Assembly: GCA_052168235.1 (NCBI GenBank) | Contig: JBQLZK010000006.1 | Location: 64,001 to 128,000, forward strand | Direction of reading: 5' to 3' | DNA length: 64,000 bases | DNA from: Thainema sp. | Lineage (GTDB): Bacteria; Cyanobacteriota; Cyanobacteriia; Phormidesmidales; Phormidesmidaceae | Shown here: positions 1 to 64,000 of the stretch, in pieces | How positions within the stretch are numbered: the first letter of the stretch is position 1 | Layout: every line of letters starts with the position of its first letter | Made by a program: the position numbers and the translations under genes | The notes under the pieces: generated by a model | What the model saw: the letters and a program-made list of their open reading frames with translations, nothing else | The model's database searches: none | What the model was told of the DNA's origin: nothing

Positions 1-322
1 TACACCCCAGCAGACGCGACAGCTCCAGCGTTTACTCGCCTACGTGGTGCGGGCAGGCTATCCGGATCAGAATGTGAATTGGGCCGAAGTGCAGCCCCAT
101 TTACAGGTGCTGGGCTTTGACGAGATGATGCAGCGTGGGATTCAGTCGGCAGCGAAAATTCCCCAGTCACTGGACGTGCTAATGGATGACTTAGATTCAG
201 ATGTGGCCGCAGTGGCGCTGCCAATGGCGGTAAGTATCGCCCTGCTAGATCGGCAGGTCAATTCATCGGAAGATCAGGCACTGGCGGCGCTGTTTGACGC
301 GATGAAACAGCCTGTAGCGTGA
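1..322 (+). CDS. 3' part of a hypothetical protein, truncated by the window edge
   Basis: Frame is open from base 2 (TPQQTRQLQRLLAYVVRAG...) to TGA at 320-322 and is followed by a REP-like hairpin. Confidence 0.6.
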   Translation, partial: TPQQTRQLQRLLAYVVRAGYPDQNVNWAEVQPHLQVLGFDEMMQRGIQSAAKIPQSLDVLMDDLDSDVAAVALPMAVSIALLDRQVNSSEDQALAALFDAMKQPVA

Positions 323-336
323 TTTACGTTACGCAA

Positions 337-360
337 GGGCGAATGGCCATTCGCCCCTAC
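337..360 (-). repeat. GTAG-type REP-like palindrome
   Basis: Perfect 20-bp palindrome GGGCGAATGGCCATTCGCCC followed by CTAC (GTAG on the minus strand), between convergent genes. Confidence 0.7.
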
Positions 361-369
361 AGGCATGTT

Positions 370-1584
370 CTATTCAGATGGAGATGATGCGGTGGGCGAC
401 ATGACGGCGAATTCGCCGGAGGGCTTGATGTAGCGCCATTGGTCGCCTTGTTTGACGGAGGCGAGGCCGTTGGAGAATTTTCCGGCGCGATCAAACTGGG
501 GTTCAATAATCATCTGGCCGGACTGGTCGATGTAGCCGTATTGGCTGCCAACGAGGACAGCGGCTTTGCCTTCCGAGAAGTTTTCTACATAGTCATATTG
601 AGGTGCGATCGCAACTTTTCCCGTTTTGTCGATATAGCCCCAGCGGTTGTCGATCATCACGCCCGCCAGTCCTTCTGAGAAATCGGTGGCGAATTCATAC
701 TGTAAATCAACGACCACATTGCCATCGGCATCAACGAAGCCCCATTGTGTCCCTTGCCGGACGCGGCCCAGGCTGTCTGAAAATTCAAATACGCCGTCAT
801 ACTGGGGTTCAACAACCCATTCGCCAGTGGGATTGATGTAGCCCCACTTTTCGCTGGCGTTGCGGGCGGCGGCCCGCTGTTCGGAGAAATTCCAGGCGTC
901 TGTGAGTCCAGGCAGAATAGTGAGTTGACCGCTTTTATCCACATAGCCATAGCTGGAGCCCCGTTTGATGGCGGCCAGCCCCTCGGAGAATTTAGCGGCT
1001 AGATCGAACTGGGGCGAAATCACCATGTTGCCGCTGGAGTCGATGTAGCCATATTTCTGCAGCTTCACCGCTGCCAGCCCTTCTGAAAATGGGGAAGCTT
1101 GCTGATACTGCGGCGCGATCGCAAGTTCGCCTGCCCGGTTCAAATAGCCGTAGCCGAGACCGACTTTGGCGATTGCCAGTTCTTCTGAGAAGACGGATGC
1201 TTCTTCAACATTGGGATCAACTGCGATCGCAAGTTTCCCGTCGGGATAGATATAGGCCAGTCGGTCTTCCACGCGAACGAGAGCCATTCCTTCAGCAAAA
1301 TCGGAGGCAAAATCAAACTGCAGCATGATTGAGGATGAAGACGGTGACGAATCGGTATCCTCTAAATCATCTAACGTTTCGGGCGATGTTTCGGGCAATG
1401 TTTCGGATGGTTCAGTTGAAGGAGTGGGTGGCTGAACGTCAGATTTTCGACCCAACCCCAATCTGAGGATAGACAGTTGCCCATCGGGGCGTTCTGGAAT
1501 GCGGTCTTGGCAACCTGTAATCCCGGCAGCGGCGACGATTAGACATCCCAAGGCAGAACGAACGGTGTGAAAGTGAGGTGACAT
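370..1584 (-). CDS. WG (KWG) repeat-containing protein, probable lipoprotein
   Basis: About eight repeats of FSEGLAAVK...YGYIDxxG. N-terminal hydrophobic stretch ends in a lipobox-like ITGC. ATG 1584 is preferred over TTG 1605. Confidence 0.9.
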   Translation of the reverse strand: MSPHFHTVRSALGCLIVAAAGITGCQDRIPERPDGQLSILRLGLGRKSDVQPPTPSTEPSETLPETSPETLDDLEDTDSSPSSSSIMLQFDFASDFAEGMALVRVEDRLAYIYPDGKLAIAVDPNVEEASVFSEELAIAKVGLGYGYLNRAGELAIAPQYQQASPFSEGLAAVKLQKYGYIDSSGNMVISPQFDLAAKFSEGLAAIKRGSSYGYVDKSGQLTILPGLTDAWNFSEQRAAARNASEKWGYINPTGEWVVEPQYDGVFEFSDSLGRVRQGTQWGFVDADGNVVVDLQYEFATDFSEGLAGVMIDNRWGYIDKTGKVAIAPQYDYVENFSEGKAAVLVGSQYGYIDQSGQMIIEPQFDRAGKFSNGLASVKQGDQWRYIKPSGEFAVMSPTASSPSE

Positions 1585-1778
1585 GTGCGGTAGTGTGATG
1601 AGCAATGATTGATTCGTAGCGAACGGGGCGCAGGTTTTCCTCTTTCAGGAGATAGAACTGGCAGGTGAACGCAGCAACACAGCCGCTAGATAGCTATTTC
1701 CCAAGATGCCGGAGAGGACGGCATGATGGAGAAAGGGGCAAACAAATTGCCTACAAAAGTTGACGTTGTCAGAGAACG

Positions 1779-2882
1779 ATGAGTAAACGGGTTTTGATTT
1801 TAGGTGGACAGGGCCGCATTGGCAGCAGCGTAGCGGCAGATGTCTTGCAGTATACGACGGCTGAGGTGACGGTGACGGGGCGTGTCCCGAAGTCAAACCC
1901 GCAGACGTTTTCCCGTCCGGTGTCATCCCTCACGCTGGATTTAGAGCAGACTGCTGCGCTGGAAACTGCGATCGCAGATGCCGATCTCGTCATCCACTGC
2001 GCGGGGCCGTTTAGCTATCGGGATGGCCGGGTGCTGGATGCTTGCATTCGCCACGGGGTGAACTACATTGACGTGGCCGACAATCCGGCCTATGTAAAAA
2101 GTGCGATCGCGCAGTCTCAGCCAGCAGCGGCAGCAGGCGTGACGGCAGTGGTCAGCACCGGAGTCTTCCCCGGCATTTCCAACAGCATGGCGCGGCAGAG
2201 CGTTGAGCAGTTGGACAAGGCCGAACGCTTGCACCTCAGCTATGTCGTCTCCGGTTCCGGCGGCGCGGGCGTGACGGTGATGCGAACCACGTTTTTAGAG
2301 CTGCAGCACCCGATTAATGCTTGGATCGATGGCCAGTGGCAACCCGTAAAGCCCTACAGCCAGCGGGAAGTGGTTGATCTGCCAGATCCCTATGGTCGTT
2401 GTGGAGTGTACTGGTTCAACACGGTGGAAGCGCTAACGCTACCAATGTCGTTTCCGCTGCAAACGGTGATTACGAAGTTCGGCTCTGTGCCCGATTTTTA
2501 TAACCACCTGACCTGGATGATGGCGCACTGGCTGCCGAAGCCCGTTTTGCAGCGTCCCAGCACGGTTGAGTTTCTGGCCAAAGTCAGCTACCGGATGACG
2601 GAAGCAACCGATCGGTTTACCGGGATTGGCGTGGCAATGCGAATTGAAACTCAGGGCACGAAGGACGATCAACCGATGCGCCACGTCAGCACCGTTGTCC
2701 ATGAGGATACGGCAACTTCGGCTGGCTACGGAACGGGCAGCATAGCGGAGCTCATTCTGTCGGGCCAACTCGATAAACCGGGGGTTTGGCCCGTGGAGCA
2801 AGCACTGACAACAGAGCAGTTTGAAGCAACAATGGCTCAACGAGGACTGGTGATTGAACAATCCTCACAACCAGTCCTGTAG
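1779..2882 (+). CDS. Saccharopine dehydrogenase-like NAD(P)-dependent oxidoreductase
   Basis: Rossmann motif ILGGQGRIG, plus VIHCAGPF, NYIDV and GVFPGISN motifs. Confidence 0.85.
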   Translation: MSKRVLILGGQGRIGSSVAADVLQYTTAEVTVTGRVPKSNPQTFSRPVSSLTLDLEQTAALETAIADADLVIHCAGPFSYRDGRVLDACIRHGVNYIDVADNPAYVKSAIAQSQPAAAAGVTAVVSTGVFPGISNSMARQSVEQLDKAERLHLSYVVSGSGGAGVTVMRTTFLELQHPINAWIDGQWQPVKPYSQREVVDLPDPYGRCGVYWFNTVEALTLPMSFPLQTVITKFGSVPDFYNHLTWMMAHWLPKPVLQRPSTVEFLAKVSYRMTEATDRFTGIGVAMRIETQGTKDDQPMRHVSTVVHEDTATSAGYGTGSIAELILSGQLDKPGVWPVEQALTTEQFEATMAQRGLVIEQSSQPVL

Positions 2883-2971
2883 GTGGGTAGAGCAACGTGA
2901 AACCCAATAGCAATTGCCGCTTTTTGTGGTTTACTAAAGCCCAGTGTCTGTAAATCATTGGGTTTCACGTT
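2879..2971. repeat. REPIN-like element (paired REP inverted repeats)
   Basis: Starts GTAGGTGGG. AACGTGAAACCCAAT (2894-2908) and ATTGGGTTTCACGTT (2957-2971) are perfect 15-bp inverted repeats between convergent genes. Confidence 0.6.
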
Positions 2972-2979
2972 TCAACTTT

Positions 2980-5865
2980 TTAGAAGGTAAACTGCAAACC
3001 ACCAGAGACAAGCGGGCCATCATCATCAGTTAGAACCTCTTCTACGCGTAGGAAGATACCAGGCCCTACAGGATCGCCAGTCCCAACCGTCTCTTGAATG
3101 TGATCGCTGTTTTCGTCATAGATGAACTGGTTGAGAGCCACCTGTACCGGATTGCCGTTCACATCTTCAATCAACGTGAACATCGCATCGCCATTCTCAT
3201 CAAGCTGGGGCGCTGTCTTATAAATGGGAAAGAGGTTGCCGTCTGCATCATATCCATAAGCAGGACGCTGTTGCTCACCAAAGGGATTCACAACCAGCTC
3301 GGCGCGTAAACCGACGTCGCCACCATCACTCTGTTGACCAAGAACGACCCCTCTGGCAAAGAGTTCAGCCCGTATTGTATTGGCCGCAGCAGTCCAAGGG
3401 GTGTTACCAAAGTTGAGGACATAGCCAAGCGCCAGTTCTCCCACCAGGGGTGAAAAATTGGGATACGTGTCAGTGCTCGCTTCAGCTTGGCGATTCACTA
3501 GCACCGGATCTCCAACCGTGCTAGTCGATTGAGCATCAATCGTGGAGTCATACAAGAACTCAGTACCATGCAGGATTTCAGTACTATGCTCCTGTGATCT
3601 GTCGGTTACAACTTCTTCAAAGACTTGTTCAGGGTCTAAGGTCACTTTCAAATTAGACAGTATGCCGTCAGAATTAACATCGAAGCTCGCAATTCCCTCT
3701 TGCTGGGTCGTTGTAAAGGTGGTTTCTGTGGTTTCGGTCGTGATGGTATCAACCTGAGTAACCGGGGTATGGAAGGTATCGGTTGTGATCGTCCGAGTCA
3801 GGGTTTCGACTTGTGCTTCATAAAACGATGTGGTTGTCGTAATCACATCTTCCTGATTGCCCAAGCCCAGCGTCAGAGAACCCCGCGCATACAGTCCTCC
3901 CGCTACAGTCGTGGCATAGTAACCTGATTGTCCAGGAGCACCCGGAATCAACTCGTCTGGGGTAGAGAGAATAGTGCCAACTCGCGCATCAGCGTCGCCA
4001 GGGTTTCTATTGTCTACGGTTGCAACAGGGTCGCCACCCGGAGTCTGGACATAGCTGCCTTGAATGCCATTGAAATTGTTGGTAACGGCATTATTGCTTG
4101 GCAGCGTATCTTCTACGGCATAGACTTTGGTTGTTTCGGGCACAAAGTTGCCAGGATGATGAGCGGCAGAAATGACTCGGAATCCACCATCTGCAATTAA
4201 ATAGCCTGCTGCTTTATCTAGATTGACGGCATAAGTCTGATTCAACTGCAGCGCTTGGCCATCCTGTTGGGGAACGAGCGCATAGATCACACGCTGAGCT
4301 TGACCCGCTTCGATGGTTAGGGCATTTGTTACATAACCATCCTGATTCCATTGCGGCATAAATTCAATCCGGCCATCGCTCCATTCAATAATCAGGCCGC
4401 CCACGTTGTCGGCATAGGCAGAATCTCCCCGGCCCACTAAGTTTGGATTCGGAGGGGCAATGATGACATCTTTGTCTGTGGGCAGCTCCAACACGCCGTT
4501 GATAGGCGACAGTTGCTCACCCGGAACTACTTCATCGGGTATAGCAGGTACATAGCCAACGATGCGAGTATTGTGGTTGAGCCCAGTTGGCTGCAGCAAG
4601 CGAGGGCCATCTGGATCAGGATTGACAATGGGATTGCCATACATGTCGATCGCATCCTGATGGGTAGAGTTGAAAAACTGTGTGAGGCCGACGCTCATAA
4701 CTAAACCAGCCTGATTGTTGCCAGCCGAGGGGTTAACGCTGACAGAGCCTGTGAGCAACGTAGGAGCTGCATCCGGATTGTCATTGAGGGGAGCCAACTG
4801 ACCTGTCAGGCTGGCCCCATCGGTTCCGAGCCGAAGTTGGGCAGCGGCAGAATACTGACTGTAGATCAGCTGCTCGTCTTCGGGTGTCCTAACGCCTGCG
4901 GCATGGAATAGCGTATTCGAGTTTGTTGTAGATAGCTCTATTTCTCCATAATCACGGCTTTCCTCAACCTCAGTGAATTGCTGTGTCGAAACCGCTGTCG
5001 TTTCATCGACGGTTTGCTCTTGCCGAACGAATGGGTTAAGCGTCGTTTCGATGACTTCAGTGTAGTAGCTAATCCTGCTACTAATCTCTTGCGTCTTCTT
5101 GATGATGTGAGCTTCACCATCACCTTCTGGAAACAGAAGATAATCGCCATCGTTAAAGTCGTGGTCAAATCCATCTTCGACAGCCAAATCCCCATCATTC
5201 ACGATGTAGATGGCAGATTCATGTTCAGTGGATTGTCCACCATTCTTCCCTGGTCTTAAGTTGAGCACGCGCAGTTCGACTGTATCTTCTGCACCGTAAA
5301 CCGCGTCAACATGAGCGTTCTGGGGCAAGGATTGACCATTTGGATCAATTCGAACGCGATCGCCGCTGACAAAAACCTTTTCAGAACTCTGCAAGGTGCC
5401 ATCGGGACGATACACGTTAACTTCAATGCCTTCACCATAATGATGGTTGCCTGCACTGTGCTGAATAGCGAACCGGGTTCTCATTCGTAGAGTTTCAGTT
5501 TGCAGTTCAAAGCCAGGTGCAACCTGCTGTAATTCCTCATTAACTTGCTCATTAATATTGTCAGTATCGGCTTGAATTTCAATGCTATTAGGAGCCAATT
5601 GGCCTTCAATAACAGATTGATTATGCCGTTCTTGAATATTAAAAATTGGTTCTTGAGGCAAAGGAATGCCAGAGGAATTCCTATCAGAACCTGTGATGAT
5701 ATCAAAAGCGTTTCGATTAACTTGAATTGAACCATCCTGATTGACAAATACATTAGAAGTGGTTTGAGCATTAACGGCTTGAGGGCAGTTGATTCCTATT
5801 GAAATAAGCAATAAAGTTGAAAAGGTGTAAGCAGCTTTTTGGGAGATGAGGGCGATTCTTTTCAT
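2980..5865 (-). CDS. Large secreted hypothetical protein (961 aa), possible outer-membrane protein
   Basis: Long ORF with a Sec-type signal peptide ending AVNA|Q, Thr-rich beta-like segments, and C-terminal GGLQFTF resembling a beta-signal. Confidence 0.75.
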   Translation of the reverse strand: MKRIALISQKAAYTFSTLLLISIGINCPQAVNAQTTSNVFVNQDGSIQVNRNAFDIITGSDRNSSGIPLPQEPIFNIQERHNQSVIEGQLAPNSIEIQADTDNINEQVNEELQQVAPGFELQTETLRMRTRFAIQHSAGNHHYGEGIEVNVYRPDGTLQSSEKVFVSGDRVRIDPNGQSLPQNAHVDAVYGAEDTVELRVLNLRPGKNGGQSTEHESAIYIVNDGDLAVEDGFDHDFNDGDYLLFPEGDGEAHIIKKTQEISSRISYYTEVIETTLNPFVRQEQTVDETTAVSTQQFTEVEESRDYGEIELSTTNSNTLFHAAGVRTPEDEQLIYSQYSAAAQLRLGTDGASLTGQLAPLNDNPDAAPTLLTGSVSVNPSAGNNQAGLVMSVGLTQFFNSTHQDAIDMYGNPIVNPDPDGPRLLQPTGLNHNTRIVGYVPAIPDEVVPGEQLSPINGVLELPTDKDVIIAPPNPNLVGRGDSAYADNVGGLIIEWSDGRIEFMPQWNQDGYVTNALTIEAGQAQRVIYALVPQQDGQALQLNQTYAVNLDKAAGYLIADGGFRVISAAHHPGNFVPETTKVYAVEDTLPSNNAVTNNFNGIQGSYVQTPGGDPVATVDNRNPGDADARVGTILSTPDELIPGAPGQSGYYATTVAGGLYARGSLTLGLGNQEDVITTTTSFYEAQVETLTRTITTDTFHTPVTQVDTITTETTETTFTTTQQEGIASFDVNSDGILSNLKVTLDPEQVFEEVVTDRSQEHSTEILHGTEFLYDSTIDAQSTSTVGDPVLVNRQAEASTDTYPNFSPLVGELALGYVLNFGNTPWTAAANTIRAELFARGVVLGQQSDGGDVGLRAELVVNPFGEQQRPAYGYDADGNLFPIYKTAPQLDENGDAMFTLIEDVNGNPVQVALNQFIYDENSDHIQETVGTGDPVGPGIFLRVEEVLTDDDGPLVSGGLQFTF

Positions 5866-6494
5866 GGCTGAAATCTGTCAATTACATGGTGTTTGGGGGG
5901 CAAGCGCAACTGAGTTTATATCTCGTTGATTGTTGCTTAATGAATACTTGATGCTAAATACATCAAGCATTTACATTCTTGTTCCCGACAGATTTATTAC
6001 CCTTTTGAGTGATATTGATCAGCCGCCGTCCTTGAGTTTAAGCGCTGAAAATATAGAGTGATTGATATTGCCTTTTTGTGTGATAGTTGAAGGCAATAGG
6101 TGTGATAGGTTGCTTTTTTGCCTGTGATCAACGTCACAATGCTGCGGAGGCTGCTAAATTGATTTTCTATTTATTTCTAAATGAAATATGTTCGTTAGTG
6201 CTTTATCTGGAGCGATTTAAGATTTCGAGAACTAAAGGTAAGAATGTGTTGGTACTTCATTGAAGCGTTAATCGACAAATGTACGGTGAAATCATCACAG
6301 TGTTTAGGGCAATACTTGACCCTAGAAGAGATTTTTATCTACCCGCAGGCATATCGCAAATCCATTGCTACCAAGCCACGATGCCTTGGCCAAAGCCAAG
6401 CTTGAAACAATAACAATCTGTTATTGAGATTTACTGCTGAAAAGTGCGATCGCAGTTATCGAGCATGTCTCGACTTGGGCTTAAGCTAATATCA

Positions 6495-9326
6495 CTAGTC
6501 GAACTGAGGTGGTACTTCCTGGGGGGACAACTGATCTTCAACTGAGGGGCGAGGTGCATCTAGACCACCAGCACCGCCATTAGCCCCTGCTGCTGCCCCA
6601 TTGGCTCCACCAGCGGCATCTTCTTCGCCACCTACAACGACTGTATCGGGTTCTTCCGGTGTTGGGTCAAAGGTCTCAATCGTCACCGAGCGCACCACCT
6701 GTTCGCCTGCGCTATTGCTTACCTGGAGGCTGACCACGGTGGTGTTTGGCTGAGGACTCAGCGGTAGCGGAATGGCTCCCTGAAGCGGGACAGTGCCGGG
6801 TGCCGGCTGGAGCTGAGCGGTGGTGCCGGGGTTCGGCTCAATCGCCCAAGACAGCACCAAATTGGGTAACGGTCGGCCTTGATCGACTGGAATCACATAT
6901 TTGGTGCGGGCTGTTTCGCCATTTAGTTGAAACTTGAGAATCCGGGGGGGCCGGGGCACGATTTTGACCGGATCGGTCGTGCCAGCAATCGGTTCTTCCG
7001 GCATCCCCGATTTGGGAATCACCGTCAGCTCAAAGATGTAGTTCCCAGCCTGTCGGGCAGCCGTGGGAATGTTGCGGCAGATCAGATTCACTTCCACCAC
7101 GCAAAACGGCTCCAGGATCTCTGGCAGTCCCTCGCGCAGGTCAATCTGGACAGGCGGCAGAACCACTGCTCCTTCAGCGTTTTTGCCCACAATCTGAATG
7201 GCGCGAATTTGCTCCGGTTGGGACAGCGCCCAGTTTAAGCGCACCGTATAAGGATCGGCGGCGGGATTAACGCTGAGCTTTTCGGGGGTAAATGGATTGG
7301 CGTCGTTGGTGGGTCTAGCTGCGGGTGCTTGAGCGTTAGCTGAATTAGTGGTGGTAGTGGTTGCGATCGCAACTGGAGGGGCCGCCGGATAGCTAGGCTG
7401 GGTAGACTCAAACACCAGAATTTCCGGTAGCGGTTCGGGCGTAACTGTTACTACTGGGGTTTGCTGCTGGAGCGGCTGACCGCCTCGCCGACTGGGTTCT
7501 GGAATTAGCGTCAGGACAAAGGTGTAGTTGCCGGCGCGACGCGCATCGGTGCGCAAGTTGCGGCAGGTGAGCAGTTGCGCCTGAATGCTGCAAAATGGCT
7601 CCAGATCTTCAGGTATTTGATTGCCAGCAAACTCATAGGTTAAGGGGCCACTGATCACTGCTCCTTCTGCCGATTGGCCGATGATTTCGAGTGACTGAAT
7701 GCGTTTGGGATAGCTGACCTGAAAGCCAAGCCGCACCGCATCGCCATCGGCGACAGCATATTCGGTATCCTCCGGCGCAAAGCGAACAATTGCAGGGGAC
7801 GGGGGCGGTCGCAGCAGAAACCACCAGATCAGCCAGACAAACGTCGCCAAACCTAAAATCGCTAGCAGAATCAGCGGTAGAATTTGCCACCAGGGTCGGG
7901 ACTCCCAGACGATGTAGCCCTGCATGGGAATATCAGGGAGGGCACGACCATCGGCATCAGTCACCTGGACGCCAAAGTTGAGCAACCGCCCACCACCAAT
8001 TAGCGGGCGCTTCCACTGATTCTTGGGCTGTACATAGATCTCGCTCGTCAAGGTTTGACGCGGCGATAAATGCAGCTCTGACGGTTCCAGCCTGTATTCA
8101 CACTGGTCGCCGCCATCGAGGTGCATGACGGCAATTAGCAGATGACGAGGAATGTTGCCCTGGTTGGTGGCCTGAACGGCAAACAGTCCGGCATTGGTCT
8201 GTACGCGACTGATGAGGGTGCGAAAGCTCAGATCCACCTGGTAAATCGGCTGGATTTCCAAATAGAGCAGATCAAGCAGCGCTAAATCGGGATTATTTTC
8301 CGACAGGAGGCGCAACGTCGCGATGTAGCTGCCAGCCAGAGCTTCAGCAGGAGGGGTGATCATCAGCAGAATGATGCCGCGCGCTCCTGGGTTGAGGTCT
8401 AAATAGTCCTCTGGCAGCGATAGGCCAATATCTTGTGCCCCTTCTGGATAGGTAATGGAAAACCAGTTGGTCGGTAAGTCACTACACCGCAACCGAAATC
8501 GATCAACCCGATCGCCCCGGTTATAGACCATCACCTGAAATTGGAGGACGGTGCCGGGTAATAAGCTGGCGGGCTGAGCGGTGGTTGTGGTGGGCTGGAG
8601 AGCAAAGGTGGGATCGCTGACCTGTATTTCACTTTCGACGGGCGGCAGCACCTGCAAAATCTGGGCGTAGCGCAGCGGCGGATAGTTGGGATAGTGGCGC
8701 GGGGCGTCAACGGTCAGCCAGTAGCGATGGGTATCGGGCAGTGCATCAACGGGGATTTGGAACCGGAAGAGGACTTCGCCGCTTTGACCGGGACTGAGGG
8801 CCAGCCGTTCTTGGGTGGATTCACACCAGGAGTAAAGCGCGGGTGGCAAATCATCGATAAAGATGTCAATAATCGCGCTCTGATTGCCTTTATTCGTAAT
8901 CGTGGCGCTGAGATCGAGGCTGGCACCGGGTGTCACCACATCTTCGCCGGAGGAGTTGAGGATGACAGTGATGGGCTGTTCGGGGGCAGCGTTGGTCGAG
9001 ATAATGCTGCTGCTGGTGTCGCGATTCAGTAGCTCGGCATCGACGTAATATAGGGGATTGCCTGGATCTGAAGAGGTGACGATCTTGACATAGCCCTGCT
9101 GGACGAGATCGTCTAAAACAGTCGGTAATCGAAGATCGGTGTAGTCATCAACTCCCAACGCGGCCTCAATTTGTTGGGCACTTGCTGCTCCCTGCCGCAC
9201 CAGGCACAAGACAACCTGTCGATGAGATTCGGGTAGCGCAAATAGATCAGCAACGCTCATGTCAGTAGAGCGATCCTGGCCGACAGCAGATTGGGAGGGA
9301 TCGGAATCGAATTGGCGTCCGGTCAT
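6495..9326 (-). CDS. CIS-associated single-pass membrane protein with Ig-like (COG1470-like) repeats
   Basis: Last gene of the baseplate operon. Has repeated N-x-G-N/D Ig-like modules, one TM helix (WWQILPLILLAILGLATFVWLIWWFLL) and a duplicated Cys-pair domain. Confidence 0.75.
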   Translation of the reverse strand: MTGRQFDSDPSQSAVGQDRSTDMSVADLFALPESHRQVVLCLVRQGAASAQQIEAALGVDDYTDLRLPTVLDDLVQQGYVKIVTSSDPGNPLYYVDAELLNRDTSSSIISTNAAPEQPITVILNSSGEDVVTPGASLDLSATITNKGNQSAIIDIFIDDLPPALYSWCESTQERLALSPGQSGEVLFRFQIPVDALPDTHRYWLTVDAPRHYPNYPPLRYAQILQVLPPVESEIQVSDPTFALQPTTTTAQPASLLPGTVLQFQVMVYNRGDRVDRFRLRCSDLPTNWFSITYPEGAQDIGLSLPEDYLDLNPGARGIILLMITPPAEALAGSYIATLRLLSENNPDLALLDLLYLEIQPIYQVDLSFRTLISRVQTNAGLFAVQATNQGNIPRHLLIAVMHLDGGDQCEYRLEPSELHLSPRQTLTSEIYVQPKNQWKRPLIGGGRLLNFGVQVTDADGRALPDIPMQGYIVWESRPWWQILPLILLAILGLATFVWLIWWFLLRPPPSPAIVRFAPEDTEYAVADGDAVRLGFQVSYPKRIQSLEIIGQSAEGAVISGPLTYEFAGNQIPEDLEPFCSIQAQLLTCRNLRTDARRAGNYTFVLTLIPEPSRRGGQPLQQQTPVVTVTPEPLPEILVFESTQPSYPAAPPVAIATTTTTNSANAQAPAARPTNDANPFTPEKLSVNPAADPYTVRLNWALSQPEQIRAIQIVGKNAEGAVVLPPVQIDLREGLPEILEPFCVVEVNLICRNIPTAARQAGNYIFELTVIPKSGMPEEPIAGTTDPVKIVPRPPRILKFQLNGETARTKYVIPVDQGRPLPNLVLSWAIEPNPGTTAQLQPAPGTVPLQGAIPLPLSPQPNTTVVSLQVSNSAGEQVVRSVTIETFDPTPEEPDTVVVGGEEDAAGGANGAAAGANGGAGGLDAPRPSVEDQLSPQEVPPQFD

Positions 9327-9500
9327 CTTACAAGCATGGGTACAAGCGGATTGGTGAGTTCAAGTTTCAGGATTTCGATTCAGGTCTTTATTTGTATCAC
9401 ACGGTAGGCAGTGCCTATTGTCCTAGTACATTGAGCTTAAACTAGGTGGGTTAAGCGATCGCAAAACGCGACGTTGGAGTGCTTTTTAGGGGATTAACAC

Positions 9501-9522
9501 GGTGGGCACTGCCCAACCCTAC
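9501..9522 (-). repeat. GTAG-type REP-like element
   Basis: Minus strand reads GTAGGGTTGGGCAGTGCCCACC, directly after the stop of the WD40 gene. Confidence 0.6.
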
Positions 9523-9526
9523 AGAT

Positions 9527-11890
9527 TTATGGACAGCTACTAGATTTGTCAGCACTTGAATACAAATTGACCCGATGATTATCTCCTCCGCTGGTTACTA
9601 ACACTCGATTGGGCAGGCGAATGATATCGACGCTGTTGATTGGTTTACGGGAGCGACCCAGGCGTTTTCCTTTCAGAACCCTACCATCGGCATCCAGTGA
9701 CCACAGCATCACTGTGCCATCTTCGCCGCCACTGGCTAGATAACAGGCATCATCGCTCAGCGCGACCGAACGCACTGCTTGGCCATCATGACCGTCCGAC
9801 CAGCTATCTAAATTCGTACAGCGTCCTTGATTTTCCAGACAGTCGTTGAGATCCCAGAGGGTAATGCGGCCCTGGGTGTCAGCGGTGGCTAGATGACTAG
9901 GCCGACGGGTGGCGCTGGATAGGCTAACGATGTAGTCATTCGCGTCGCCAGCCGGATAGCTGAGTGAGATGGGGTTGGAGCTGGGTTCCGTAGTCTGCCA
10001 GAGTACCAGTCGGTTGAATCGACCTGCGATCGCAAGTGTCTCCTGCTCACTGCCCACCAGCGCAATCGCCTGCACCGCAAAGTTAAGCGACTTTTCAGCG
10101 ACCGACGGCAGGACAACCGGATCAGCCTGATTTGGATTAGCTCGATTGAGCCGATTACCGACACCGAGATCCCACTGCACCACGGCACCGCTGCCGTGGC
10201 CGCTGAATAAGTAGCGGGCATCGGGGCTGAACTGGAGGGCAAACACGCGATCGTCTGCCTGCGGTTCGCCACCGGGACGGAACTGGAGCTCAAATTCCTG
10301 CTGATCGCGCAGCAGATCCCAAATTTCCACCTCGCCGTTTTCAAATCCCAGTGCGATCGCATCATTATTGATGGGCCGATAGCTGGCAACTCGCACCGCC
10401 TTGTCAAACTTAAGTGGATTGCCCAACCTTCGCTTCATCCGGCCAGTTCGTAGCCAGCGCCGCACGGTTTGGTCATCGGAGGCGCTGACTAATTCATTGG
10501 CCTGACCATCGAAGCGCACCGAGTTGACTGGGCCGCGATGCTGGTTGCGCAGCAGTGGCGGGATGAAGAAGAGTCCTACCAGCGCCACCAAGGCCAAAAG
10601 CTGGAGCCAAAACGCCACGTGGGGGCGAGCCGTTAGCGTCAGGGTTTCAGAAACAGGGCGACGCTCAATATTGCTCAGTAAGTTAACGCTGTTTTCCTCG
10701 GCAGGATTGGCCTCTAGCGGATTGGGCGGCAGACTAGCCATCGGCGCAGAAGGGGCAAGCCGGGGATCATTGCTCGCGAGAGAACTAGCGGCTGGAGCAA
10801 ATCGTCCGTCCGGATCGAGATCGGGCGTGACGCGAAACTGATACTGGTGCGGCCAGCCCAGCAGCGGTCGTTTGGCCTGGATGTAAACCTGAGCCGTGCT
10901 GACCGATCCGGGCTTCAAATCAATCCGGGCTGGCATGACTGTGATGCGATCGCGAAAATCGGACGCGGTGCGATCGCGCTTTAGCCAGCGTCGCCAAGCT
11001 GGAATCGGGGGCGGTATAATCCGCAGACTGGCTGGTTGTGCCCAATTGCTTTGGTTGTTGAGCTGAACAGTGTAAATGCCCTGCTGAGTGCGATCGCGGT
11101 TGGCTCTCTCGTCCAGTTCAGCATCAATGGTGATGTCGTCTGATGCCACTGCTGCCGCCGGAATGATGGACTGAATCGGCTCCACATCCAGCTCCATCAC
11201 GCCCCAAGGCTGCACATACAGCGTACCGCCCACCTGCACCGAGGATGAGAGCGACTGGAGCGCCTCCACCTGAAAGGCGTAGGTTTGACTAATCGCTTCC
11301 GTAGAGGCCGGAATCTGGCAGACAAATAGCATACGCGATTCGCTCTGGGGTGGAATTTGCAGCCGTCGTTCGCTGCCCTCCACCAGCCAGTCGCTGGGTA
11401 AGCCCTTCAGCCGCAGCAGCACGTTGCCCATCGTCCGGTTCGGATTCAGCAAGCGCACTGGAATTTCAACGCTGTGTCCCGGTAAGCCGCTGAGCTGGGG
11501 TGCAGCCAGCTCGAGCTGGGGCGGAAACACGCCGCTGCCCTCGATAATCAGCGTGACCACCCGCCGATCTTCTTCACGCAGCTCCAGCGAAAAGACGCGC
11601 ACGGTCAGCGTCATCTTGCCGACGAATCCGCCGGGAACGGGCGGCACGTCCAGAATCGAAATTGAGAACTGGGTGCGATCGCCCGCTGGAATTTTGGCCG
11701 ACAGGTCAGGGGCGAGCCGATACCAGTGATCGGTGGCATTGATATCGACGCCGGAGGCCAGCAGCTCAAGCTGAAAGGTGGCAAACGACGAACTGAGATT
11801 CGACACGGCCACCTCAAACCCCTGCGGCTGGCCCCCTGGCTGAAACCGCAGCGTTTGCGTAGATAAATCAGTAGTGAGCAATTTAGACAT
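9527..11890 (-). CDS. CIS-associated membrane protein: Ig-like N-terminus, TM helix, C-terminal WD40 propeller
   Basis: WD40 signatures (HRGPVNSVRF...SASDDQTVRRW; GHDGQAVRSVAL...SGGEDGTVMLW) and TM segment FWLQLLALVALVGLFFIPPLL. Confidence 0.85.
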   Translation of the reverse strand: MSKLLTTDLSTQTLRFQPGGQPQGFEVAVSNLSSSFATFQLELLASGVDINATDHWYRLAPDLSAKIPAGDRTQFSISILDVPPVPGGFVGKMTLTVRVFSLELREEDRRVVTLIIEGSGVFPPQLELAAPQLSGLPGHSVEIPVRLLNPNRTMGNVLLRLKGLPSDWLVEGSERRLQIPPQSESRMLFVCQIPASTEAISQTYAFQVEALQSLSSSVQVGGTLYVQPWGVMELDVEPIQSIIPAAAVASDDITIDAELDERANRDRTQQGIYTVQLNNQSNWAQPASLRIIPPPIPAWRRWLKRDRTASDFRDRITVMPARIDLKPGSVSTAQVYIQAKRPLLGWPHQYQFRVTPDLDPDGRFAPAASSLASNDPRLAPSAPMASLPPNPLEANPAEENSVNLLSNIERRPVSETLTLTARPHVAFWLQLLALVALVGLFFIPPLLRNQHRGPVNSVRFDGQANELVSASDDQTVRRWLRTGRMKRRLGNPLKFDKAVRVASYRPINNDAIALGFENGEVEIWDLLRDQQEFELQFRPGGEPQADDRVFALQFSPDARYLFSGHGSGAVVQWDLGVGNRLNRANPNQADPVVLPSVAEKSLNFAVQAIALVGSEQETLAIAGRFNRLVLWQTTEPSSNPISLSYPAGDANDYIVSLSSATRRPSHLATADTQGRITLWDLNDCLENQGRCTNLDSWSDGHDGQAVRSVALSDDACYLASGGEDGTVMLWSLDADGRVLKGKRLGRSRKPINSVDIIRLPNRVLVTSGGDNHRVNLYSSADKSSSCP

Positions 11891-11964
11891 GGTTGAAGAC
11901 CAGGTTAAACCTCTGAATGGGTGAGGTGGGTTCGGCTGTGCCGTCTTGAAGAGAATCGCATGGG

Positions 11965-12031
11965 AAACCCCAATTTATTTTTTGTCAGCAGCTTGCTGAG
12001 CAAGCTGCTGACAAAAAATAAATTGGGGTTT
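11965..12031. repeat. Perfect 67-bp palindrome (33-bp arms) centred on GCTGAGC
   Basis: AAACCCCAATTTATTTTTTGTCAGCAGCTTGCT-G-AGCAAGCTGCTGACAAAAAATAAATTGGGGTTT, touching the stop codon of the upstream gene. Confidence 0.95.
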
Positions 12032-13404
12032 TAACTGTTTTGCATCATCATGCGCCGCCGCCAAGCAAAGTGGAGAATATTAATTCCCAATTCTTGAGCA
12101 CCGCGAATTTGGTCGCGGGTCAGGGCCAGATTTTCGTCATAGCCCCAGCCGCTGGATAAGCTGCCGATGACCAGAATAATGCCGCCCCAGTTCAGCACTT
12201 CAATCGTGGTTTGATTCAGCACCGGATAGCGGACAAAGCGGAACGGACGACTGCGTAGTGGATGCTGACCGTTGAGCTGTCCCGTTCCCGAAAGCTGAAT
12301 GCCCACCTGTTCCGCAAAGGTGGTGATGGAACTCACCAATGTCTCAACCTCTTCGGCCACACAAGTGTGAATTTCGCCCAGCTCCGCTACAAATTCGCGC
12401 TCCAGATGGGGCAGCTGAGCCGATTCCGTGCGGATGGCCGCGAGGGCGCTGCGCACGTCATACTGCACCTGCATTAGCTCATCCAAATTGGTTTGATAGG
12501 CAGGTACTTCAATGATCAGTGTGCCGCCGTGCTGAAGATATTGGCCAATCGGTTGCGCTTGGACAGCCGTTAAACCTGCTAGCTGGCTATGGCGCATATA
12601 CAGCAGATCATGGTTGGCGAGGAGCGCTTGGGTGGCGGCGGTCGTCACTTGTCCGGGATTGGTTGGTTCTAATCCGCCAAGGGAGAGCGTTTCCAGCGAT
12701 AGATTGGTCACTGAGCCACCACTCTGCAATGAGGGATAAAGTACCTCTAGCGACTCAAACAACCCCGCAAAATCCAGCTCCGTCTTCCAGGTCTCACTCT
12801 CGTTAGTTTCCAGTTGGGCGACCTTGATTAAACCTTGAGGTCGCGATCGCACAATTTGCCGAAAGCGCAGATCCACCTGATTGGCGGTTGGGAAAAAGCA
12901 GTCTGTTGGCATTTGCAGTTCCACGACACCCGGCTGTAGCTCAATGCGGCACAGCTCCACGTCTAATTCATCCGGTGGCGAATTACGCTCATCCAGCCGG
13001 AATGTTTCTTGCACAACCGTCGTTTCGCTGGTGATTGCCTTTAGCTGATCCGGGTCAACATAGCTGAGGACAAGATAAACCGTAATCGTTGATGAAACTG
13101 GCGTGGCTGCAATCCGATAGGTAACAGGTGACGGCACAACGATCGGATTACCCTTGGCATCAATGGCCATCCCCGGCTGCACTTGAAGCCAACGTCCATC
13201 GCGATACTGGGAGCTGATTTCACTAGGCGCAGGAATCACTTGGACATGCAGGCCGCAGACAATACCGGGCTGGTTCAGCGCCTGAAAATGCAGGTTCTGC
13301 CGCTGCCGATGATAGGCATGGGCCACCTGCCAGCGATCGGCGGTGAGCAGCAGACCGTCGCTAACCTGGAGGCGTTCGAGTGGCTGAATCGGAGGCGTAG
13401 ACAT
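12031..13404 (-). CDS. DUF4159-domain CIS accessory (tail-fibre/crown-like) protein
   Basis: N-terminal LERLQVSDGLLLTADRW...YHRQRQ...PGIVCGL...QPGMAIDAKGNPI resembles CIS fibre-attachment domains. C-terminus YLQHGGTL...LGINILHFA is DUF4159-like. Confidence 0.75.
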   Translation of the reverse strand: MSTPPIQPLERLQVSDGLLLTADRWQVAHAYHRQRQNLHFQALNQPGIVCGLHVQVIPAPSEISSQYRDGRWLQVQPGMAIDAKGNPIVVPSPVTYRIAATPVSSTITVYLVLSYVDPDQLKAITSETTVVQETFRLDERNSPPDELDVELCRIELQPGVVELQMPTDCFFPTANQVDLRFRQIVRSRPQGLIKVAQLETNESETWKTELDFAGLFESLEVLYPSLQSGGSVTNLSLETLSLGGLEPTNPGQVTTAATQALLANHDLLYMRHSQLAGLTAVQAQPIGQYLQHGGTLIIEVPAYQTNLDELMQVQYDVRSALAAIRTESAQLPHLEREFVAELGEIHTCVAEEVETLVSSITTFAEQVGIQLSGTGQLNGQHPLRSRPFRFVRYPVLNQTTIEVLNWGGIILVIGSLSSGWGYDENLALTRDQIRGAQELGINILHFAWRRRMMMQNS

Positions 13405-13555
13405 GATGATGACTGATGGTGTTGTTAAACAAAGGATGATTAAAGTGTTGTCGGATGGGCGTTGTCCACCCGTTCAACCGAGAAGATTGGGGTAGGTTTA
13501 GCGCTAGCGTAACCTAATGACATCATCAAAATGGCTGAAATTAATTGAAATTAAG

Positions 13556-14641
13556 TTAGTTTTCACCTATAGAAAGAACGTTCGTGATGGTCACCACGGG
13601 AGCAGGGAGCCGTTCGACCTGCAAATCGTAGGAGCAAAAGGCGGGTTTTTCTTGCTCAATAATGGAGTGGACTAAGGTTTCATCAATCGGATAGTCTCCT
13701 TCTGGACGTAAACAAATTGAAAAGTGAAAAGGCCGACTGCCGCCCAGGGTGGCATCTTGACCAATGTGGGCGACGCCTAGCACAAAGCCCTGGCTAAAGT
13801 TTTCGGTAATGCTGATGTGTTTGCTCGCCTCATCCCGCAGATGTTCGTCCAGCGGCAAGCCCGTTGCTAAATGCAGGAAAAAGCGCAGACCACGCCGAGT
13901 GCCGCGCCAGCGATAGATTTGCATAGCGTGGCGGATGAGAAACCGTTGGCGCTCTATGGAAATCGGAGCTTGGAACGACCAGCCGACCCAGTGAGACAGA
14001 AAAGGCAAAAAAGCCGTCGGTGCAGTGAGCGGATCAAGATGCGCCCACATGGTTTCCAGGGTGTTCACCGACGGCTCAAACGTTTCCTCAAACAGCTTGA
14101 GAAAACGACCCACAAAATCAATATCGCGGTACAGATCGGGCAGGAAATTCAGGTACAGACTGCGAGGCCGAATGTGAAGCTGAAACGGTCGTGTTTCTCG
14201 CTGGGGCTGTCCCGCTTCTCCATCCCGAAGGGTTAATGTGAGCTGTCCTTGGTAGTCTAACTTGAGCGGCACCTGCTGACCAGAGTAAGACTGCTCAAAA
14301 AAGTCAGTTGTGATCGCAAAATATAGAACCGCATCCAGTTGATGATCCGGCGGCAGTTCTGAGCCTTCAACTCCACCAATCCGGCACCACTCGGCGGGAA
14401 AATCGCCATTCACCTGCAAGTTGATCTGAAGTGGATTCGCCCCGTAGTTCTGCACCTGGACAATCAGTTCGCTTGGCTCCCCTGGACGAATCAGCAAGCT
14501 GAGTGGATGCGCCAGATCTGGCGCTTGGAAAAACGTATCGTCTGCCAGTGCCACCGCCAATTCCGACGATGGCACCGCATCTGGCACCTGCATCGGCGTC
14601 AGCAATAGGCGATAGGTTTGACCAGAGCGAGCTTGTGTCAT
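13556..14641 (-). CDS. Phage tail protein I-like baseplate wedge subunit (CIS)
   Basis: YLNFLPDLY...FVGRFLKLFE...LDPLTAPTAFLPFLSHWVGW...YRWRGTRRGL...IIEQEKPAFC motifs; adjacent to the baseplate J-like gene. Confidence 0.88.
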   Translation of the reverse strand: MTQARSGQTYRLLLTPMQVPDAVPSSELAVALADDTFFQAPDLAHPLSLLIRPGEPSELIVQVQNYGANPLQINLQVNGDFPAEWCRIGGVEGSELPPDHQLDAVLYFAITTDFFEQSYSGQQVPLKLDYQGQLTLTLRDGEAGQPQRETRPFQLHIRPRSLYLNFLPDLYRDIDFVGRFLKLFEETFEPSVNTLETMWAHLDPLTAPTAFLPFLSHWVGWSFQAPISIERQRFLIRHAMQIYRWRGTRRGLRFFLHLATGLPLDEHLRDEASKHISITENFSQGFVLGVAHIGQDATLGGSRPFHFSICLRPEGDYPIDETLVHSIIEQEKPAFCSYDLQVERLPAPVVTITNVLSIGEN

Positions 14642-14662
14642 CCAGGTACCCTTAACTAACCT

Positions 14663-16873
14663 TTAACTAATCAAACTAATGGTGTGGGTTGAGCGCAGCT
14701 GATTGTCGGCCCACGAGCAAATCAGCCCCAAGCTGCCGGGCCGCACGATGTTGTCCGGCGCAGGCGAGCGTCGCCACTGATCCTGATGCCGCCGGAACTC
14801 AAACAGCAGCACGGCTCCCAAATAGCGCACCCCAGCAGTGCCCTGAATCAGAGAAATAATGTCCGAAGGGTAAACAGGTGCCCCAAACGGCCAGCCGTTG
14901 CCGTCTCGTCCCCCCGTCAGCGGATTCAAAAACCGATAGAGCGACACCTGAATCTGCTGCAAAATCGCCTGCTGCGCCTGGGAATTAGCGTATTCTGGAT
15001 CGATACCTACCTCTGTTTGCACCCCTACTCCAACATATTCCGACTCCTTGAGCTGCACCTCAATCCCCAGCAGTCGCCGCTCGTTCAGATACCCCTCAAT
15101 CTGCTGGCGCAACTGCGGCGTCATCAAAAACTGATCGGGCGGAATGCCCACGCCCCGCTCGATCCCCATAATGTTGGTCTGCGGCACCACATAGACATCC
15201 ACCACACCTGGTTTATGACTCTGCTTGGGACAGCGACAGCGAGCCACCGCACCCTGCCCCCCCTGAAGCGTCAGCGCCTCAAAATCCTCTGGTGTCACCG
15301 CGCGATCGCGCGTGCGTAACATCCGGGGCACTCGCAGCACCGCATCTTCCAGCGATTCGGCATCGGCTCCGTTGCGGGCCGGAGTGTGGTTGGTCACTGC
15401 CGACACGTAGGGCACCGCTGACTTGACAATCCGCAGACTGTGGCTCTGGACATTGCCCTTGCGTCCACCGCCCGTCCGGTAGCGAGACATGCGCAGAATG
15501 GCTCCGCGTGGAGGTGCCGCACCATACTGGCGCTCCATCAAAGTTGCGATCGCACTTCCTTGCGCTCTTAAAGACGACATTTGATTCAGCGGCGAGCCTT
15601 GATCCATCTGGGTAATTGCCCGAATCTGAGTCTGCTCCTTCAACTGGCTCGGCTCTCGAATTAGTGGCCCAAACTGCAGTTCTCCCGTTAAGGAATCTAG
15701 CGTATAGTGGCGATCCTCTGGCCCTGAATCAGCAAAATCGTTCACCTCTGCCCAAATCTGTGGCAGCCCGTCCGGTGGCGTCACGATCAGATGTTCCCCC
15801 TCCCGACGCGGCAGAATCGGCGCTCCCTGAATCTGGAACTTCTGCCCCGCCAGTCCGTTACTCTCACCCAGCAGCTCATCCCGAACCACCGTACACTGAC
15901 TGGCATCAATCGTGCCGCCAATCGAGCGCACCGACACCCGCAGCAAGCGCGGCGAACTACTATACCCCGTCTGATTCTGATTTGCTTGCGGCGGCGTATA
16001 CACACAGCGCACCCAGCGGCCCTGATAGGTGGCGAACGATGTGACTGGAAATTGCTGCGGCAGGTGCAGCACCACCTCTGCTTCCTGCACAGGCGTCGTC
16101 CCGTCACCAATCTCATGGAAGCTAAATCCCTTCGTATGGTCATCCGCTTCCCGCAGCAAAATCGGCACCCAGCGTCCCCCGTCCCAGGCCTCCCAGCGGC
16201 GGGGCGGACGGTCGGGATTAATACCCGTGGAGGTGGCCGCTTCCCCGGACAGCGCTAGCGCCAACACATTCCCCTCAATTGGCTGATCGGGATCAAACAC
16301 AATATATAGACAGTTTCCTGGCTGCGGGCGCTCACTGAAAATCATCTGCTCTCGCCCCGACCAGGTGCCATCGGACTGGCGCGACCACAGGTTAGCAAAG
16401 CGATCGCGCAAAATCGTTGGCTGCGTCTCCAGTAGTTCCGACGTCAGCAGGTGATTGATTTCCGGTAGCCCAATCGTCAGTGTTCGCTCGGTGCTGAAGA
16501 TAATTGCCTCTTCGGTTTCCGTCCGCTCGGTGGCAACTTCCACGCCTACCGGAATCTGATACACCGTCGGTAGGCTAGCGGTTAAGTAAAACGTTGCTTC
16601 GGTAAACGCGGGCGCAGGCGGCTGGAGCCGAACCCCCAACAGTTCCAAAAAGCCCACGTAGTTGCGGCGCGGAATCTGGTTGAACCGCATCAGCATCTGG
16701 TCAGTCAACCAGGCAAACAGCTCAATCATTGTTACGCCTGGGTCGCCCGGATTATAGTTTGTCCATTCGGGACAGTACCGGGGAATCCGTAGAATGCACT
16801 CTTCGACCAGGTCTTTAAAGGCGCGGTCGTCGAGGTCGGATTTGGGCAGATTGGGCAGGAAGTCGAAGTCCAT
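14663..16873 (-). CDS. Putative baseplate assembly protein (baseplate J-like, Afp11/Cis11-type)
   Basis: LDDRAFKDLV...PEWTNYNPGDPGVTMIELFAW, YRTGGGRKGNV, GADAESLE, RAVTPEDFE and GWPFG motifs. Confidence 0.92.
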   Translation of the reverse strand: MDFDFLPNLPKSDLDDRAFKDLVEECILRIPRYCPEWTNYNPGDPGVTMIELFAWLTDQMLMRFNQIPRRNYVGFLELLGVRLQPPAPAFTEATFYLTASLPTVYQIPVGVEVATERTETEEAIIFSTERTLTIGLPEINHLLTSELLETQPTILRDRFANLWSRQSDGTWSGREQMIFSERPQPGNCLYIVFDPDQPIEGNVLALALSGEAATSTGINPDRPPRRWEAWDGGRWVPILLREADDHTKGFSFHEIGDGTTPVQEAEVVLHLPQQFPVTSFATYQGRWVRCVYTPPQANQNQTGYSSSPRLLRVSVRSIGGTIDASQCTVVRDELLGESNGLAGQKFQIQGAPILPRREGEHLIVTPPDGLPQIWAEVNDFADSGPEDRHYTLDSLTGELQFGPLIREPSQLKEQTQIRAITQMDQGSPLNQMSSLRAQGSAIATLMERQYGAAPPRGAILRMSRYRTGGGRKGNVQSHSLRIVKSAVPYVSAVTNHTPARNGADAESLEDAVLRVPRMLRTRDRAVTPEDFEALTLQGGQGAVARCRCPKQSHKPGVVDVYVVPQTNIMGIERGVGIPPDQFLMTPQLRQQIEGYLNERRLLGIEVQLKESEYVGVGVQTEVGIDPEYANSQAQQAILQQIQVSLYRFLNPLTGGRDGNGWPFGAPVYPSDIISLIQGTAGVRYLGAVLLFEFRRHQDQWRRSPAPDNIVRPGSLGLICSWADNQLRSTHTISLIS

Positions 16874-16882
16874 GTTGGGTGA

Positions 16883-17078
16883 GGAGTGAGGAGGAAGGCG
16901 AGAGGAGTGGGAGGGTGGATGGGTGAGGGGGTAGATGGGTGGGAGACTAAGGGAGAGGGGGGTAGATGGGTGGGAGGGTAGATGGGTAGGAGTTGTGTAG
17001 GGTGTGTTAGGTGTTAGGCGTTAGCCGTAACGCACCAGGCTTCTTACGCCTCACTCCTCTCGCCTTCCTCCTCACTCC
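16883..17078. repeat. Intergenic cassette: 27-bp perfect inverted repeats enclosing G-tract repeats and a REP-like element
   Basis: GGAGTGAGGAGGAAGGCGAGAGGAGTG (16883-16909) and its exact complement (17052-17078). Repeated GGGTAGATGGGT units and GTAGGGTG...GTAACGCACC (16997-17036) lie inside. Confidence 0.85.
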
Positions 17079-17080
17079 CT

Positions 17081-17497
17081 TCACTCAGGAGACATGAGAT
17101 AAAAGGGGTAAACAATGCTGCGGCGGACAGGGTTGTTTTTGGGGTGGTACTGGATGATGATGTCCACGCGACCGCGTAGCGGATCGGGTTCGGTCGCGAT
17201 TTGGTCGAGGATGATGCGCGGCTCCCATTTTTCGAGGGCTTCTTGGACGTGGAGCCTTACTAGCAGCAGGGTTTCGGTGCTCATGGGCATGAAGGTGAGT
17301 TCGGACAGCCGACAGCCGAAGTCGGGCCGATAAACTCGTTCGCCAATCCGCGTTCGCAGAATAATCTGAATCGATTCTTCGATATTTGTGCGGCCTGCGC
17401 TGAGCTGTAAATCCCCCTGGACGCTAATCCGCATGGGGAAACACCAGCCACGCCCCAGATGGGCATCGGGTTGTGTAGACTCGGCAAAGTTCGGCAT
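17081..17497 (-). CDS. GPW/gp25 family baseplate protein
   Basis: LGRGWCFP...IEESIQIILRTRIGERVYRPDFGC...LEKWEPRI...VYPFYL is the gp25 signature. Confidence 0.95.
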   Translation of the reverse strand: MPNFAESTQPDAHLGRGWCFPMRISVQGDLQLSAGRTNIEESIQIILRTRIGERVYRPDFGCRLSELTFMPMSTETLLLVRLHVQEALEKWEPRIILDQIATEPDPLRGRVDIIIQYHPKNNPVRRSIVYPFYLMSPE

Positions 17498-17623
17498 TGC
17501 TGACGGCCACCTATACCACTGACTGCCGCCAGCTTAGCCATCTGGTTTCTGAGTTCCTATTCGCCAAAAGTCGAATACGGAGGTGAGGGTAATCACCCTT
17601 GGTTGGTGCAAGATGTGAGCATA

Positions 17624-18148
17624 CTAATTTTGAACCGTCTGTTTTTGATAGATGGTCGGAATGGCTATTGTTAGCAACATCATCAGGTTGGCGAGCCAGA
17701 ACAGCACGATGCTGGTAAAGCCAAGCAACTCTAAATGGGAGAGCGAGAGCTGGTTAAAGCCATCAAATAACTGCCACAGTCGAAACGCAGTATAGCAAAA
17801 GCCGATGGGCACGACGACGCTAGCAACGAGCCAGCGGCTGAACGTTGACTCTGAGAGGAGCTGTACGACTACGACTAGAACATAGCTACTCCAGAATGAC
17901 AAAGCGGCAGGTTGCTGCCGAGCTTGAATCCACAAGGCCAGTGGGACTAAAACTCCCAAAACCGACGCCAGCTTGACCCAAGCTTTCAGAAATGCCCCCT
18001 GTTTGTCGTTGAAGCCAATTTCGGCGGAAAAGGGCAGCCGTTGCGTTTTAACGCCGTAGCCATAACCAATGGCGATGCTAGTTGCGATCGCAATAAATAG
18101 CGCTATCACCAGTCCGTTATCTATTATGACTGCCTCCTGATTCAACAT
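17624..18148 (-). CDS. Hypothetical integral membrane protein
   Basis: 174 aa with about five hydrophobic segments. Confidence 0.7.
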   Translation of the reverse strand: MLNQEAVIIDNGLVIALFIAIATSIAIGYGYGVKTQRLPFSAEIGFNDKQGAFLKAWVKLASVLGVLVPLALWIQARQQPAALSFWSSYVLVVVVQLLSESTFSRWLVASVVVPIGFCYTAFRLWQLFDGFNQLSLSHLELLGFTSIVLFWLANLMMLLTIAIPTIYQKQTVQN

Positions 18149-18251
18149 CGATAAAAAAGGAAGTGCGATCGCACTTGCCTCTAATTTCTACTTTGAATGA
18201 TGGAAGCTAGTCTTGGAGCATGAATGAACGAAATCAGCGTTTGATCTTGGG

Positions 18252-18428
18252 ATGCGACTGATTATCCTGAAACACTACATTCGCGCCCACCAAATGGATG
18301 TCACCAACCGCTGGAAGCATTTTCTAGACGATGAACGCTACCGCCAACTCTTCCAGCACCCAAAACTCTGGGACTATTCCGAACGTATCTTCGGGCACTT
18401 TGCCGGAACAGAAGCATTGAAGTTTTAA
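18252..18428 (+). pseudogene. Probable 3' gene remnant (58 codons)
   Basis: Reads MRLIILKHYIRAHQMDVTNRWKHFLDDERYRQLFQHPKLWDYSERIFGHFAGTEALKF*. Protein-like, with an in-frame stop shortly upstream; below the ORF-track cutoff. Confidence 0.35.
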
Positions 18429-18505
18429 GTTCTAGCCATTCAATCGAGAACAGTTGACATTTGCTGTGTCAGCTATATTTGAAACATCCCAATCACTTGT
18501 TTTGA

Positions 18506-18583
18506 ATGCCAACTCTGTTAATAGTCGGCCCCTATCGCTTCTTCTGTTACGCGGGCGACCGTGATGAACTCTTTAACGATTGA
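18506..18583 (+). pseudogene. Truncated DUF4160 family gene (N-terminal remnant)
   Basis: Translates MPTLLIVGPYRFFCYAGDRDE-LFND*, matching the recalled DUF4160 N-terminus (MPT...GPYRFFFY..DRDEPxHIHV). It sits directly before DUF2442, its usual partner. Confidence 0.8.
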
Positions 18584-18872
18584 ACTGCTCGAAATACCTC
18601 AAATTCAAAGCGTGACGATTACAGAGGACACGCTATCTGCCGATTTGTCTGATGGGCGTACGATATCTGTTCCACTAGCATGGTATCCACGTCTTCTGCA
18701 TGGTTCCGTGGAAGAACGCAGCCAATGGCGTTTGATTGGCAACGGTGAAGGCATTCACTGGGCAGAACTCGACGAAGATATCAGCATCAAAAACCTTATT
18801 CTTGAACAACTATCAGGAGAAAGTCAAAAATCATTTCAGCGATGGCTAGAAAATCGCGCAGCAATGACTTAA
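18564..18872 (+). CDS. DUF2442 domain protein (putative antitoxin)
   Basis: LSDGRTISVPLAWYPRLLHGSVEER..W.LIGNGEGIHWAELDEDISI motif. Confidence 0.9.
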   Translation: MNSLTIELLEIPQIQSVTITEDTLSADLSDGRTISVPLAWYPRLLHGSVEERSQWRLIGNGEGIHWAELDEDISIKNLILEQLSGESQKSFQRWLENRAAMT

Positions 18873-18914
18873 TCGTGTTTGAGTAAAAGTATCAGAAATC
18901 AGGAAGCTTGATTT

Positions 18915-19241
18915 ATGAGTCTCATTTTGGAACGCGAAACACCACCGCTGCGAGAGGATGAAACCGGAGCTATTCGAGTCGGAACTTCCAGGGTTTTGCT
19001 AGAGACTGTCGTACGAGCATTTCAGGATGGTGCCTCACCTGAATCGATTGTTCATCGGTACTCAACTCTTTCTTTAGCAGATGTATATAACACTATTGGT
19101 TATTATCTGCGACATCAGGATTCTGTCGAAGTGTATTTAAACCAGAGAGAACAGATGGCTGAAGCAGTGCAGCAACGTCTATCTAGTATTCAGCCAGATT
19201 TAACGTCGATTCGTGCTCGTCTACTCTCTCGGCAAAAATAG
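18915..19241 (+). CDS. DUF433 domain protein (putative antitoxin)
   Basis: IRVGTSRVLLETVVRAFQDGASPESIVHRYSTLSLADVY...YY motif. Confidence 0.9.
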   Translation: MSLILERETPPLREDETGAIRVGTSRVLLETVVRAFQDGASPESIVHRYSTLSLADVYNTIGYYLRHQDSVEVYLNQREQMAEAVQQRLSSIQPDLTSIRARLLSRQK

Positions 19242-19251
19242 CAGTAGGGGT

Positions 19252-19602
19252 ATGCTGAAATTGTTGAGCGATGAGAACTTCAATGGTGATATCGTTCGAG
19301 GATTGTTTCTGCGCCAACCTGATCTAGATCTATTGCGAGTTCAAGATGTTGGTTTGCGAAAAATCGATGATCCGGCAATTTTAGCTTGGGCAGCAGACAA
19401 CGAGCGTATTCTTCTGACACATGACCGAGCAACAATGCCAGATTTTGCCTACAACCGTTTGGTTGGAGGGAAGGCAATGGCAGGGATGTTTGTCGTCAAT
19501 GATCGAATGCCAATTCGACAGGCAATAGATGAATTGCTGCTGCTCATCGACTGTAGTGAGCAGGCAGAATGGCAGGGGATTGTACTGTATCTACCGCTAT
19601 AA
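19252..19602 (+). CDS. DUF5615 family PIN-like protein (putative toxin)
   Basis: LLSDENF...VQDVGL...DDPAILAWAADNERILLTHD; follows DUF433; ATG at 19252. Confidence 0.88.
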   Translation: MLKLLSDENFNGDIVRGLFLRQPDLDLLRVQDVGLRKIDDPAILAWAADNERILLTHDRATMPDFAYNRLVGGKAMAGMFVVNDRMPIRQAIDELLLLIDCSEQAEWQGIVLYLPL

Positions 19603-19636
19603 CAGTTCAAGCTCTAAATATGTCTGACCGCAAGCG

Positions 19637-20281
19637 TCATACTTGCTCAAACTGATAGCCAAATTCGGCGATATCCTTGGTGTACCAGTCGCGGACGATT
19701 TCTACTGCTTCGTCGGAGTAGTAGGCGCTGTAGTGCTTGTGCTTGGAGGCGTTGACGTGGGGCAGTTTGGCCTTTGTGCCGATCCGTTGGGCAATTACAT
19801 CAAAATCTTCATTTAGGCGCTCGAAGCGACCGATGAAATCCACATCGATCTGGTCATTTTCATTTACAAGCCAGTCTACCTGGGGCAAAAACATCTTGGG
19901 CTTGTCGTAATACTGCGGATCTTGCTCAACCAGGGTACGCTTGAGCCAATTCTCAAAGCTAACGTTCTCTTCTCCTAAGCCCGTTTGGTTATTGCGCATC
20001 CGGTAATGGTAAAGCGACACAACCCGCCCCCAGGGATTACGGACGATGGTGAACTTAAACGCTTTCTGCCAGCGGTCTTCGCTGATCTCGGTCTTCAGTT
20101 CCTGTACGGTGCGATGGCGTTGGGGGAGACGGATGGCGCGTTCGATGCTGGTGCCACCGTTTTTGTTGATATGAACAAAGATGTAATCGACTGAGGCTGG
20201 ATCAGATTTGAGATGCCAGTAAAACTCGCGGGCCCGATCTTTCAATGCAACCGGAATCAACTGTTTGAGTTGCGCCATCAT
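19637..20281 (-). CDS. Sulfotransferase family 2 protein
   Basis: FVHINKNGGTS and FTIVRNPWGRVVSLY PAPS-binding motifs; DFIGRFERL. Confidence 0.88.
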   Translation of the reverse strand: MMAQLKQLIPVALKDRAREFYWHLKSDPASVDYIFVHINKNGGTSIERAIRLPQRHRTVQELKTEISEDRWQKAFKFTIVRNPWGRVVSLYHYRMRNNQTGLGEENVSFENWLKRTLVEQDPQYYDKPKMFLPQVDWLVNENDQIDVDFIGRFERLNEDFDVIAQRIGTKAKLPHVNASKHKHYSAYYSDEAVEIVRDWYTKDIAEFGYQFEQV

Positions 20282-20384
20282 GAGCGTCCTACGTGAGATG
20301 AGTGAACTGCCAACAGCTTTAGCGTACCCATTTCGGTTTATAAAAACGCGATCGCACGTCCATCACTATCTTTAGACTGAACCG

Positions 20385-20966
20385 TTAGCGTCGCCACTGA
20401 TTGGCACGAATATTGTCCTGAGCAAGGCGGGCCGTTTCTTCGATGCGCTTGGCGCGAGTTGCCGGACGTTTGGCATTGGCAATCCACTCTAGAATGCCGC
20501 GTTTAGCTGAGCGAGGAAACGCGTCAAAATTCTGACGTGCGGCATCGTATGCGGCAAACGCCGCGTCTAGATCATCTGGAATGACCAGTGCTTCAATCTC
20601 ATCCAGTGCCGCCCACGATCCGTCCTGTTTCGCGGCTTCAATTTTGGCCATGCCCGCAGGCGTCATTTGCTCAGCCGCCAGCAGTTTTTCTACCCGCTCT
20701 TTATTCAGCTTTGACCAGCCGCTACCCGGTTTGCGCGGCGCGAGCCACAGCATTGTGCGATCGCAATCTAGCTTACGCGGTAGGCTATCGATCCAGCCGA
20801 AGCAAAGCGCTTCTTCAACCACGTCATCGTAGGACACATATTTCTCGCCACAGTGTTTCTTGAACGTGACCACCCAGAGACCGTCCACGCGATCGCAGTT
20901 TTCCACGAACCAAGCGCGTAGTTCTTGGCGATGCTCGATTTGAATGCGATCGCAGTTGTCATTCAT
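20385..20966 (-). CDS. YdeI/OmpD-associated family protein
   Basis: VEEALCFGWIDS...PRKPGSGWSKLNKER...WIANAKRPATRAKRI motifs. Confidence 0.9.
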   Translation of the reverse strand: MNDNCDRIQIEHRQELRAWFVENCDRVDGLWVVTFKKHCGEKYVSYDDVVEEALCFGWIDSLPRKLDCDRTMLWLAPRKPGSGWSKLNKERVEKLLAAEQMTPAGMAKIEAAKQDGSWAALDEIEALVIPDDLDAAFAAYDAARQNFDAFPRSAKRGILEWIANAKRPATRAKRIEETARLAQDNIRANQWRR

Positions 20967-20971
20967 ACAGG

Positions 20972-21619
20972 TTAACTAGCAAATAAGAACCATAACCACC
21001 AATAGATCCAAGCTATATAGTGGGCGACCACAATGATCCAAAACTCTAATTGATAGGATTTCTTTTTATTCTTGTGTCGAAAGCAGCGCTGAGCGGCAAA
21101 CCCACCAATCCACCCACCTAGAATTTCGTAGGAATGCAAAGTTTTTTCTGCGATGCGATGCTGGTTGGTTTTGGCTCGCCGCTTATCATTTGCATAAGCA
21201 TAAAAGGCTGCAACGCTCATTACGGGGTACAGAACTAGCGGGAGCGGATTAGCTGTCGTAATTAGAAGGATGACTGAACTAACTATTGGAAAAATTGAAA
21301 GTAGAGATACTTCGAGGATTGGGAAAGGAGCTTTCTGTAAGACATAAGCCCCACTGCCTTGATTTGAGCTTTTGTTTGCAGCGGACTCAGTTTGCTTACG
21401 TCGGGCACCTGCGATAAAAGCATTACAAGCTCGCGTTTTGCCATCTTGCGTTGTGACGTAGTAATAAATAGTGTCGCCTTCTTGGGGCCGACGAGTTGCG
21501 TCTTTTAGCTCATAGATATGCAGAAAAATATCTTCGCCGCCATTTTTAGGGCGAATAAATCCAAAGCCTTTTTCGTCTTTCCAGGTGATGAGAATGCCTT
21601 GATTCAGGACAGGTTTCAT
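20972..21619 (-). CDS. Cold-shock domain plus DUF1294 membrane protein
   Basis: WKDEKGFGFI...IFLHI (cold-shock domain) and DKRRAK...RIAEKTLH...GGWIG...FRHK (DUF1294). Confidence 0.9.
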   Translation of the reverse strand: MKPVLNQGILITWKDEKGFGFIRPKNGGEDIFLHIYELKDATRRPQEGDTIYYYVTTQDGKTRACNAFIAGARRKQTESAANKSSNQGSGAYVLQKAPFPILEVSLLSIFPIVSSVILLITTANPLPLVLYPVMSVAAFYAYANDKRRAKTNQHRIAEKTLHSYEILGGWIGGFAAQRCFRHKNKKKSYQLEFWIIVVAHYIAWIYWWLWFLFAS

Positions 21620-21748
21620 AGCGTAGCGGCTGATTAATAGCTCAGATTAGATTGCCCAAATTCAGACAGTACTACAAAATTTGCGTCTCTAACTTGTGCT
21701 GTTAGGAAACTCCCTCTTTGGACGAAGAGAGTTTCTTTCAAGTTATGG

Positions 21749-22981
21749 ATGGGTGGAACGCTGAGAATCGGCACATTGAAAGAACAAGTTCCATCGTTGT
21801 TATTTCCCTATACTGTTTTGTCTGAATCTGCTTTGTCTGAATCTGCGATCGCAAATACTTCTGGCGCTGCCAACCTGCAAAATGTGCCCTATGCGCCAAC
21901 CCTGCCTGCCACACAATCCGCTGTGATGAATACCGCTTATCGGCGGCGTCTCTGGATGCCAGAGCAGGTGCTATTTACCCCGGCGGCACTGGATGAGGCT
22001 TGGGGACAGCAAATCTTACAACGCGTGGAAGCACTTGGCTTACCTGTGCAGAAGCTGAAGCAGAATCGAATCACGGGTTTGCGCGGTGAAACAGAGCGTG
22101 AAACATACGCGATCGCAAAACGAACGCTGGCGGTTGTCACTGCACCTGCTAGCCAGCTCAAGCTCAGTCCCATTCCGCCCTCTGCCGATTGGCAGTTTCA
22201 TCTGGCTCAGGGCTGTCCGGCTCACTGTCAGTACTGCTATTTAGCAGGCAGCTTGCAGGGGCCGCCTGTAATCCGGGTCTATGCCAACCTGCCGCAGGTT
22301 TTGGAGAACCTAAAGGATTACGAAGATCCCGAAAAGCCAATCACGACTTACGAAGTGAGCTGCTACACCGATCCGCTGGGCATTGAGCATCTGACGGGCA
22401 GTTTGGCGGAATGCATTCGCTATTTTGGCACCCGCGATCTCGCCCGATTACGCTGGGTTTCCAAGTTCGATGCGATAGATGATCTGGTCAATCTCGACCA
22501 TAACGGCCACACCCGCTGTCGGTTTAGCATTAATGCCCTACCGATTTCCCGCACGTTGGAAGGCGGAACCGCTTCAATTGCCGAACGGCTGCAAGCGATT
22601 CGTAAATTGGCATTACCTACGGAACAAGGTGGTGGCGGTTATCCTGTCGGCTTTGTGATTGCGCCGATTATGCCGATTGAAAACTGGCAAGACGAATATG
22701 ACCAGCTTCTGGACATGGCCGCTGATGCACTCGATTTTGACTGCGACCTGACCTTTGAGCTGATCTCCCATCGCTTTACCCCCGGTTCAAAAGGCGTTTT
22801 GCAGGAGTGGTACCCCAACAGCAAGCTGGATTTAGACGAATCCACCCGCACCGTCAAGCGCAACAAATTCGGCGGCACCAAGTACGTCTACGACAAAGAC
22901 ACGATGAAAGATTTACGGTCGTTCTTTGAAACCGCGATCGCAAATCGTTTTCCCAAAGCCGAGATTTTGTACTGGACGTAG
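21749..22981 (+). CDS. Spore photoproduct lyase family radical SAM protein
   Basis: GCPAHCQYCYL (CxxxCxxC), YEVSCYTDPLGIEHLTGSL and ELISHRFT, all SplB-like. The true start may be further downstream. Confidence 0.88.
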   Translation: MGGTLRIGTLKEQVPSLLFPYTVLSESALSESAIANTSGAANLQNVPYAPTLPATQSAVMNTAYRRRLWMPEQVLFTPAALDEAWGQQILQRVEALGLPVQKLKQNRITGLRGETERETYAIAKRTLAVVTAPASQLKLSPIPPSADWQFHLAQGCPAHCQYCYLAGSLQGPPVIRVYANLPQVLENLKDYEDPEKPITTYEVSCYTDPLGIEHLTGSLAECIRYFGTRDLARLRWVSKFDAIDDLVNLDHNGHTRCRFSINALPISRTLEGGTASIAERLQAIRKLALPTEQGGGGYPVGFVIAPIMPIENWQDEYDQLLDMAADALDFDCDLTFELISHRFTPGSKGVLQEWYPNSKLDLDESTRTVKRNKFGGTKYVYDKDTMKDLRSFFETAIANRFPKAEILYWT

Positions 22982-23128
22982 AGAAGTGAGGCGAGAGGAG
23001 TGAGAAGTGAAGGCTGTAAAGGGCTGTAGAGGCTGTAAAGGATTTAAGTTTCGGATCAGTTTGGAATGGTTAATTCACCCTGTCACCCCATCACCCATCC
23101 ACCCTGTTACCCATCTACTCATCCACCC
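22982..23128. repeat. STRR-like short tandem repeats
   Basis: GAGAAGTGAG/GGAGTGA heptamer-like units, three GGCTGTARAG units and CACCCATC units. Confidence 0.7.
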
Positions 23129-23133
23129 AAAAT

Positions 23134-24093
23134 ATGATTTCCACCATTTCCTCCCAAACACCCATCATTCAAACTCCTCCGTTCAATGAGGCCGCAATCC
23201 AGCCTCAACTCGGCTTGGTCTGCATTACCACGTCTCCGGATGTGCGGTTCAAGACCTTGACCCGTAAGCGGCTGTTGGCGATGAGTCCGGCCCAGCAGGT
23301 GGAGGCGCTGACGGTGCTGTATGACGAGAATCTGAGGCGTCTGCGGGGAGCGGTTGACTTTTGCGATCGCAACCAGATCCATCTGTATCGGATGATTTCC
23401 AATCTGTTTCCCTTCGCGGATACGGAAGTCGGTCAGCCTGTACTGGAATCACGTCAGGATCAGCTCCGAGAAATTGGCGAGCAGGCGCAGGCGCTGGAAA
23501 TTCGGTTGGTGCTGCATCCCGATCAGTTTGTGGTGTTGAACTCTGATAAGCCTACGGTGATTCAGAACAGCGTCAAAATTTTGAGTACTCACGCGCAGGT
23601 GTTTGACCGGATGGGACTGCCGCAAACGCCTTGGGCTGCGATTAATATTCATGGCGGCAAAGGCGATCGGGCCGAGCGGCTGATTGCGTCCATTCATGAG
23701 TTACCGGACTCAGTTCGCTCTCGGCTGACGCTGGAAAATGACGAGTACACCTACAGTGCAACTGCGATCGCGCAAATTTGTCAGGCGGCTGGCGTGTCGA
23801 TGGTGTTTGACGCTCACCATCACCTGGTACATGAGCAGCTTGATAGCTACGACGATGCCAGTGTAGGACAGGCTTTGGCATTAGCGCGTGACACCTGGCC
23901 TGATCCGGCTTGGCAACTGGTGCATATTTCGAACGGACGCGATTCACTCCACGACCCACGCCACAGTGATCTAATTTGGGATATGCCGCAATCGTTTCAG
24001 TTTGTGCCTTGGATTGAGGTAGAAGCAAAACAAAAGGAATTGGCAATTGAGCACCTGCGGCAGAATTGGCAACCTGCTCAGAACGCATCCTGA
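23134..24093 (+). CDS. uvsE: UV DNA damage endonuclease UvsE
   Basis: LGLVC, YRMISNLFP, HPDQFVVLNS, LTLENDE, VFDAHHH, HSD and IEVEAKQKELAI motifs. Confidence 0.92.
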   Translation: MISTISSQTPIIQTPPFNEAAIQPQLGLVCITTSPDVRFKTLTRKRLLAMSPAQQVEALTVLYDENLRRLRGAVDFCDRNQIHLYRMISNLFPFADTEVGQPVLESRQDQLREIGEQAQALEIRLVLHPDQFVVLNSDKPTVIQNSVKILSTHAQVFDRMGLPQTPWAAINIHGGKGDRAERLIASIHELPDSVRSRLTLENDEYTYSATAIAQICQAAGVSMVFDAHHHLVHEQLDSYDDASVGQALALARDTWPDPAWQLVHISNGRDSLHDPRHSDLIWDMPQSFQFVPWIEVEAKQKELAIEHLRQNWQPAQNAS

Positions 24094-24163
24094 GTTTGCG
24101 CTCTGGGAAATCCTTTACAGCCCTTTTAGGTTCTTACCCTCTCACTCGGGGTTGCTGATTTTA

Positions 24164-24210
24164 AATATGAATTGTGATGTGGGGGAACCACCTCCACATC
24201 ACAATCCATA
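24164..24210. terminator. Hairpin between convergent uvsE and glycosyltransferase genes
   Basis: ATATGAATTGTGATGTGGGGG / CCTCCACATCACAATCCATAT imperfect inverted repeat with two mismatches. Confidence 0.55.
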
Positions 24211-24285
24211 TCTAGATTAAACAACGCCCTCATTCCTCTCACCTCACTTCTTCGAGTGCTAAAAGCGATTGGTCGCTGATCAACA

Positions 24286-25431
24286 TCAAGTTTGAGTTAG
24301 AGACAATTGTGGGCGGTCAAGCAGTTGATAATACATAGCCTCGACTTGGCGAATGTTGTCGCTTAGGGTGTACCGCTCCAAGACGCGCTGACGGGCTTTC
24401 TGGCCCAGCAGAGTCGTAATTTCAGGATGATCTTGCAGAACTGGAAATAGGGTATGGAGCTGAGACGTGACTCGCTGCGGATTCAGGATGATGCCTGCGC
24501 CATCTTCCAGCACTTCACCATCGGCTCCGACATCGGTCGCCAGACAGGCCGCTCCACAGGACATCGCTTCTAGTAACGAGAGGGATAGCCCTTCTACAAG
24601 TGACGGCAAAATAAACACATCTGCCGCCTGCAAAATCTCAATCCGCCGCTGTTCGTCGGCCACAAACCCCAGCCACACGATGCCATCTTCCGCACCATAG
24701 AGGGACATTAAAGAAGCGGCGAGAATGCCGTTGCCAACAATCACGAGTTTGCTGCCAGGACGCATCTCCGCCTGTCGCCAAGCCTTCAGCATCGCTTCCA
24801 CATTTTTTTCGGGTGCCAAGCGTCCCTGGTAAACAAAAACGCGATCGGCATTGAGTTCGTGTTTGAGCGTAGAAGGGCCGGGCATATACTTCATTGGCTC
24901 CACGCCATTGGGAATCACCGCTACTTTCTCGATGGGGACTCCCAGTCGCACCAGCAGGTCTTGCTGAATTTTGGAAAACACAATTACGCGCTGATAGCGA
25001 GCCAAGAAGGGCGCATACACCTGATATGTCAGGTGCTGCGTCCCTGACGTCAGATTGCGGCGCTTGTGATCAAACGGCGGATGAAAGGTTGCGACCAGAG
25101 GAATATTGAGTTCCTCACAGATTTCTGGCAGCAGAAAGTCCAGCGGAGAGAGCGTTAAGGAGGCGTGAACCAGATCCGGCTTTAGGTTTTTGAGAGACTG
25201 GGCTAAAACCTTACTGGATTTTAGGGATGGAATGGTATAAATCTGCGACTTGTAGAGAAATGGGATGGATACCTCATTGAACTCAGAATGCGACTGGGAA
25301 TTATCGCTTTCCTGGGCAAAATGAAGAAAACTAACTTGATGTCCGCGTTCTAGCAAAGCATTGGTTATCTCTCGACCGTAGGTAACATTGCCGCAAAACG
25401 GGGATTTTTTACCGAGCCATGCAATGTGCAT
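24286..25431 (-). CDS. dgdA: Glycosyltransferase family 4, digalactosyldiacylglycerol synthase-like
   Basis: MHIAWLGKKSPFCGNVTYGREI N-terminus and EGLSLSLLEAM GT4 motif; recalled conserved cyanobacterial order deoC-recO-MFS-dgdA. Confidence 0.75.
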   Translation of the reverse strand: MHIAWLGKKSPFCGNVTYGREITNALLERGHQVSFLHFAQESDNSQSHSEFNEVSIPFLYKSQIYTIPSLKSSKVLAQSLKNLKPDLVHASLTLSPLDFLLPEICEELNIPLVATFHPPFDHKRRNLTSGTQHLTYQVYAPFLARYQRVIVFSKIQQDLLVRLGVPIEKVAVIPNGVEPMKYMPGPSTLKHELNADRVFVYQGRLAPEKNVEAMLKAWRQAEMRPGSKLVIVGNGILAASLMSLYGAEDGIVWLGFVADEQRRIEILQAADVFILPSLVEGLSLSLLEAMSCGAACLATDVGADGEVLEDGAGIILNPQRVTSQLHTLFPVLQDHPEITTLLGQKARQRVLERYTLSDNIRQVEAMYYQLLDRPQLSLTQT

Positions 25432-25582
25432 TCAGGGATCACTGTAGGATTGCTAAATATATTAGAGGAGGAACGACTCCTGCAAAAGGGATTAGTCGCG
25501 GCCCGCGGCCCACTCAAAACCGGGGAAACGTTTGTCCAAAGCGCTTCCCGGCATTTAATTTGAGTTTTTTATGACGACTCAC

Positions 25583-27292
25583 TTACGAGGTAGAAGTCCT
25601 TGTATCGGAAATATACCAAGTTAGCAGTCCGCCTGTGAGCACGATGGTGGCTAATCCCAGCAAAACGGGTTCTAATCCCCAAAGGGTTTCGGCTACACCT
25701 GCCAGCGCTAACGGCAGACTCAGCGCGATATTCACGGCATTATTTTGCAGGCCAAAGATTTTACCCCGCATTGCTTCCGGCGTTTCTTCCTGAATGGTGG
25801 TCTGCATGGGAATGCCAATAATGGCGGCGAAGGTGCCCAGGATGCCAATCAGAATTAGTGCAGGCCAGAGTCGTTCAGTGTAGTAGGCCAATCCACTTAA
25901 TGATGCAGCCATGCCAATCGAACCGTAGAGGCTGAGCTGCGATCGCGAAAATTTCTGGCCGAACTGGCCAATAACACCTGCACCTACGGCCATACCTGCG
26001 CCCGCAGCGGCCAGCAGGAAACCAAATTGAGACGAGCTGATTTCCGGTATCACTTCCGCTAAGCGCACCGCCAGTACAGCCAATGCCGCAAACACGGAGA
26101 ACAGCAAAACGAGCTGAATAATCGCGTTACGCACCAGGGGTTGCTTGCCGAGATAGCGCAAGCCATCGCGAATATCGGCCCAAACGTGGGGTTGCTCTTG
26201 ATCGCGGTGTTGAGCCTTCTCGCCTGTGTTGATAATAACTAAGATTAAACCTGCGATCGCATAGCTGCCGCCCACCAGTAGTTCTTTACCAATGCCGCTA
26301 CCGCCATCCAGCTTATCCAGCCACAGATCGGCCACTTCTAACAGCGGTTCGCCAATGGCAAAGCCGATGATCACCGACGCCATCATTGTCGTCGTGTAGA
26401 GCGAATTGGCCGAGAGTAAATTTTGGCGCTTGACGATCAGGGGAATGGCCGACTGCTCAGCGGGGGCAAAAAACTGGGTCAGGGTGGATACCAGGAACGT
26501 AATCACCAGCATCAGGCAAAAACCGATGGGCAAACCTGCGATCGCACCCCAGTCCTGGGACAGCCACAGCAGGAACGGCAGTGCCAGCACGAGTACGCCT
26601 CGCACTAAGTTGGTGGCTACGAGTACCCCTTTCTTAGGCCAGCGGTCAACGTACACCCCCGCAATGGAGCCAAACAGCACGGCTGGAATCGTAAACGCAA
26701 TCATAATCGCCGAAACCCAACCGCTAATCGTCTGGTCAGCGGCCTGGAATCGAGTGGAAATCAGCGCAATCATCAGCACCAGGTAAACCTTATCGGCTAA
26801 TTGCGAGAAAACCTGGCCGCTCCAAAGGGCTAAAAAATTGCGATTTTTTAAGACAGCCAGAAAGCCACTGGATTCCGTTAAGTTGGTTACAACGTCCGAA
26901 GCCGGTTCTGTCGGGGGGGCTGAAGGGTGATGGCCGTTGCCGTCGTCTCTATTCTGAGCGACAGCTGGCTGCTGTTTTTTATGGGTAGGTTGAACCTCTG
27001 CAGTCGCTTTAGATTTGGCAGAAGCTGCCGCTGATACAGTCTTGGAATCTGGCGTGGCTGATTTTGAATGATCGGACTTGCTCGGCGATCGGTTGGGATT
27101 GGTATTTGAACGAGGGGATTGGGGCGGTGATGCAAAACGGCTGGGCGAGGATGGTTTGGTTGTTGAGAACGAATGATCAGAAAAGCGGTCGGATTCGAAG
27201 TCTGGCGACGAATCTAGCTCACCCCGCCGATTGGAGACTGCTCCACGGGTTGAACGGGTCTGTTTAGACTCTGAATCAAACAATTGCATCAC
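25583..27292 (-). CDS. MFS transporter with a long low-complexity N-terminal extension
   Basis: NRNFLALWSGQVFSQLADK, GVYVDRWPKK and multiple TM helices. Confidence 0.88.
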   Translation of the reverse strand: MMQLFDSESKQTRSTRGAVSNRRGELDSSPDFESDRFSDHSFSTTKPSSPSRFASPPQSPRSNTNPNRSPSKSDHSKSATPDSKTVSAAASAKSKATAEVQPTHKKQQPAVAQNRDDGNGHHPSAPPTEPASDVVTNLTESSGFLAVLKNRNFLALWSGQVFSQLADKVYLVLMIALISTRFQAADQTISGWVSAIMIAFTIPAVLFGSIAGVYVDRWPKKGVLVATNLVRGVLVLALPFLLWLSQDWGAIAGLPIGFCLMLVITFLVSTLTQFFAPAEQSAIPLIVKRQNLLSANSLYTTTMMASVIIGFAIGEPLLEVADLWLDKLDGGSGIGKELLVGGSYAIAGLILVIINTGEKAQHRDQEQPHVWADIRDGLRYLGKQPLVRNAIIQLVLLFSVFAALAVLAVRLAEVIPEISSSQFGFLLAAAGAGMAVGAGVIGQFGQKFSRSQLSLYGSIGMAASLSGLAYYTERLWPALILIGILGTFAAIIGIPMQTTIQEETPEAMRGKIFGLQNNAVNIALSLPLALAGVAETLWGLEPVLLGLATIVLTGGLLTWYISDTRTSTS

Positions 27293-27415
27293 CGAAATAT
27301 AATATGCGACAGATGAGTTAATGATTGCCTGCCAGCATGACCTGTAGACAGCGCCATGACTGACAATACTTTTTAGAAAATCAAATCATTGAAAGAAATT
27401 TATCCTCTTCCATGA

Positions 27416-28453
27416 TTATGGGGGATTCACGGACTTTGTGACATAGGGTAAGAAACAAGTTTCAACGAGCGCAGCGGAACGAATCGGCTGCTCAAAGTGA
27501 TACTGAGCGTATTTGCGCAAAAGCTGCTCCATTTTGAGCCAGTCTGGGCCACGGCAGCTAAAGCGAGCGCGCAGTTCAGTTGCCACTGCCGCTAAAGAAA
27601 TAGATTCGCTTAGCTCGGTTTGGGCCATTTCCTGCAAGATTTTGAGTTCGCGTGCATTGAGACGATAATCAACGTCGGCGAGCGGCTGAGCGTGATGCTC
27701 AGTTTGATACCGCCCTGCGCCTTCAGCTGCGATCGCAGATGGCATGGCAGATGCTGTAGATCTGGTAACGGCTTGAGTGGCTGGGATGGATGTGCGATCG
27801 CGACTCACAGCTCGACGATTGGTGCGGACAGGACTGCTCATGCCTGCTGCCTGCATTCGCTGATATCGCTCAGCTTCAAGCTGATCCAAGGCAGGCAGAC
27901 TCAGTACGCCGCCCGCCGCCACGCTGAATCCGGCTTGCCAATCTGGGAGATCAAAATCCGGCACAATCGGTTCCTGCGTCATGCAGCAGTCAAAAATCTG
28001 TGGCTCTACCCCAGCCATCAGCAGCAAGTGAAAAACGCCATGTACCAAGTACACCAGGCTGGTTGCTGAAGATGCCTGCTCAATCTGTTGCAAGTACTGC
28101 TGTAGCCGCTCAAATAAGTCTTCTTGAGGCTGATCACTCAGCGCCTGATAGAGCACTAGCTCAGCCAAGTACTGGCTAACCGTCAGCTTGCACAAGTCCT
28201 GACTCAGCCCCGGATAAGAAGTCACCGTTTCAGCCTGGATAATCTTGTCGAGACTTTTACCTTTAACAATTAGAAGCTGATTGACCACAAACAGCCCACT
28301 GCGGGCACTGAGGCGGGAATTGTGCTTGCGCGATCCGGGTGCGATCGCACGCAGCAGCCCGTGTTCTAGTGTCAGTACCGTCAGCAATCGATCATACTCA
28401 CCAAAGGGTATGCTTCTCAGATTGATACCAGTTGCTTTGTATGTTCGACTCAT
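27416..28453 (-). CDS. recO: DNA repair protein RecO
   Basis: MSRTYKATGINL...GEYDRLLTVLT.EHGLLRAIAPGSRK N-terminal OB fold. Confidence 0.92.
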   Translation of the reverse strand: MSRTYKATGINLRSIPFGEYDRLLTVLTLEHGLLRAIAPGSRKHNSRLSARSGLFVVNQLLIVKGKSLDKIIQAETVTSYPGLSQDLCKLTVSQYLAELVLYQALSDQPQEDLFERLQQYLQQIEQASSATSLVYLVHGVFHLLLMAGVEPQIFDCCMTQEPIVPDFDLPDWQAGFSVAAGGVLSLPALDQLEAERYQRMQAAGMSSPVRTNRRAVSRDRTSIPATQAVTRSTASAMPSAIAAEGAGRYQTEHHAQPLADVDYRLNARELKILQEMAQTELSESISLAAVATELRARFSCRGPDWLKMEQLLRKYAQYHFEQPIRSAALVETCFLPYVTKSVNPP

Positions 28454-28484
28454 GAATAGATGGAGAGGGGCTTAACTTTTACTG

Positions 28485-29177
28485 TTACTGTTCCTCGCGT
28501 TCTTCTTTTACATTATCGCGCGAACGAATCAAGTCGGGGCCACGGGATGTGCCCAGTCGAGTGGCTCCGGCCAAAATTAAATCGGTGGCCTGCTGATAGG
28601 TGCGGATGCCGCCCGATGCTTTGATGCCAATGCGACCTTTCGTCAAATCATACAGAAAACGAACATCGGCAATGGTGGCCCCACCATACCAACCCGTGCT
28701 GGTCTTCAAAAAGCTGACGCCTGCGTCCAAGCACAATTCTGCGGCCAGCTGCTTCTCTGGAGGTGTCAATAGGGTCGTTTCCAAAATAGCCTTGACCACA
28801 ACGCCCGTCGCATCACAGATTTCTGCGATTTCGCGATGCACTTTATCGGCTAGTCCGGCTTTCACCCAGCCTAAGTTAATCACCACATCCAGCTCGGCTG
28901 CGCCATACTCAACGGCTTCCTGCGCTTCATATAGCTTAGTAGCTGACGTTGAGGCTCCTAGCGGAAACCCAATGACGGTGCACACTTTAGGCGCTTTACC
29001 GTGCAATAGCGTGGCGGCCTGCTGGACGTGGGCGGGTAAGACGCACACGGCAGCAAACCGAAACCGCTCGCTTTCGGCGCAGCACTGCTCAACTTGCTCC
29101 GGCGTTGCTGTCGGAATCAGCAGGGCATGGTCAATAAATGGAGCAATATCGATTTCGGCAGCAGCACCAATAGCCAT
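28485..29177 (-). CDS. deoC: Deoxyribose-phosphate aldolase
   Basis: [34 protein letters not shown] and GATRLGTS motifs. Confidence 0.95.
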
Positions 29178-29374
29178 AGTGATTTACACAGGTGAACTTA
29201 CACGGATAAAAGACTTATTCTCACTTCTACCAAATATTTTCATGAAATTTAAACTTTTCTCATCTAAATCACGCTGAGGGTAGAGTTCGTTCTGCGATCG
29301 CACCCCAAAAATCCGGGTTTTTCCTGAAGCAGATTTTACTCGCTATCTGCTATGACCTGATTTATTCTTCTGAT

Positions 29375-29388
29375 GTAGCATTTAATAC
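29375..29388. promoter_or_regulatory. Candidate NtcA binding site
   Basis: GTAGCATTTAATAC is a perfect GTA-N8-TAC in the divergent intergenic region; no perfect TAN3T at the canonical spacing. Confidence 0.45.
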
Positions 29389-29510
29389 GAATGCGAAAAA
29401 CCGAAAATTTACATGCCAGAAAGCCATCTTAATTGAATAAATACTTCAAAATTTGGCAGGCTACCTAAGATGGTAGATAGAGAGATTCCCGGAATGGACG
29501 GCTAGAAGGT

Positions 29511-30041
29511 ATGAAAAATCAAGAATATACGGCGGCAAGGCGGCATGATCCAGCCCATCAGGCAGAACAGCCAGATGTCGAGATTTTGGGTAAAACGGGT
29601 CAAACCGTCATCTATGTTTTCCCCAGTGGAAATGCTCAAGTTAAACGTGGTCAGGTTCCCAGTGAACATCGCGAGTCGCAGCCTAAGACAGAATCGCCGT
29701 CACCCGCTTCTTCAACTTCACCCGCTCAGTTAGCTATCCCTGCTCACACAACCCCCACTCAGATAGTACCCGTTCAGACAGTACCCATTCAGACAGCATC
29801 ACTGGCTCAACCAGCTCCCGGCTCTCAATCACAGTTGAATTATCAAGTTCATCATCAACCTGAAAGTCAAACTCAAAGTCCTGCAAATGCCATTGAACAA
29901 CCGGTGCAGGCGGGTTTACTGAGTGCTGTGCAGAAAGAGGTAGTGCAGTATGATCAAGCCGCAACCGGCATGGCGATCGAAGAAATCCTGGTCGCTCGCG
30001 GCTGGTTCAATGAGGCAACAATGGCGGCATTTTTGAATTAG
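29511..30041 (+). CDS. Hypothetical protein with a degenerate MshEN-like C-terminal motif
   Basis: Gln/Pro/Ser-rich linker followed by QAGLLSAVQ...DQAATGMAIEEILVARGWF. Confidence 0.65.
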   Translation: MKNQEYTAARRHDPAHQAEQPDVEILGKTGQTVIYVFPSGNAQVKRGQVPSEHRESQPKTESPSPASSTSPAQLAIPAHTTPTQIVPVQTVPIQTASLAQPAPGSQSQLNYQVHHQPESQTQSPANAIEQPVQAGLLSAVQKEVVQYDQAATGMAIEEILVARGWFNEATMAAFLN

Positions 30042-30075
30042 TACTTGCCATCGTTAAGGGTTAGGACTCCAATGA

Positions 30076-31044
30076 TTAAGGCTCAAGCCACTCAATTTGA
30101 GCCGCTTTTTCGGGTAGCTTAGCCTGTCGCTGCCCCTGCGATCGCGCATTGGCACATAGGAGCGATACCGGAGTACCCAGCCAGTCCGCTCGGGTCGCTC
30201 GGCCTGTAGTGCTCTTGAGCAAACCTTTGGGTAGTTCTTTGAGCAGCCAGCGGCCCACACTATGTAGATATTCCTGCTGAGTTAAATCCCGCATCAGATC
30301 AACCTCGTGCAGTTCATGCAGGTAGCGATTGGAGCGTCCATAGCGCCGCCATTGGCTCACTAGGTCAGACAAATTAGAGCGATGGCGATGGCGCACAACC
30401 GCATCTGGCTGGAACTCAATTCGCCAGTCTCCTGTTTGCAGCACCCGCCAACAGAGATCGGCATCGCCACCTGTCGTTAAATAGGGCCGAAATAGCCCTG
30501 CTTGCTCGAATGCGGCCCGACGCACAGCTAGATTGGCCGTTTGACCATAGGGCAAAAATGAATGGGCCAGCGTATGCTTCTGCGACAGCGTTTCCTGCTG
30601 CTCAGCATGGTGCTCCAGCCAGGTTTGGCCCGGTAGGGCTTTAATTTCGCCTGCGACCAACCCAACTTGTGGATCGGCAAACGGCTGCACCATGCGCTCA
30701 ACCCAATCGGGCTGAGGCCGACAGTCGGCATCGGTAAAAATTAGAATTTCACCCGCTGCGGCGCGGATGCCAGCATTGCGGGCGGCGTAAGAACTTTGAA
30801 TATTAGGTTCGCTCAAAACGTGTAGCGTCCAGCCCAATTCCTGGAATTGGGATTGGGCAATTTTGAGCTGTTCCAAGGTGCGATCGCAACTGCCGTTATC
30901 GACCAGGCAATATTCAACCGCTGATTGGGGATAGGATTGCGATCGCAGCCCTGCTAGCAGATCGGGTAAATCCGCTTCTCCGTTGTAAATGGGAATGATG
31001 ACGGAAGCCTGCACTTGAGTTAAAGCCGCATTTGAAACTGCCAC
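30076..31044 (-). CDS. Glycosyltransferase family 2
   Basis: SVIIPIYN, VDNGSCD, AARNAG, FTDADC and GGDADLCWR motifs. Confidence 0.9.
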   Translation of the reverse strand: MAVSNAALTQVQASVIIPIYNGEADLPDLLAGLRSQSYPQSAVEYCLVDNGSCDRTLEQLKIAQSQFQELGWTLHVLSEPNIQSSYAARNAGIRAAAGEILIFTDADCRPQPDWVERMVQPFADPQVGLVAGEIKALPGQTWLEHHAEQQETLSQKHTLAHSFLPYGQTANLAVRRAAFEQAGLFRPYLTTGGDADLCWRVLQTGDWRIEFQPDAVVRHRHRSNLSDLVSQWRRYGRSNRYLHELHEVDLMRDLTQQEYLHSVGRWLLKELPKGLLKSTTGRATRADWLGTPVSLLCANARSQGQRQAKLPEKAAQIEWLEP

Positions 31045-31182
31045 GTTTGCTATCCTTCAGCCCATCTGTTCACATCTTCCATAGAGTGCCCATCTGCAAC
31101 TGGTATTTTGATCCTTGCCCGAACGAATCATCTCATACTGGTTCTCACTTGACATCTTGCCAAACCAGTACCCCAACCCGCA

Positions 31183-31280
31183 CTAGTGCTGTGTCAGGTT
31201 TGGATTGAGGGTTGAGGAGTCGCGCCTTGCGCGACTCCTCAACCCTGGGAACTATCAAAACAAAGCTGACAGACTACTAG
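31183..31280. mobile_element. MITE-like element with CTAG ends and an internal 18-bp perfect hairpin
   Basis: Terminal inverted repeats CTAGTGCTGTGTCAGGTTTG / CAAAGCTGACAGACTACTAG (16/20 match); internal AGGGTTGAGGAGTCGCGC-CTT-GCGCGACTCCTCAACCCT. Confidence 0.6.
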
Positions 31281-31664
31281 ATATAGCGTGTAATATCGAA
31301 TGCGCATGATTAACCATGCCCAATAGAATGATTCATTGCTGTGACTATTGACCGAACTAACAGCGAAACAGATTACTTAGTGCGGGAGATAACGTTTTAG
31401 ACGCTATTTGTCAGGATAAGAGTGTTCGGTTGCTGCAAACCAGCGAATGACAAGGTTGTGGCAGTGTTCAGATTTTTCTATATCCTTCTTTTTGACCTTG
31501 AGTTTGTTGCACCTAGCTTGGACAAATGCTGGTGTTTTTCCATCAGGTTTGAGCAGAGAAGTTCGAGTGGAAAATTCTGAGTACTGGCTACATTACACAT
31601 TGCTCGAAATGTCTAGTCATGAGCAGTTCAGGCCAACTAAACGACGCAGATTAGGAGACTACAT

Positions 31665-32141
31665 ATGAAACGCCTATTTATCGGAATACTTTCTGTACTT
31701 GCTGTAGCAGGTACTGCGACAGCAGTTAAAGCAGAACAGGATACCCAAGTTTATGGTGATCCATCTGATGGTGGCCCAGGTTATACCTATGACACCCCCA
31801 ACGTAGATGATGCCAACACGGGTGACAACTACGAGATGGATTCTAATACGCCCAGCGTCTACGATGATTTCTCTCGTCGTGACGAGGCAAACGACATGTC
31901 TGGCTATCGCACCAGCCCGTTTGAGCTAACCTACCTTGCTTACAGCGGCTATCTGGAAGACCAAGGCATTGAAAGCTACAGCACGCTGCTGCAAAACATT
32001 GAACTTGGTGATACGGATGCAGAAGACCTGATTGCAGCAGGTATCGAATCTGGTCGCCTCTCACCTATGGCAATGGAAGACGAAGGTTATGAAAACTCTG
32101 TCCGCTTCATGATGCAGCGACTGCAAGTTGAAAGCGAGTAG
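31665..32141 (+). CDS. Secreted acidic hypothetical protein
   Basis: AGGAG RBS, signal peptide ending AVKA, and PFELTYLAYSGYLEDQGI motif. Confidence 0.8.
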   Translation: MKRLFIGILSVLAVAGTATAVKAEQDTQVYGDPSDGGPGYTYDTPNVDDANTGDNYEMDSNTPSVYDDFSRRDEANDMSGYRTSPFELTYLAYSGYLEDQGIESYSTLLQNIELGDTDAEDLIAAGIESGRLSPMAMEDEGYENSVRFMMQRLQVESE

Positions 32142-32180
32142 AGACTTAGTCTAACCAATCTCGTACTTTGATCAAAACTC

Positions 32181-32221
32181 AGGGGGCAATCTTACCGTTC
32201 CAAGCGGTGAGATTGTCCCCT
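32181..32221 (+). terminator. RNA hairpin, putative terminator
   Basis: 19-bp stem whose three non-Watson-Crick pairs are all G-U on the plus-strand RNA; lies downstream of the secreted protein gene. Confidence 0.6.
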
Positions 32222-32318
32222 AGTTTCATGATTTGATTTGTGTGAGCCAATCATCACTGTATTGGCATTAACTATTAAACTGCTACGATAAAAGGATCGT
32301 GTTTAAGGGTAAATTGGC

Positions 32319-32672
32319 ATGACTCCAAAGGAACCCGTTTCAGCCGAGGTTGTACAACAGGTTGCTGAATACTTTAGTGTGTTGGGCGAACCCATGCGTT
32401 TACGGTTACTAAACCTGCTGCGCGATGGTGAAAAATGCGTACAAGAACTCGTTGAAGCCACTGAAACGAGTCAGGCTAATGTTTCAAAGCACTTGAAAGT
32501 GATGCTGCAAGCTGGCATCCTCAGCCGCCGAAGCGAAGGCACATCTGCCTACTACAGCGTTTCTGACGATTTGATTTTTGAACTGTGCAATCTGGTTTGC
32601 GATCGCTTAGCGACCCGCATTGAGCAACAGGCCCAGCACTTCCGCGCCTTTAGCCTAGCCAGCAAGCAGTAG
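32319..32672 (+). CDS. ArsR/SmtB family transcriptional regulator
   Basis: FSVLGEPMRLRLL...GEKCVQELV...SQANVSKHLKVM...G...YY motif. Confidence 0.92.
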   Translation: MTPKEPVSAEVVQQVAEYFSVLGEPMRLRLLNLLRDGEKCVQELVEATETSQANVSKHLKVMLQAGILSRRSEGTSAYYSVSDDLIFELCNLVCDRLATRIEQQAQHFRAFSLASKQ

Positions 32673-32694
32673 ACTTAACCCCTATGATTCGTTG

Positions 32695-32728
32695 TTTGTG
32701 AGACGCTTGTCAGCAGGCGTCTCACAAA
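32695..32728. repeat. Degenerate member of the long-palindrome family
   Basis: TTTGTGAGACGCTTG-TCAG-CAGGCGTCTCACAAA followed by TAATAAATTGGGTT, an outer end shared with the 11965 and 42782 elements. Confidence 0.7.
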
Positions 32729-32774
32729 TAATAAATTGGGTTCTTATAGGCGGACTTGATGTAATTGCCACACC

Positions 32775-33392
32775 CTAGAGCTGAAATTCCCGCTCAAAAT
32801 CGCTGCGGGTCATCGGCTGTTCAACAATCAGACCTTCGCCACCGAGTACTTTCAGCGGTTGACCTTCTACCGAAATCCAGACGGGCGCATCGGCATCCAG
32901 CGCAGTCGCTGTGTAGAGAATTTGCCCTAATCGACCAGACATGGCTGCACTGCCACCACCGAGTCCAAATTCATTCGATAAATCGACATGAATTCCGTCT
33001 GGTTCAACCCGTAAGTCTAGTAGCTGAGTTCCGGGCGGAATTGTGGAGAATGCGTTGGTGGAATCCGGCCCGGTTAGAAGGGCATTGAACGCAGTCGTTA
33101 GTAGATCTTCAGGCTGGCTTTCGCCCTGGATTGTGATGTCGGCGGGACTGAGGGTTAAGCTTTGGCCGGTATCCTCTAGCCAGTAGAGCTGTACCGTTTG
33201 TTCAACTGCTGCAATTGGAGTATCGGGAGCATTTGAGGTTGGATCAGTTGCGGTAACGGTCGAATTTGACTCAACTGAGGTGAGCGAATGCCAAGTCAAC
33301 CAGGCTGTGCTGCCACCCACGGCAACGACAACCGCTGAAAGCCCAGCCACGACGCCCAAGGGAATGCGATGTGTGCGATGACGGCTTTCCAT
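32775..33392 (-). CDS. GerMN domain-containing protein
   Basis: N-terminal TM anchor; LLTGP...STIPPGTQLL...VDLSNEF..GGGSA...GQILYTAT. Confidence 0.9.
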   Translation of the reverse strand: MESRHRTHRIPLGVVAGLSAVVVAVGGSTAWLTWHSLTSVESNSTVTATDPTSNAPDTPIAAVEQTVQLYWLEDTGQSLTLSPADITIQGESQPEDLLTTAFNALLTGPDSTNAFSTIPPGTQLLDLRVEPDGIHVDLSNEFGLGGGSAAMSGRLGQILYTATALDADAPVWISVEGQPLKVLGGEGLIVEQPMTRSDFEREFQL

Positions 33393-33443
33393 AGGAGCTT
33401 CCTCTTATTAGATCTTTAGATCTTGATCTACACGCTCAGTGAC

Positions 33444-34241
33444 TTATTTTCCGGAAAGAGTCGTTTCAGGCTCAACTCGAACAAAGGCGATTGTTTCAAT
33501 CTGTTCTGGCTGAATGTTCAACTGCAAAATGCGAACAGTAATGCCCTGCTCCTGTAGCGATCGCAGATCCAGACGACGGCTGATTCCCTCTGAAAGCGCA
33601 TTAATAAACTGCTGGGGAACCGCTTCGCCATTGGCCACAATGCGTGGATCAACAAGCTGGAGCTGTCGGCCTTCCACAATGTTCAGACCCGTTTCCAGTT
33701 CAATATCAAGCTGCTCTTGCGATCGCGTATCTCGAATCGAGACTTCGCCTAAGATGCGGCCATTAGGCAAAAACGTCACGCTGGGGTTTAAGAACTCATA
33801 CTGCTGCGCCCGAATCGCTTGCGGCGCGCTCAAAAAACGCAGACTAAAACTGCGGACGGTTTCGGTAAAGCGAGGCGACCGAAGAAGCTGGTTGATGTCC
33901 TCAGCCGTCAGTGTTACCCGTGCTGCCGATTGAAACGGTTGGTCAAACTGAATGTGCCCCTGTCGGACGCTGCGAATATTAACGTCAATCGGATCGGTTT
34001 CCACTTCGACTGTGGCAATTCGCAGATTCGGTATGGGATAGATTCCGGATCCGGCAATTCGAATTTTGTTGACTTTGCCCTGCACCAGTTGAAAGCTGGG
34101 CGTGTTGTCGATACGGACATCCAAGGTTTCGATCTGGTTGACGTTTGTGCGAATCGCATCCTCCACGATTTGATCCACAGCAAAGCCGCCCGGTGACAAA
34201 ATGCCCAGCAGCACCGACAACAAAACGCTCAAAAATTCCAT
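33444..34241 (-). CDS. DUF2993 (LmeA-like) domain protein
   Basis: VRIDNTPSFQLVQGKVNKIRIAG...TAEDINQLL motif. Confidence 0.8.
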   Translation of the reverse strand: MEFLSVLLSVLLGILSPGGFAVDQIVEDAIRTNVNQIETLDVRIDNTPSFQLVQGKVNKIRIAGSGIYPIPNLRIATVEVETDPIDVNIRSVRQGHIQFDQPFQSAARVTLTAEDINQLLRSPRFTETVRSFSLRFLSAPQAIRAQQYEFLNPSVTFLPNGRILGEVSIRDTRSQEQLDIELETGLNIVEGRQLQLVDPRIVANGEAVPQQFINALSEGISRRLDLRSLQEQGITVRILQLNIQPEQIETIAFVRVEPETTLSGK

Positions 34242-34286
34242 ATCCGTTTGTTACCCAACCATCAGTGAAGATCCTACGGGAAGATG

Positions 34287-34637
34287 CTAGTCATTTTCCC
34301 AATCTTCACGACCGATTAAATCCAAAATTTGCTCCCGCAGCAAGAACTCATGCTCCTCCAGGGTTTGCTCAATGCAGACCCATTCTCGTGCCGGAACGTA
34401 TTGGCACAGCGCGTAAAGCGGCTGATAGCGGCTGAGCTTGCCCTGCTGCACCAGGTGGCGTACTTCATCGCGAATCATGTCAATGGAGTAGCGGACTCTA
34501 GAGCATTCCACACTGTCCGGCTGAGCGGTCGTTGTTGGCCGTTTAGCTTTAGCGGTGGCTATATTTGCAACGGATGTAGTTGTCGTTGATGCAGGTATAA
34601 CGGTGGGCGTAGCAGAAAATAATGATGTAAAGTTCAT
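34287..34637 (-). CDS. DUF4327 family protein
   Basis: YSIDMIRDEVRHLVQQG.LSRYQPLYALCQY...EDWEND. Confidence 0.85.
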   Translation of the reverse strand: MNFTSLFSATPTVIPASTTTTSVANIATAKAKRPTTTAQPDSVECSRVRYSIDMIRDEVRHLVQQGKLSRYQPLYALCQYVPAREWVCIEQTLEEHEFLLREQILDLIGREDWEND

Positions 34638-35395
34638 ACTGGCGTGTCTCCTGACAGCGGATTGCTAGCAGATTGACGGTTCGGCTGTTGGTCATCGTTG
34701 GCTTAAAAGCTGCGATCGCAGGATCGACCTCTACCTCAACCGATTGCTTGCAGAGCCCATCAATAACAGATCAATGGTGACAAAATCGATTAGATAGACG
34801 TACGCGCAGGCCCGAGAGCCGAATCGCCTGTTCTGTAGGGTCGTTGCTTAGAATCGTTGCTGATGACGCTGGAATATTTGGTTTTGCAATCAAGCGGTGC
34901 GATCGCAGATCACAGATTAATCAAACACTTCGACAAAACAACAAATACAGAACCCACAAGATGAGTGACACTGAGCCAGTTTTAGGTTGTAAACAAAATC
35001 AAATGGAATTGAATGTAGTGATTTCCTGACTCAATTTCATTATCAATTATTGTATCTGGTTGAGTCGAAATACTTAGACATCATTCACGCACTGCAATGA
35101 ATGTTGATATATGGCATTGAGGAACGTGTTGTTAGTCCTCCTGGTTCCTGAAGCCCTTATTCCGTAAAGCTTTCGCAATAGTTGTCGAAACAGAGATAGT
35201 GATTAGGATAGACATTCTAGTCAGCCAAAAGAGTTAGGTATTCACGGTCTGACCGCAGCGAAATATCTCTTTTGATTCTCATTTAGGCACGTTACAAACC
35301 ATATCAGCTTGCCGACATTTAGCATTGATCTGGCTATTTTGGGGATGCTGGGAGATTAAGCGCTACAGGTTACAACTTACTAGGACAGACTGTTT

Positions 35396-36196
35396 ATGCT
35401 CTTTGCGCTGGCGAATTTGCCCTATTGGATTTTTCTCGGTTCCGGTGTCGTTTTGTTTCTCTTTGTCATCTTGTCCGGTGGCGGCGACGATGACTTAGAC
35501 GCCGATATGGACGTGGATGCGGATATTGATGCCGATTTTGATCTAGATGCCGAGGTGGATGCGGGCGGCAGTCAGCTCCTAGATTTGGATGCCGATGGCG
35601 ATGCTGATAGCAACGGTGACTTCGGCACCGCCCAAGTGCTCGGCTGGTTCGGCATTGGAAAAGCGCCGCTGATTCTGCTAATCGCCCTTGACCTCTGCCT
35701 CTGGGGGTTGGCTGGCTGGACGCTGAATGTTGTTATTGCTGGCCTGATGGGCGAAATCGGCGGTGCGATCGCAGAAATTGGCATTCTCATCCTGTCTTTA
35801 ATCATTGCGCTCAACGTCGGTGGCCTGATTGCTCGCCCCATTGGCCGCATTTTTGCCTCTTTCACAGAAGACTCCAGTTGCGATCGCTTAATTGGCTGCC
35901 TCGGCACCGTCATCTCGGCCTCTATTCCCTTCAGTGACTCCGGCAAAATTGGCCAAATTGATGTGTACGACGCTGCTCACAACCTCGTTACCGTCAGCGC
36001 TGTTTTACCTACCTGGGCTCAAATTTCTCTTCGACGCGGCGCAAAAGTCCTCGTCATCGAACGCCACACCAAGGGCTATGTCGTCATCGCCCAAAACAGC
36101 ATCGACCAGCAAAACTGGCTCAACGGCACATTCGAGCAATCCCAAGATTCTCTAACCTCCCAACAGCCCCAAGACTCTAATCTCCTGAACCCCTGA
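35396..36196 (+). CDS. YqiJ/NfeD-like OB-fold membrane protein (DUF1449-like)
   Basis: NLPYWIFL, acidic D-A-D repeats, LGWFGIGKAPL, and a C-terminal OB fold (LIGCLGTV...GQIDV). Confidence 0.8.
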   Translation: MLFALANLPYWIFLGSGVVLFLFVILSGGGDDDLDADMDVDADIDADFDLDAEVDAGGSQLLDLDADGDADSNGDFGTAQVLGWFGIGKAPLILLIALDLCLWGLAGWTLNVVIAGLMGEIGGAIAEIGILILSLIIALNVGGLIARPIGRIFASFTEDSSCDRLIGCLGTVISASIPFSDSGKIGQIDVYDAAHNLVTVSAVLPTWAQISLRRGAKVLVIERHTKGYVVIAQNSIDQQNWLNGTFEQSQDSLTSQQPQDSNLLNP

Positions 36197-36250
36197 GAAC
36201 TGCGGCACTTCCCTTATTGCTGTATCTCTCGCTTTCTCACCTTTGGGCGT

Positions 36251-36278
36251 GGTGCATTATTGCGCGAATGCACCCTAC
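36251..36278 (-). repeat. GTAG-type REP-like element
   Basis: Minus strand reads GTAG-GGTGCATT-CGCGCAAT-AATGCACC. Confidence 0.6.
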
Positions 36279-36531
36279 GGTATGCATTTCCTACACAGCC
36301 CTTCCACCCTCGACTCCCTTTACAACCTCTCACTCCCCACTCCCTGCTCCCCGTTCTCTACCTTCCAACCCACCCAACATCTATGCGATTGATCCGCTTC
36401 AGGGTAGATTATTAGAAGCAAGAATCTTTAGGGATAATTTAGCCGGGACTGTATCCAGCTAAGTTCCCTGCCAACTGTCTCAATTGAAAAATGCAGGTTC
36501 ACTGCTCTGCTGTGTATTGGAAAGGGAAACG

Positions 36532-36723
36532 ATGTTAACAATTCTGTTTCAACTCGCATTAACGGCTCTGGTCATTTTGTCCTTCGTAATGGTAGTCGGT
36601 GTGCCAGTGGCCTACGCCTCCCCTTCAAACTGGGAACAATCCAAGCGTCTTATTTTGTTGGGTTCATTTGCTTGGGCTGGTTTGGTGATCCTGGTCGGTG
36701 GACTCAACTATCTTGTGGCCTAA
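36532..36723 (+). CDS. psbZ: Photosystem II reaction centre protein Z
   Basis: [33 protein letters not shown]...LN; 63 aa from ATG 36532. Confidence 0.95.
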
Positions 36724-36757
36724 ACCGCTAGGAATCAGACTGAGAGCTAGATCTCAT

Positions 36758-36799
36758 AAAGAAAGGCGCTGAAACCCTAGGTTTCAGCGCTCTTTTTTT
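36758..36799. terminator. Bidirectional intrinsic terminator
   Basis: GCGCTGAAACC-CTA-GGTTTCAGCGC flanked by A-rich and T7 tracts, between convergent genes. Confidence 0.75.
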
Positions 36800-36823
36800 G
36801 CTGTGTTGTGCAAGATCCAAGAA

Positions 36824-38221
36824 TTAATTTCGTCCAGGCAAAATCAAATTTAAGATCAGTGCTGACATGCCGCCTGTGGTGATACCCGACGCAAAAATAC
36901 TCTTGACCAAGCTTGGCGTTTGATCGAGCGCTTCAGGCACAAACGTGACGCCGAGGCCCAAACCGAGTGAAACCGCCAGGATAATCGCTGCTCGCCGATC
37001 GATTTCAACGGTAGAGATAATTCGCAAGCCTGCCACTGCGACTGAGCCAAACATGATAATGGTGGCACCGCCCAAAACAGGTTGCGGAATCGCCTGAAAC
37101 ACACCGCCGACAATGGGAAACAGTCCCAACAGCGCCAAAATGGCTGCAACATAGTAGCCAACATAGCGACTACCCACACCTGTAAGTTGAATCACTCCGT
37201 TATTTTGGCTAAACGTGGTGTTTGGAAAGGTGTTGAATACTGCTGCCAACGCGGAATTGAAGCCATCGCCCAAAACGCCGCCTTTGATGCGACGGAAATA
37301 AAGCGGCCCTCGGATTGGCTGATTGGTTAGCACTGAAGTCGCCGTCATGTCGCCAATCGATTCAATGGTGGTGATCAGGTACAGAAAGATAAAGGGAATA
37401 AAGGAGCCAAAGTTAAATCCAAATCCAAACCGGAACGGAATAGGGAACGAGAACAAGGGCAAACCACTTAAGTTGCTGAAATTGACTAACCCCAACGGGA
37501 TAGAGACGACGTAGCCTGCGATAAGACCGATCGCAACTGAGGCCATCCGGAGAAACGGATTGCGGGCAATGTTGAGCACGATGATAATCACCAGTACCAT
37601 TGCGGCTAAGCCCAGATTAGTGGGACTGCCAAAGGCATCCGTACCTTGAGCCGGTACGCCACCTGCAATGCTGATCATGCCTGTGTTGATCAGAGTTAGG
37701 CCAATCAGTGTTACCACGGTTCCCGTAACCAATGGAGTAATGATCCGCTGAGCTAAATCGAGGAAACGGCTCAGCGCCATCTCGATAAATGCACCGACGA
37801 AGCATACACCGAAAATGGTAGCCAATGCGGCCTCTGGTGTTGTACCGCCCTCAATGGCTGCTAGACCAGTGGCAATGATGGGGCCAAGAAAGGTGAAACT
37901 GGTGCCCTGAATGCTGAGTAGTCCTGAGCCAAGTGGGCCAAACCGACGCGCTTGAATGAAACTGGCGACGCCCGAAATAAACAGCGACATGCTGACAATA
38001 TAGGTCGCAGCCACTGGCTCCAGTCCTAATGCGCCGCTGATGATCAGCGGTGGGGTGATAATGCCGACAAACATCGCGAGCACGTGCTGAACGGCTGCAA
38101 AGATGGCATCACGGACTGGCGGTCTGTCTTCGAGGCCGTAAATTAAATCGGCTGAACCCGCAGCCGCGATCGCATCTGCTTCCGCTTCCTCGATCATTTG
38201 GATTTCTTGTTCGCTTGTCAT
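36824..38221 (-). CDS. Uracil-xanthine permease (NCS2/NAT family), xanthine-type signature
   Basis: QH motif in TM1, ESIGD, and NAT motif FSQNNGVIQLTG; ATG 38221 preferred. Confidence 0.92.
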   Translation of the reverse strand: MTSEQEIQMIEEAEADAIAAAGSADLIYGLEDRPPVRDAIFAAVQHVLAMFVGIITPPLIISGALGLEPVAATYIVSMSLFISGVASFIQARRFGPLGSGLLSIQGTSFTFLGPIIATGLAAIEGGTTPEAALATIFGVCFVGAFIEMALSRFLDLAQRIITPLVTGTVVTLIGLTLINTGMISIAGGVPAQGTDAFGSPTNLGLAAMVLVIIIVLNIARNPFLRMASVAIGLIAGYVVSIPLGLVNFSNLSGLPLFSFPIPFRFGFGFNFGSFIPFIFLYLITTIESIGDMTATSVLTNQPIRGPLYFRRIKGGVLGDGFNSALAAVFNTFPNTTFSQNNGVIQLTGVGSRYVGYYVAAILALLGLFPIVGGVFQAIPQPVLGGATIIMFGSVAVAGLRIISTVEIDRRAAIILAVSLGLGLGVTFVPEALDQTPSLVKSIFASGITTGGMSALILNLILPGRN

Positions 38222-38624
38222 GTGATAACTATCCTGATGTAAATCAAACACCTGAATGAACTCAGACTGAATGGCTTTAAACACGTGATTTGATTCGCTC
38301 CAAAACCCTCCACGATTGCAAGGAGCAAATTAAAGCTAGTTAGATAATTAATCGGCGCTGATGCCTCCGCGTTGATCAACAAGTTGGTAGATAAATTGAC
38401 AAGCAAATTAGCAAGTAAATTCCTCAATAAAACTTAATCAATTTAGGAGCAGCAAACACGGTTGGATAGCTCTCAAAAGGCCGTGATTTCTGTCGTGGAG
38501 GCAATACCGACACAGCAAAAATCGCGATTTGATGTCGGCTACCTACGATTGAACACAGTGTGGTTCATCAGGGTTTAGAAATGTGATTTAACCGTGAACA
38601 TATAAATTCATTCCTTTCAATGCT

Positions 38625-38666
38625 GTTTCACACACTACACTTTCTGAAATTTGGCTCTGATAGCTT
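38625..38666 (+). promoter_or_regulatory. Candidate NtcA-activated promoter for the porin gene
   Basis: GTT-N8-TAC (38625-38638, flanked TGT...ACA) followed after exactly 22 nt by TAGCTT (TAN3T). Confidence 0.45.
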
Positions 38667-38708
38667 AAAATTCAACTTTTAAGTATCGATGGTGTGAGGA
38701 AGATAACA

Positions 38709-40829
38709 ATGCAGGCAAATTTGCCGAAGTTTTTTCCGCTTCCCTGGTGGACTCAAGCGCTAGCGTTCAGTTTAGTTTTATCCCTGGGTCAGTCAACTGC
38801 GATCGCAACTGAACCCGCCGCTTCAACTCAGACAGATGCCGCTAATATCGAGGCATTGAAGCCAATTCAGCCGATTGATGCCCCAGTTAATTCTCTCGTT
38901 GAGGCAGAGGCGATAGTGGCAGATGACGCCACCGTTTCGACCGTGAATTCGACCGTGAATTCGGCGGGCGCTGCGCTATCTGATGTGTCTGATGTATCCA
39001 GCTCCGATGTATTCAACCTAGATGTGCTCAGCCCAGACACAGAGGCCAACACGGATATATCGAATGTGGAAACCGCGCCGATCAACGCATCGGTAAATTC
39101 TGCAAATACAGTAGGTGGAGACGGATTAGACGCAGTTCCCTCAATTGATTTAGCTGAATTAGAGCCAGAAGCTCTAGACTCCATGGAGTTTGACGCGACG
39201 CAAATCCAGCAGGGGGAGGAGGTACTGCTGGAGCCAATGGGGATTGGTCTAGCCGGATCAATGAATCAGGTGACATCGGTTTCCCAGCTATCTGACGTTC
39301 AGCCGACCGACTGGGCGTTTCAGGCGCTGCAATCTTTGGTGGAACGCTACGGCTGTATTGCAGGCTATCCCGACGGTACATTTCGCGGTAATCGTTCCCT
39401 GACCCGCTACGAGTTTGCCGCAGGCTTGAATGCTTGCTTAGATCGGGTTCTGGAAATTGCGGGCCTAGGGGGCTTAACAGAAGAGGATCTCGCTACTATT
39501 CGTCAGCTTCAGGATGAGTTTGCTGCCGAGCTAGTTGAAGTACGGGGTCGGGTGGATGCGCTAGAAAGCCGCGTTATTTTCCTGGAAGACAATCAGTTTT
39601 CAACCACGACTAAGCTAAATGGCTTGACCTTTTTTCATGTCAATGGGGCCTGGGCTGACGGCGACGTTTTAGCGGAAGGAACGAGTGTCTTCACACCCGC
39701 TCGTGATCCACTCACAGGGGAGCCAGTCACACGTCTGATTACAGATGATCCGGAGATTATCTTCAACCATTTGGTCTGGCTGAATCTGAATACCTCATTT
39801 ACCGGGCGCGATCTGCTCAATCTACAGTTGGCTGTCGGTGGCGGTGTCGCACCCGCCAACACCTTTGCTTCGGCGGGTTTATTTAATACCTTTGGCGTAC
39901 CGTTTACGCTGCAAGACAGCGGCGATCAGGTCATCCTACGGGAAGCGTTCTACTCATTCCCGGTTACCAGTGATATCCAGCTAACGGTTGGCCCCCGCAT
40001 CAACTGGTATCGCCATTTCGACAACAACCGTTTCACCTTCTTCCTCACGGGTGCCAATAGCTTCAACTCCAGCGGTGGCTCTTTGGTGAACACTGTAGAC
40101 CGAGGCGCAGGTGCCGTTTTAGAGTGGCTGATTAACGACAATTTTGAGCTGACGCTGGGCTACCTGGGTGAAAGCACCGAATTTCTATCCGCCCCGCTAT
40201 TTAATACCGCCAATGATCCCGGTGAAGGCTTGTTTGGCGGGACGTATACCATCACTGCAGAACTGGATTTCTCGATTGGTGACTTTACCCTGCGCGGCAT
40301 GTATACGCGATCGCGGATGAATGCCGTTAACGGCTTCGTCGGTGGTTCTCTGGGTGAGCCGATTTATGGCTTCATCGACGATGGCTTTGGTGGCCCTGTT
40401 CATGATGCCTATGCCAATACGTTCTTGGTCAACTTCGACTGGCTAGTCACGGACTGGGTGGGACTCTTTGGCCGCTACACCTATGGCGAGATTGATGTAA
40501 ATCCCGTCATCGTCAGCCCACTGCGCCCCGATGGCATCGTATCTGGCCAATCTGTCCAACTCGGCGTTGCCTTCCCGGATCTATTCAGGGAAGGAGCCCT
40601 GATGACATTTTCTTACCTGAAGCCGTTTGCCACTCTGGAAGGCCGCAACTACCTGGTCTCCGGTGGTGGTGATGGCGGAGTTCAATATGAATTTGAACTG
40701 TCCTACTTCTATCCGCTGACCAGCAACATTAGTTTGATTCCGTCCTTTTATGCGATCGCAAATCCCAACAACTTCGACGACAACCCGACTATTTTTGTAG
40801 GCAACTTACAAACCCAGTTCCGGTTCTAA
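38709..40829 (+). CDS. Cyanobacterial outer-membrane porin (SLH plus OprB-like barrel)
   Basis: QVTSVSQLSDVQPTDWAFQALQSLVERYGCIAGYPDGTFRGNR.LTRYEFAAGLNACL, QFSTTTKL, and a C-terminal Phe. Confidence 0.95.
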   Translation: MQANLPKFFPLPWWTQALAFSLVLSLGQSTAIATEPAASTQTDAANIEALKPIQPIDAPVNSLVEAEAIVADDATVSTVNSTVNSAGAALSDVSDVSSSDVFNLDVLSPDTEANTDISNVETAPINASVNSANTVGGDGLDAVPSIDLAELEPEALDSMEFDATQIQQGEEVLLEPMGIGLAGSMNQVTSVSQLSDVQPTDWAFQALQSLVERYGCIAGYPDGTFRGNRSLTRYEFAAGLNACLDRVLEIAGLGGLTEEDLATIRQLQDEFAAELVEVRGRVDALESRVIFLEDNQFSTTTKLNGLTFFHVNGAWADGDVLAEGTSVFTPARDPLTGEPVTRLITDDPEIIFNHLVWLNLNTSFTGRDLLNLQLAVGGGVAPANTFASAGLFNTFGVPFTLQDSGDQVILREAFYSFPVTSDIQLTVGPRINWYRHFDNNRFTFFLTGANSFNSSGGSLVNTVDRGAGAVLEWLINDNFELTLGYLGESTEFLSAPLFNTANDPGEGLFGGTYTITAELDFSIGDFTLRGMYTRSRMNAVNGFVGGSLGEPIYGFIDDGFGGPVHDAYANTFLVNFDWLVTDWVGLFGRYTYGEIDVNPVIVSPLRPDGIVSGQSVQLGVAFPDLFREGALMTFSYLKPFATLEGRNYLVSGGGDGGVQYEFELSYFYPLTSNISLIPSFYAIANPNNFDDNPTIFVGNLQTQFRF

Positions 40830-40860
40830 AAGTCTATATCAGTAGAATTAACAAACATTT

Positions 40861-40902
40861 GACCGCGTAAGGGAGCATCGCATCCTTACGCGGTCTTATT
40901 TT
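40861..40902 (+). terminator. Intrinsic terminator after the porin gene
   Basis: GACCGCGTAAGG / CCTTACGCGGTC 12-bp stem followed by TTATTTT. Confidence 0.7.
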
Positions 40903-40964
40903 GAAAGCAACATGCTGAGGAGTCAGCGTCAGTAGACTTTATTGGAAATAAAGTTTTTGAGGTT

Positions 40965-41011
40965 GGAAATTGTTTTGTAGCGCGACTCAGCCGCGCTACA
41001 AAACAATTTCC
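40965..41011. repeat. Long palindrome (20-bp perfect outer arms) centred on CTCAG
   Basis: GGAAATTGTTTTGTAGCGCG-ACTCAGC-CGCGCTACAAAACAATTTCC. Confidence 0.9.
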
Positions 41012-41254
41012 GATAAGGTCTAGTAGGTAGAAGGCTGTAAAGACTCAGCACCTACCACCCAAAACCTAAAACCTAGAACCCAGTACCCCTCCCTCCAGAC
41101 CCCAATTTCTAACGCTAGGAGAGGGCTGTGCTCAATCGTCGGTTGGATGATTCTGCAACATATTCCTATCACCATAGAGGTGTTTAGAAATTATTAACCC
41201 TAAGTACAGAACTAAGTACAGAGCTGCTTAAATCCCGAATTATCCTCAAAGCCC

Positions 41255-42235
41255 ATGTCTCAGTCTCAACATCTCCAACCCCAACATCATCTCCGCTCCG
41301 CTCGACCCGAGCCTTCCGCTCAAGCGGTAGCCACAACCTGCGCAATTGAACCCCAGTCATCCAAACTGGCTCGTCCCCTACAGCGCTGGATGATGGCAAC
41401 AGCAGCGGCCTTTGGTTTGATGAGTAGCACAGTGGCTGCACCCGCAGCAGCCGTGACGCTACAAGAAGCGACGTTAGCACCTGCTGCTCATCCGGTACTG
41501 GGCTTTAGTCTGGGCGATCTGATTATCAATACCATTCGCTATATCCAGGTTTCTAATATTTCGGATGAGCAAGAGGTCAGAATTGGTTCGCAAATTAATG
41601 AGCTGTTGCTAGAGCAGCAGTATCAGCCATACGAAAATCCGCAGGTGAATCAGTACGTGCAGCAAATAGGTGAGCGGCTTGTGGCTCAAAGCGATCGCCG
41701 CGATATTCCCTATCGGTTTCAAGTTGTGGAAAGCGACCAAGTTAATGCCTTTGCGATTCCAGGTGGCTACATTTATGTCACCACTGGGCTGTTAAGAACC
41801 GCAGAGAATGAAGCTCAGCTTGCGTCCGTTTTGGCACACGAAATTGCCCACGTGAATGAGCGCCATAGTGTTGAACAGCTCAAGCGCCAGGTGCTGGCTC
41901 AGGGCATTGCCGATACGGCTGGCATTGATTCCAGTACATTGGCTCAAATCGGCTATCAGCTTGCGGTTGAACTGCCCTACACGCGCGAGTTTGAATATGA
42001 AGCGGATGAAGTAGGCCTCGACATTCTGCAAGCCAGTGATTATGCCCCGATTGCGGCCATTAACTTCTTTGAGAATTTGATGGAGCAGGACGGCACGCCA
42101 GAGTTTTTGCGAACGCATCCAACCACTGAAAACCGAATTGAGGCGCTACGAGAGCAAATCGATTCAGAAACTGCATCCACTGGTGCGGGATTGAGTGCGA
42201 CTAACTACCAATCTCAGATTGCGCCACTTATCTAA
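41255..42235 (+). CDS. M48 family metallopeptidase
   Basis: NAFAIPGG, LAHEIAH (HExxH), EYEAD and FLRTHP motifs. Confidence 0.92.
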   Translation: MSQSQHLQPQHHLRSARPEPSAQAVATTCAIEPQSSKLARPLQRWMMATAAAFGLMSSTVAAPAAAVTLQEATLAPAAHPVLGFSLGDLIINTIRYIQVSNISDEQEVRIGSQINELLLEQQYQPYENPQVNQYVQQIGERLVAQSDRRDIPYRFQVVESDQVNAFAIPGGYIYVTTGLLRTAENEAQLASVLAHEIAHVNERHSVEQLKRQVLAQGIADTAGIDSSTLAQIGYQLAVELPYTREFEYEADEVGLDILQASDYAPIAAINFFENLMEQDGTPEFLRTHPTTENRIEALREQIDSETASTGAGLSATNYQSQIAPLI

Positions 42236-42352
42236 CAGTTCCTTTCCCAAATACCTCCTACAATGAAAGGCGAAATGCTGCTAAAAGTGCGATCGCACAT
42301 TCTCGCCATCCAGACGTATCGAGACCGATAGAAAGTTCTGATTTTTAACTCT

Positions 42353-42757
42353 ATGAATCCAGATACTATCACCCAGTTTTTCCAGAAAGGGGTTCACGTT
42401 ACCCTCGGAGCAACAACCGCCTTGGTTGAGTCACTGCAAGATGCTCAAAAGCGCGATGAGAATATGTCAAAGCTCTCATCTGACTTTGACGGCCTAGTTG
42501 AAGATCTCGCTGTAAAAGGCGAAATCACCGAGCAAGAAGCGCGCAGAATGGTGGAATCGATGTTTGCCCAAGTGAATGGCTCCATGTCTAACAGCACGGC
42601 AGCTTCTGGCACACCACCCAACCCAATTGTCAATACAACTGCAACCGTTGTTCCTGATCCCGCCGTACAAGCCGATTTGCAGGAACTCACGGCTCAAATT
42701 GCTGCCATGCGAGCCGAAATTGAACGATTAAAGAATGAAGGCTCTGCCGATATGTAA
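42353..42757 (+). CDS. Hypothetical coiled-coil (phasin-like) protein
   Basis: QKGVHVTLGA...LAVKGEITEQEARRMV...LQELTAQIAAMRAEIERL. Confidence 0.75.
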   Translation: MNPDTITQFFQKGVHVTLGATTALVESLQDAQKRDENMSKLSSDFDGLVEDLAVKGEITEQEARRMVESMFAQVNGSMSNSTAASGTPPNPIVNTTATVVPDPAVQADLQELTAQIAAMRAEIERLKNEGSADM

Positions 42758-42781
42758 GATCAAGTCCGTGTATGAGAACTC

Positions 42782-42832
42782 AATTTATTTTTGTGAAAGC
42801 TTGGCTAAGCCAAGCTTTCACAAAAATAAATT
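42782..42832. repeat. Perfect 51-bp palindrome (25-bp arms) centred on GCTAAGC
   Basis: AATTTATTTTTGTGAAAGCTTGGCT-A-AGCCAAGCTTTCACAAAAATAAATT. Confidence 0.95.
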
Positions 42833-42870
42833 ACTGGGTTTTGACCGAGCTTCGTATAATTTGTTCCATC

Positions 42871-42911
42871 AACGCAAAGAAGAGGACACCAAGTGTCCTC
42901 TTCTTTGCGTT
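42871..42911. repeat. Perfect 19-bp-arm hairpin with CAA loop
   Basis: AACGCAAAGAAGAGGACAC-CAA-GTGTCCTCTTCTTTGCGTT between convergent genes; may act as a terminator. Confidence 0.9.
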
Positions 42912-42944
42912 AGCGATTTTTACAATTGATTTCGGAAGGCTTGT

Positions 42945-45479
42945 TTACGCTACTCGGCCTTCTTCGACCCCTTGTTCCTGGTCAATAAACTCCTGAACCC
43001 GAGCACGATATTCCCGCAAATTTGTATCCATCCATTCCACATCCTCGCTGTTGGAATAGATATGCACCAGCGGTTCGCCCGCATCCGGCAGAATTAGCAC
43101 CCAGCTATCATCGTATGGATTGACGATCTTCACTCCGTCAATGAGTTCCAGATTCTCCGCTGGATGAGTTTCAACCAAGTGACGCATCAGTGCCCCCTTT
43201 ACCGTCCAAGGACAGCGTACCGTTTGCGTCCGGTGGCATACACCCGGCAGATCTTGCCGAATTTGGGCTAGGGAGCGATTCTGCACCGACAGCATCTCAA
43301 TTAGCTTGGCGATGCAGAACATGGCATCAAAACCGGGATGAAGCTGCGGGAAGATAAAGCCCATGTCGCCGCTGCCGCCTAGTACAACATTGGCACTGGT
43401 ATGGCACGCTTCCATGAGCGCCGTGGGATTGGCCTTGGTGCGAATCACGCGACCATCATGACGACGAGCAATCTGTTCAACCGAACTGGAGGTGTATACG
43501 GGCACCACAATCGTGCTGCGGGGATGAGCCGTCAGAATCATATGGGTCATCAGTGCCGTCAGCGCTTCACCCCGAATTTGGCTACCCGCTTCGTCCACGA
43601 GGATAAGCTGTTCACCATTGGCTGAAACCTGGACGCCAAACGTCGCCTTTAGCGCCTCAACGACATGGCCGAGTTGAGTGAGCAACTCTTCGCGATCCTC
43701 ATTTGTCGGTGCCGTTTGGCTCAGACTCGCGTTGAGCACAACGGCGTCACAGCCAAATTTTCCTAACAACTGCGGCAGAATTGCGCCCGATACCGCATAG
43801 GCGTAGTCAATCACGACCTTGGAGTTACTATCCCGCACTGCATTGACCGTTAGATGCCCCTCGAATGCCGTGCTGTATTTGTCAATAATTTGGCTGGGAT
43901 AGATCACATTGCCGATTTCTTCGATTTGGGCACGGCGCAGATCTTCTTTAAAGTACGCCCCTTCAATCTTTTTCTCTTTGCCCTTCGAGAGATTAATCCC
44001 TTTACTATCAAAAAATTCGATCAAGAGCTGATCCGGGCGATCGGGATGAATGCGGACATGTACGCCACCTTCCACATTGGTCATGGTCGGCACAACCGTC
44101 CGCGCGGCAGGAATAGCCGTAGCTTCTAAATTTTGCACATGAATGCCAACAGACATTAAGCCGGAAATTAGCGATCGCGAAACCATGCGCGAAATACTGC
44201 GCTGGTCGCGGGAAACCGTTACGCTGGTTCCTGGCTTTAGGGTTGAACCATAGGCCGCACCCAGCTTGACCGCGAATTCTGGCGTGATGTCAATGTTAGC
44301 AAGACCCACAACACCTCGCTGACTGAACAAGTTGCGCTTGGCCGTGTTGCCCCAAATTAAATTGATATTGAGGGTGGCACCCGACTCAATCTTTTTGCTC
44401 GGCCATACACGAACACCCGGACTAATCTGGGCTTCTTCTCCCACGGTTGAGAGGGAACCAATCACTGCTCCTTCAAGAATGTGAGCACGCCGATCGACGC
44501 GGGTACCGCGAGAAATCACACAGGCGCGCAGATGAGTTTCTTCCCCGATAATTGCGCCATTCCAAATAATCGGACGCTTCAAATCGGCATCGTTGCCAAT
44601 CGTGGCATTGTCGCCAATCACCGTGCCAGCTTCTAGGCGGACACGGGGGCCAATGCGGCAGTTGCTGCCCACTAAAACAGGCGGTTCGACTTCAGCCGTC
44701 GGATCAATATAAGTGTTCTCGCCCACCCAAATACTAGGAGACTGCTCCTCATAGGCAAAGTCTACTTTTACCTTACGATGCAGGGCATCATACTGAGCTT
44801 CCCGATAAGCATCCAAGTGACCGACATCGCACCAGTAGCCCTCGGCGATGTAGCCAAACATGGGTTCCCCTTTTGCCAGCAGGGTGGGGAATAAATCTTT
44901 TGAAAAATCAGATTCTTGGTTATCCGGCAGATAGTCTAATACTTCTGGCTCTAGAATATAGGCTCCGGTATTGACCGTATCGGAGAAGATTTCGCTGGTG
45001 GAGGGTTTCTCCAAAAAGCGGCGAATACGGTTTTCCTCATCTGTGATCACGACGCCAAATTCGATGGGATTAGGCACCCGCTTGAGGATGAGCGTCGCCT
45101 TTGAGCCTTTCTCCTTGTGGAATCGAATTGCCTGAGTGAGATCAAAGTCCGTAATACTATCGCCGCTGATGACTAAGAACGTATCATCTAGCAGTTCTGC
45201 AATGTTTTTGACGCAGCCAGCCGTACCAAGGGGCTGATCTTCCTCAACCGCATAGGTCATCTGCACGCCAAAATCGCTGCCGTCTTGGAAATAATCCCGC
45301 ATGACATCGGGCAGGTAGTATAGCGTTGCGATGATTTCGTTGATGCCGTGTCGCTTGAGCAAATTAACAATATGCTCTGCGATCGGGCGATTGAGAATCG
45401 GCACCATTGGCTTAGGTAGGTCGCAGGTCAGCGGTCTTAGCCGTGTTCCAGACCCTCCCGCCATTAGAACTGCTCTCAT
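42945..45479 (-). CDS. Mannose-1-phosphate guanylyltransferase with hexapeptide repeats and a phosphomannomutase-like C-terminal region
   Basis: [31 protein letters not shown], left-handed beta-helix repeats and a PGM/PMM-like C-terminal half. Confidence 0.92.
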
Positions 45480-45797
45480 ACATCCTCCTTAGTGGTTACG
45501 GTCTTACTGCACCATTGAAACTGGTTCGGATCAGCGCGATTGCTTGTGAATCGGGGTTTATCCATCAAACAAGTCATGCTTAGGGTCAACCCTGACATTC
45601 TAAAGTACCTAAATAATAGTCATTGCTGGAACCAGACTCTAGTCATGATGTGGGCAAGGGATGAGATCATGCCAGAGTGATGATATAAATGATGGGGTCT
45701 TTGTCCATCCCCTAATATGGCGAAGTTGCTGTTGTAACATGGGGTTGAGTCCGTCTTTGCGTTTACTGCCTTAGAGTTTTGGGTTGACTTGACATTC

Positions 45798-46418
45798 ATG
45801 AAATTGGTTTTTGCTTCCTTGGCCCACTCCGTTGCCTCATGTTTCGATTTAGTGTTGTCCTATCGACGCCGAGTGACGATGATTTGCCTGAGTCTGCTGC
45901 TGATTCTTTTCAGTGCTGGCTGGCATCCTGTGCCTGCTCTGGCTGGCCTGAATGACGATAACTACGATGGCAATATTTATCCGCTGTATGCCGGCAATGG
46001 CGCGCTTGTGCCTCCCCGCGTCACGCTAGAATCCTCCATTAAACAAGGCAGACCTGCTGTTGTAGTGTTTTATGTGGACGATAGCAAAGACTGCAAGCAG
46101 TTTTCCACTGTTGTTTCGCAGCTAGAAGGGTTCTATGGACGAGCGGCTAATTTTATTCCTGTGATTGCCGATGCTGTTCCCGCAAAATCCAGCTACGACA
46201 AGACAGAACCAGGTTATTACTACAAGGGCATGGTGCCGCATACCCTTGTTTTTGATCAGTCCGGGGATGTGGTTTTCAATGAAATTGGCAATATTGCGTT
46301 TGAACCGATTGATGATGTGATGCGAGAAGTGTTTAACCTACTGCCGCGTGCTGAATCCGTTGAACTCAAGCGTCGCCCGGTGAATGAAGTGAATACCGAG
46401 TTGGTGCCTGACAATTAA
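45798..46418 (+). CDS. Thioredoxin-like thylakoid protein (photosystem I accumulation factor family)
   Basis: DDNYDGNIYPLYAGNGALVPP...FYVDDSKDCKQF...LKRRPVNEVNTEL. Confidence 0.75.
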   Translation: MKLVFASLAHSVASCFDLVLSYRRRVTMICLSLLLILFSAGWHPVPALAGLNDDNYDGNIYPLYAGNGALVPPRVTLESSIKQGRPAVVVFYVDDSKDCKQFSTVVSQLEGFYGRAANFIPVIADAVPAKSSYDKTEPGYYYKGMVPHTLVFDQSGDVVFNEIGNIAFEPIDDVMREVFNLLPRAESVELKRRPVNEVNTELVPDN

Positions 46419-46481
46419 TCTTGTCGATCAATACAGAACAGACGGCAATCCTCCCTGACCATTTAGTTAAGAAAAGCGCAG

Positions 46482-46518
46482 AATAGAGAGTAATGAACCC
46501 AGTTCATTACTCTCTATT
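46482..46518. repeat. Perfect 17-bp-arm hairpin with CCA loop
   Basis: AATAGAGAGTAATGAAC-CCA-GTTCATTACTCTCTATT followed by a T-rich tract; possible terminator. Confidence 0.88.
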
Positions 46519-46586
46519 TGTTTTTGAAATATTTTTGCGCTGTTTGGGCGCTGCAGATCTGGCGCTGCATATTTAAACCCCAACAG

Positions 46587-46633
46587 GGTTGAAAAGTAGA
46601 GTTTTCCCTTAGGGAAAACTCTACTTTTCAACC
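46587..46633. repeat. Perfect 47-bp palindrome (23-bp arms) centred on CCTTAGG
   Basis: GGTTGAAAAGTAGAGTTTTCCCT-T-AGGGAAAACTCTACTTTTCAACC. Confidence 0.95.
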
Positions 46634-46663
46634 TGGATTTGGTTTAGTACTAAAGTCATTCTG

Positions 46664-47329
46664 ATGCTTATGCAAGTACTGCTCATTCATGGTCTTGCCC
46701 GTACATCTTTATCCTTACTGAATCTTGAAGCACGGCTGCGGCAGGCAGGTTACCAGACCCAGCACTTTAGCTACTTCGCGTTTTTAGATTCATTTGATGC
46801 GATCGCAACTCGACTCCAGCAGCGATTACATGCGATCGCAGCACAAGGCCCATATAGTATCGTGGCCCATTCATTAGGCGGCATTCTCAGCCGCGCTGCA
46901 CTGGGCTCAAGCGGTGTTCCTCAGCCAGAGCATGTGGTAATGTTAGGCCCGCCAAACCAGTTGCCGCGCTTGGCTCCTATGGCTTGGTATTTACCTCCAT
47001 TTCGCTGGTACACCGGACAATGCGGCTTTAATTTAAGCTGCCCAGAGTTCTATAAAGCTCTACCGGGTCTACAAAGCCCTTACACCATTGTGGCGGGTAC
47101 GAATGGCCCGCGCGGGTTACTCAGCCCCTTTGGGGATGAAGTGAATGATGGCATTGTCGCGCTCAGCGAAACCCGCTTGTCGCCCCATGACCGCATCGTG
47201 CATCTGCCGGTTTGGCATACGTTTATGATGAATCACTCAGCTGTGCAAGATCAGGTGGTGCTGGCATTGAGAAACAGTTCAGCTTTGGGCAATGCCGCCA
47301 GCACTTTAGCGGCGACGACGATAGATTAG
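46664..47329 (+). CDS. Alpha/beta hydrolase (esterase/lipase family)
   Basis: LIHGL, AHSLGG nucleophile elbow, NDGIV and HTFMM motifs. Confidence 0.85.
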   Translation: MLMQVLLIHGLARTSLSLLNLEARLRQAGYQTQHFSYFAFLDSFDAIATRLQQRLHAIAAQGPYSIVAHSLGGILSRAALGSSGVPQPEHVVMLGPPNQLPRLAPMAWYLPPFRWYTGQCGFNLSCPEFYKALPGLQSPYTIVAGTNGPRGLLSPFGDEVNDGIVALSETRLSPHDRIVHLPVWHTFMMNHSAVQDQVVLALRNSSALGNAASTLAATTID

Positions 47330-47739
47330 GCCCCAGCAAATTGAGTTTGGTCTTTTATGCTTCAACAAGTAATTGACCTCCGTCTTTTGAGACGCATGTA
47401 GTTTGAGTATGCCGCTCAAAAGAAATTTTAAGAAATATGAATTAATTGCTTTTCACAATTTAATTGGATCGCATTCATTGGTGAATTAACCGCAAGCAAT
47501 ATTGAGTTTTTTGGGCAAGAAATCATTTTTAGCCAATTTTTTCTTCATTAATCCGCCAAAAGCTCTATAGATGAAAAATCTAGCTGTCGTTTGGGTTTAA
47601 GTCCATAAGTTGATTGACAAATTATTGATTGAGATGTGGTAAGTGGGAACATTAACTGTGATTTCCATCTGTGTTGATTTCTGCCCAAGAATAAAAACGC
47701 AGAGCGTTATCCGTCAATTACCTATTCTCAAAGATCCGC

Positions 47740-49092
47740 ATGCTAGAACTCTTCAATGCTGTTTTTAGTCCCGATCAGTACATGCCGCATGGAATGTGTT
47801 ACTTGTGGCAACCAGCTCTCGTTACGCTGCATGTTATTGCCAACCTTCTGATTGCTGCCGCCTATTTTTCGATTCCGGTAATGCTCATTTATTTCGTTTC
47901 AAAACGAAAAGATGTGGCATTTGGTGGCGTTTTTCTGCTGTTTGGTGCGTTTATCATTGCCTGCGGTATTGGGCACTTGATGGATATCTGGACGCTGTGG
48001 CACCCGGCTTATTGGCTAGCGGGTGTGATTCGGGCGGCCACTGCGGCAGTATCGGTGTATACAGCGGTGCAGCTCGTGAATCTGATTCCACAAGCATTAT
48101 CGTTGCCGAGTCCGGCCCAGCTAGAAGCGGCTAATTTAGAACTCGCGACGACACTGAATCAGCTAAAGGCAACCCAAACCCAGCTTGTGCAGAACGAAAA
48201 GATGTCAAGCTTAGGCCAAATGGTGGCAGGAATTGCCCATGAAATTAATAATCCGGTCAATTTTATTCACGGCAATATCAGCTATGTGGAAGAGTATGCT
48301 AGGGATTTGCTCGATATTCTGCGGCTCTATCGAACTGCTTATCCTCAACCTGCGCCTGAGATTACAGATGCGATCGCAGAACGCGACCTAGAGTTCATTG
48401 AAGAAGATATGCCGAAAATGCTGGCATCTATGCGGATGGGTACGGAGCGGATCTGCAAAATTGTCCAATCGCTACGGAACTTCTCGCGCATGGATGACGA
48501 ACTGAAGGCGGTGAATATTCACGAGGGATTAGAGAGTACGCTGATGATTTTGCGGAATCGCCTCAAAGCAAAATCGGATCGGCCTGAAATTAAAATAGTC
48601 AAGTCCTACGATACGCTGCCCTTGGTGGAATGCCATGTGGGTCAGCTCAATCAGGTGTTTATGAATATTCTCACCAATGCCGTTGACGCTTTGGAAGAGC
48701 AGATGGATCGTACATCTTCCAAGGATGAACTGGCTCACGCTGAAACCGCCTGTATTACGATTGTGACTCGGGTGGAAGGGGCACAGGCTGTGATTGAAAT
48801 TCAGGATAACGGGCCAGGCATGACGCCTGAAACGCAGCGCAAGCTGTTCGATCCGTTTTTCACTACGAAGGAAATTGGTAAAGGAACGGGGTTGGGACTG
48901 GCAATTAGCCACCAGATTATGACCGAACGACATGATGGTCAGCTACTGTGCGTATCGGAACTGGGTAAGGGGACGTCGTTTATCATTCAGCTCCCAATCC
49001 AGGTGCATCATGCTTCGGTTCCGAATGCGGTTCAGACAATGTCGCCGAAGTCTGCGACTCCAGCCTATGCTGCTTGTCCAATTCGGGTTTAG
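47740..49092 (+). CDS. Sensor histidine kinase with an ethylene-receptor-like N-terminal membrane domain
   Basis: PHGMCYLW, IAAAYFSIP, FIIACGIGHL and ALSLPSP; H-box AHEINNP, N-box, DNGPG, FDPFFTTK and GTGLGL. Confidence 0.9.
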   Translation: MLELFNAVFSPDQYMPHGMCYLWQPALVTLHVIANLLIAAAYFSIPVMLIYFVSKRKDVAFGGVFLLFGAFIIACGIGHLMDIWTLWHPAYWLAGVIRAATAAVSVYTAVQLVNLIPQALSLPSPAQLEAANLELATTLNQLKATQTQLVQNEKMSSLGQMVAGIAHEINNPVNFIHGNISYVEEYARDLLDILRLYRTAYPQPAPEITDAIAERDLEFIEEDMPKMLASMRMGTERICKIVQSLRNFSRMDDELKAVNIHEGLESTLMILRNRLKAKSDRPEIKIVKSYDTLPLVECHVGQLNQVFMNILTNAVDALEEQMDRTSSKDELAHAETACITIVTRVEGAQAVIEIQDNGPGMTPETQRKLFDPFFTTKEIGKGTGLGLAISHQIMTERHDGQLLCVSELGKGTSFIIQLPIQVHHASVPNAVQTMSPKSATPAYAACPIRV

Positions 49093-49129
49093 CTGCATCG
49101 TCGTAAAGCGCCTAATATAAAGCGCCCAA

Positions 49130-49144
49130 TATAGGATTGCTATA
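49130..49144. promoter_or_regulatory. Candidate LysR-type recognition site
   Basis: TATAG-GATTG-CTATA dyad containing T-N11-A, about 35 bp upstream of the LysR gene. Confidence 0.35.
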
Positions 49145-49178
49145 GTGATTAGAACAATGGCACCTTTCGGCTAATTCG

Positions 49179-50174
49179 GTGACAGCAACGTTGATGAGTA
49201 AGCCTACCCATCCCGGCATTAAACTCTCGCAACTCCGCGCCTTGGCTGCAGTGGCGGACTGCGGCAATTTTGGTGAGGCGGCTTGGCAGCTGGGGCTAAC
49301 TCAGCCGTCGGTCAGTCATGCGATCGCAACTTTAGAAGAAGAACTCGGTGTCGTTTTGGTCACACGCGGTCGGCACGGGGCACATCTCACGGCGGCGGGT
49401 CAGCAGATTTTGGAACCTGTTCAGCAGATCCTGTCGCTGGTGGACGATGTGGTGCAGCGGGCGGGGCAGCATCGGGGTTTAGATGGCGGTGAGGTGCGGA
49501 TTGCTACGTTTCGCAGTGCGGCAGCGCATTTATTACCCAAGCTGGTGGCTCAGTTCCAGGCGCAGTTTCCGGCCATTGAGGTGACGATCACGGAGCATTA
49601 TGACTATACCTACGTGGAGCAGGAGGTGCGCGAGGGCAAGGCAGATATTGGGATTACGTTTTTGCCGACAGCGAGTGAGTTCGACACAATTGAAATGCTG
49701 CGGGAGCAGTATGTGGCGGTGCTGCCAACCAGTTTTGTAGTTGAGGCTGATGGGGATGAGAGTGCTGATCCTGCTGTTGCCCACACAATTGAAACTCACG
49801 CTACAAAGCTATCAACAACCAACAATCTAACCTGGAACCAGATCAACCAACTGCCGCTGATTCTCTACCCCGATGACAACAGTTGCTATATAGATGTGCA
49901 GCGGTTCTTTCGGCAGGCAGGATACACGTTAAAGCCGCGCCATCAGTTTCGGGAGACCTCGACGATTTTGAATATGGTGGCGCAGGGGTTGGGGGTGGCG
50001 ATTTTGCCGCAGCTTTCGGCGTATACGCTGCCGGATGGGGTGAGGGTGGTGCAGTTGCCGGAGCGGTTGGAGCGGATTGTGGGGGCGATTATTCGGCTGG
50101 ATGCGTTGCATCCGCCGGCAATTTTTGCGTTTTTGGAGTTATTGAAAACTGGGTTATCAGGATTAAAGCCTTGA
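49179..50174 (+). CDS. LysR family transcriptional regulator
   Basis: QLRALAAVADCGNFGEAA..LGLTQPSVSHAIATLEEELG HTH; MVAQGLGVAILP. Confidence 0.93.
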   Translation: MTATLMSKPTHPGIKLSQLRALAAVADCGNFGEAAWQLGLTQPSVSHAIATLEEELGVVLVTRGRHGAHLTAAGQQILEPVQQILSLVDDVVQRAGQHRGLDGGEVRIATFRSAAAHLLPKLVAQFQAQFPAIEVTITEHYDYTYVEQEVREGKADIGITFLPTASEFDTIEMLREQYVAVLPTSFVVEADGDESADPAVAHTIETHATKLSTTNNLTWNQINQLPLILYPDDNSCYIDVQRFFRQAGYTLKPRHQFRETSTILNMVAQGLGVAILPQLSAYTLPDGVRVVQLPERLERIVGAIIRLDALHPPAIFAFLELLKTGLSGLKP

Positions 50175-50221
50175 GTGAAGTGAAAGGTTGCTCAGCAACC
50201 TTTCACTTCACTCAAGGCTTT
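50165..50221. repeat. Perfect 57-bp palindrome (28-bp arms) centred on GCTCAGC
   Basis: AAAGCCTTGAGTGAAGTGAAAGGTTGCT-C-AGCAACCTTTCACTTCACTCAAGGCTTT; contains the LysR stop codon. Confidence 0.95.
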
Positions 50222-50493
50222 TGGGAAATGTTTATTGGGTTGGGGTTGTTTGTTGGGTAAGGAAGGGCTGCTTCTGAGGGGACTAGCCCCCTCAGGCTCC
50301 CCCACTGGTGCGTTCCGACGCCCCAGGCCCCCCCGGACGAGGTGATCGGTGAGTGGGACTAAATCGCTTCGCTTTGCCGGGGAGGATCTGACGTTACTTG
50401 TCACGGCTCTCTTGGGTTTGGCGGAACGCCAAACCTATTACCCCCAACAGGTATCTGTTACCACTCAACACGTTAGCTTTTTTGGAGGGGGTC

Positions 50494-50544
50494 TGGGGGA
50501 CGCAACCGTCTCCCAGCGGGGGTGTGGGGGCAAGCCGCCCCCAC
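50494..50544. repeat. Twin GC-rich hairpin repeat
   Basis: CTGGGGGACGCAACCGTCTCCCAG followed by GTGGGGGCAAGCCGCCCCCAC. Confidence 0.6.
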
Positions 50545-50549
50545 AAACG

Positions 50550-50653
50550 GGGTTTTCGCTACTCCATCAAAACGTTAAGCAAGTCAGGGTTTTCGCTACT
50601 TCGCCAAAACGTTAAGCAAGCAAATCAGAATTTTCGCTACTCTCTAGAACGTT
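50550..50653. repeat. Tandem direct repeat of about 37-41 bp period, 2.6 copies
   Basis: GGGTTTTCGCTACTnnnnCAAAACGTTAAGCAAG at 50550 and 50587, with a partial third copy at 50631. Confidence 0.8.
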
Positions 50654-50679
50654 CTCAAACGACTAAAAGGCGCAGCCTT

Positions 50680-51678
50680 CTAACCATGTCGCTTCTGATG
50701 CCAGTTCCACGCATGACGAATAATCGTTGGCAGATCCGCATATTGGGGCTGCCAGCCCAGAATTGAGCGGGCTTTTTCGCTGCTGCCAACTAGAGCTGGT
50801 GGATCGCCGGGTCTGCGATCGCACTCTACCGCAGGAATGTTTCGTCCCGTTACCTGCCGCGCCACGTCGATCACTTCTCGCACGGAAAAACCGTTACCGT
50901 TGCCGAGGTTGAAAATGGCTGTCTCACCACCATTCAACAGATACTTGAGTCCCAACACATGAGCGTCAGCTAAATCCGTTACATGAATATAGTCGCGGAT
51001 GCAGGTGCCGTCGGGGGTGGGGTAGTCGGTGCCGAAGATGGAGATAGACTCTCGTTTGCCGAGGGCGGTTTGCAAGACGAGTGGAATCAGGTGGGTTTCG
51101 GGGTTGTGGTCTTCGCCGAGGCGACCTTCCGGATCGGCTCCGCAGGCGTTGAAGTAGCGGAAGCGGACGGAACGCAGGTCATAGGCATGGTCGAAGTCAT
51201 CTAGGATTTGCTCCACCATATATTTGCTGCGACCGTAGGGATTAATCGGATCCTGGGGATGATCTTCTGGGATGGGATTGGTTTTGGGGACGCCGTAGCT
51301 GGCGCAGGTGGAGGAGAAGACGAAGTTCTTCACGCCAGCGGCATTCATGGCTTCCAGCAGGGTGAGGGTGCCTGTAACGTTATTTTGGTAGTACTTGCCC
51401 GGATCGCTGACGGATTCACCCACATAGGCATAGGCAGCAAAGTGCATGACTGCGGCAACCTTATAGGAAGCAAATAGCTGATCGAGCAGCGTTCGATCGG
51501 CGGTGTCGCCTGCGATCATTTCAACCTGTAGGACTTGTTCGACCAGATCTTGGTGACCATACACGAGGTTGTCCAAAATCAGGACATCATAACCAGCCTG
51601 TTTGAGGGCTAGAACAGCGTGGGAGCCAATATATCCGGCTCCACCAGTTACCAAAACAAGGGGTTTTGCATCTGTCAC
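50680..51678 (-). CDS. galE: UDP-glucose 4-epimerase
   Basis: VTGGAGYIGSH, HFAAYAYVGES, PYGRSK, RYFNACGA and DGTCIRDYIHV. Confidence 0.95.
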   Translation of the reverse strand: MTDAKPLVLVTGGAGYIGSHAVLALKQAGYDVLILDNLVYGHQDLVEQVLQVEMIAGDTADRTLLDQLFASYKVAAVMHFAAYAYVGESVSDPGKYYQNNVTGTLTLLEAMNAAGVKNFVFSSTCASYGVPKTNPIPEDHPQDPINPYGRSKYMVEQILDDFDHAYDLRSVRFRYFNACGADPEGRLGEDHNPETHLIPLVLQTALGKRESISIFGTDYPTPDGTCIRDYIHVTDLADAHVLGLKYLLNGGETAIFNLGNGNGFSVREVIDVARQVTGRNIPAVECDRRPGDPPALVGSSEKARSILGWQPQYADLPTIIRHAWNWHQKRHG

Positions 51679-51874
51679 AGTGGTTCTCCTCCTAATGCTG
51701 AATATGCTGTCATGCCCAAATTGTCATATCACTTTAAGATCCTACAACTGTGCTGCCCGGAACTTTGTATTAGATTTATGGGACGGTGATGGGAGAGGCT
51801 GTAGCGGGTAGGTGCGCGATCGCAAATATCCCCACAAACGCAAACACAAACATCTGTAGGTGGTGTGAGCAACT

Positions 51875-53362
51875 ATGTTAGAAACCTTAGATCTGTCCCT
51901 GTCGCTGGACAAAGACACCTATAAAACCCAGATGAAGTCGCTGATGCAGCAGTTGCGGCAGCTTCAGAAAATGTGTTGGGAATCGGGATTGCCGTTTGTG
52001 ATTGTGTTGGAAGGCTGGGCGGCAGCGGGCAAGGGCAACATCGTCAAAATTGGCGCAGACTGCATGGATCCACGCGGCTTTCAGGTGCATCCCATCTGGC
52101 CGCCAACGGCGGAGGAAAAGCAGTATCCGTTTCTCTGGCGGTTTTGGCAAAAGCTGCCGGGGAAGGGTAGCGTAGCGCTGTTCTACCACAGTTGGTATAC
52201 CCATGTGCTGGAGGATCGGCTGTTTGATCGGGTGCCTGCGGAGGATGTGCCGACGGCGATGCGTCATATCAATGCTTTTGAACGCCAGTTGGCCGATGAA
52301 GGAGTTGCGATCGCAAAATTTTGGGTTCATCTCAGTAAGAAGGAGATGAAGAAGCGGCTGAAAAAATACGCCGACGATCCGCTGGAAGCGTGGCGGGTGC
52401 GCCCGGAGGACTGGCAGCAGCAGAAAAACTACAAGCAGTACACCGAATATGCCGAGGAAATGCTCACCTATACCAGCACTGGCCCTGCGCCTTGGACGCT
52501 GGTGGAAGGAGATTGCAGTCGCTGGGCGGAACTGAAAGTCTGGACGCAGGTGGCGGCCACGCTGACGACAGCACTCGATCGGCAAAAGATCACCTGTGTT
52601 GCGCCAAAGCTAGAACCCCAAACTCATCTCACGCCAGCGGAACCAGATTTGCTAGCTCAGGTGGATCTAAAGCAAAACCTATCGCCGGAAGACTATAAGC
52701 AGCAGTTGCGTGAGGCGCAAATTAAGCTGCGGGAACTCCAGTTGCGGATTTTTGAGCAGCAGGTGCCTGTCCTGGCCATCTTTGAAGGTTGGGATGCGGC
52801 GGGTAAGGGAGGTGCAATCAAGCGGCTAACGGCAACGCTCGATCCGCGCAGCTACAAAGTGCATCCCTTTGCCGCACCAACGGATGAAGAAAAGGCGCAC
52901 CACTACCTCTGGCGCTTCTGGCGACGCTTACCTCGGGCAGGCCAAATTGGTATCTTCGATCGCAGTTGGTATGGTCGGGTGCTGGTCGAACGGGTGGAAG
53001 GATTTGCCACTGAAACCGAATGGCGACGGGCTTATCAGGAAATCAACGAGTTTGAACTCCAGCTCACCAGCGCAGGCTATGTTTTAGTGAAATTCTGGCT
53101 GCACATTAGCCAAGAAGAACAGCTTGCACGTTTCGAGTCTCGCGGTGACGATCCGTTCAAGCAGCATAAGCTGACGGAAGAAGACTGGCGCAACCGCGAT
53201 CAGTGGGATTTATACTACGTTGCCGTCAACCAAATGGTGCAGCGCACGAGTACCCCGCAAGCGCCCTGGCATATCATCGCTGGCAATCACAAGTATCACG
53301 CCCGCGTGCAGGTCGTACAAACGGTAACGGAAGCAATGGAACGGGCGTTGAAGAAGCGTTGA
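51875..53362 (+). CDS. pap: Polyphosphate:AMP phosphotransferase (two-domain PPK2)
   Basis: Two PPK2 domains (EGWAAAGKG; EGWDAAGKGG...FDRSWYGRVLVERVEG). Confidence 0.9.
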   Translation: MLETLDLSLSLDKDTYKTQMKSLMQQLRQLQKMCWESGLPFVIVLEGWAAAGKGNIVKIGADCMDPRGFQVHPIWPPTAEEKQYPFLWRFWQKLPGKGSVALFYHSWYTHVLEDRLFDRVPAEDVPTAMRHINAFERQLADEGVAIAKFWVHLSKKEMKKRLKKYADDPLEAWRVRPEDWQQQKNYKQYTEYAEEMLTYTSTGPAPWTLVEGDCSRWAELKVWTQVAATLTTALDRQKITCVAPKLEPQTHLTPAEPDLLAQVDLKQNLSPEDYKQQLREAQIKLRELQLRIFEQQVPVLAIFEGWDAAGKGGAIKRLTATLDPRSYKVHPFAAPTDEEKAHHYLWRFWRRLPRAGQIGIFDRSWYGRVLVERVEGFATETEWRRAYQEINEFELQLTSAGYVLVKFWLHISQEEQLARFESRGDDPFKQHKLTEEDWRNRDQWDLYYVAVNQMVQRTSTPQAPWHIIAGNHKYHARVQVVQTVTEAMERALKKR

Positions 53363-53433
53363 GCGACAAAGAGCCAATCATTTCAAGCTAATGTTTAGAC
53401 CAAACTCTGTTTTAAGACGATTTATGCCGAGGT

Positions 53434-54330
53434 TTAATGTTTAGGTTTGCTCAATTGCTTGAATGTTCCAGGTCTCAGCAAACCATTTGCGATCGCAGTT
53501 CCTAATAACACCAACCCACAGCCTAAAATCATCGGAATTGTAATTGCTTCGCCCAGTGCGATCGCACCCCAGAGCATCGCAAATAACGGAATCAGATAGG
53601 CCACCGTCAGGGTTTTAGTAGGGCCAATGTTTTCAATCAGTCGAAAGTACAGCACATAGGCCACTGCCGTTGACAGCAGAGCCAGCGCGATCACTGCGGC
53701 CACAACGCCAGTCGTTGGTCGGGAGAGCGGCACAGTAAACGGCAGCACAGGCACAAGCAGACAGGCTGCACTCAGTTGACTGCCCGAAGCGATCACCAAT
53801 GAGGGAACGCCAGCCAGTGTTTTCTTGATATAAGGAGCTGCGATCGCATACATCAATGCCGCCGACAGGCCAGCCACGACCGCAGTTAAAAAGGCAGGCG
53901 TCGCATTGATTGCCTCCCAGCCCACCAGGACGACAACGCCTGTAAACCCCAGGGCAAACCCAATTGACCCCAGCAACGTGGGTTTTTCATGCAGCCAGAC
54001 GAGCGCCACAACGGTACCAAACAGCGGCACGGTTGCATTCAAAATCGCGGTGAATCCCGCCGGTAGTGAAACCGTGGCAAACGCAAACAGGACAAAGGGT
54101 AGTGCAGTATTCAGTGCACCCACAACCAGCAGCGGCAGCCAGTGGCGACGCACTTCACGCAGCAGATCCAGCCGGATCAGCAGCGGCAGCAAAGTCAAAC
54201 CTGCTAGCAACACCCGAAACTCAATCAGCCACACTGGGCCAAGTACGGGAGCCGCCACCCGCATAAACAAAAACGATCCACCCCAAAGCGATGCCAGCAA
54301 CAGCAGCTCTACAACATTCGAAATTTTCAT
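53434..54330 (-). CDS. DMT (EamA) family transporter
   Basis: LWGGSFLFMR, duplicated EamA halves and about ten TM helices. Confidence 0.9.
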   Translation of the reverse strand: MKISNVVELLLLASLWGGSFLFMRVAAPVLGPVWLIEFRVLLAGLTLLPLLIRLDLLREVRRHWLPLLVVGALNTALPFVLFAFATVSLPAGFTAILNATVPLFGTVVALVWLHEKPTLLGSIGFALGFTGVVVLVGWEAINATPAFLTAVVAGLSAALMYAIAAPYIKKTLAGVPSLVIASGSQLSAACLLVPVLPFTVPLSRPTTGVVAAVIALALLSTAVAYVLYFRLIENIGPTKTLTVAYLIPLFAMLWGAIALGEAITIPMILGCGLVLLGTAIANGLLRPGTFKQLSKPKH

Positions 54331-54374
54331 AATGCACCTATTACTCTGACTCTCTTTACAGCCCTTTACAGCCT

Positions 54375-55244
54375 TTACTCCTTACTCCTCACTCCTTGCA
54401 CTGCTTCCCAACTCAACATCGTCGTCTTCCGCTCTAGTCCCCAGCGATAACCACCCAGTTCACCTGAAGCCCGAATCACCCGGTGACAGGGGATCAAGTA
54501 GCCAATCGGATTGCGGCCAATCGCGTTACCAATCGCTCTCGCTGCTGTGGGTCGCCCAATTGATACCGCTAAATCCTGATAGGTAGTCATGCCTGCAAAG
54601 GGAACATTGAGCAGCGCCCGCCAAGCCTGAATTTGAAAGTTCGTGCCTTTAACGTGGAGTACTACAGGTGAATTATATTGAATTACGGAAAAGATGCGAT
54701 CGCACAGTTCTCCACTGATTTGTTGATCCTGCACAATCTCCGCATTGGCCCATTCAGCTTGTAAATGTTGCTCGGCTAACCTTACGTCCGGCTGATCGAG
54801 AAAGTGTAGATTGCAGATGCCTCGTGGAGTGGTTGCAATCAGACAGTGACCAAAGGGTGTGCCGTGAATCCCATAGCGAATCTGCAAGCCTGCGCCATTG
54901 GCTTTGAATTCACCGGGTGACATGGCTTCCAAGTTCACGAACAGATCATGCAGTCGCCCCGGACTGGATAAACCTGCGTCTGCCGTTAGATCCAGCAGGC
55001 TCTTCGTTTCTGCAATTTTCGACTTGGCATATTCAACCGTCAGGTACTGCGAAAACCGCTTCGGACTGATCCCAGCCCACTGGGTAAACAGCCGCTGAAA
55101 ATGGTACTCACTGAGATGAACCTGTTGGGCAACGGTTTTCAAGTCCGGCTGATCGAGATGGTGCTGCCGCATAAATGCGATCGCACGTGCCATCCGCTCA
55201 TAGGTATCACTGTTCGGAACCGTGATGTCTGATTGAGATTTCAT
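54375..55244 (-). CDS. Bifunctional AraC-type HTH / methylated-DNA-protein-cysteine methyltransferase (Ada-like)
   Basis: LSEYHFQRLFTQWAGISPKRF HTH, GTNFQ, and active site IPCHRVI. Confidence 0.92.
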   Translation of the reverse strand: MKSQSDITVPNSDTYERMARAIAFMRQHHLDQPDLKTVAQQVHLSEYHFQRLFTQWAGISPKRFSQYLTVEYAKSKIAETKSLLDLTADAGLSSPGRLHDLFVNLEAMSPGEFKANGAGLQIRYGIHGTPFGHCLIATTPRGICNLHFLDQPDVRLAEQHLQAEWANAEIVQDQQISGELCDRIFSVIQYNSPVVLHVKGTNFQIQAWRALLNVPFAGMTTYQDLAVSIGRPTAARAIGNAIGRNPIGYLIPCHRVIRASGELGGYRWGLERKTTMLSWEAVQGVRSKE

Positions 55245-55374
55245 GAAGACAGCTCATTCAAACGTGATTGTGTACGATACCGTTTCGCTTTTGGAGGCTA
55301 TAAATTGGTTTCGCTCGGTAGTTTGTATGCGTTTGATCCTCTACGACACGGCAAAGCCGACTGCACATACACAC

Positions 55375-55416
55375 TAAAATCGCCAATCTAAAATCGCCAA
55401 TCCAAAATCCAAAATC
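55375..55416. repeat. STRR heptamer tandem repeat
   Basis: CTAAAATCGCCAATCTAAAATCGCCAATCCAAAATCCAAAAT (7-bp period). Confidence 0.8.
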
Positions 55417-55478
55417 AGTATCAACCACTGTATCGACTGCGGTGCTAATCAACCACCCATTTCTTGCGGTAAAGTCCC

Positions 55479-55518
55479 AAAAAACGAATGTGTCGCCGTA
55501 TTCACGGCGACACATTCG
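55479..55518 (-). terminator. Intrinsic terminator after fbaB
   Basis: 15-bp perfect stem CGAATGTGTCGCCGT/ACGGCGACACATTCG with a T6 tract on the minus strand, 15 bp past the stop. Confidence 0.8.
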
Positions 55519-55533
55519 CGTCTTGTAAATCAT

Positions 55534-56616
55534 CTATGCGATCGTAATTTCAGGCGATAAATACACGTCCTGAATCATGTGGAACAGCTTGACGCCTTCT
55601 TCCATTGGTCGCTGGAATGTCTTACGACCCGAGATCAAACCGCAGCCACCAGCCCGCTTATTGACTACCGCAGTGCGAATCGCCTCGGCAAAGTCGTCCT
55701 TGCCCGATGCGCCACCGGAATTAATCAATCCCGCCCGTCCGGCGTAGCAGTTCAGCACCTGATAGCGGGTCAGGTCAATCGGGTGATCACTAGAGAGTTC
55801 GTCGTAAACTAAGTCACTCGTCTTGCCGTAGCTCTTGCCCGTAGCCTGTGCCACTGCGCCATAGCCGTTATTCACATTGGGCAGCTTTTGCTTGATGATA
55901 TCGGCCTCAATCGTTGCGCCGATGTGATTCGCCTGTCCGGTCAGATCGGCGGCAAGATGATAATCCTTATCCTGTTTAAAGACGTTATTGCGGATGTAGC
56001 ACCAGAGAATCGTGGCCATACCCAGTTCATGAGCACGAGCAAAGGCTTCTCGCACCTCAATAATCTGGCGGTTTGATTCCGGTGAGCCGAAGTACACGGT
56101 CGCACCCACGGCCACAGCACCCAAATTCCAAGCCTGCTCTACCGACGAGAACATGATTTGGTCATATTCGTTGGGGTAGGTCAGCAGCTCGCTGTGGTTT
56201 AATTTGACGATGAACGGAATCTTGTGGGCGTACTTGCGAGAAACGCTGCCCAACACGCCGAGCGTGGTCGCGACGGCATTGCAGCCACCTTCAATCGCCA
56301 GTTTGAGAATATTTTCGGGATCAAAGTAAATCGGGTTGGGCGCAAACGATGCGGCGGCTGAATGTTCAATTCCCTGGTCAACGGGCAGAATTGACATATA
56401 TCCAGTATTGGCCAACCGTCCAGTGCCATAAAGCTGCTGTAAACTACGCAGCACCTGCGGATTGCGATCGCTGTGGCTAAAAATACGATCGACCCAGTCG
56501 GGGCTTGGCAAATGCAGTAAGTCCTTCGAGACCTTTGCCTGGTACATCAGCAGATTTTCGGCCTCATCGCCTAGAAGTGACTCAATCGACTGTGGCGAAG
56601 AAAGTGTTGCAACCAC
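55534..56616 (-). CDS. fbaB: Class I fructose-bisphosphate aldolase
   Basis: [29 protein letters not shown] and GLISGRK; GTG 56616 gives 360 aa. Confidence 0.92.
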
Positions 56617-56781
56617 GGCAGTAATCCTAAATTCAACAATGAGAAAAGAGAATTGACGTTCAGTCTGGGTGTGATAAGTAGCTGCACACAAACAAATGCA
56701 CAACTTAAAAACTGGGGGCTCGCCGTTCCGGGGCATCTCCCCCGACTTTTACCTGCGTTTATTTATGCCAACCTACTTACT

Positions 56782-56886
56782 TATAGCAGTAGCCGTATCG
56801 GTTAAGACATCGGGAAACTCTGAAAACGGTCGAAGGTTTGAACGTCGGATTGTGTAACTGTCTCAACCCAAATGATGACGACTATA
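56782..56886. mobile_element. MITE-like element with TATAG...CTATA ends
   Basis: 28-bp imperfect terminal inverted repeats (19/28): TATAGCAGTAGCCGTATCGGTTAAGACA / TGTCTCAACCCAAATGATGACGACTATA; TA ends as in IS630-type elements. Confidence 0.55.
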
Positions 56887-56969
56887 AAATGCTCTTTTCT
56901 CCCCCAAGGCTATCTCACCTTGCCGGATTGAAAGGTCTATTTATTGACAGATATTCCTAAAGAAATTCT

Positions 56970-57338
56970 ATGGTTTTACACTGCCACGACGTATTTCTAA
57001 CCTTAGCAACTGTAAAGTTTGAGCCACTTGTGGCGTTTTATCAGCAGCTTTTCGAACAGCCACCCCAGCCCCACATTCCCCAGTCCTACGCTGAGTTTCA
57101 TCTCCCTGGGCTGCGGCTAGCGATCTTTCAGCCTAGAGCCGATCACGCGGCAGAGTTTAGCGCACCCTCTAGTGGCGGCATGAGCTTATGTGTGGAAGTG
57201 GAAAACTTGGAAAGTGCGATCGCGCATTTAACTCATATGGGCTATCCACCCACGCAGCCCATTATTACCGCATCCCACGGTCGAGAAATCTACATTACCG
57301 ATCCCGATGGCAATCGGCTGATTCTCCATCAGTCATAA
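56970..57338 (+). CDS. VOC/glyoxalase family protein
   Basis: FYQQLF...SLCVEVENLE...HGREIYITDPDGNRL. Confidence 0.88.
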   Translation: MVLHCHDVFLTLATVKFEPLVAFYQQLFEQPPQPHIPQSYAEFHLPGLRLAIFQPRADHAAEFSAPSSGGMSLCVEVENLESAIAHLTHMGYPPTQPIITASHGREIYITDPDGNRLILHQS

Positions 57339-57340
57339 CT

Positions 57341-57407
57341 GTAGGGGCGGGTCTAGCCGATCAGCGATCATCACAGATCCAAACTGGTCAACAAAATCCG
57401 CCCCTAC
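57341..57407. repeat. REPIN-like element
   Basis: GTAGGGGCGG ... CCGCCCCTAC perfect 10-bp inverted ends with GTAG feet, between convergent genes. Confidence 0.7.
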
Positions 57408-57439
57408 CTAGCGTTTCGTTCTACGACAATCTTGGAACA

Positions 57440-59224
57440 CTATACAGGTAGCGCCACATCAACTGCACCGGAACTCATGGCCCCAGAGTAAACCAGCCCC
57501 CGCTGCATATCCAGGGTCAAAATCGCCCCATCCCGAATCACATGGGTGGCATCTTTCACACCAACAATGACCGGAATTCCCAGCCTCAGGCCAATCACAG
57601 CCGCATGACTGGTCAGGCTGTCTTCTTCCGTGACAATGCCGCCTGCCTTACGAATGGCTTCCACATAGTCAGAACTCGTAGACGGTACAACCAAGATTTC
57701 TCCGGGGTTGAAGCGGCTGATGTCCATTGCCGTAGCGGAGACTCTCGCTCGACCGCTGACCGTGCCTTGACCAATGCCAACACCGCGACCTAAGACGGCT
57801 GTAACGACTTCTACCTTGATCAGGTCGGTTGAACCCGCCACGCCCTGAAGCGTACCTGCGGTCATTACGACTAGATCCCCTTCATCCAGTAAATGTTTCT
57901 CCTGTGCGACATTCAGTGCCGCCTTGAACGTTTGACCAGTTGAAGGCAAATCCAGTACTAGCAGCGGCTTTACGCCCCAAACGAGCTGAAGCTGTCGTGC
58001 GACATCTACGTGAGGCGTCACGGCTAAGATCGGTTTTTCGGGTCGGAACTTCGATACGTTACGGGCGGTGGCTCCGGTTTTGGTCAGCGTCATAATTGCT
58101 GACGCGTCTAACTGAGTTGCGATTCGCGCAACCGCGTGGCTGATTGCATTAGGTACAGAACGCCCTGGTGTGCTTTCGACGTTGCAGACAATCTGCTCTT
58201 TCTCGATCCGGCGAGCAATCCGCGCCATCGTGGCAACCGCTTCTACTGGATGGCTACCGACTGCCGTTTCGTTGGACAGCATGACCGCATCAGTGCCGTC
58301 CAGAATCGCATTCGCTACGTCCGAAATTTCAGCCCGAGTCGGGCGGGGACTGTGTACCATGCTGTCGAGCATTTGGGTGGCCGTGATGACGGGAATGCCC
58401 AAGCGATTGGCTGTAATAATTAGCCGCTTTTGCAGTACAGGTACGTCTTCGGCAGGCAGCTCAACGCCGAGATCGCCCCGCGCCACCATGACGCCATCGC
58501 TAATCGAGAGAATGGCTTCCATCTGCTCGATCGCTTCGTGCTTTTCAATCTTAACCACGACGGGCGTTTGCTTCCCCGCGTTAGAAATCAGCTCCTTAAT
58601 TTCCAGGACATCTTGGGGATTGCGGACGAAGCTGAGTGCCACCCAATCGACGCCTTGATCGAGACCAAAAACGAGATCGCGTCGATCTTTATCAGTCAGA
58701 GCTTTAATCGAAAGGTAAACACCAGGGAAGTTTACGCCTTTGCTGTTGGACAGAACGCCACCCACCACCACTCGACAGTGGAGTTCACGCTTTTCCTGGT
58801 CAACCCGCTCGACGCGCATCTCGACGCGACCATCGTCCAGCAAAATGGTTGATCCCGCTGGCACTTCATCGGCCAGCAAATCGTAGGTGACAGAGCTAAT
58901 TTGCTTTGTCCCAACCACTGGCTCACTGGTCAAGATGAACGGATCGCCTCGCTCTAGGGTGATTGAACCCTGTTCAAATTTGCCTAAGCGAATTTTGGGC
59001 CCCTGCAAGTCCTGAAGAATGCCTACAGGCTGATTCAGTTCAAAGGATACCTGACGAATCAGCCGAATGCTGCGCTGGTGATCCTCATGGGTTCCGTGAG
59101 AAAAGTTAAGCCGTAACGTCGTGGCTCCGGCTTCAATCAAATCCCGTAATACATCGGCATGGCTAGTTGCAGGGCCGATTGTGGCTACAATTTTGGTTCG
59201 CCGTAGAGCTTGTCGCAGTTGCAT
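57440..59224 (-). CDS. pyk: Pyruvate kinase with C-terminal PEP-utiliser mobile domain
   Basis: RRTKIVATIGPA, RLNFSHG, MVARGDLGVE, ATQMLDSM and the TSHAAVIG extension. Confidence 0.96.
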   Translation of the reverse strand: MQLRQALRRTKIVATIGPATSHADVLRDLIEAGATTLRLNFSHGTHEDHQRSIRLIRQVSFELNQPVGILQDLQGPKIRLGKFEQGSITLERGDPFILTSEPVVGTKQISSVTYDLLADEVPAGSTILLDDGRVEMRVERVDQEKRELHCRVVVGGVLSNSKGVNFPGVYLSIKALTDKDRRDLVFGLDQGVDWVALSFVRNPQDVLEIKELISNAGKQTPVVVKIEKHEAIEQMEAILSISDGVMVARGDLGVELPAEDVPVLQKRLIITANRLGIPVITATQMLDSMVHSPRPTRAEISDVANAILDGTDAVMLSNETAVGSHPVEAVATMARIARRIEKEQIVCNVESTPGRSVPNAISHAVARIATQLDASAIMTLTKTGATARNVSKFRPEKPILAVTPHVDVARQLQLVWGVKPLLVLDLPSTGQTFKAALNVAQEKHLLDEGDLVVMTAGTLQGVAGSTDLIKVEVVTAVLGRGVGIGQGTVSGRARVSATAMDISRFNPGEILVVPSTSSDYVEAIRKAGGIVTEEDSLTSHAAVIGLRLGIPVIVGVKDATHVIRDGAILTLDMQRGLVYSGAMSSGAVDVALPV

Positions 59225-59478
59225 AGGAGAGGCAGCAGTTTAAAACAGAACCGTACTAGAATCTCTATCCTAGAGCGGATAGGCAACTCGGATACTACCA
59301 CGTTGGTGAATAGTTAGAGTGCCAGTTATTTGGCTGAACCTGATCGGTTCCTGCCGACGCCCAATGGAAGCCGTTCGAAAGCAGGCAGACCGAATTCCCC
59401 CTAGCTGTTTGCTGTTTGTGGTTTCGCCAAAAGACGTCCAGAAGTTGCCAGAACCGCCAGACGGGGTTGAGCATTGGC

Positions 59479-60414
59479 TTAAACCGGCTGTACCATGCGC
59501 TGGAGATAGGACTGTACCTCTACTAAGGCCTCAGCGGCGTGGCGCAAATGAACTTCGAGCTGTTCTTTGCGATTGAGCAGCACCCGCAGTTTGCGATAGC
59601 GGGCAATTGCCATGCTTACAGTCGGCAGTTGCTCTGAGGGGCAAGGGCGACACCATAAGCGGCCATCAGCGTCTAAACCACAAAGCTGATAGCGGCTGTC
59701 GGCATTAAAAGATGGATGGCTAGCGGATGCTGGCAGTGTTTCGGTTGGTTCATTGCTGGCATCAGCCGATTCGCTAGCTGCTGTAGATTCACAAATTTTT
59801 TCAACGTATTGGAGAAGCTCTTCTCCTTCTGCATTGCGCAAAATGGCGGTGTCAATATCAACCTGGGCTGAAGATGATTCCTTTTCTTGTTCGAGCCAAC
59901 CGTTGACAATGGGGCCTTCAGCATACAAATCCTGAATTTGCACAATGACCTGCCGTAATTCCGCTTGCCAGCGTTCAACGGTTAAACTGATCTCTCGGGC
60001 TAGGCTGAGTGGTAATTCTGTGTTAAAGCTGTGGCGATGATTGCTGAAGCTTGGCAACTTAAACTTGGGTAGCGACAAGGGTTGAGCCGCGCTGTGCTGG
60101 GCGGGAAAAGGCTGTACGGTAGGAGGTGGCGTGCCCATCACCTTTTTGCTGGGTTGGGGGGGAGATTGAATCGTTGCCGTTTGGGCTGGAACAGTCTGGG
60201 CTGAAGTGGCGTTTGATTTGGTTCCTGCTTGGGATGAACGGGCTGATTTTGCGATCGCAAATGACACTCCCTGGGCTGATCGGCTGCGGGATGAGGACTG
60301 GCCAGATGAAGTCACTGACGCCGCAGTTTGCGAGACATGCGAAACAGTCGATGTGGCAGCTGTGTTTAGACGCCGCAACGTGGCTTCTATGCGCTGGAGA
60401 TCCTGCTTCATCAT
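59479..60414 (-). CDS. Conserved cyanobacterial hypothetical protein
   Basis: IQDLYAEGPIVNGWLE and YQLCGLDADGRLWCRPCP..QLP.VSMAIARY blocks separated by low-complexity linkers. Confidence 0.75.
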   Translation of the reverse strand: MMKQDLQRIEATLRRLNTAATSTVSHVSQTAASVTSSGQSSSRSRSAQGVSFAIAKSARSSQAGTKSNATSAQTVPAQTATIQSPPQPSKKVMGTPPPTVQPFPAQHSAAQPLSLPKFKLPSFSNHRHSFNTELPLSLAREISLTVERWQAELRQVIVQIQDLYAEGPIVNGWLEQEKESSSAQVDIDTAILRNAEGEELLQYVEKICESTAASESADASNEPTETLPASASHPSFNADSRYQLCGLDADGRLWCRPCPSEQLPTVSMAIARYRKLRVLLNRKEQLEVHLRHAAEALVEVQSYLQRMVQPV

Positions 60415-60526
60415 GACCTGTTCTTCCTTGCGTTCGTCAGTAGGGATTTGCCAGTGGGAAAGGAGTTGCCCAAATTAAATCACAGTTTTTCCAAAACGAC
60501 GCTTAGTACATGAAAAATTATTCGTA

Positions 60527-61126
60527 ATGACCGAGCCATCGACCATTTCATCCACCATTTTAGTAACTGGCCCAGCTCGCTCCGGTAAAAGTGAATGGGC
60601 CGAGCGATTGGCGACTCAGCCCCATCTGCCCGTTATTTACATTGCGACCGCCCAGACTGATCCCACCGATCCCGAATGGCAACAGCGGATTGAGGCGCAT
60701 CGCCAGCGGCGATCGCAAACTTGGCAAACGGTAGAAGCCCCGATAGATTTGGTTAAAACCCTGCAAACCCAAACGTTCGTATCTTCGCCGTCTTCGCCAC
60801 GCTGTTTGCTGATTGACTCGCTCGGCACCTGGTTGGCCAACTGTTTGGAACAAGCCGATGCCGAATGGCATCAAACTCAACAGGATTTGTTACATACGGT
60901 GCAGCAAATTCGTCAGCAGTCGCGTCACCACCTAATTTTTGTGGCGGAAGAGACGGGCTGGAGCGTTGTGCCAGCGTATCCCTTGGGCCGCTTATTCCGC
61001 GATCGCATGGGGATGCTGACGCGACAACTGGGTGCGATCGCAGATGCCGTTTACTTGGTGACAGGCGGTTATGCCTTAGATTTAGCACAGCTCGGTCAAC
61101 CCATTGATTCTGGCTTGTCCGATTAG
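60527..61126 (+). CDS. cobU: Adenosylcobinamide kinase / adenosylcobinamide-phosphate guanylyltransferase
   Basis: LVTGPARSGKS, YIATA, RIEAHRQRR, LIDSLGTW and EETGW.VVP...GRLFRD. Confidence 0.93.
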   Translation: MTEPSTISSTILVTGPARSGKSEWAERLATQPHLPVIYIATAQTDPTDPEWQQRIEAHRQRRSQTWQTVEAPIDLVKTLQTQTFVSSPSSPRCLLIDSLGTWLANCLEQADAEWHQTQQDLLHTVQQIRQQSRHHLIFVAEETGWSVVPAYPLGRLFRDRMGMLTRQLGAIADAVYLVTGGYALDLAQLGQPIDSGLSD

Positions 61127-61411
61127 TTGGTTTGATTTAGTTGGCTTGATTCGGCGTCGTGCAGAGGCATCATGCCGAATAGATTTCAACTCAGTACCAA
61201 AAGCCTCAAACTAAACGACAACGATCCTGGCAACTTCTATTAAGATCCCGATAAAGGATGCCATCAGAATCAAGATTTTAGTAAAAGATGCCACGGTGCA
61301 GATCTGGGTCTCGTGACTGTAGATTTTGCGTCCGTCCTATGCAAAAGTCTTAAATGCGTAGCCCCAACCAATTTGTGATGGTGTGAGGACGATACGGAGG
61401 GAAGATAGAAC

Positions 61412-62092
61412 GTGAACATTTTCGAAATATTTAGCCGTGGCGGATTCGCCATGTGGCCGCTGCTGATTCTGTCGATTTTGGCCGTCGGCACCATCATTGA
61501 GCGCATTTGGTTTTGGTCAAAAATTCTCAACAAAGAGCGGGAAGTTGCCGATCGAGTGCTCAATGCGGCTCGTGACAGTTGGCTAGCGGCCACCGATGTG
61601 TCTCGTCAGGCCCGTGCCTTACCAATGGGTCGAGTCCTTTACAGGGCGTTACATCTCGTCAATCCGGAGCCTGAAGTGTTTCGGCTGGCGCTCGAAACGG
61701 CTGCAAACGAAGAGATTGCCGCCATGCGACGCGGGGAAAAGCTGTTGGAGGCAACGATTGCTCTGGCACCGCTGTTGGGATTACTTGGTACCGTACTCGG
61801 CTTGATTAATTCACTTGGTTCCATCCGTTTGGGTGAACTTGGCACAGATGCGACTTCCGGTGTCACCCTGGGGATTGGTGAATCGCTGATCAGTACGGCG
61901 GCTGGACTCGTTGTGGCAATTATTGCGCTCGTGTTTTATCGCATTTTTCAATCGTTTGCCTTTAATCAAGCTAAAACCTTCAATCGCGCAGGTAGTGAAC
62001 TGGAACTGCTGTATCGGCAAGATTGGGCAAATACTGGCGGTATGCCGATGAAAGAGCTACCCACCGATCACCAGGAAAGTCCGGCTTTATAA
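61412..62092 (+). CDS. exbB: MotA/TolQ/ExbB proton channel protein
   Basis: GGFAMWPLL, APLLGLLGTVLGLI and GIGESLISTAAGL. Confidence 0.88.
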   Translation: MNIFEIFSRGGFAMWPLLILSILAVGTIIERIWFWSKILNKEREVADRVLNAARDSWLAATDVSRQARALPMGRVLYRALHLVNPEPEVFRLALETAANEEIAAMRRGEKLLEATIALAPLLGLLGTVLGLINSLGSIRLGELGTDATSGVTLGIGESLISTAAGLVVAIIALVFYRIFQSFAFNQAKTFNRAGSELELLYRQDWANTGGMPMKELPTDHQESPAL

Positions 62093-62270
62093 GCCGAATG
62101 CTGAAGAATGTTGAAGAATATTTAAGAGCAGGGATAGGAGGGCGGATTGCGATCGCAACCCCCATTTGCAACCCTAATTCGCAACCTCATCCACATCCCA
62201 TTCCAACCGACAGTCAACAGTCTGCAATCTGAACCCCAGGTAAAATCACGCAAACGGATCAACACTTTTT

Positions 62271-62921
62271 ATGAACGTCAACTTTGACTCCCAAACCGAA
62301 GAAGTCCGGATCGAGATCGTGCCGCTGATTGATGTGATCTTCTGCATCTTGACGTTCTTTATCCTGGCGGCAGTGAGCTTGACCCGACAGCAGGCCATTA
62401 ATGTTGATCTGCCCCAGGCCAGTACAGGTGCGCCGCAGATGCAGGATATGCTGCTGGTCAGTATCGATTCCATTGGTCAAATTTACGTCGAGCAGCAACC
62501 AGTCACCTTTCAGCAATTGACCGATGTGCTAGGCCAGTATGAGCAGGCGGTTCCAGAAGGACTGCTTGTTCTCTACGCCTCACGGAATGCTCGCTATGCA
62601 GAGGTTGTGGAGGTCTTAGATCTGCTCCGCTCGGTCGGTGGCGATCGGGTGGCGCTGGCTACGCTACCAGACACAGCCACTCCACTCAATCCCAACGATC
62701 CAGGACTGGATAATCCCTCCCAAGACGACCTGCTGCTGCCGGCTGATCCATTTGGTACTCCGGGTTCCGGTGATGGGTCACCGGGGTTGTCCGATCCGCT
62801 CGGTAGCGACCCGCTTAACCCGCTAGCGCCGGGTGGTTCTGGTTCTTTGGACAATGACGGCTCTGGTTTGCTGACTCCCTCCAATCCCAGCAGTTTGCCA
62901 TCAGATGACGCTGATAATTAA
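62271..62921 (+). CDS. exbD: Biopolymer transporter ExbD/TolR
   Basis: IEIVPLIDVIFCILTFF, VDLPQA, and a Pro/Asp/Gly-rich tail. Confidence 0.9.
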   Translation: MNVNFDSQTEEVRIEIVPLIDVIFCILTFFILAAVSLTRQQAINVDLPQASTGAPQMQDMLLVSIDSIGQIYVEQQPVTFQQLTDVLGQYEQAVPEGLLVLYASRNARYAEVVEVLDLLRSVGGDRVALATLPDTATPLNPNDPGLDNPSQDDLLLPADPFGTPGSGDGSPGLSDPLGSDPLNPLAPGGSGSLDNDGSGLLTPSNPSSLPSDDADN

Positions 62922-63049
62922 TGACGCTGGCAATTAATGCTGACAATTAACTCAGTGGGATTTTTACCGTGGAACTTTAATGCGGCTGTATCGTCGTGTA
63001 GCTTCGTGGGCTGTTGGTTTTTTCCTGCTGATCTCATTCACATCTCCTT

Positions 63050-63646
63050 ATGAACAAGCTACTCAATTCGCTGGTTAAACGTCGCGCTCCACGTCTAGGT
63101 CAAGCTTGGGCGTTGGGCATGGGGATAGGTCTGTTCTGGTCGGGATCTGCGATCGCGGCTGAAACCGTAACGTTCAGATACAATGAGCTGGAATTTGGGG
63201 TTTCAACACCAGAGCTGCGCGTCTTTGCCGAAACGGGTGAAATCACCTCACCGCTTATCCGCTTGGCCTCTCGTCAATATCCTGAGATTGCTGACAAGGC
63301 TCGCTTAGTCCTTAATCAGAGCGTTGCCCTAGAAGGCAAAGTTGAAAAAGAAATTGGTAGCACAATCATTGGCTCTGCGGTGCTAGAACAGCTTGACAAA
63401 CTGCTAGATGACGCCACTGGGCAGGATAATACTGAACCTATTCAGTCAGCCATCTTGGCTGCTTATGCAGACGATCAAGTGGTTTCGCTAGTTGAGATTA
63501 TTGAGGAGTATCCCGAAGACAATATCGTCGTCAATCTCAGTAATTTAGAACAGGTTTACAGCGAGGCTTTAGCTGTGATTGAGCGTGTTCAGCCAGCTCT
63601 CGGGGTCCTCCAGGATGTGCTAGATATCCTGGGTGCTGGGAGCTAA
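63050..63646 (+). CDS. DUF1400-type (alpha/beta hydrolase-associated) exported protein
   Basis: Signal peptide then AAETVTFRY...ELRVFAETGEI...AILAAYADDQVVSLVEIIEEYP. Confidence 0.75.
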   Translation: MNKLLNSLVKRRAPRLGQAWALGMGIGLFWSGSAIAAETVTFRYNELEFGVSTPELRVFAETGEITSPLIRLASRQYPEIADKARLVLNQSVALEGKVEKEIGSTIIGSAVLEQLDKLLDDATGQDNTEPIQSAILAAYADDQVVSLVEIIEEYPEDNIVVNLSNLEQVYSEALAVIERVQPALGVLQDVLDILGAGS

Positions 63647-64000
63647 TGATTTGAGGCCGAATGCAGGTGAGTTAACGGGGGCGCAATGCGTCCCCTTCTT
63701 TTTTGTGAACGATTTACAGTGCCGATGTTACACAAAAGATAACGATCAAGATAACGATGGGTTTCAATTCCACTAAAAAGAGACAGAACTACCCTTGGGT
63801 CGAAATATGGCCGTTTGAGGCAATTACCATCCCATTACACCACCTCACCTCATGGACTAATGTCATAAATGAGACACAATATGAACTTTGTTATATTTCA
63901 GTTCTCTTCAGTTAAGAACAGCCGCCGCAATCATTCGATATTGTGAGAGGTGGAGTATTTTCCGCTGTTCTAGCTGGAAGATGCGATCGCAAAAGATTGC

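Follow-up and report, generated by a model that had tools for sequence, protein, structure and literature searches.

A six-gene operon of Thainema sp. as the probable baseplate and membrane-anchor part of a Streptomyces-like contractile injection system dispersed over four loci

The 64,000 nt stretch of Thainema sp. DNA analysed here (the window, part of contig C6) carries six intact open reading frames on the minus strand between positions 6495 and 17497, as determined from the ORF list and by Pfam and NCBIfam profile scans, which confirms the six co-oriented, intact genes of the original prediction. The first gene of the operon (17081..17497) encodes Cis9, a gp25-like baseplate wedge protein of 138 aa (Pfam GPW_gp25 1.4e-21), and is the sole gp25 gene in the genome (one match in the PF04965 genome search). 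It is followed by the genes for the Baseplate-J-like wedge protein Cis11 (14663..16873, 736 aa; Baseplate_J 7.5e-11, TIGR02243 1.3e-190) and the gpI-like (TssG-like) wedge protein Cis12 (13556..14641, 361 aa; Tail_P2_I 5e-6, TIGR02242 2e-35), the latter also matching the NCBIfam family CIS12_fam at 3e-15, but with 56 bits below the cut-off of 860. The fibre position is occupied by p4 (12031..13404, 457 aa; DUF4159 9e-6, CIS13_fam 2e-14 at the N-terminus), and the operon continues with the WD40 single-pass membrane protein p5 (9527..11890, 787 aa; WD40 1.9e-20) and ends with the Ig-like single-pass membrane protein p6 (6495..9326, 943 aa), which has only weak Ig-like matches in Pfam and NCBIfam. 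These six genes form the operon for the baseplate, and probably also for the membrane anchor, of an injection machine resembling a phage tail. Upstream of gp25 are a 174-aa ORF with four transmembrane (TM) segments and no family, followed by DUF2442 and DUF433/DUF5615 genes and a sulfotransferase gene (Pfam). None of these is tail-like, as had been stated in the original prediction, and in window positions 1-24000 the ORF list and Pfam gave no gene for a sheath, a tube, a spike or a PAAR protein. The GC content of the module is 0.562, compared to 0.506 for the contig and 0.50 for the genome, and RNA runs searched for expression of the module gave only stray pieces of 18-60 nt.

The AlphaFold model of p4 (pLDDT 89.4, pTM 0.87) predicts an N-terminal domain resembling the shoulder of TssK and receptor-binding proteins (RBP; residues ~6-187) and a C-terminal DUF4159 domain similar to class-I glutamine amidotransferases (~190-457). 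The DUF4159 match reaches 25.7 bits for the whole protein against a Pfam gathering cut-off of 25.9, and 27.7 bits for the C-terminal part alone, while the CIS13_fam match covers residues 16-147 and scores 53.6 bits, its cut-off being 370. Structural comparison using VIA-align matched the DUF4159 domain of p4 with 4i66 (Z 14.6, 185/200 residues aligned) and the N-domain with the phi812 baseplate protein 9euj_G (Z 10.4, 106 residues, rmsd 2.4), the phage 1358 RBP (4l92, Z 8.7) and TssK (5y0e_B, Z 7.2; the TssK range of 6.8-7.2 is middling), and Foldseek gave TssK probabilities of 0.95-1.0. The p4 gene directly follows the Tail_P2_I (TssG-like) gene, and an intact orthologue was present in 57/79 related loci. 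The same pairing is described in the available text on the eBAP3 eCIS, reported there mainly from Bacillota and Actinobacteriota, in which a TssK/RBP-shoulder fibre follows the Tail_P2_I gene, although p4 carries a DUF4159/GATase1-like domain as its head in place of a fibre or a TssK head. The p4 N-domain is thus predicted to have the shoulder fold of TssK/RBP baseplate-attachment proteins, which is a likeness of fold and not proof of binding.

According to the hydrophobicity scan and profiles, p5 consists of an Ig-like N-terminal part of ~420 aa (FixG_C-like Ig match, 5.5e-4), a single TM segment (~423-449) and a C-terminal WD40 propeller. For p6, the TM scan and the model of residues 1-520 (pLDDT 82.3) predict a winged-helix N-terminus (~25-95), three Ig-like sandwiches (~119-474) and one TM segment (~478-507), with repeats and then a low-complexity tail on its C-terminal side. 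The winged helix has structural matches with MecI (Z 9.5), RosR (Z 9.2) and MarR (Z 8.9-9.1) as well as weak TrmB/MarR Pfam matches (E 0.02-0.08), and the Ig domains have structural matches with Z 10-12. There is weak similarity between p5 and p6 in the part before the TM segment (E 5e-4), and orthologous ORFs were found in 53/79 loci for p5 and 38/79 for p6, many of the latter being cut off by the end of the flank. TM segments were absent from Cis9, Cis11, Cis12 and p4 in the hydrophobicity scan. Gene position, predicted folds and topology guesses suggest that p4, p5 and p6 probably have a role as putative membrane anchor.

The original prediction considered this module to be the stand-alone baseplate half of an injection system. 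This must be rejected, as genome-wide searches located the remaining parts on three further contigs of the same genome (G000), and its alternative, that the genes for the machine are divided between two or more loci, turned out to be correct, with four loci in total. The C29 locus (60280-74851) encodes a Pvc16_N cap protein, the sheath, four gp19-like tube proteins, two unknowns, a giant disordered protein and a Cis7-type tube initiator; the C62 locus (35456-37850) encodes the VgrG spike and a PAAR-like DUF4280 protein; and the C8 locus (130986-139410) encodes a second cap protein (Pvc16_N+TIG), two small proteins, an AAA+/WHD ATPase and two eCIS_core (DUF4157) proteins. Sheath, tube, VgrG and AAA+ ATPase, for which the original prediction had proposed a search, were found on other contigs, with DUF4280 as the PAAR-like representative. 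There is one PF04984 sheath match in the genome (C29), four gp19 matches (all on C29) and a single VgrG match (C62), a 662-aa protein combining Phage_GPD and Phage_base_V in one ORF, with the DUF4280/IglG-like PAAR relative adjoining it. The window Cis11, the sheath and the VgrG each have one match in their own genome. The eCIS core of sheath, tube, tube initiator, VgrG, gp25, Baseplate-J (Afp11), cap (Afp16/Pvc16) and AAA+ ATPase (Afp15) is complete over the four loci, with every core part present once and intact, but it does not form one contiguous cluster, since each of the four loci is on a contig of its own and is surrounded by unrelated genes.

In G014, a genome of the same family, all parts are found in a single colinear cluster, in the order cap/ATPase operon (divergent), sheath, tubes, giant ORF, Cis7, VgrG and DUF4280, followed by gp25, Cis11, Cis12, p4, WD40 and Ig genes. 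The best G000 matches of the G014 genes are located in C8, C29, C62 and C6 in that order (35-79% identity), and this comparison of sequence and gene order shows the four loci to correspond to consecutive pieces of the cluster that is whole in G014. Searches with Cis11, sheath and VgrG identified orthologues in 17/40 other genomes, with all markers in one region in 3/17, while in 14/17 they are spread over two or three contigs or sites. The closed genome G038, which belongs to a different family, has intact genes with Cis11 at 1.515 Mb, the sheath at 4.298 Mb and VgrG at 0.447 Mb, and in Leptolyngbya sp. PCC 6406 the baseplate operon is 1.05 Mb from sheath and VgrG. We also compared 79 named related loci: VgrG is directly upstream of gp25 in 27, a divergent sheath gene lies within 8 kb in four, and no CIS gene is found for at least 5 kb upstream in 24, while the flank was too short to judge in 20 and four had no gp25 match.

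Similar splits are known from other systems. Table S2 of Chen et al. (2019) contains 13 'split' eCIS loci, eight of which are cyanobacterial and of subtype IId (Acaryochloris marina MBIC11017, Anabaenopsis circularis NIES-21, Gloeomargarita lithophora, four Arthrospira and Nostoc sp. PCC 7107), and the available text accepts split loci as eCIS members. These come from the same phylum, probably the same subtype, and show the same phenomenon of tube-side and Afp11-side genes at separate places, although they are described as having two locations, whereas there are four loci here, three for the particle and one for the cap/ATPase/cargo operon. The available passages of that paper do not mention a shared upstream motif, a linked two-component system or movement of the module between congeners. 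The T6SS-iv of Amoebophilus asiaticus is described in the available text as an experimentally verified CIS encoded at two loci.

By sequence, the system is nearer to the Streptomyces cytoplasmic CIS (subtype IId) than to the thylakoid-anchored CIS (tCIS) of Anabaena. The Streptomyces coelicolor CIS-Sc (8bky, 9gtp, 9gtr) provided the best solved match for Cis11 (2.4e-108 with Cis11 of PDB 9gtp), Cis12 (2.5e-8 with 9gtp_E), VgrG (1.1e-43 with 9gtr) and sheath (2.8e-109 with 8bky, compared to 3.3e-48 with the tCIS sheath All3325). The traits of subtype IId given in the available text of Chen et al. (2019) are a single afp11, an afp8 in one ORF with gp27 and gp5 parts, and a PAAR-type afp10, and all three are present in this genome, which has one Cis11, a VgrG encoded by a single ORF and DUF4280 as the PAAR-like gene. 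The chromosome of Calothrix sp. NIES-4101, listed there as carrying a IId locus, has an orthologous locus (63% identity for Cis11, 79% for the sheath). Assignment to subtype IId is probable, based on traits and best solved matches. According to the available description, CIS-Sc also has a gene for a membrane adaptor, cisA, in the position after the wedge genes where the single-pass proteins p5 and p6 are encoded here, and the region is transcribed from four promoters. The differences are that CIS-Sc is one cluster versus four distant loci here, that the three conserved genes for p4, the WD40 TM protein and the Ig-like TM protein are found in the place of cisA, that a giant disordered ORF is present between tube and Cis7, and that the present host is a cyanobacterium with thylakoids.

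The original prediction had compared the locus with both the Streptomyces CIS and the Anabaena tCIS, and while the former comparison holds, the latter concerns a different lineage. That the system is itself an Anabaena-type tCIS is improbable, although it is the strongest of the alternatives: the tCIS of Anabaena sp. PCC 7120 (7b5h/7b5i) is likewise cyanobacterial and intracellular, and in the available text is held at a membrane by proteins whose genes follow those of the wedge, and besides the CIS13_fam match at the N-terminus of p4 there is a Foldseek match with 7b5h_AC (E 4e-3). However, the tCIS is encoded in one cluster (all3313-all3327), and in its sheath, Cis11 and VgrG the present system resembles the Streptomyces IId particle much more closely than 7b5h. 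The anchors described for the tCIS are an extension of Cis12 (residues 610-1100 of All3315 contacting the membrane), a TM-bearing Cis13 and a Cis19 crown. The 361-aa Cis12 lacks such an extension, a TM-bearing Cis13 was not found (p4 has no 19-mer above Kyte-Doolittle 1.6), the CIS12_fam and CIS13_fam scores are far under their cut-offs, and, as regards the Cis19 crown, p4, p6 and the N-terminal part of p5 gave no sequence match with a 7b5h chain. The particles may still be attached to thylakoids in some other way.

A palindrome, ATTCGACTTTTGGCGAAT, is located on the minus strand at 17559..17576, 62-79 nt upstream of the gp25 ATG, and is a candidate operator. The pattern ATTCGAC-N5-KCGAAT precedes the gp25, vgrG and cap/ATPase operons, these strict matches being the only three sites in the 7.54 Mb genome, and a copy with one mismatch is present 62-78 nt upstream of the fourth, the cap/sheath operon. 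All 11 sites in 1.38 Mb of related loci are 59-81 nt upstream of gp25, and the palindrome also heads CIS operons in G001, G012, G034 and G038. It is limited to a sub-clade: it is present in 11/47 loci without VgrG upstream and in 0/27 colinear loci, was not found at the one-region clusters of G014, G007 and G033, and is absent at up to three mismatches from 21/22 other detached loci, the 22nd having a three-mismatch resemblance only. The common palindrome suggests that the scattered operons are probably co-regulated, contrary to the idea in the original prediction that the split permits separate regulation of the docking module. The genes of a two-component system of the GerE type lie beside the sheath operon, and 10/17 matches of its response regulator outside G000 are within 4 kb of a sheath gene. 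This regulator possibly acts through the palindrome, a link which we offer as a hypothesis only since the strict palindrome is missing at the CIS loci of G008, G013, G023, G024 and G028, all of which have the sheath-linked response regulator.

It is less probable still that the split was created by the draft or binned nature of the assembly, with the pieces truly adjacent or derived from different organisms. The assembly does consist of 205 contigs, the GC content of the module differs from that of the genome, and C29 ends 5.9 kb past Cis7 and C62 ends 6.2 kb before VgrG; these two ends could in principle be neighbours, but unrelated genes would still intervene. Against this, the contig of the module is 168.8 kb long and extends for over 70 kb on both sides of it, and the module has unrelated flanking genes, as do the C8 and C29 loci on both sides. 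The genome is 99.99% complete with 0.5% contamination and every part is single-copy, the G014 identities are similar over all four loci, and the closed G038 genome shows the same kind of dispersal in a single contig.

We consider it very unlikely that the module has been retained for another job without sheath and tube, for instance as a platform in the membrane or an adhesin complex. In its favour, the module is separated from the other parts and has an upstream region of its own, three of its proteins (p4, p5 and p6) are without counterpart by sequence in solved CIS particles, and it has been transferred as one block between two congeners: DNA homology between G000 and G001 extends only from window position 17582 to 6495, thus starting 6 nt upstream of the palindrome. 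However, the genome contains exactly one intact copy of each partner required by the wedge proteins, the same six genes form the 3' end of the one-piece clusters in G014 and the 27 named loci, and the upstream palindrome is shared with the vgrG, cap/ATPase and sheath operons. Furthermore, none of the genomes searched showed the module without a sheath, with the 24 genomes with a Cis11 match being among the 25 with a sheath match, except for the weak match in G040. The operon is also under strong purifying selection, with dN/dS values of 0.087 (Cis9), 0.027 (Cis11), 0.068 (Cis12), 0.081 (p4), 0.117 (p5) and 0.051 (p6) in comparison with one congener, which shares the split (dS 0.22-0.48). Despite the fragmented cluster and the IS-like repeats found on the flanks of the module in the congener, a decaying relic of a CIS broken by rearrangement is the least credible explanation, since dN/dS values of 0.03-0.12 indicate that the module is no relic, neither the six ORFs nor any partner gene is broken by internal stops, all of them being intact, as the original prediction had argued from the ORFs, and the same dispersal with intact genes occurs in the different family of G038.

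The six genes very probably form the operon for the wedge and periphery of the baseplate in a single complete CIS of the Streptomyces-like IId lineage, whose genes are scattered over four loci. Cis9 would link the first sheath ring to the Cis11/Cis12 wedges, as in the solved Streptomyces particle, and p4 may dock on the wedge via its TssK/RBP-shoulder-like N-domain, where other systems have a fibre. The large N-terminal halves of p5 and p6 lack a signal peptide and the winged helix of p6 is of cytoplasmic type; both proteins probably face the baseplate from the membrane, either cytoplasmic or thylakoid, similar to CisA or the tCIS anchors. The four operons would probably be expressed together via the common palindrome, possibly under control of the GerE-type regulator beside the sheath operon. 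As envisaged in the original prediction for the case that the missing half was present elsewhere and relatives were split alike, and in line with the cyanobacterial IId splits of Chen et al. (2019), this is a machine of a known kind, with a split layout already on record for the CIS of cyanobacteria.

What had looked like an orphan baseplate half belongs, together with three operons scattered elsewhere, to a complete contractile injection system (CIS) of the subtype-IId-like kind. ORF listing, Pfam and NCBIfam recovered the six minus-strand genes of the module (window positions 6495..17497) with exactly the boundaries originally predicted, encoding from the operon head a gp25-like protein (Cis9), a Baseplate-J protein (Cis11), a gpI-like protein (Cis12), a DUF4159-region protein (p4), a WD40 protein (p5) and an Ig-like protein (p6). 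In NCBIfam the second product matches TIGR02243 ('putative baseplate assembly protein', 1.3e-190) and Cis12 matches TIGR02242 and, with a score far under cut-off, CIS12_fam; the CIS13_fam match at the N-terminus of p4 is likewise far under its cut-off. A hydrophobicity scan placed single transmembrane segments in p5 (about 423-449) and p6 (about 478-507), and none in the other four proteins. The absence of tail-like genes upstream of gp25 also held, with Pfam searches giving a 174-aa, four-TM ORF without family (17624-18148, minus strand, 126 bp upstream of gp25), toxin-antitoxin-type small genes adjoining the upstream edge of the module (DUF2442, and DUF433 with DUF5615; 18561-19602, plus strand) and a sulfotransferase. 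The 174-aa ORF is not conserved at this position in the congener or in 79 related loci, and neither is a protein of 961 aa that has no family and has a signal-like segment at its N-terminus (2980-5865, minus strand) conserved downstream of the module in relatives; the neighbour of the latter encodes a 411-aa protein with seven WG_beta_rep repeats (370-1605, minus strand). Consensus scans for promoters (4 sites vs 8.5 expected) and terminators (11 vs 12.7 expected) were uninformative, as were three metatranscriptome runs with regard to expression, which matched 5800-18700 only with 18-60 nt pieces of unrelated contigs. None of 23 sequencing runs contains half of the stretch, and DNA run X1 has pieces at 99% identity or more.

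The reading of the module as a stand-alone half was wrong, as the rest of the parts is found on contigs C29, C62 and C8 of the host genome (7.54 Mb in 205 contigs, rated 99.99% complete), the window itself being C6:64001-128000. Whole-genome family searches identified a single gp25 (that of the window), a single sheath gene on C29 with all four gp19-type tube genes adjoining it, and a single VgrG gene on C62; of the families proposed for such a search, sheath, gp19, VgrG and the AAA+ ATPase were located at other loci, and PAAR (PF05488) had no match in the genome. We assign the PAAR-like role instead to a DUF4280 protein, an IglG-like PAAR relative encoded next to VgrG. In the C29 locus (60280-74851), genes for a Pvc16_N cap, the sheath and three tube proteins are followed by two unknowns, a fourth tube-like gene, a 2645-aa ORF and the gene of a CIS_tube (Cis7-type) tube initiator, with Fic and Phd/YefM genes just beyond its Cis7 end. 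The C62 locus (35456-37850) consists of VgrG and the DUF4280 gene, followed by a pentapeptide-repeat gene, and the C8 locus (130986-139410), found by mapping the cluster of a relative back to the host genome, has genes for a Pvc16_N+TIG protein and two small proteins, and then for an AAA+/WHD ATPase and a pair of eCIS_core (DUF4157) proteins. The latter, paralogues of 673 and 737 aa encoded after the ATPase gene (130986-135398, minus strand), are likely candidates for the cargo or effectors of the system. Each of the four CIS loci is flanked by unrelated genes. The GC content of the module is 0.562, vs 0.506 for its contig (C6) and 0.50 for the genome, and that of the other three loci is 0.47-0.53.

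The 2645-aa ORF (C29:66385-74322, plus strand), located between the last tube-like gene and Cis7, is disordered-looking (17% Ser, 12% Gln), contains numerous IQR/VQAK-like short motifs and has no match in Pfam or NCBIfam. It sits in the tape-measure position, but the length range of the same-position ORFs in relatives is enormous (156-2645 aa). A conserved C-terminal motif (LE.LA.E.Y...QRL.IE.ER.G..Y.GRLPW-like) is present in the same-position ORF of G014, a genome of the same family, and of 10 of the 15 named loci examined, the other five having either an unrelated ORF (three) or no ORF (two) at this position.

In G014 (10 contigs) all CIS genes are located in one region of contig C11, running from sheath, tubes, giant ORF, Cis7, VgrG and DUF4280 to gp25, Cis11, Cis12, p4, WD40 and Ig, with the cap/ATPase operon divergent. 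A 561-aa gene in this cluster was ruled out as the ATPase, being a CHASE2 protein; the ATPase is encoded in the divergent operon. The best host match of each G014 gene falls, in order, on C8, C29, C62 or C6, and hence the host loci represent consecutive pieces of one ancestral cluster, of which the six window genes are the final piece.

The original prediction had allowed that a missing half elsewhere, split likewise in relatives, would make this a known type of system with routine rearrangement, and this is what both the related genomes and the published record show. Orthologues of the Cis11 gene were found in 17 of 40 related genomes, most of them drafts in which a contig end can look like a split. 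Cis11, sheath and VgrG share one region in three of these (G007, G014, G033) and are on three contigs or places in five (G001, G012, G024, G034, G038); Cis11 is apart from a sheath-VgrG pair in five (G006, G008, G013, G026, G037), the sheath is apart from a VgrG-Cis11 pair in three (G011, G023, G028), and VgrG is apart from a Cis11-sheath pair in one (G022). On the single closed contig of G038 the three genes are at 1.515 Mb (Cis11), 4.298 Mb (sheath) and 0.447 Mb (VgrG), and as Cis7 goes with VgrG rather than with the sheath, the breakpoints are unlike those of the host. A Cis11 scan of named genomes gave 79 loci, all cyanobacterial where the taxon is named, with VgrG directly upstream of gp25 in 27, a divergent sheath gene within 8 kb in 4 and no CIS gene across at least 5 kb upstream in 24, the remainder being too short for an upstream call (20) or without gp25 match (4). 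Five of the 24 detached loci were checked: three had a divergent sheath module 10-14 kb off, in Leptolyngbya sp. PCC 6406 sheath and VgrG are 1.05 Mb away from the baseplate locus, and in one the three markers are on three large contigs. Throughout the related loci the gp25-to-p6 block is kept together; among the 79 loci, 60 have an intact orthologue ORF for Cis12, 57 for p4, 53 for p5 and 38 for p6, and flank cut-off accounts for many of the absences. In print, the available text of Chen et al. (2019) describes a screen relaxed to find 'split loci', citing the two-locus T6SS-iv of Amoebophilus as verified precedent, and their Table S2 lists split loci for 13 genomes, 8 of which are cyanobacterial subtype IId. 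Split IId loci in cyanobacteria were thus already catalogued in 2019, and the finding as originally posed is ordinary.

Several relatives (G001, G012:C9, G023:C86, G033) contain a further, more distantly related copy of such a system, with 49-56% Cis11 identity; in the congener G001 this copy is in one piece on one contig (C49:10903-40117), alongside a scattered first copy. Individual genes are broken in some relatives: the sheath is in two ORFs in G044 (C1:3161646-3163324), the VgrG match contains one TAG in G012 (C43:74765-76702) and in G037, and the Cis11 stretches of two MAG loci contain stop codons (12 in L050, 2 in L102). Either sequencing frameshifts or real decay could explain these breaks.

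With regard to the kind of CIS, the closest solved structures by sequence are those of the Streptomyces cytoplasmic CIS, with matches for Cis11 (9gtp, 2.4e-108), sheath (8bky, 2.8e-109, vs 3.3e-48 for 7b5h, the sheath of the Anabaena thylakoid-anchored tCIS), VgrG (9gtr, 1.1e-43) and Cis12 (9gtp_E, 2.5e-8). The S. coelicolor system is described as the first structure of subtype IId in the available part of an eLife 2025 report. According to the available text of Chen et al. (2019), subtype IId has one afp11 (Cis11), a one-piece afp8 (VgrG) and an afp10 (PAAR-type) gene, and all three traits were found in the host system. The same text gives IId loci for Calothrix sp. NIES-4101, the chromosome of which contains an orthologous locus (L053). 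The host system is probably of subtype IId. Our literature search found no experimental study of a cyanobacterial IId system.

Comparison with the congener G001, which has the same split, gave dN/dS values of 0.087, 0.027, 0.068, 0.081, 0.117 and 0.051 for the six genes in order (dS 0.22-0.48). DNA homology between the two genomes is confined to window positions 17582..6495, i.e. the six genes and 85 bp upstream, and both flanks differ, the downstream flank in G001 matching host C2:22224-27227 and the upstream flank being a multi-copy repeat. Thus, the operon changed address between the congeners while remaining intact. The system is a complete, selected and dispersed IId-like CIS, with a split layout that was already documented in cyanobacteria.

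Comparison of the upstream regions of the four CIS operons identified a shared palindrome, present as ATTCGACTTTTGGCGAAT 62-79 nt before gp25 and as ATTCGACCTTTGTCGAAT 131-148 nt before vgrG. Only three sites in the host genome match the strict pattern ATTCGAC-N5-KCGAAT, and the third precedes the likely ATG of the cap/ATPase operon by 57-74 nt; the cap/sheath operon has a copy with one mismatch 62-78 nt upstream. As the pattern was drawn from the gp25 and vgrG sites, only the third and fourth sites count as tests. A looser pattern (TTCGAC-N5-KCKAAT) added two sites, C37:30344 and C49:42052, which are both within long ORFs and were taken as chance or coding matches; the C49 sequence also occurs in four other genomes. 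Relatives support the motif independently. Across 1.38 Mb of related loci, TTCGAC-N5-[GT]C[GC]AA occurs 11 times, always 59-81 nt upstream of gp25 and only in loci that lack an upstream VgrG (11/47, vs 0/27 colinear loci). An alignment of seven upstream regions contains the motif as its only long invariant block, followed after approximately 22 nt by a TAnnnT-like element. In whole genomes the motif is at the head of gp25, vgrG or cap operons in G001, G012, G034 and G038. The one-region clusters of G014, G007 and G033 lack it in their CIS promoter regions, and none of 22 other detached loci has it with up to two mismatches (one resemblance at three mismatches), making it a feature of a sub-clade.

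On C29 a GerE-type response regulator (57149-57826) is encoded, along with a histidine kinase, divergently from the cap/sheath operon, and the one-mismatch motif falls within the intergenic region that separates these genes from the operon. Orthologues of the regulator gave 17 matches in 15 other genomes, 10 within 4 kb of a sheath gene and 7 unlinked or untestable. No regulator orthologue at E 1e-40 or better and no motif were found in G014, and five genomes with a linked regulator have no strict motif at their CIS loci. We infer that the GerE-type regulator may read the motif. The winged helix of p6 is a poor fit for this role, as the winged-helix extension is missing from locus L063, which has the motif, and present in L037 and L040, which do not. 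Directly upstream of the cap/ATPase operon is a Cache-HAMP kinase gene (C8:139439-141685), and relatives of its Cache sensor part (23-32% identity over about 450 aa) are the products of an additional gene that separates p4 from p5 in at least 17 related loci (L090, L093, L095, L099, L102, L074, L088, L059, L049, L046, L100, L103, L070, L066, L053, L071 and L018). For the CIS cluster of S. coelicolor, Vladimirov (2023) reports a putative regulator and four promoters with shared timing.

The structural model of p4 (29 orthologues, pLDDT 89.4, pTM 0.87) resembles baseplate-attachment 'shoulder' domains at about 6-187 (phi812 baseplate protein, Z 10.4; phage 1358 RBP, Z 8.7), with lower matches to a cyanophage fibre (Z 7.8) and TssK (Z 6.8-7.2; Foldseek probability 0.95-1.0), and at about 190-457 the DUF4159-type structure 4i66 (Z 14.6) and ThuA/GATase1-like folds. 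TssK-like 'eBAP3' fibres adjoining TssG-like Tail_P2_I genes are described, mainly for Bacillota and Actinobacteriota, in the available part of a 2026 catalogue. The model of p6 residues 1-520 (pLDDT 82.3) consists of a winged helix (MecI Z 9.5, RosR Z 9.2, MarR about Z 9), three Ig-like sandwiches and the TM helix; about 15 of 25 orthologues have the winged helix. Proteins p5 and p6 are weakly alike ahead of the TM segment (E 5e-4). Searches of PDB sequences with p4, p6 and the N-terminal part of p5 gave no match below E 0.29, and p6 matched only its own cyanobacterial COG1470/NPCBM_assoc clusters in the ESM Atlas. Since p5 and p6 have no signal peptide and p6 starts with a cytoplasm-type domain, their N-terminal halves would be cytoplasmic and face the baseplate, with the C-terminal WD40 or repeat parts beyond the membrane. 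The available accounts give this topology for Streptomyces CisA, which is required for firing and has its gene in the corresponding position. We found no report in the literature joining DUF4159 to contractile injection, or on cyanobacterial contractile injection with WD40 and baseplate proteins or with 'separate loci'.

A tentative reading, which we consider rather improbable as a whole, is that the IId machine of this cyanobacterial sub-clade forms a true regulon of four mobile operons, each with the operator ATTCGAC-N5-KCGAAT and read by a dedicated, sheath-linked GerE-type two-component system with Cache-domain sensor input, the shared operator leaving the operons free to move around the chromosome. 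The baseplate operon would then be a T6SS-like docking set, fixing the particle to the membrane from the cytoplasmic side through a TssK-like adaptor with a DUF4159 head and two single-pass proteins.

Cluster-based CIS finders will under-count genomes such as this one or mis-call them incomplete. The details that merit follow-up are the four-way split, the intact operon that changed place between the congeners, the palindrome, the two-component system linked to the sheath, and the TssK-like/DUF4159 adaptor together with the two single-pass proteins. The palindrome and the two-component system make it possible to test how the dispersed parts of a single machine may be produced jointly, and the conserved trio after the wedge genes provides concrete candidates for how the cyanobacterial IId particle meets the membrane; if the docking reading is true, this set would be a third anchoring solution, unlike the tCIS anchors and CisA.

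Follow-up and report, generated by a model that had tools for sequence, protein, structure and literature searches.

In the field, it is an open question by what means a cytoplasmic contractile injection system (CIS) finds a membrane and how it is set off. CisA answers it for Streptomyces only, and the Roseiflexus study notes a lack of close cisA homologues in its system, where the mechanism may therefore be another one. The question also concerns a locus in the cyanobacterium Thainema sp., in which the genes for two large proteins, P0001 and P0002, immediately follow the baseplate genes of an IId-type CIS on the downstream side, i.e., in the position known from cisA. Here, we analyzed a stretch of 64,000 nt around this locus (the window, to which all coordinates refer). 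We think it rather probable that P0001 and P0002 are a membrane-proximal module that ties a Streptomyces-type (CIS IId / cytoplasmic-CIS-like) baseplate to the membrane.

The operon is encoded on the minus strand in the order gp25, J/Cis11, I/Cis12, a Cis13-N::DUF4159 fusion, P0002, and P0001 (Table 1). The conserved part of the operon begins with gp25, and this copy is the only gp25 match of the genome; the sheath/tube and spike genes of the same genome sit on other contigs. The sheath protein matches 8bky/9gtp with an E value of 2.8e-109 and Anabaena All3325 (7b5h) with an E value of 3.3e-48; by sequence, the CIS is related to the Streptomyces cytoplasmic CIS (IId-type) and not to the Anabaena thylakoid CIS (tCIS). 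J (P0006) matches the chain named "Baseplate protein J-like" of the S. coelicolor CIS baseplate (9gtp; phmmer E 2.4e-108), and the core of Cis12 (P0005), from residue 165 onward, can be aligned with the 190-aa chain 9gtp_E. The preceding part of Cis12 (aa 1-165, nt 14147-14641) is a lineage-specific Ig-like N-terminal extension that is retained in 52 related loci. At least one of the sampled cyanobacterial genomes (G190) appears to hold both a Streptomyces-type CIS and an Anabaena-type tCIS.

Table 1. Features of the baseplate operon in the window
Feature	Coordinates	Strand	Matches and domains
gp25/Cis9-like baseplate wedge protein	17081..17497	-	Pfam GPW_gp25, E 1.4e-21
Baseplate J / Cis11 (P0006)	14663..16873	-	Pfam Baseplate_J; NCBIfam TIGR02243, E 1.3e-190
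gpI / Cis12 (P0005)	13556..14641	-	Pfam Tail_P2_I; NCBIfam TIGR02242, E 2.1e-35; CIS12_fam core
Cis13-type N-terminal domain + DUF4159 (P0004)	12031..13404	-	CIS13_fam, DUF4159
P0002, 787 aa	9527..11890	-	Three Ig-like domains, TM helix, WD40 propeller
P0001, 943 aa	6495..9326	-	Optional wHTH, three Ig-like domains, TM helix, three beta-sandwiches, tail

P0004 matches NCBIfam CIS13_fam (NF053767) over aa 16-147 (E 2e-14; 53.6 bits, with an equivalog cut-off of 370), and a CIS13_fam match was found in 61 of the 61 members of its family. Its score against Pfam DUF4159 is 25.7 bits with a cut-off of 25.9, and DUF4159 is precomputed on most homologues. A KD scan of P0004 detected no hydrophobic segment and, hence, no TM helix on this Cis13-like protein, while searches of PDB sequences with P0004 and its family profile gave chance-level matches only (E 0.2-1, mostly coiled-coil-like). 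Conversely, the NCBIfam scan returned no CIS13_fam match for P0001 or P0002. P0004 is likely a baseplate-side adaptor. Our literature search found no paper linking DUF4159 with contractile systems and none joining COG1470 and the baseplate.

The best 80 of 230 relatives gave 79 related loci. P0002 is directly upstream of the P0001 homologue and on the same strand in 62 of the 67 loci with a flank of more than 2.5 kb; genes for DUF4159 (53/56), gpI (52/56), and J (49/52) also lie upstream on the same strand, as does gp25 in 47 of the 52 loci with enough flank. Among these 79 best-scoring loci, the gene order is conserved from Leptolyngbya-like to Nostoc-like genomes; carriers of the cluster include non-MAG strains, e.g., Leptolyngbya sp. 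PCC 7375 (as labelled in sequence records). Because tblastn found no match in any of the 79 loci to either the 961-aa secreted protein encoded downstream (2980-5865) or the 174-aa ORF upstream of gp25, we left both out of the system. A promoter/terminator scan of 5500-19500 gave fewer sites than shuffles and nothing informative. RNA-library contigs of a ~93%-identical relative, i.e., not of the Thainema strain and with DNA carry-over as a possible source, bridge P0001 and P0002 in two of three metatranscriptome runs of one study; in the third run, a single contig of this relative covers the P0001-P0002 junction, and in one run, a contig extends through the DUF4159 gene. Positions 5500-6367 and 17652-18085 are without RNA-contig cover, which carries no weight either way.

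The first-pass annotation had described two large bitopic proteins at 6495..11890 with TM helices at 7811-7891 and 10555-10615, N-terminal Ig-like repeats without a signal peptide, and a C-terminal domain that is a WD40 propeller in one protein and Cys-paired in the other; this description is confirmed. Each protein has a single hydrophobic segment above KD 1.6 (P0001, aa 478-507, nt ~7806-7895; P0002, aa 423-449, nt ~10544-10624) and none at the N-terminus. Based on AlphaFold2 models (P0002, 59-sequence alignment, mean pLDDT 86.3; P0001, 91-sequence alignment, mean pLDDT 82.9), three Ig-like beta-sandwiches (P0002, aa 5-116, 125-226, and 230-357, nt 10820-11878; P0001, aa 119-226, 240-358, and 364-474, nt 7905-8972) are followed by the TM helix (P0002, aa 427-448, nt 10547-10612; P0001, aa 479-504, nt 7815-7892). 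After the helix, the model of P0002 has an all-beta propeller region (aa 455-780, nt 9551-10528, pLDDT mostly >90). P0002 scores 72.8 bits against WD40 in Pfam (PF00400, cut-off 27) and matches the WD40 protein 2ymu (phmmer E 1e-28). Its WD40 part contains four near-invariant Cys residues (C684, C691, C716, and C786), and a C-terminal WD40 was kept by 15 of 15 sampled distant P0002 representatives. In P0001, the helix is followed by three beta-sandwiches (aa 513-629, 696-790, and 796-886, nt 6669-7790), two of which bear conserved Cys pairs (C579/C588, present in 91/91 homologues; C742/C750, present in 87/91, the other four being gaps), and by a disordered C-terminal tail (aa 891-943, nt 6498-6656) that ends in LSPxELPPQF[D/E/N], a motif found in 78 of the 91 homologues.

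P0001 scores 24.7 bits against Ig_VWA7 (cut-off 27) and 22.2 bits against NPCBM_assoc (cut-off 24.4) in Pfam, and its homologues have Ig_VWA7 / NPCBM_assoc matches and the source name "COG1470 family protein." Foldseek with the whole P0001 model returned generic multi-Ig arrays only (hydin-type, titin, and alpha-2-macroglobulin); therefore, we use "Ig-like" as a fold-level label and not for a specific family. PDB sequences gave no more than chance-level matches to P0001 (E 0.2-1, mostly coiled-coil-like stretches), and the best ESM Atlas score of its trans-side part, 0.82, is in the chance range. Comparing the P0002 and P0001 families with hhalign gave a probability of 98.6% (E 1.1e-15) over the Ig modules and the TM helix; by this measure, the two proteins are paralogues across the Ig stack and the TM helix. 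The first-pass annotation had also noticed a similar module at the N-terminus of the gpI-like wedge protein, and the profile comparisons bear this out: the Cis12 N-terminus aligns to the P0002 and P0001 family profiles with hhalign probabilities of 91-92% (E 1e-6 and 7e-7) and, as judged from these alignments, carries the same Ig module. The families are narrow, with 217 representatives among 1.84 billion proteins. Our literature search, which covered main texts, found no paper describing them. As judged from listings, papers on contractile injection, WD40, and cyanobacteria were apparently unrelated, and in the main text of the eCIS receptor-binding-domain catalogue, "transmembrane" and "WD40" are both absent.

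The proposed docking of the baseplate by P0001 and P0002 is well supported by genomic context. We suggest that both proteins insert N-in/C-out, with their three-domain Ig stacks on the cytoplasmic side, where the stacks would contact the baseplate periphery via the Cis12 Ig extension or the DUF4159 domain of P0004. The Cis13-like adaptor of this lineage would have lost the TM helix that anchors Anabaena Cis13, and the two TM helices of P0001 and P0002 would instead hold the baseplate against the membrane, plasma or thylakoid. On the far side, the putatively disulfide-bonded WD40 domain of P0002 and the sandwiches and tail of P0001 may interact with one another or with a partner in the periplasm or lumen. 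Still more tentatively, the far-side state could be relayed to the baseplate and gate firing, as proposed for CisA.

A role of P0001 and P0002 as a trigger is only hinted at, the circumstantial evidence being a gene for a dCache-HAMP-cNMP sensor in 20 of the 79 related loci. In the fullest version of this idea, which we put forward tentatively and hold to be rather unlikely, the putatively disulfide-bonded WD40 domain and the sandwiches/tail would form a receptor, located in the periplasm or the thylakoid lumen, that fires the cytoplasmic CIS from inside the cell. The state of this sensor would change when a ligand binds, when the envelope is damaged, or when the four disulfides are broken by a redox change, and the signal would pass through the TM helices and the Ig stacks to Cis13N::DUF4159 and the Cis12 periphery; the LSPxELPPQFD end of the P0001 tail may be a ligand of the P0002 propeller, and the dCache-HAMP-cNMP sensor could be a supplement in some lineages.

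In bitopic regulators of the ToxR/CadC type, a winged helix at the N-terminus is joined through a single TM helix to a Cys-pair domain on the far side. P0001, but not P0002, has this plan, including a helix-strand, winged-helix-like unit (aa 25-103, nt 9018-9254) with weak TrmB/MarR matches in Pfam (E 0.02-0.09) and trans-side Cys pairs; some P0001 homologues are annotated "transcriptional regulator," and sensor genes recur in related clusters. These features would fit a membrane-tethered sensor pair that controls CIS expression or assembly without touching the particle. However, we regard this as unlikely, because the wHTH is not only weak but absent from 8 of 18 aligned homologues (many tblastn matches begin at around residue 110) and, unlike in ToxR/CadC, is separated from the membrane by ~360 Ig residues. 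Moreover, P0002 lacks a DNA-binding domain, the Ig module is common to Cis12, and the two genes, following a Cis13-like gene, are in the tail-fibre position.

The most likely orientation of the two proteins is N-in/C-out. This orientation is favored because neither protein has a signal peptide ahead of its 420-480 N-terminal residues, P0001 has the wHTH, the relative P0349 has HisKA+REC fused ahead of the Ig stack, and each protein has four conserved trans-side Cys residues (mean number 4.0; even count in 90 of 91 P0001 and 56 of 59 P0002 sequences; all four positions conserved). The flanks of the TM helix give a divided picture. In the P0002 family, the K/R excess is N-terminal (32-45 sequences versus 1-7), whereas in the P0001 family there is a slight C-terminal excess (54-64 sequences versus 4-9, over 10-15 residues), from which the positive-inside rule alone would give the reverse orientation. 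Also, classical WD40 repeats are usually cytoplasmic, and Ig domains of the COG1470/CARDB/NEW3 type, to which P0001 has weak Pfam matches, are usually extracytoplasmic. With an N-out/C-in topology, the Ig stacks would be extracytoplasmic, fibre-like receptors, and the cytoplasmic C-terminal domains would dock the baseplate. We consider this improbable: besides the points above, the P0002 flanks favor N-in and the homology of the two families extends through the TM helix, and the cytoplasmic Cis12 bears the same Ig module.

The co-occurrence of P0001 with the CIS was assessed in 301 genomes of the cyanobacterial phylum, with a J orthologue defined as a full-length match of >=49% identity. P0001 has a match in 18 of the 301 genomes and the J orthologue in 17, and 16 genomes have both, i.e., 16/17 genomes with J and 16/18 with P0001. 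In the remaining J genome (G014), a profile search found diverged ORFs resembling P0001 and P0002, and P0001 is absent from all five genomes with merely weak J matches of other lineages. In G234, P0002 and P0001 are adjacent, yet no J was found. Synteny is weaker in this even sample of the phylum than among the 79 best-scoring loci: of 15 other genomes with both genes, only 6 have P0001 on the strand of J and no more than ~10 kb away from it. In the nine sampled genomes with P0001 remote from J, the adjacency of P0002 and P0001 is kept in six, including both G206 copies, and 5/5 genomes with a solitary P0001 gene have J (61-67% identity) and P0002 elsewhere in the genome.

Thus, the conserved gene order, the co-occurrence with the J orthologue, and the Ig module common to Cis12 support the view that P0001 and P0002 are accessories dedicated to the baseplate module of the CIS, as had been suggested in the first-pass annotation. 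One could argue that proteins that co-occur with this CIS lineage, yet in about one half of the genomes sampled are encoded at a distance from the wedge genes, and whose trans-side domains are large and probably disulfide-bonded, are a co-inherited surface or envelope receptor or recognition module (a self/neighbour marker or a target) outside the docking site. This is very unlikely in our view, since the closest relatives have a continuous operon on one strand, RNA-library contigs bridge the genes, and most of the conserved sequence is predicted to be cytoplasmic and is homologous to the extension of a baseplate protein. That P0001 and P0002 are unrelated envelope proteins hitch-hiking beside baseplate genes, as the unrelated genes surrounding some P0001 homologues (e.g., at locus L061) might suggest, is already disfavored and highly improbable given the gene order conserved from Leptolyngbya-like to Nostoc-like genomes, the co-occurrence with J, and the narrow families.

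The proposed docking module can be compared with further known systems. TssJ/L/M is the membrane complex of the T6SS, to which the baseplate of a contractile tail docks from the cytoplasmic side. P0001 and P0002 would likewise form a dedicated membrane complex for such a baseplate; however, they are bitopic and Ig-based, the CIS lineage is different, and the Pfam and NCBIfam scans gave no TssL, TssM, or TssJ match for either protein. In the published outline of the Anabaena tCIS, Cis13 attaches to the baseplate by its N-terminus and anchors the machine by its TM helix (PMC8894136). As in that outline, the baseplate-to-membrane anchoring proposed here would use a baseplate-extension domain together with a TM helix, P0004 has a Cis13-family N-terminal domain, and Cis12 has an extra domain (PMC8894136). 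In contrast to Anabaena Cis13, P0004 is without a TM helix and ends in DUF4159, and the TM helices reside in two separate large proteins.

The closest parallel is with CisA. In the published domain description, the cytoplasmic N-terminus of CisA is mostly unstructured and is followed by a single TM segment and a periplasmic-substrate-binding-like domain at the C-terminus, for which pentamerisation is predicted; CisA was shown to have its N-terminus in the cytoplasm and its C-terminal domain on the far side and was proposed to recruit the baseplate to the membrane and to permit firing in a system without tail fibres (PMC12237407, PMC10066040). CisA (Sco4242) is reported to be encoded just downstream of cis11 and sco4243 (PMC10066040). 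Similarly, P0001 and P0002 are single-pass proteins encoded just downstream of cis11/cis12 of the same CIS lineage, with an N-terminal part predicted to be cytoplasmic and a C-terminal domain predicted to be on the far side, and their system also has no tail fibres. The first-pass annotation had gone further and called CisA Ig-containing; this part has to be dropped, as the published domain description includes no Ig domain and the main text of the CisA paper does not contain the term "Ig-like." By that description, P0001 and P0002 differ from CisA in being two paralogues with ordered three-domain Ig stacks and, on the far side, in the WD40 propeller of P0002 and the Cys-paired beta-sandwiches of P0001. 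Also, the Cis13N::DUF4159 gene intervenes between cis12 and P0002/P0001, and CisA was not among the matches in PDB sequence searches with P0001 and P0002.

Altogether, P0001 and P0002 are the best candidates for the membrane tie of this CIS and perhaps for far-side sensing. The locus provides conserved candidates for a CisA-like job in a second phylum, in the form of a three-part set of a TM-less Cis13-type adaptor and two paralogous bitopic proteins with far-side domains that are seemingly built for binding. If the trigger reading were true, the CisA problem would have been solved a second time, by independent evolution, and a WD40 sensor of a contractile system would be known for the first time from outside the cytoplasm. 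The locus also shows that, in addition to the Anabaena tCIS, a CIS lineage of the Streptomyces type exists in filamentous cyanobacteria, and it is relevant to programmed cell death and the formation of ghost cells in this group.

P0001 and P0002, two bitopic proteins regarded here as candidate membrane anchors of a contractile injection system (CIS), are encoded in a set of six consecutive minus-strand ORFs of the window that are spaced by 21-207 bp (see the table). The J protein P0006 (J/Cis11) matched the chain named 'Baseplate protein J-like' in 9GTP, which is the CIS baseplate of S. coelicolor (E 2.4e-108), and the sheath matched 8bky/9gtp (E 2.8e-109). Because J and sheath are closest to the S. 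coelicolor CIS, the window CIS is best assigned, as a relative, to the Streptomyces-type cytoplasmic CIS lineage, which is subtype IId in the available parts of the Streptomyces papers (PMC10066040). Kinship to the thylakoid-anchored system of Anabaena (tCIS) was rejected, as the sheath matched Anabaena All3325 (7b5h) at only E 3.3e-48. The genome has a single gp25 match, in the window, and a single sheath match, on another contig with a Pvc16-type cap and five tube-family proteins, of which four are gp19-type and one is CIS_tube-type; a VgrG-like spike (696-aa ORF) stands alone on a third contig, C62. Therefore, the CIS is split across at least three loci. The sheath locus (L003:1280-18232, contig C29) also has three small family-less ORFs and ends with a Fic/DOC-domain protein, which could be an effector. 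Between one gp19-type tube gene and the CIS_tube (Cis7-like) gene lies a 2645-aa ORF without a Pfam family (L003:7385-15322; C29:66385-74322), which far exceeds the usual tape-measure length and so may be a tape measure, cargo, or both.

Table. Genes of the window and AlphaFold2-predicted parts of P0001 and P0002.
Feature	Position	Strand	Size or basis
gp25, first of six ORFs	17081-17497	-	
Baseplate_J, P0006	14663-16873	-	736 aa
Tail_P2_I, P0005	13556-14641	-	361 aa
DUF4159-like, P0004	12031-13404	-	457 aa
P0002	9527-11890	-	787 aa
P0001	6495-9326	-	943 aa
Protein downstream of P0001	2980-5865	-	961 aa
WG-repeat protein	370-1605	-	411 aa
Spore-photoproduct-lyase family and UvdE genes	21749-24093	+	
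P0001 helix-rich winged-helix-like unit	aa 25-103		AlphaFold2
P0001 N-side beta-sandwiches, three	aa 119-226, 240-358, 364-474		AlphaFold2
P0001 TM helix	aa 479-504		AlphaFold2
P0001 C-side beta-sandwiches, three	aa 513-629, 696-790, 796-886		AlphaFold2
P0001 disordered tail	aa 891-943		AlphaFold2
P0002 beta-sandwiches, three	aa 5-116, 125-226, 230-357		AlphaFold2
P0002 disordered linker	between third sandwich and TM helix		AlphaFold2
P0002 TM helix	aa 427-448		AlphaFold2
P0002 all-beta propeller region	aa 455-780		AlphaFold2

In a hydropathy scan, each protein had one TM-grade segment (P0001 aa 478-507, P0002 aa 423-449), at the positions that the first-pass annotation had assigned to the TM helices; the scan detected no such segment in the two N-termini or in P0004, P0005, and P0006. 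The AlphaFold2 models (P0001: 91-sequence alignment, mean pLDDT 82.9; P0002: 59 sequences, mean pLDDT 86.3) contain three beta-sandwiches before the TM helix in each protein, in agreement with the N-terminal Ig-like modules lacking a signal peptide noted previously. The WD40 propeller proposed for the C-terminal domain of one protein was recovered in P0002 (Pfam, 72.8 bits versus a cut-off of 27) and in 15/15 distant P0002 representatives sampled. The Cys-paired repeats proposed for the other were found in P0001, in which C579/C588 are conserved in 91/91 homologues and C742/C750 in 87/91, the remaining four having gaps. In P0002, C684/C691 are conserved in 59/59, C716 in 58/59, and C786 in 57/59 homologues. 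The number of Cys residues after the TM helix averages 4.0 in both families and is even in 90/91 and 56/59 members, respectively. P0001 homologues end in LSPxELPPQF[D/E/N] in 78 of 91 cases. Its winged-helix unit (wHTH) is weak in sequence (TrmB/MarR, E 0.02-0.09) and missing in 8 of 18 aligned homologues. Foldseek comparison of the P0001 model with the PDB gave generic multi-Ig arrays only; therefore, 'Ig-like' describes a fold and nothing beyond.

Alignments indicate that the P0001 and P0002 families are paralogues: their profiles match across the Ig modules and the TM region (hhalign probability 98.6%, E 1.1e-15), and the two proteins match directly by BLASTP (E 1e-6). The first 165 residues of gpI/Cis12 (P0005), which are retained in 52 related loci, resemble one Ig module of P0002 (hhalign probability 91%, E 1e-6) and of P0001 (92%, E 7e-7), as the earlier annotation had it. 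The TM, domain, Cys, and Ig-module matches therefore confirm its observation in all parts. The P0005 core aligns with the 190-aa chain 9gtp_E starting at residue 165, and the N-terminal Ig extension was therefore added in the cyanobacterial lineage. A HMMER search of 1.84 billion representatives that used the first 450 residues of P0002 returned 217 proteins at E <=0.001, and full-length family members are nearly all 700-850 aa. In one relative, P0349 (1043 aa), the Ig-TM-WD40 body is preceded by HisKA and response-regulator receiver domains, a fusion that could be a gene-calling artefact.

Several features favor an N-in/C-out orientation, i.e., the absence of a signal peptide before 420-480 N-terminal residues, the modelled wHTH at the P0001 N-terminus, the HisKA-receiver fusion in P0349, the Ig module common to the cytoplasmic baseplate protein Cis12, the more positive N-terminal TM flank in the P0002 family, and the four conserved Cys on the far side of each protein. 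In cyanobacteria, the far-side compartments of the plasma membrane and the thylakoid both permit disulfides. The opposite orientation finds support in the slightly higher K/R content of the C-terminal TM flank in the P0001 family; moreover, WD40 repeats are usually found in the cytoplasm and CARDB/NEW3-type Ig domains usually outside the cell. As the homology of the two families extends through the TM helix, we consider N-in/C-out very probable for both. Either membrane would fit, as plasma membrane and thylakoid are indistinguishable from sequence.

A scan with each species represented by one genome gave 230 relatives of P0001, of which the best 80 were taken, yielding 79 loci; the named records are all cyanobacteria, mostly filamentous (e.g., Leptolyngbya, Nodosilinea, Nostoc, Calothrix, Coleofasciculus, Laspinema, and Oscillatoria). 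Among those of these loci with sufficient upstream DNA, a same-strand P0002 homologue lies directly upstream of the P0001 homologue in 62/67, and DUF4159 (53/56), gpI (52/56), J (49/52), and gp25 (47/52) genes lie upstream on the same strand. The five loci lacking P0002 (L033, L061, L062, L066, and L081) come from genomes that all have orthologues of J (61-67% identity) and P0002 elsewhere. In 20 of the 79 loci, a homologue of a ~640-aa membrane sensor is encoded near the cluster, mostly between the DUF4159 and P0002 genes; L022, L023, and L025 instead have a dCache protein directly after P0001. The sensors at L074:5773-7686 and L082:5639-7561 contain dCache, HAMP, and cNMP-binding domains (Pfam), which hints at signalling, and the window's own cluster lacks such a gene. 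The 961-aa protein immediately downstream of P0001 has a hydrophobic leader-like N-terminus, no convincing family (only Cupin_3, E 0.004), and no tblastn match across the 79 loci. Seven beta repeats that contain WG make up the 411-aa protein (Pfam WG_beta_rep, E 5.6e-93). A spore-photoproduct-lyase family gene (E 3.9e-97) adjoins a UvdE UV-endonuclease gene (E 1.5e-66) at a distance of ~4 kb from the baseplate operon; this pair may be of interest because ghost cells of Anabaena are inducible by UV, according to the available part of PMC8894136.

In 301 genomes drawn evenly from the phylum, 18 had a P0001 match, 17 a full-length J orthologue (>=49% identity), and 16 both; we give counts without a statistical test because related genomes are not independent. 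As for the exceptions, G014 has J and diverged P0001- and P0002-like ORFs detected by profile search only; in G092, the J match is fragmented, and weak P0001-like and WD40 ORFs lie within ~10 kb of it; G234 has an adjacent P0002-P0001 pair, and J was not found; and G248 has no more than a weak P0001-like ORF (28% identity). P0001 was found in 0/5 genomes with weak J matches only, which presumably carry other CIS lineages, their ~1200-aa ORFs looking tCIS-like. Of the 15 other genomes with both genes, 6 have P0001 on the strand of J and at most ~10 kb away from it, so the 79 best-scoring loci overstate synteny. P0002-P0001 has relocated as a pair in G152, G162, G260, G206 (both copies), G119, and G107, and P0001 singly in G029 and G137; in G208, a fragmented assembly, the genes are on separate contigs. 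In five Nostoc-like genomes (G152, G162, G206, G234, and G260; four of genus g28, one of g42), the P0002 profile match contains one in-frame TAA; in G206 and G234, this match overlaps the beginning of the P0001 match by ~10 and ~100 bases, respectively. Most likely, the alignment overruns the stop codon. G190 has a full-length J orthologue of the window CIS lineage (61% identity) adjoining a P0001 homologue and weak J-type matches in 333- and 1205-aa ORFs; such matches in ~1200-aa ORFs also occur in genomes lacking the window CIS lineage, and two CIS lineages may coexist in this cyanobacterium.

In three metatranscriptome runs of one study, contigs of a relative (380 differences in 5338 aligned bases) bridge operon genes. 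A single contig covers 6623-11960 (P0001 and P0002) in two runs, continuing through P0004 in one; the third run has a contig over the P0001-P0002 junction and P0002, and in two runs, a second contig covers gpI together with J, the latter in full or for the most part. These contigs weakly support expression as a unit, as such libraries may hold DNA and a contig is not equal to a transcript.

P0004 residues 16-147 align with the N-terminal part of CIS13_fam (NCBIfam; E 2e-14, 53.6 bits, far under the equivalog cut-off of 370), as do 61/61 aligned relatives, most of which carry PF13709 (DUF4159). By this match, P0004 is a likely Cis13-type adaptor. As described in the available part of PMC8894136, the N-terminus of Anabaena Cis13 attaches to the baseplate, the protein's C-terminal TM helix inserts into the thylakoid membrane, and deletion of this helix frees the particles; this helix and the Anabaena Cis12 extension provide the closest structural logic. 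In contrast to Anabaena Cis13, P0004 retains the baseplate-binding domain without a TM helix, and the next two genes, P0002 and then P0001, supply the helices; P0001 and P0002 therefore fall outside the Cis13 family. The closest functional analogue is CisA, from the same CIS lineage and with a similar gene position. According to the available parts of PMC12237407 and PMC10066040, CisA is bitopic, experimentally shown to be N-in/C-out, encoded directly behind cis11/cis12 in the Streptomyces CIS, and needed for contraction, and its disordered cytoplasmic part contacts Cis11 in an AlphaFold prediction. However, P0001 and P0002 are set apart from CisA by their domains; the first-pass annotation was mistaken in calling CisA Ig-containing, as the domains described in these parts differ and include no Ig. 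A Roseiflexus paper states, in the part available, that close cisA homologues are absent there, so firing may follow another mechanism. We found no published description of P0001 or P0002 in the literature searched. That they act as a trigger is a hypothesis with circumstantial backing. Altogether, comparative genomics supports well that P0001 and P0002 would dock the CIS baseplate to the membrane; they would belong among the CIS membrane adaptors, a kind already known, and appear to solve the membrane-adaptor problem independently.
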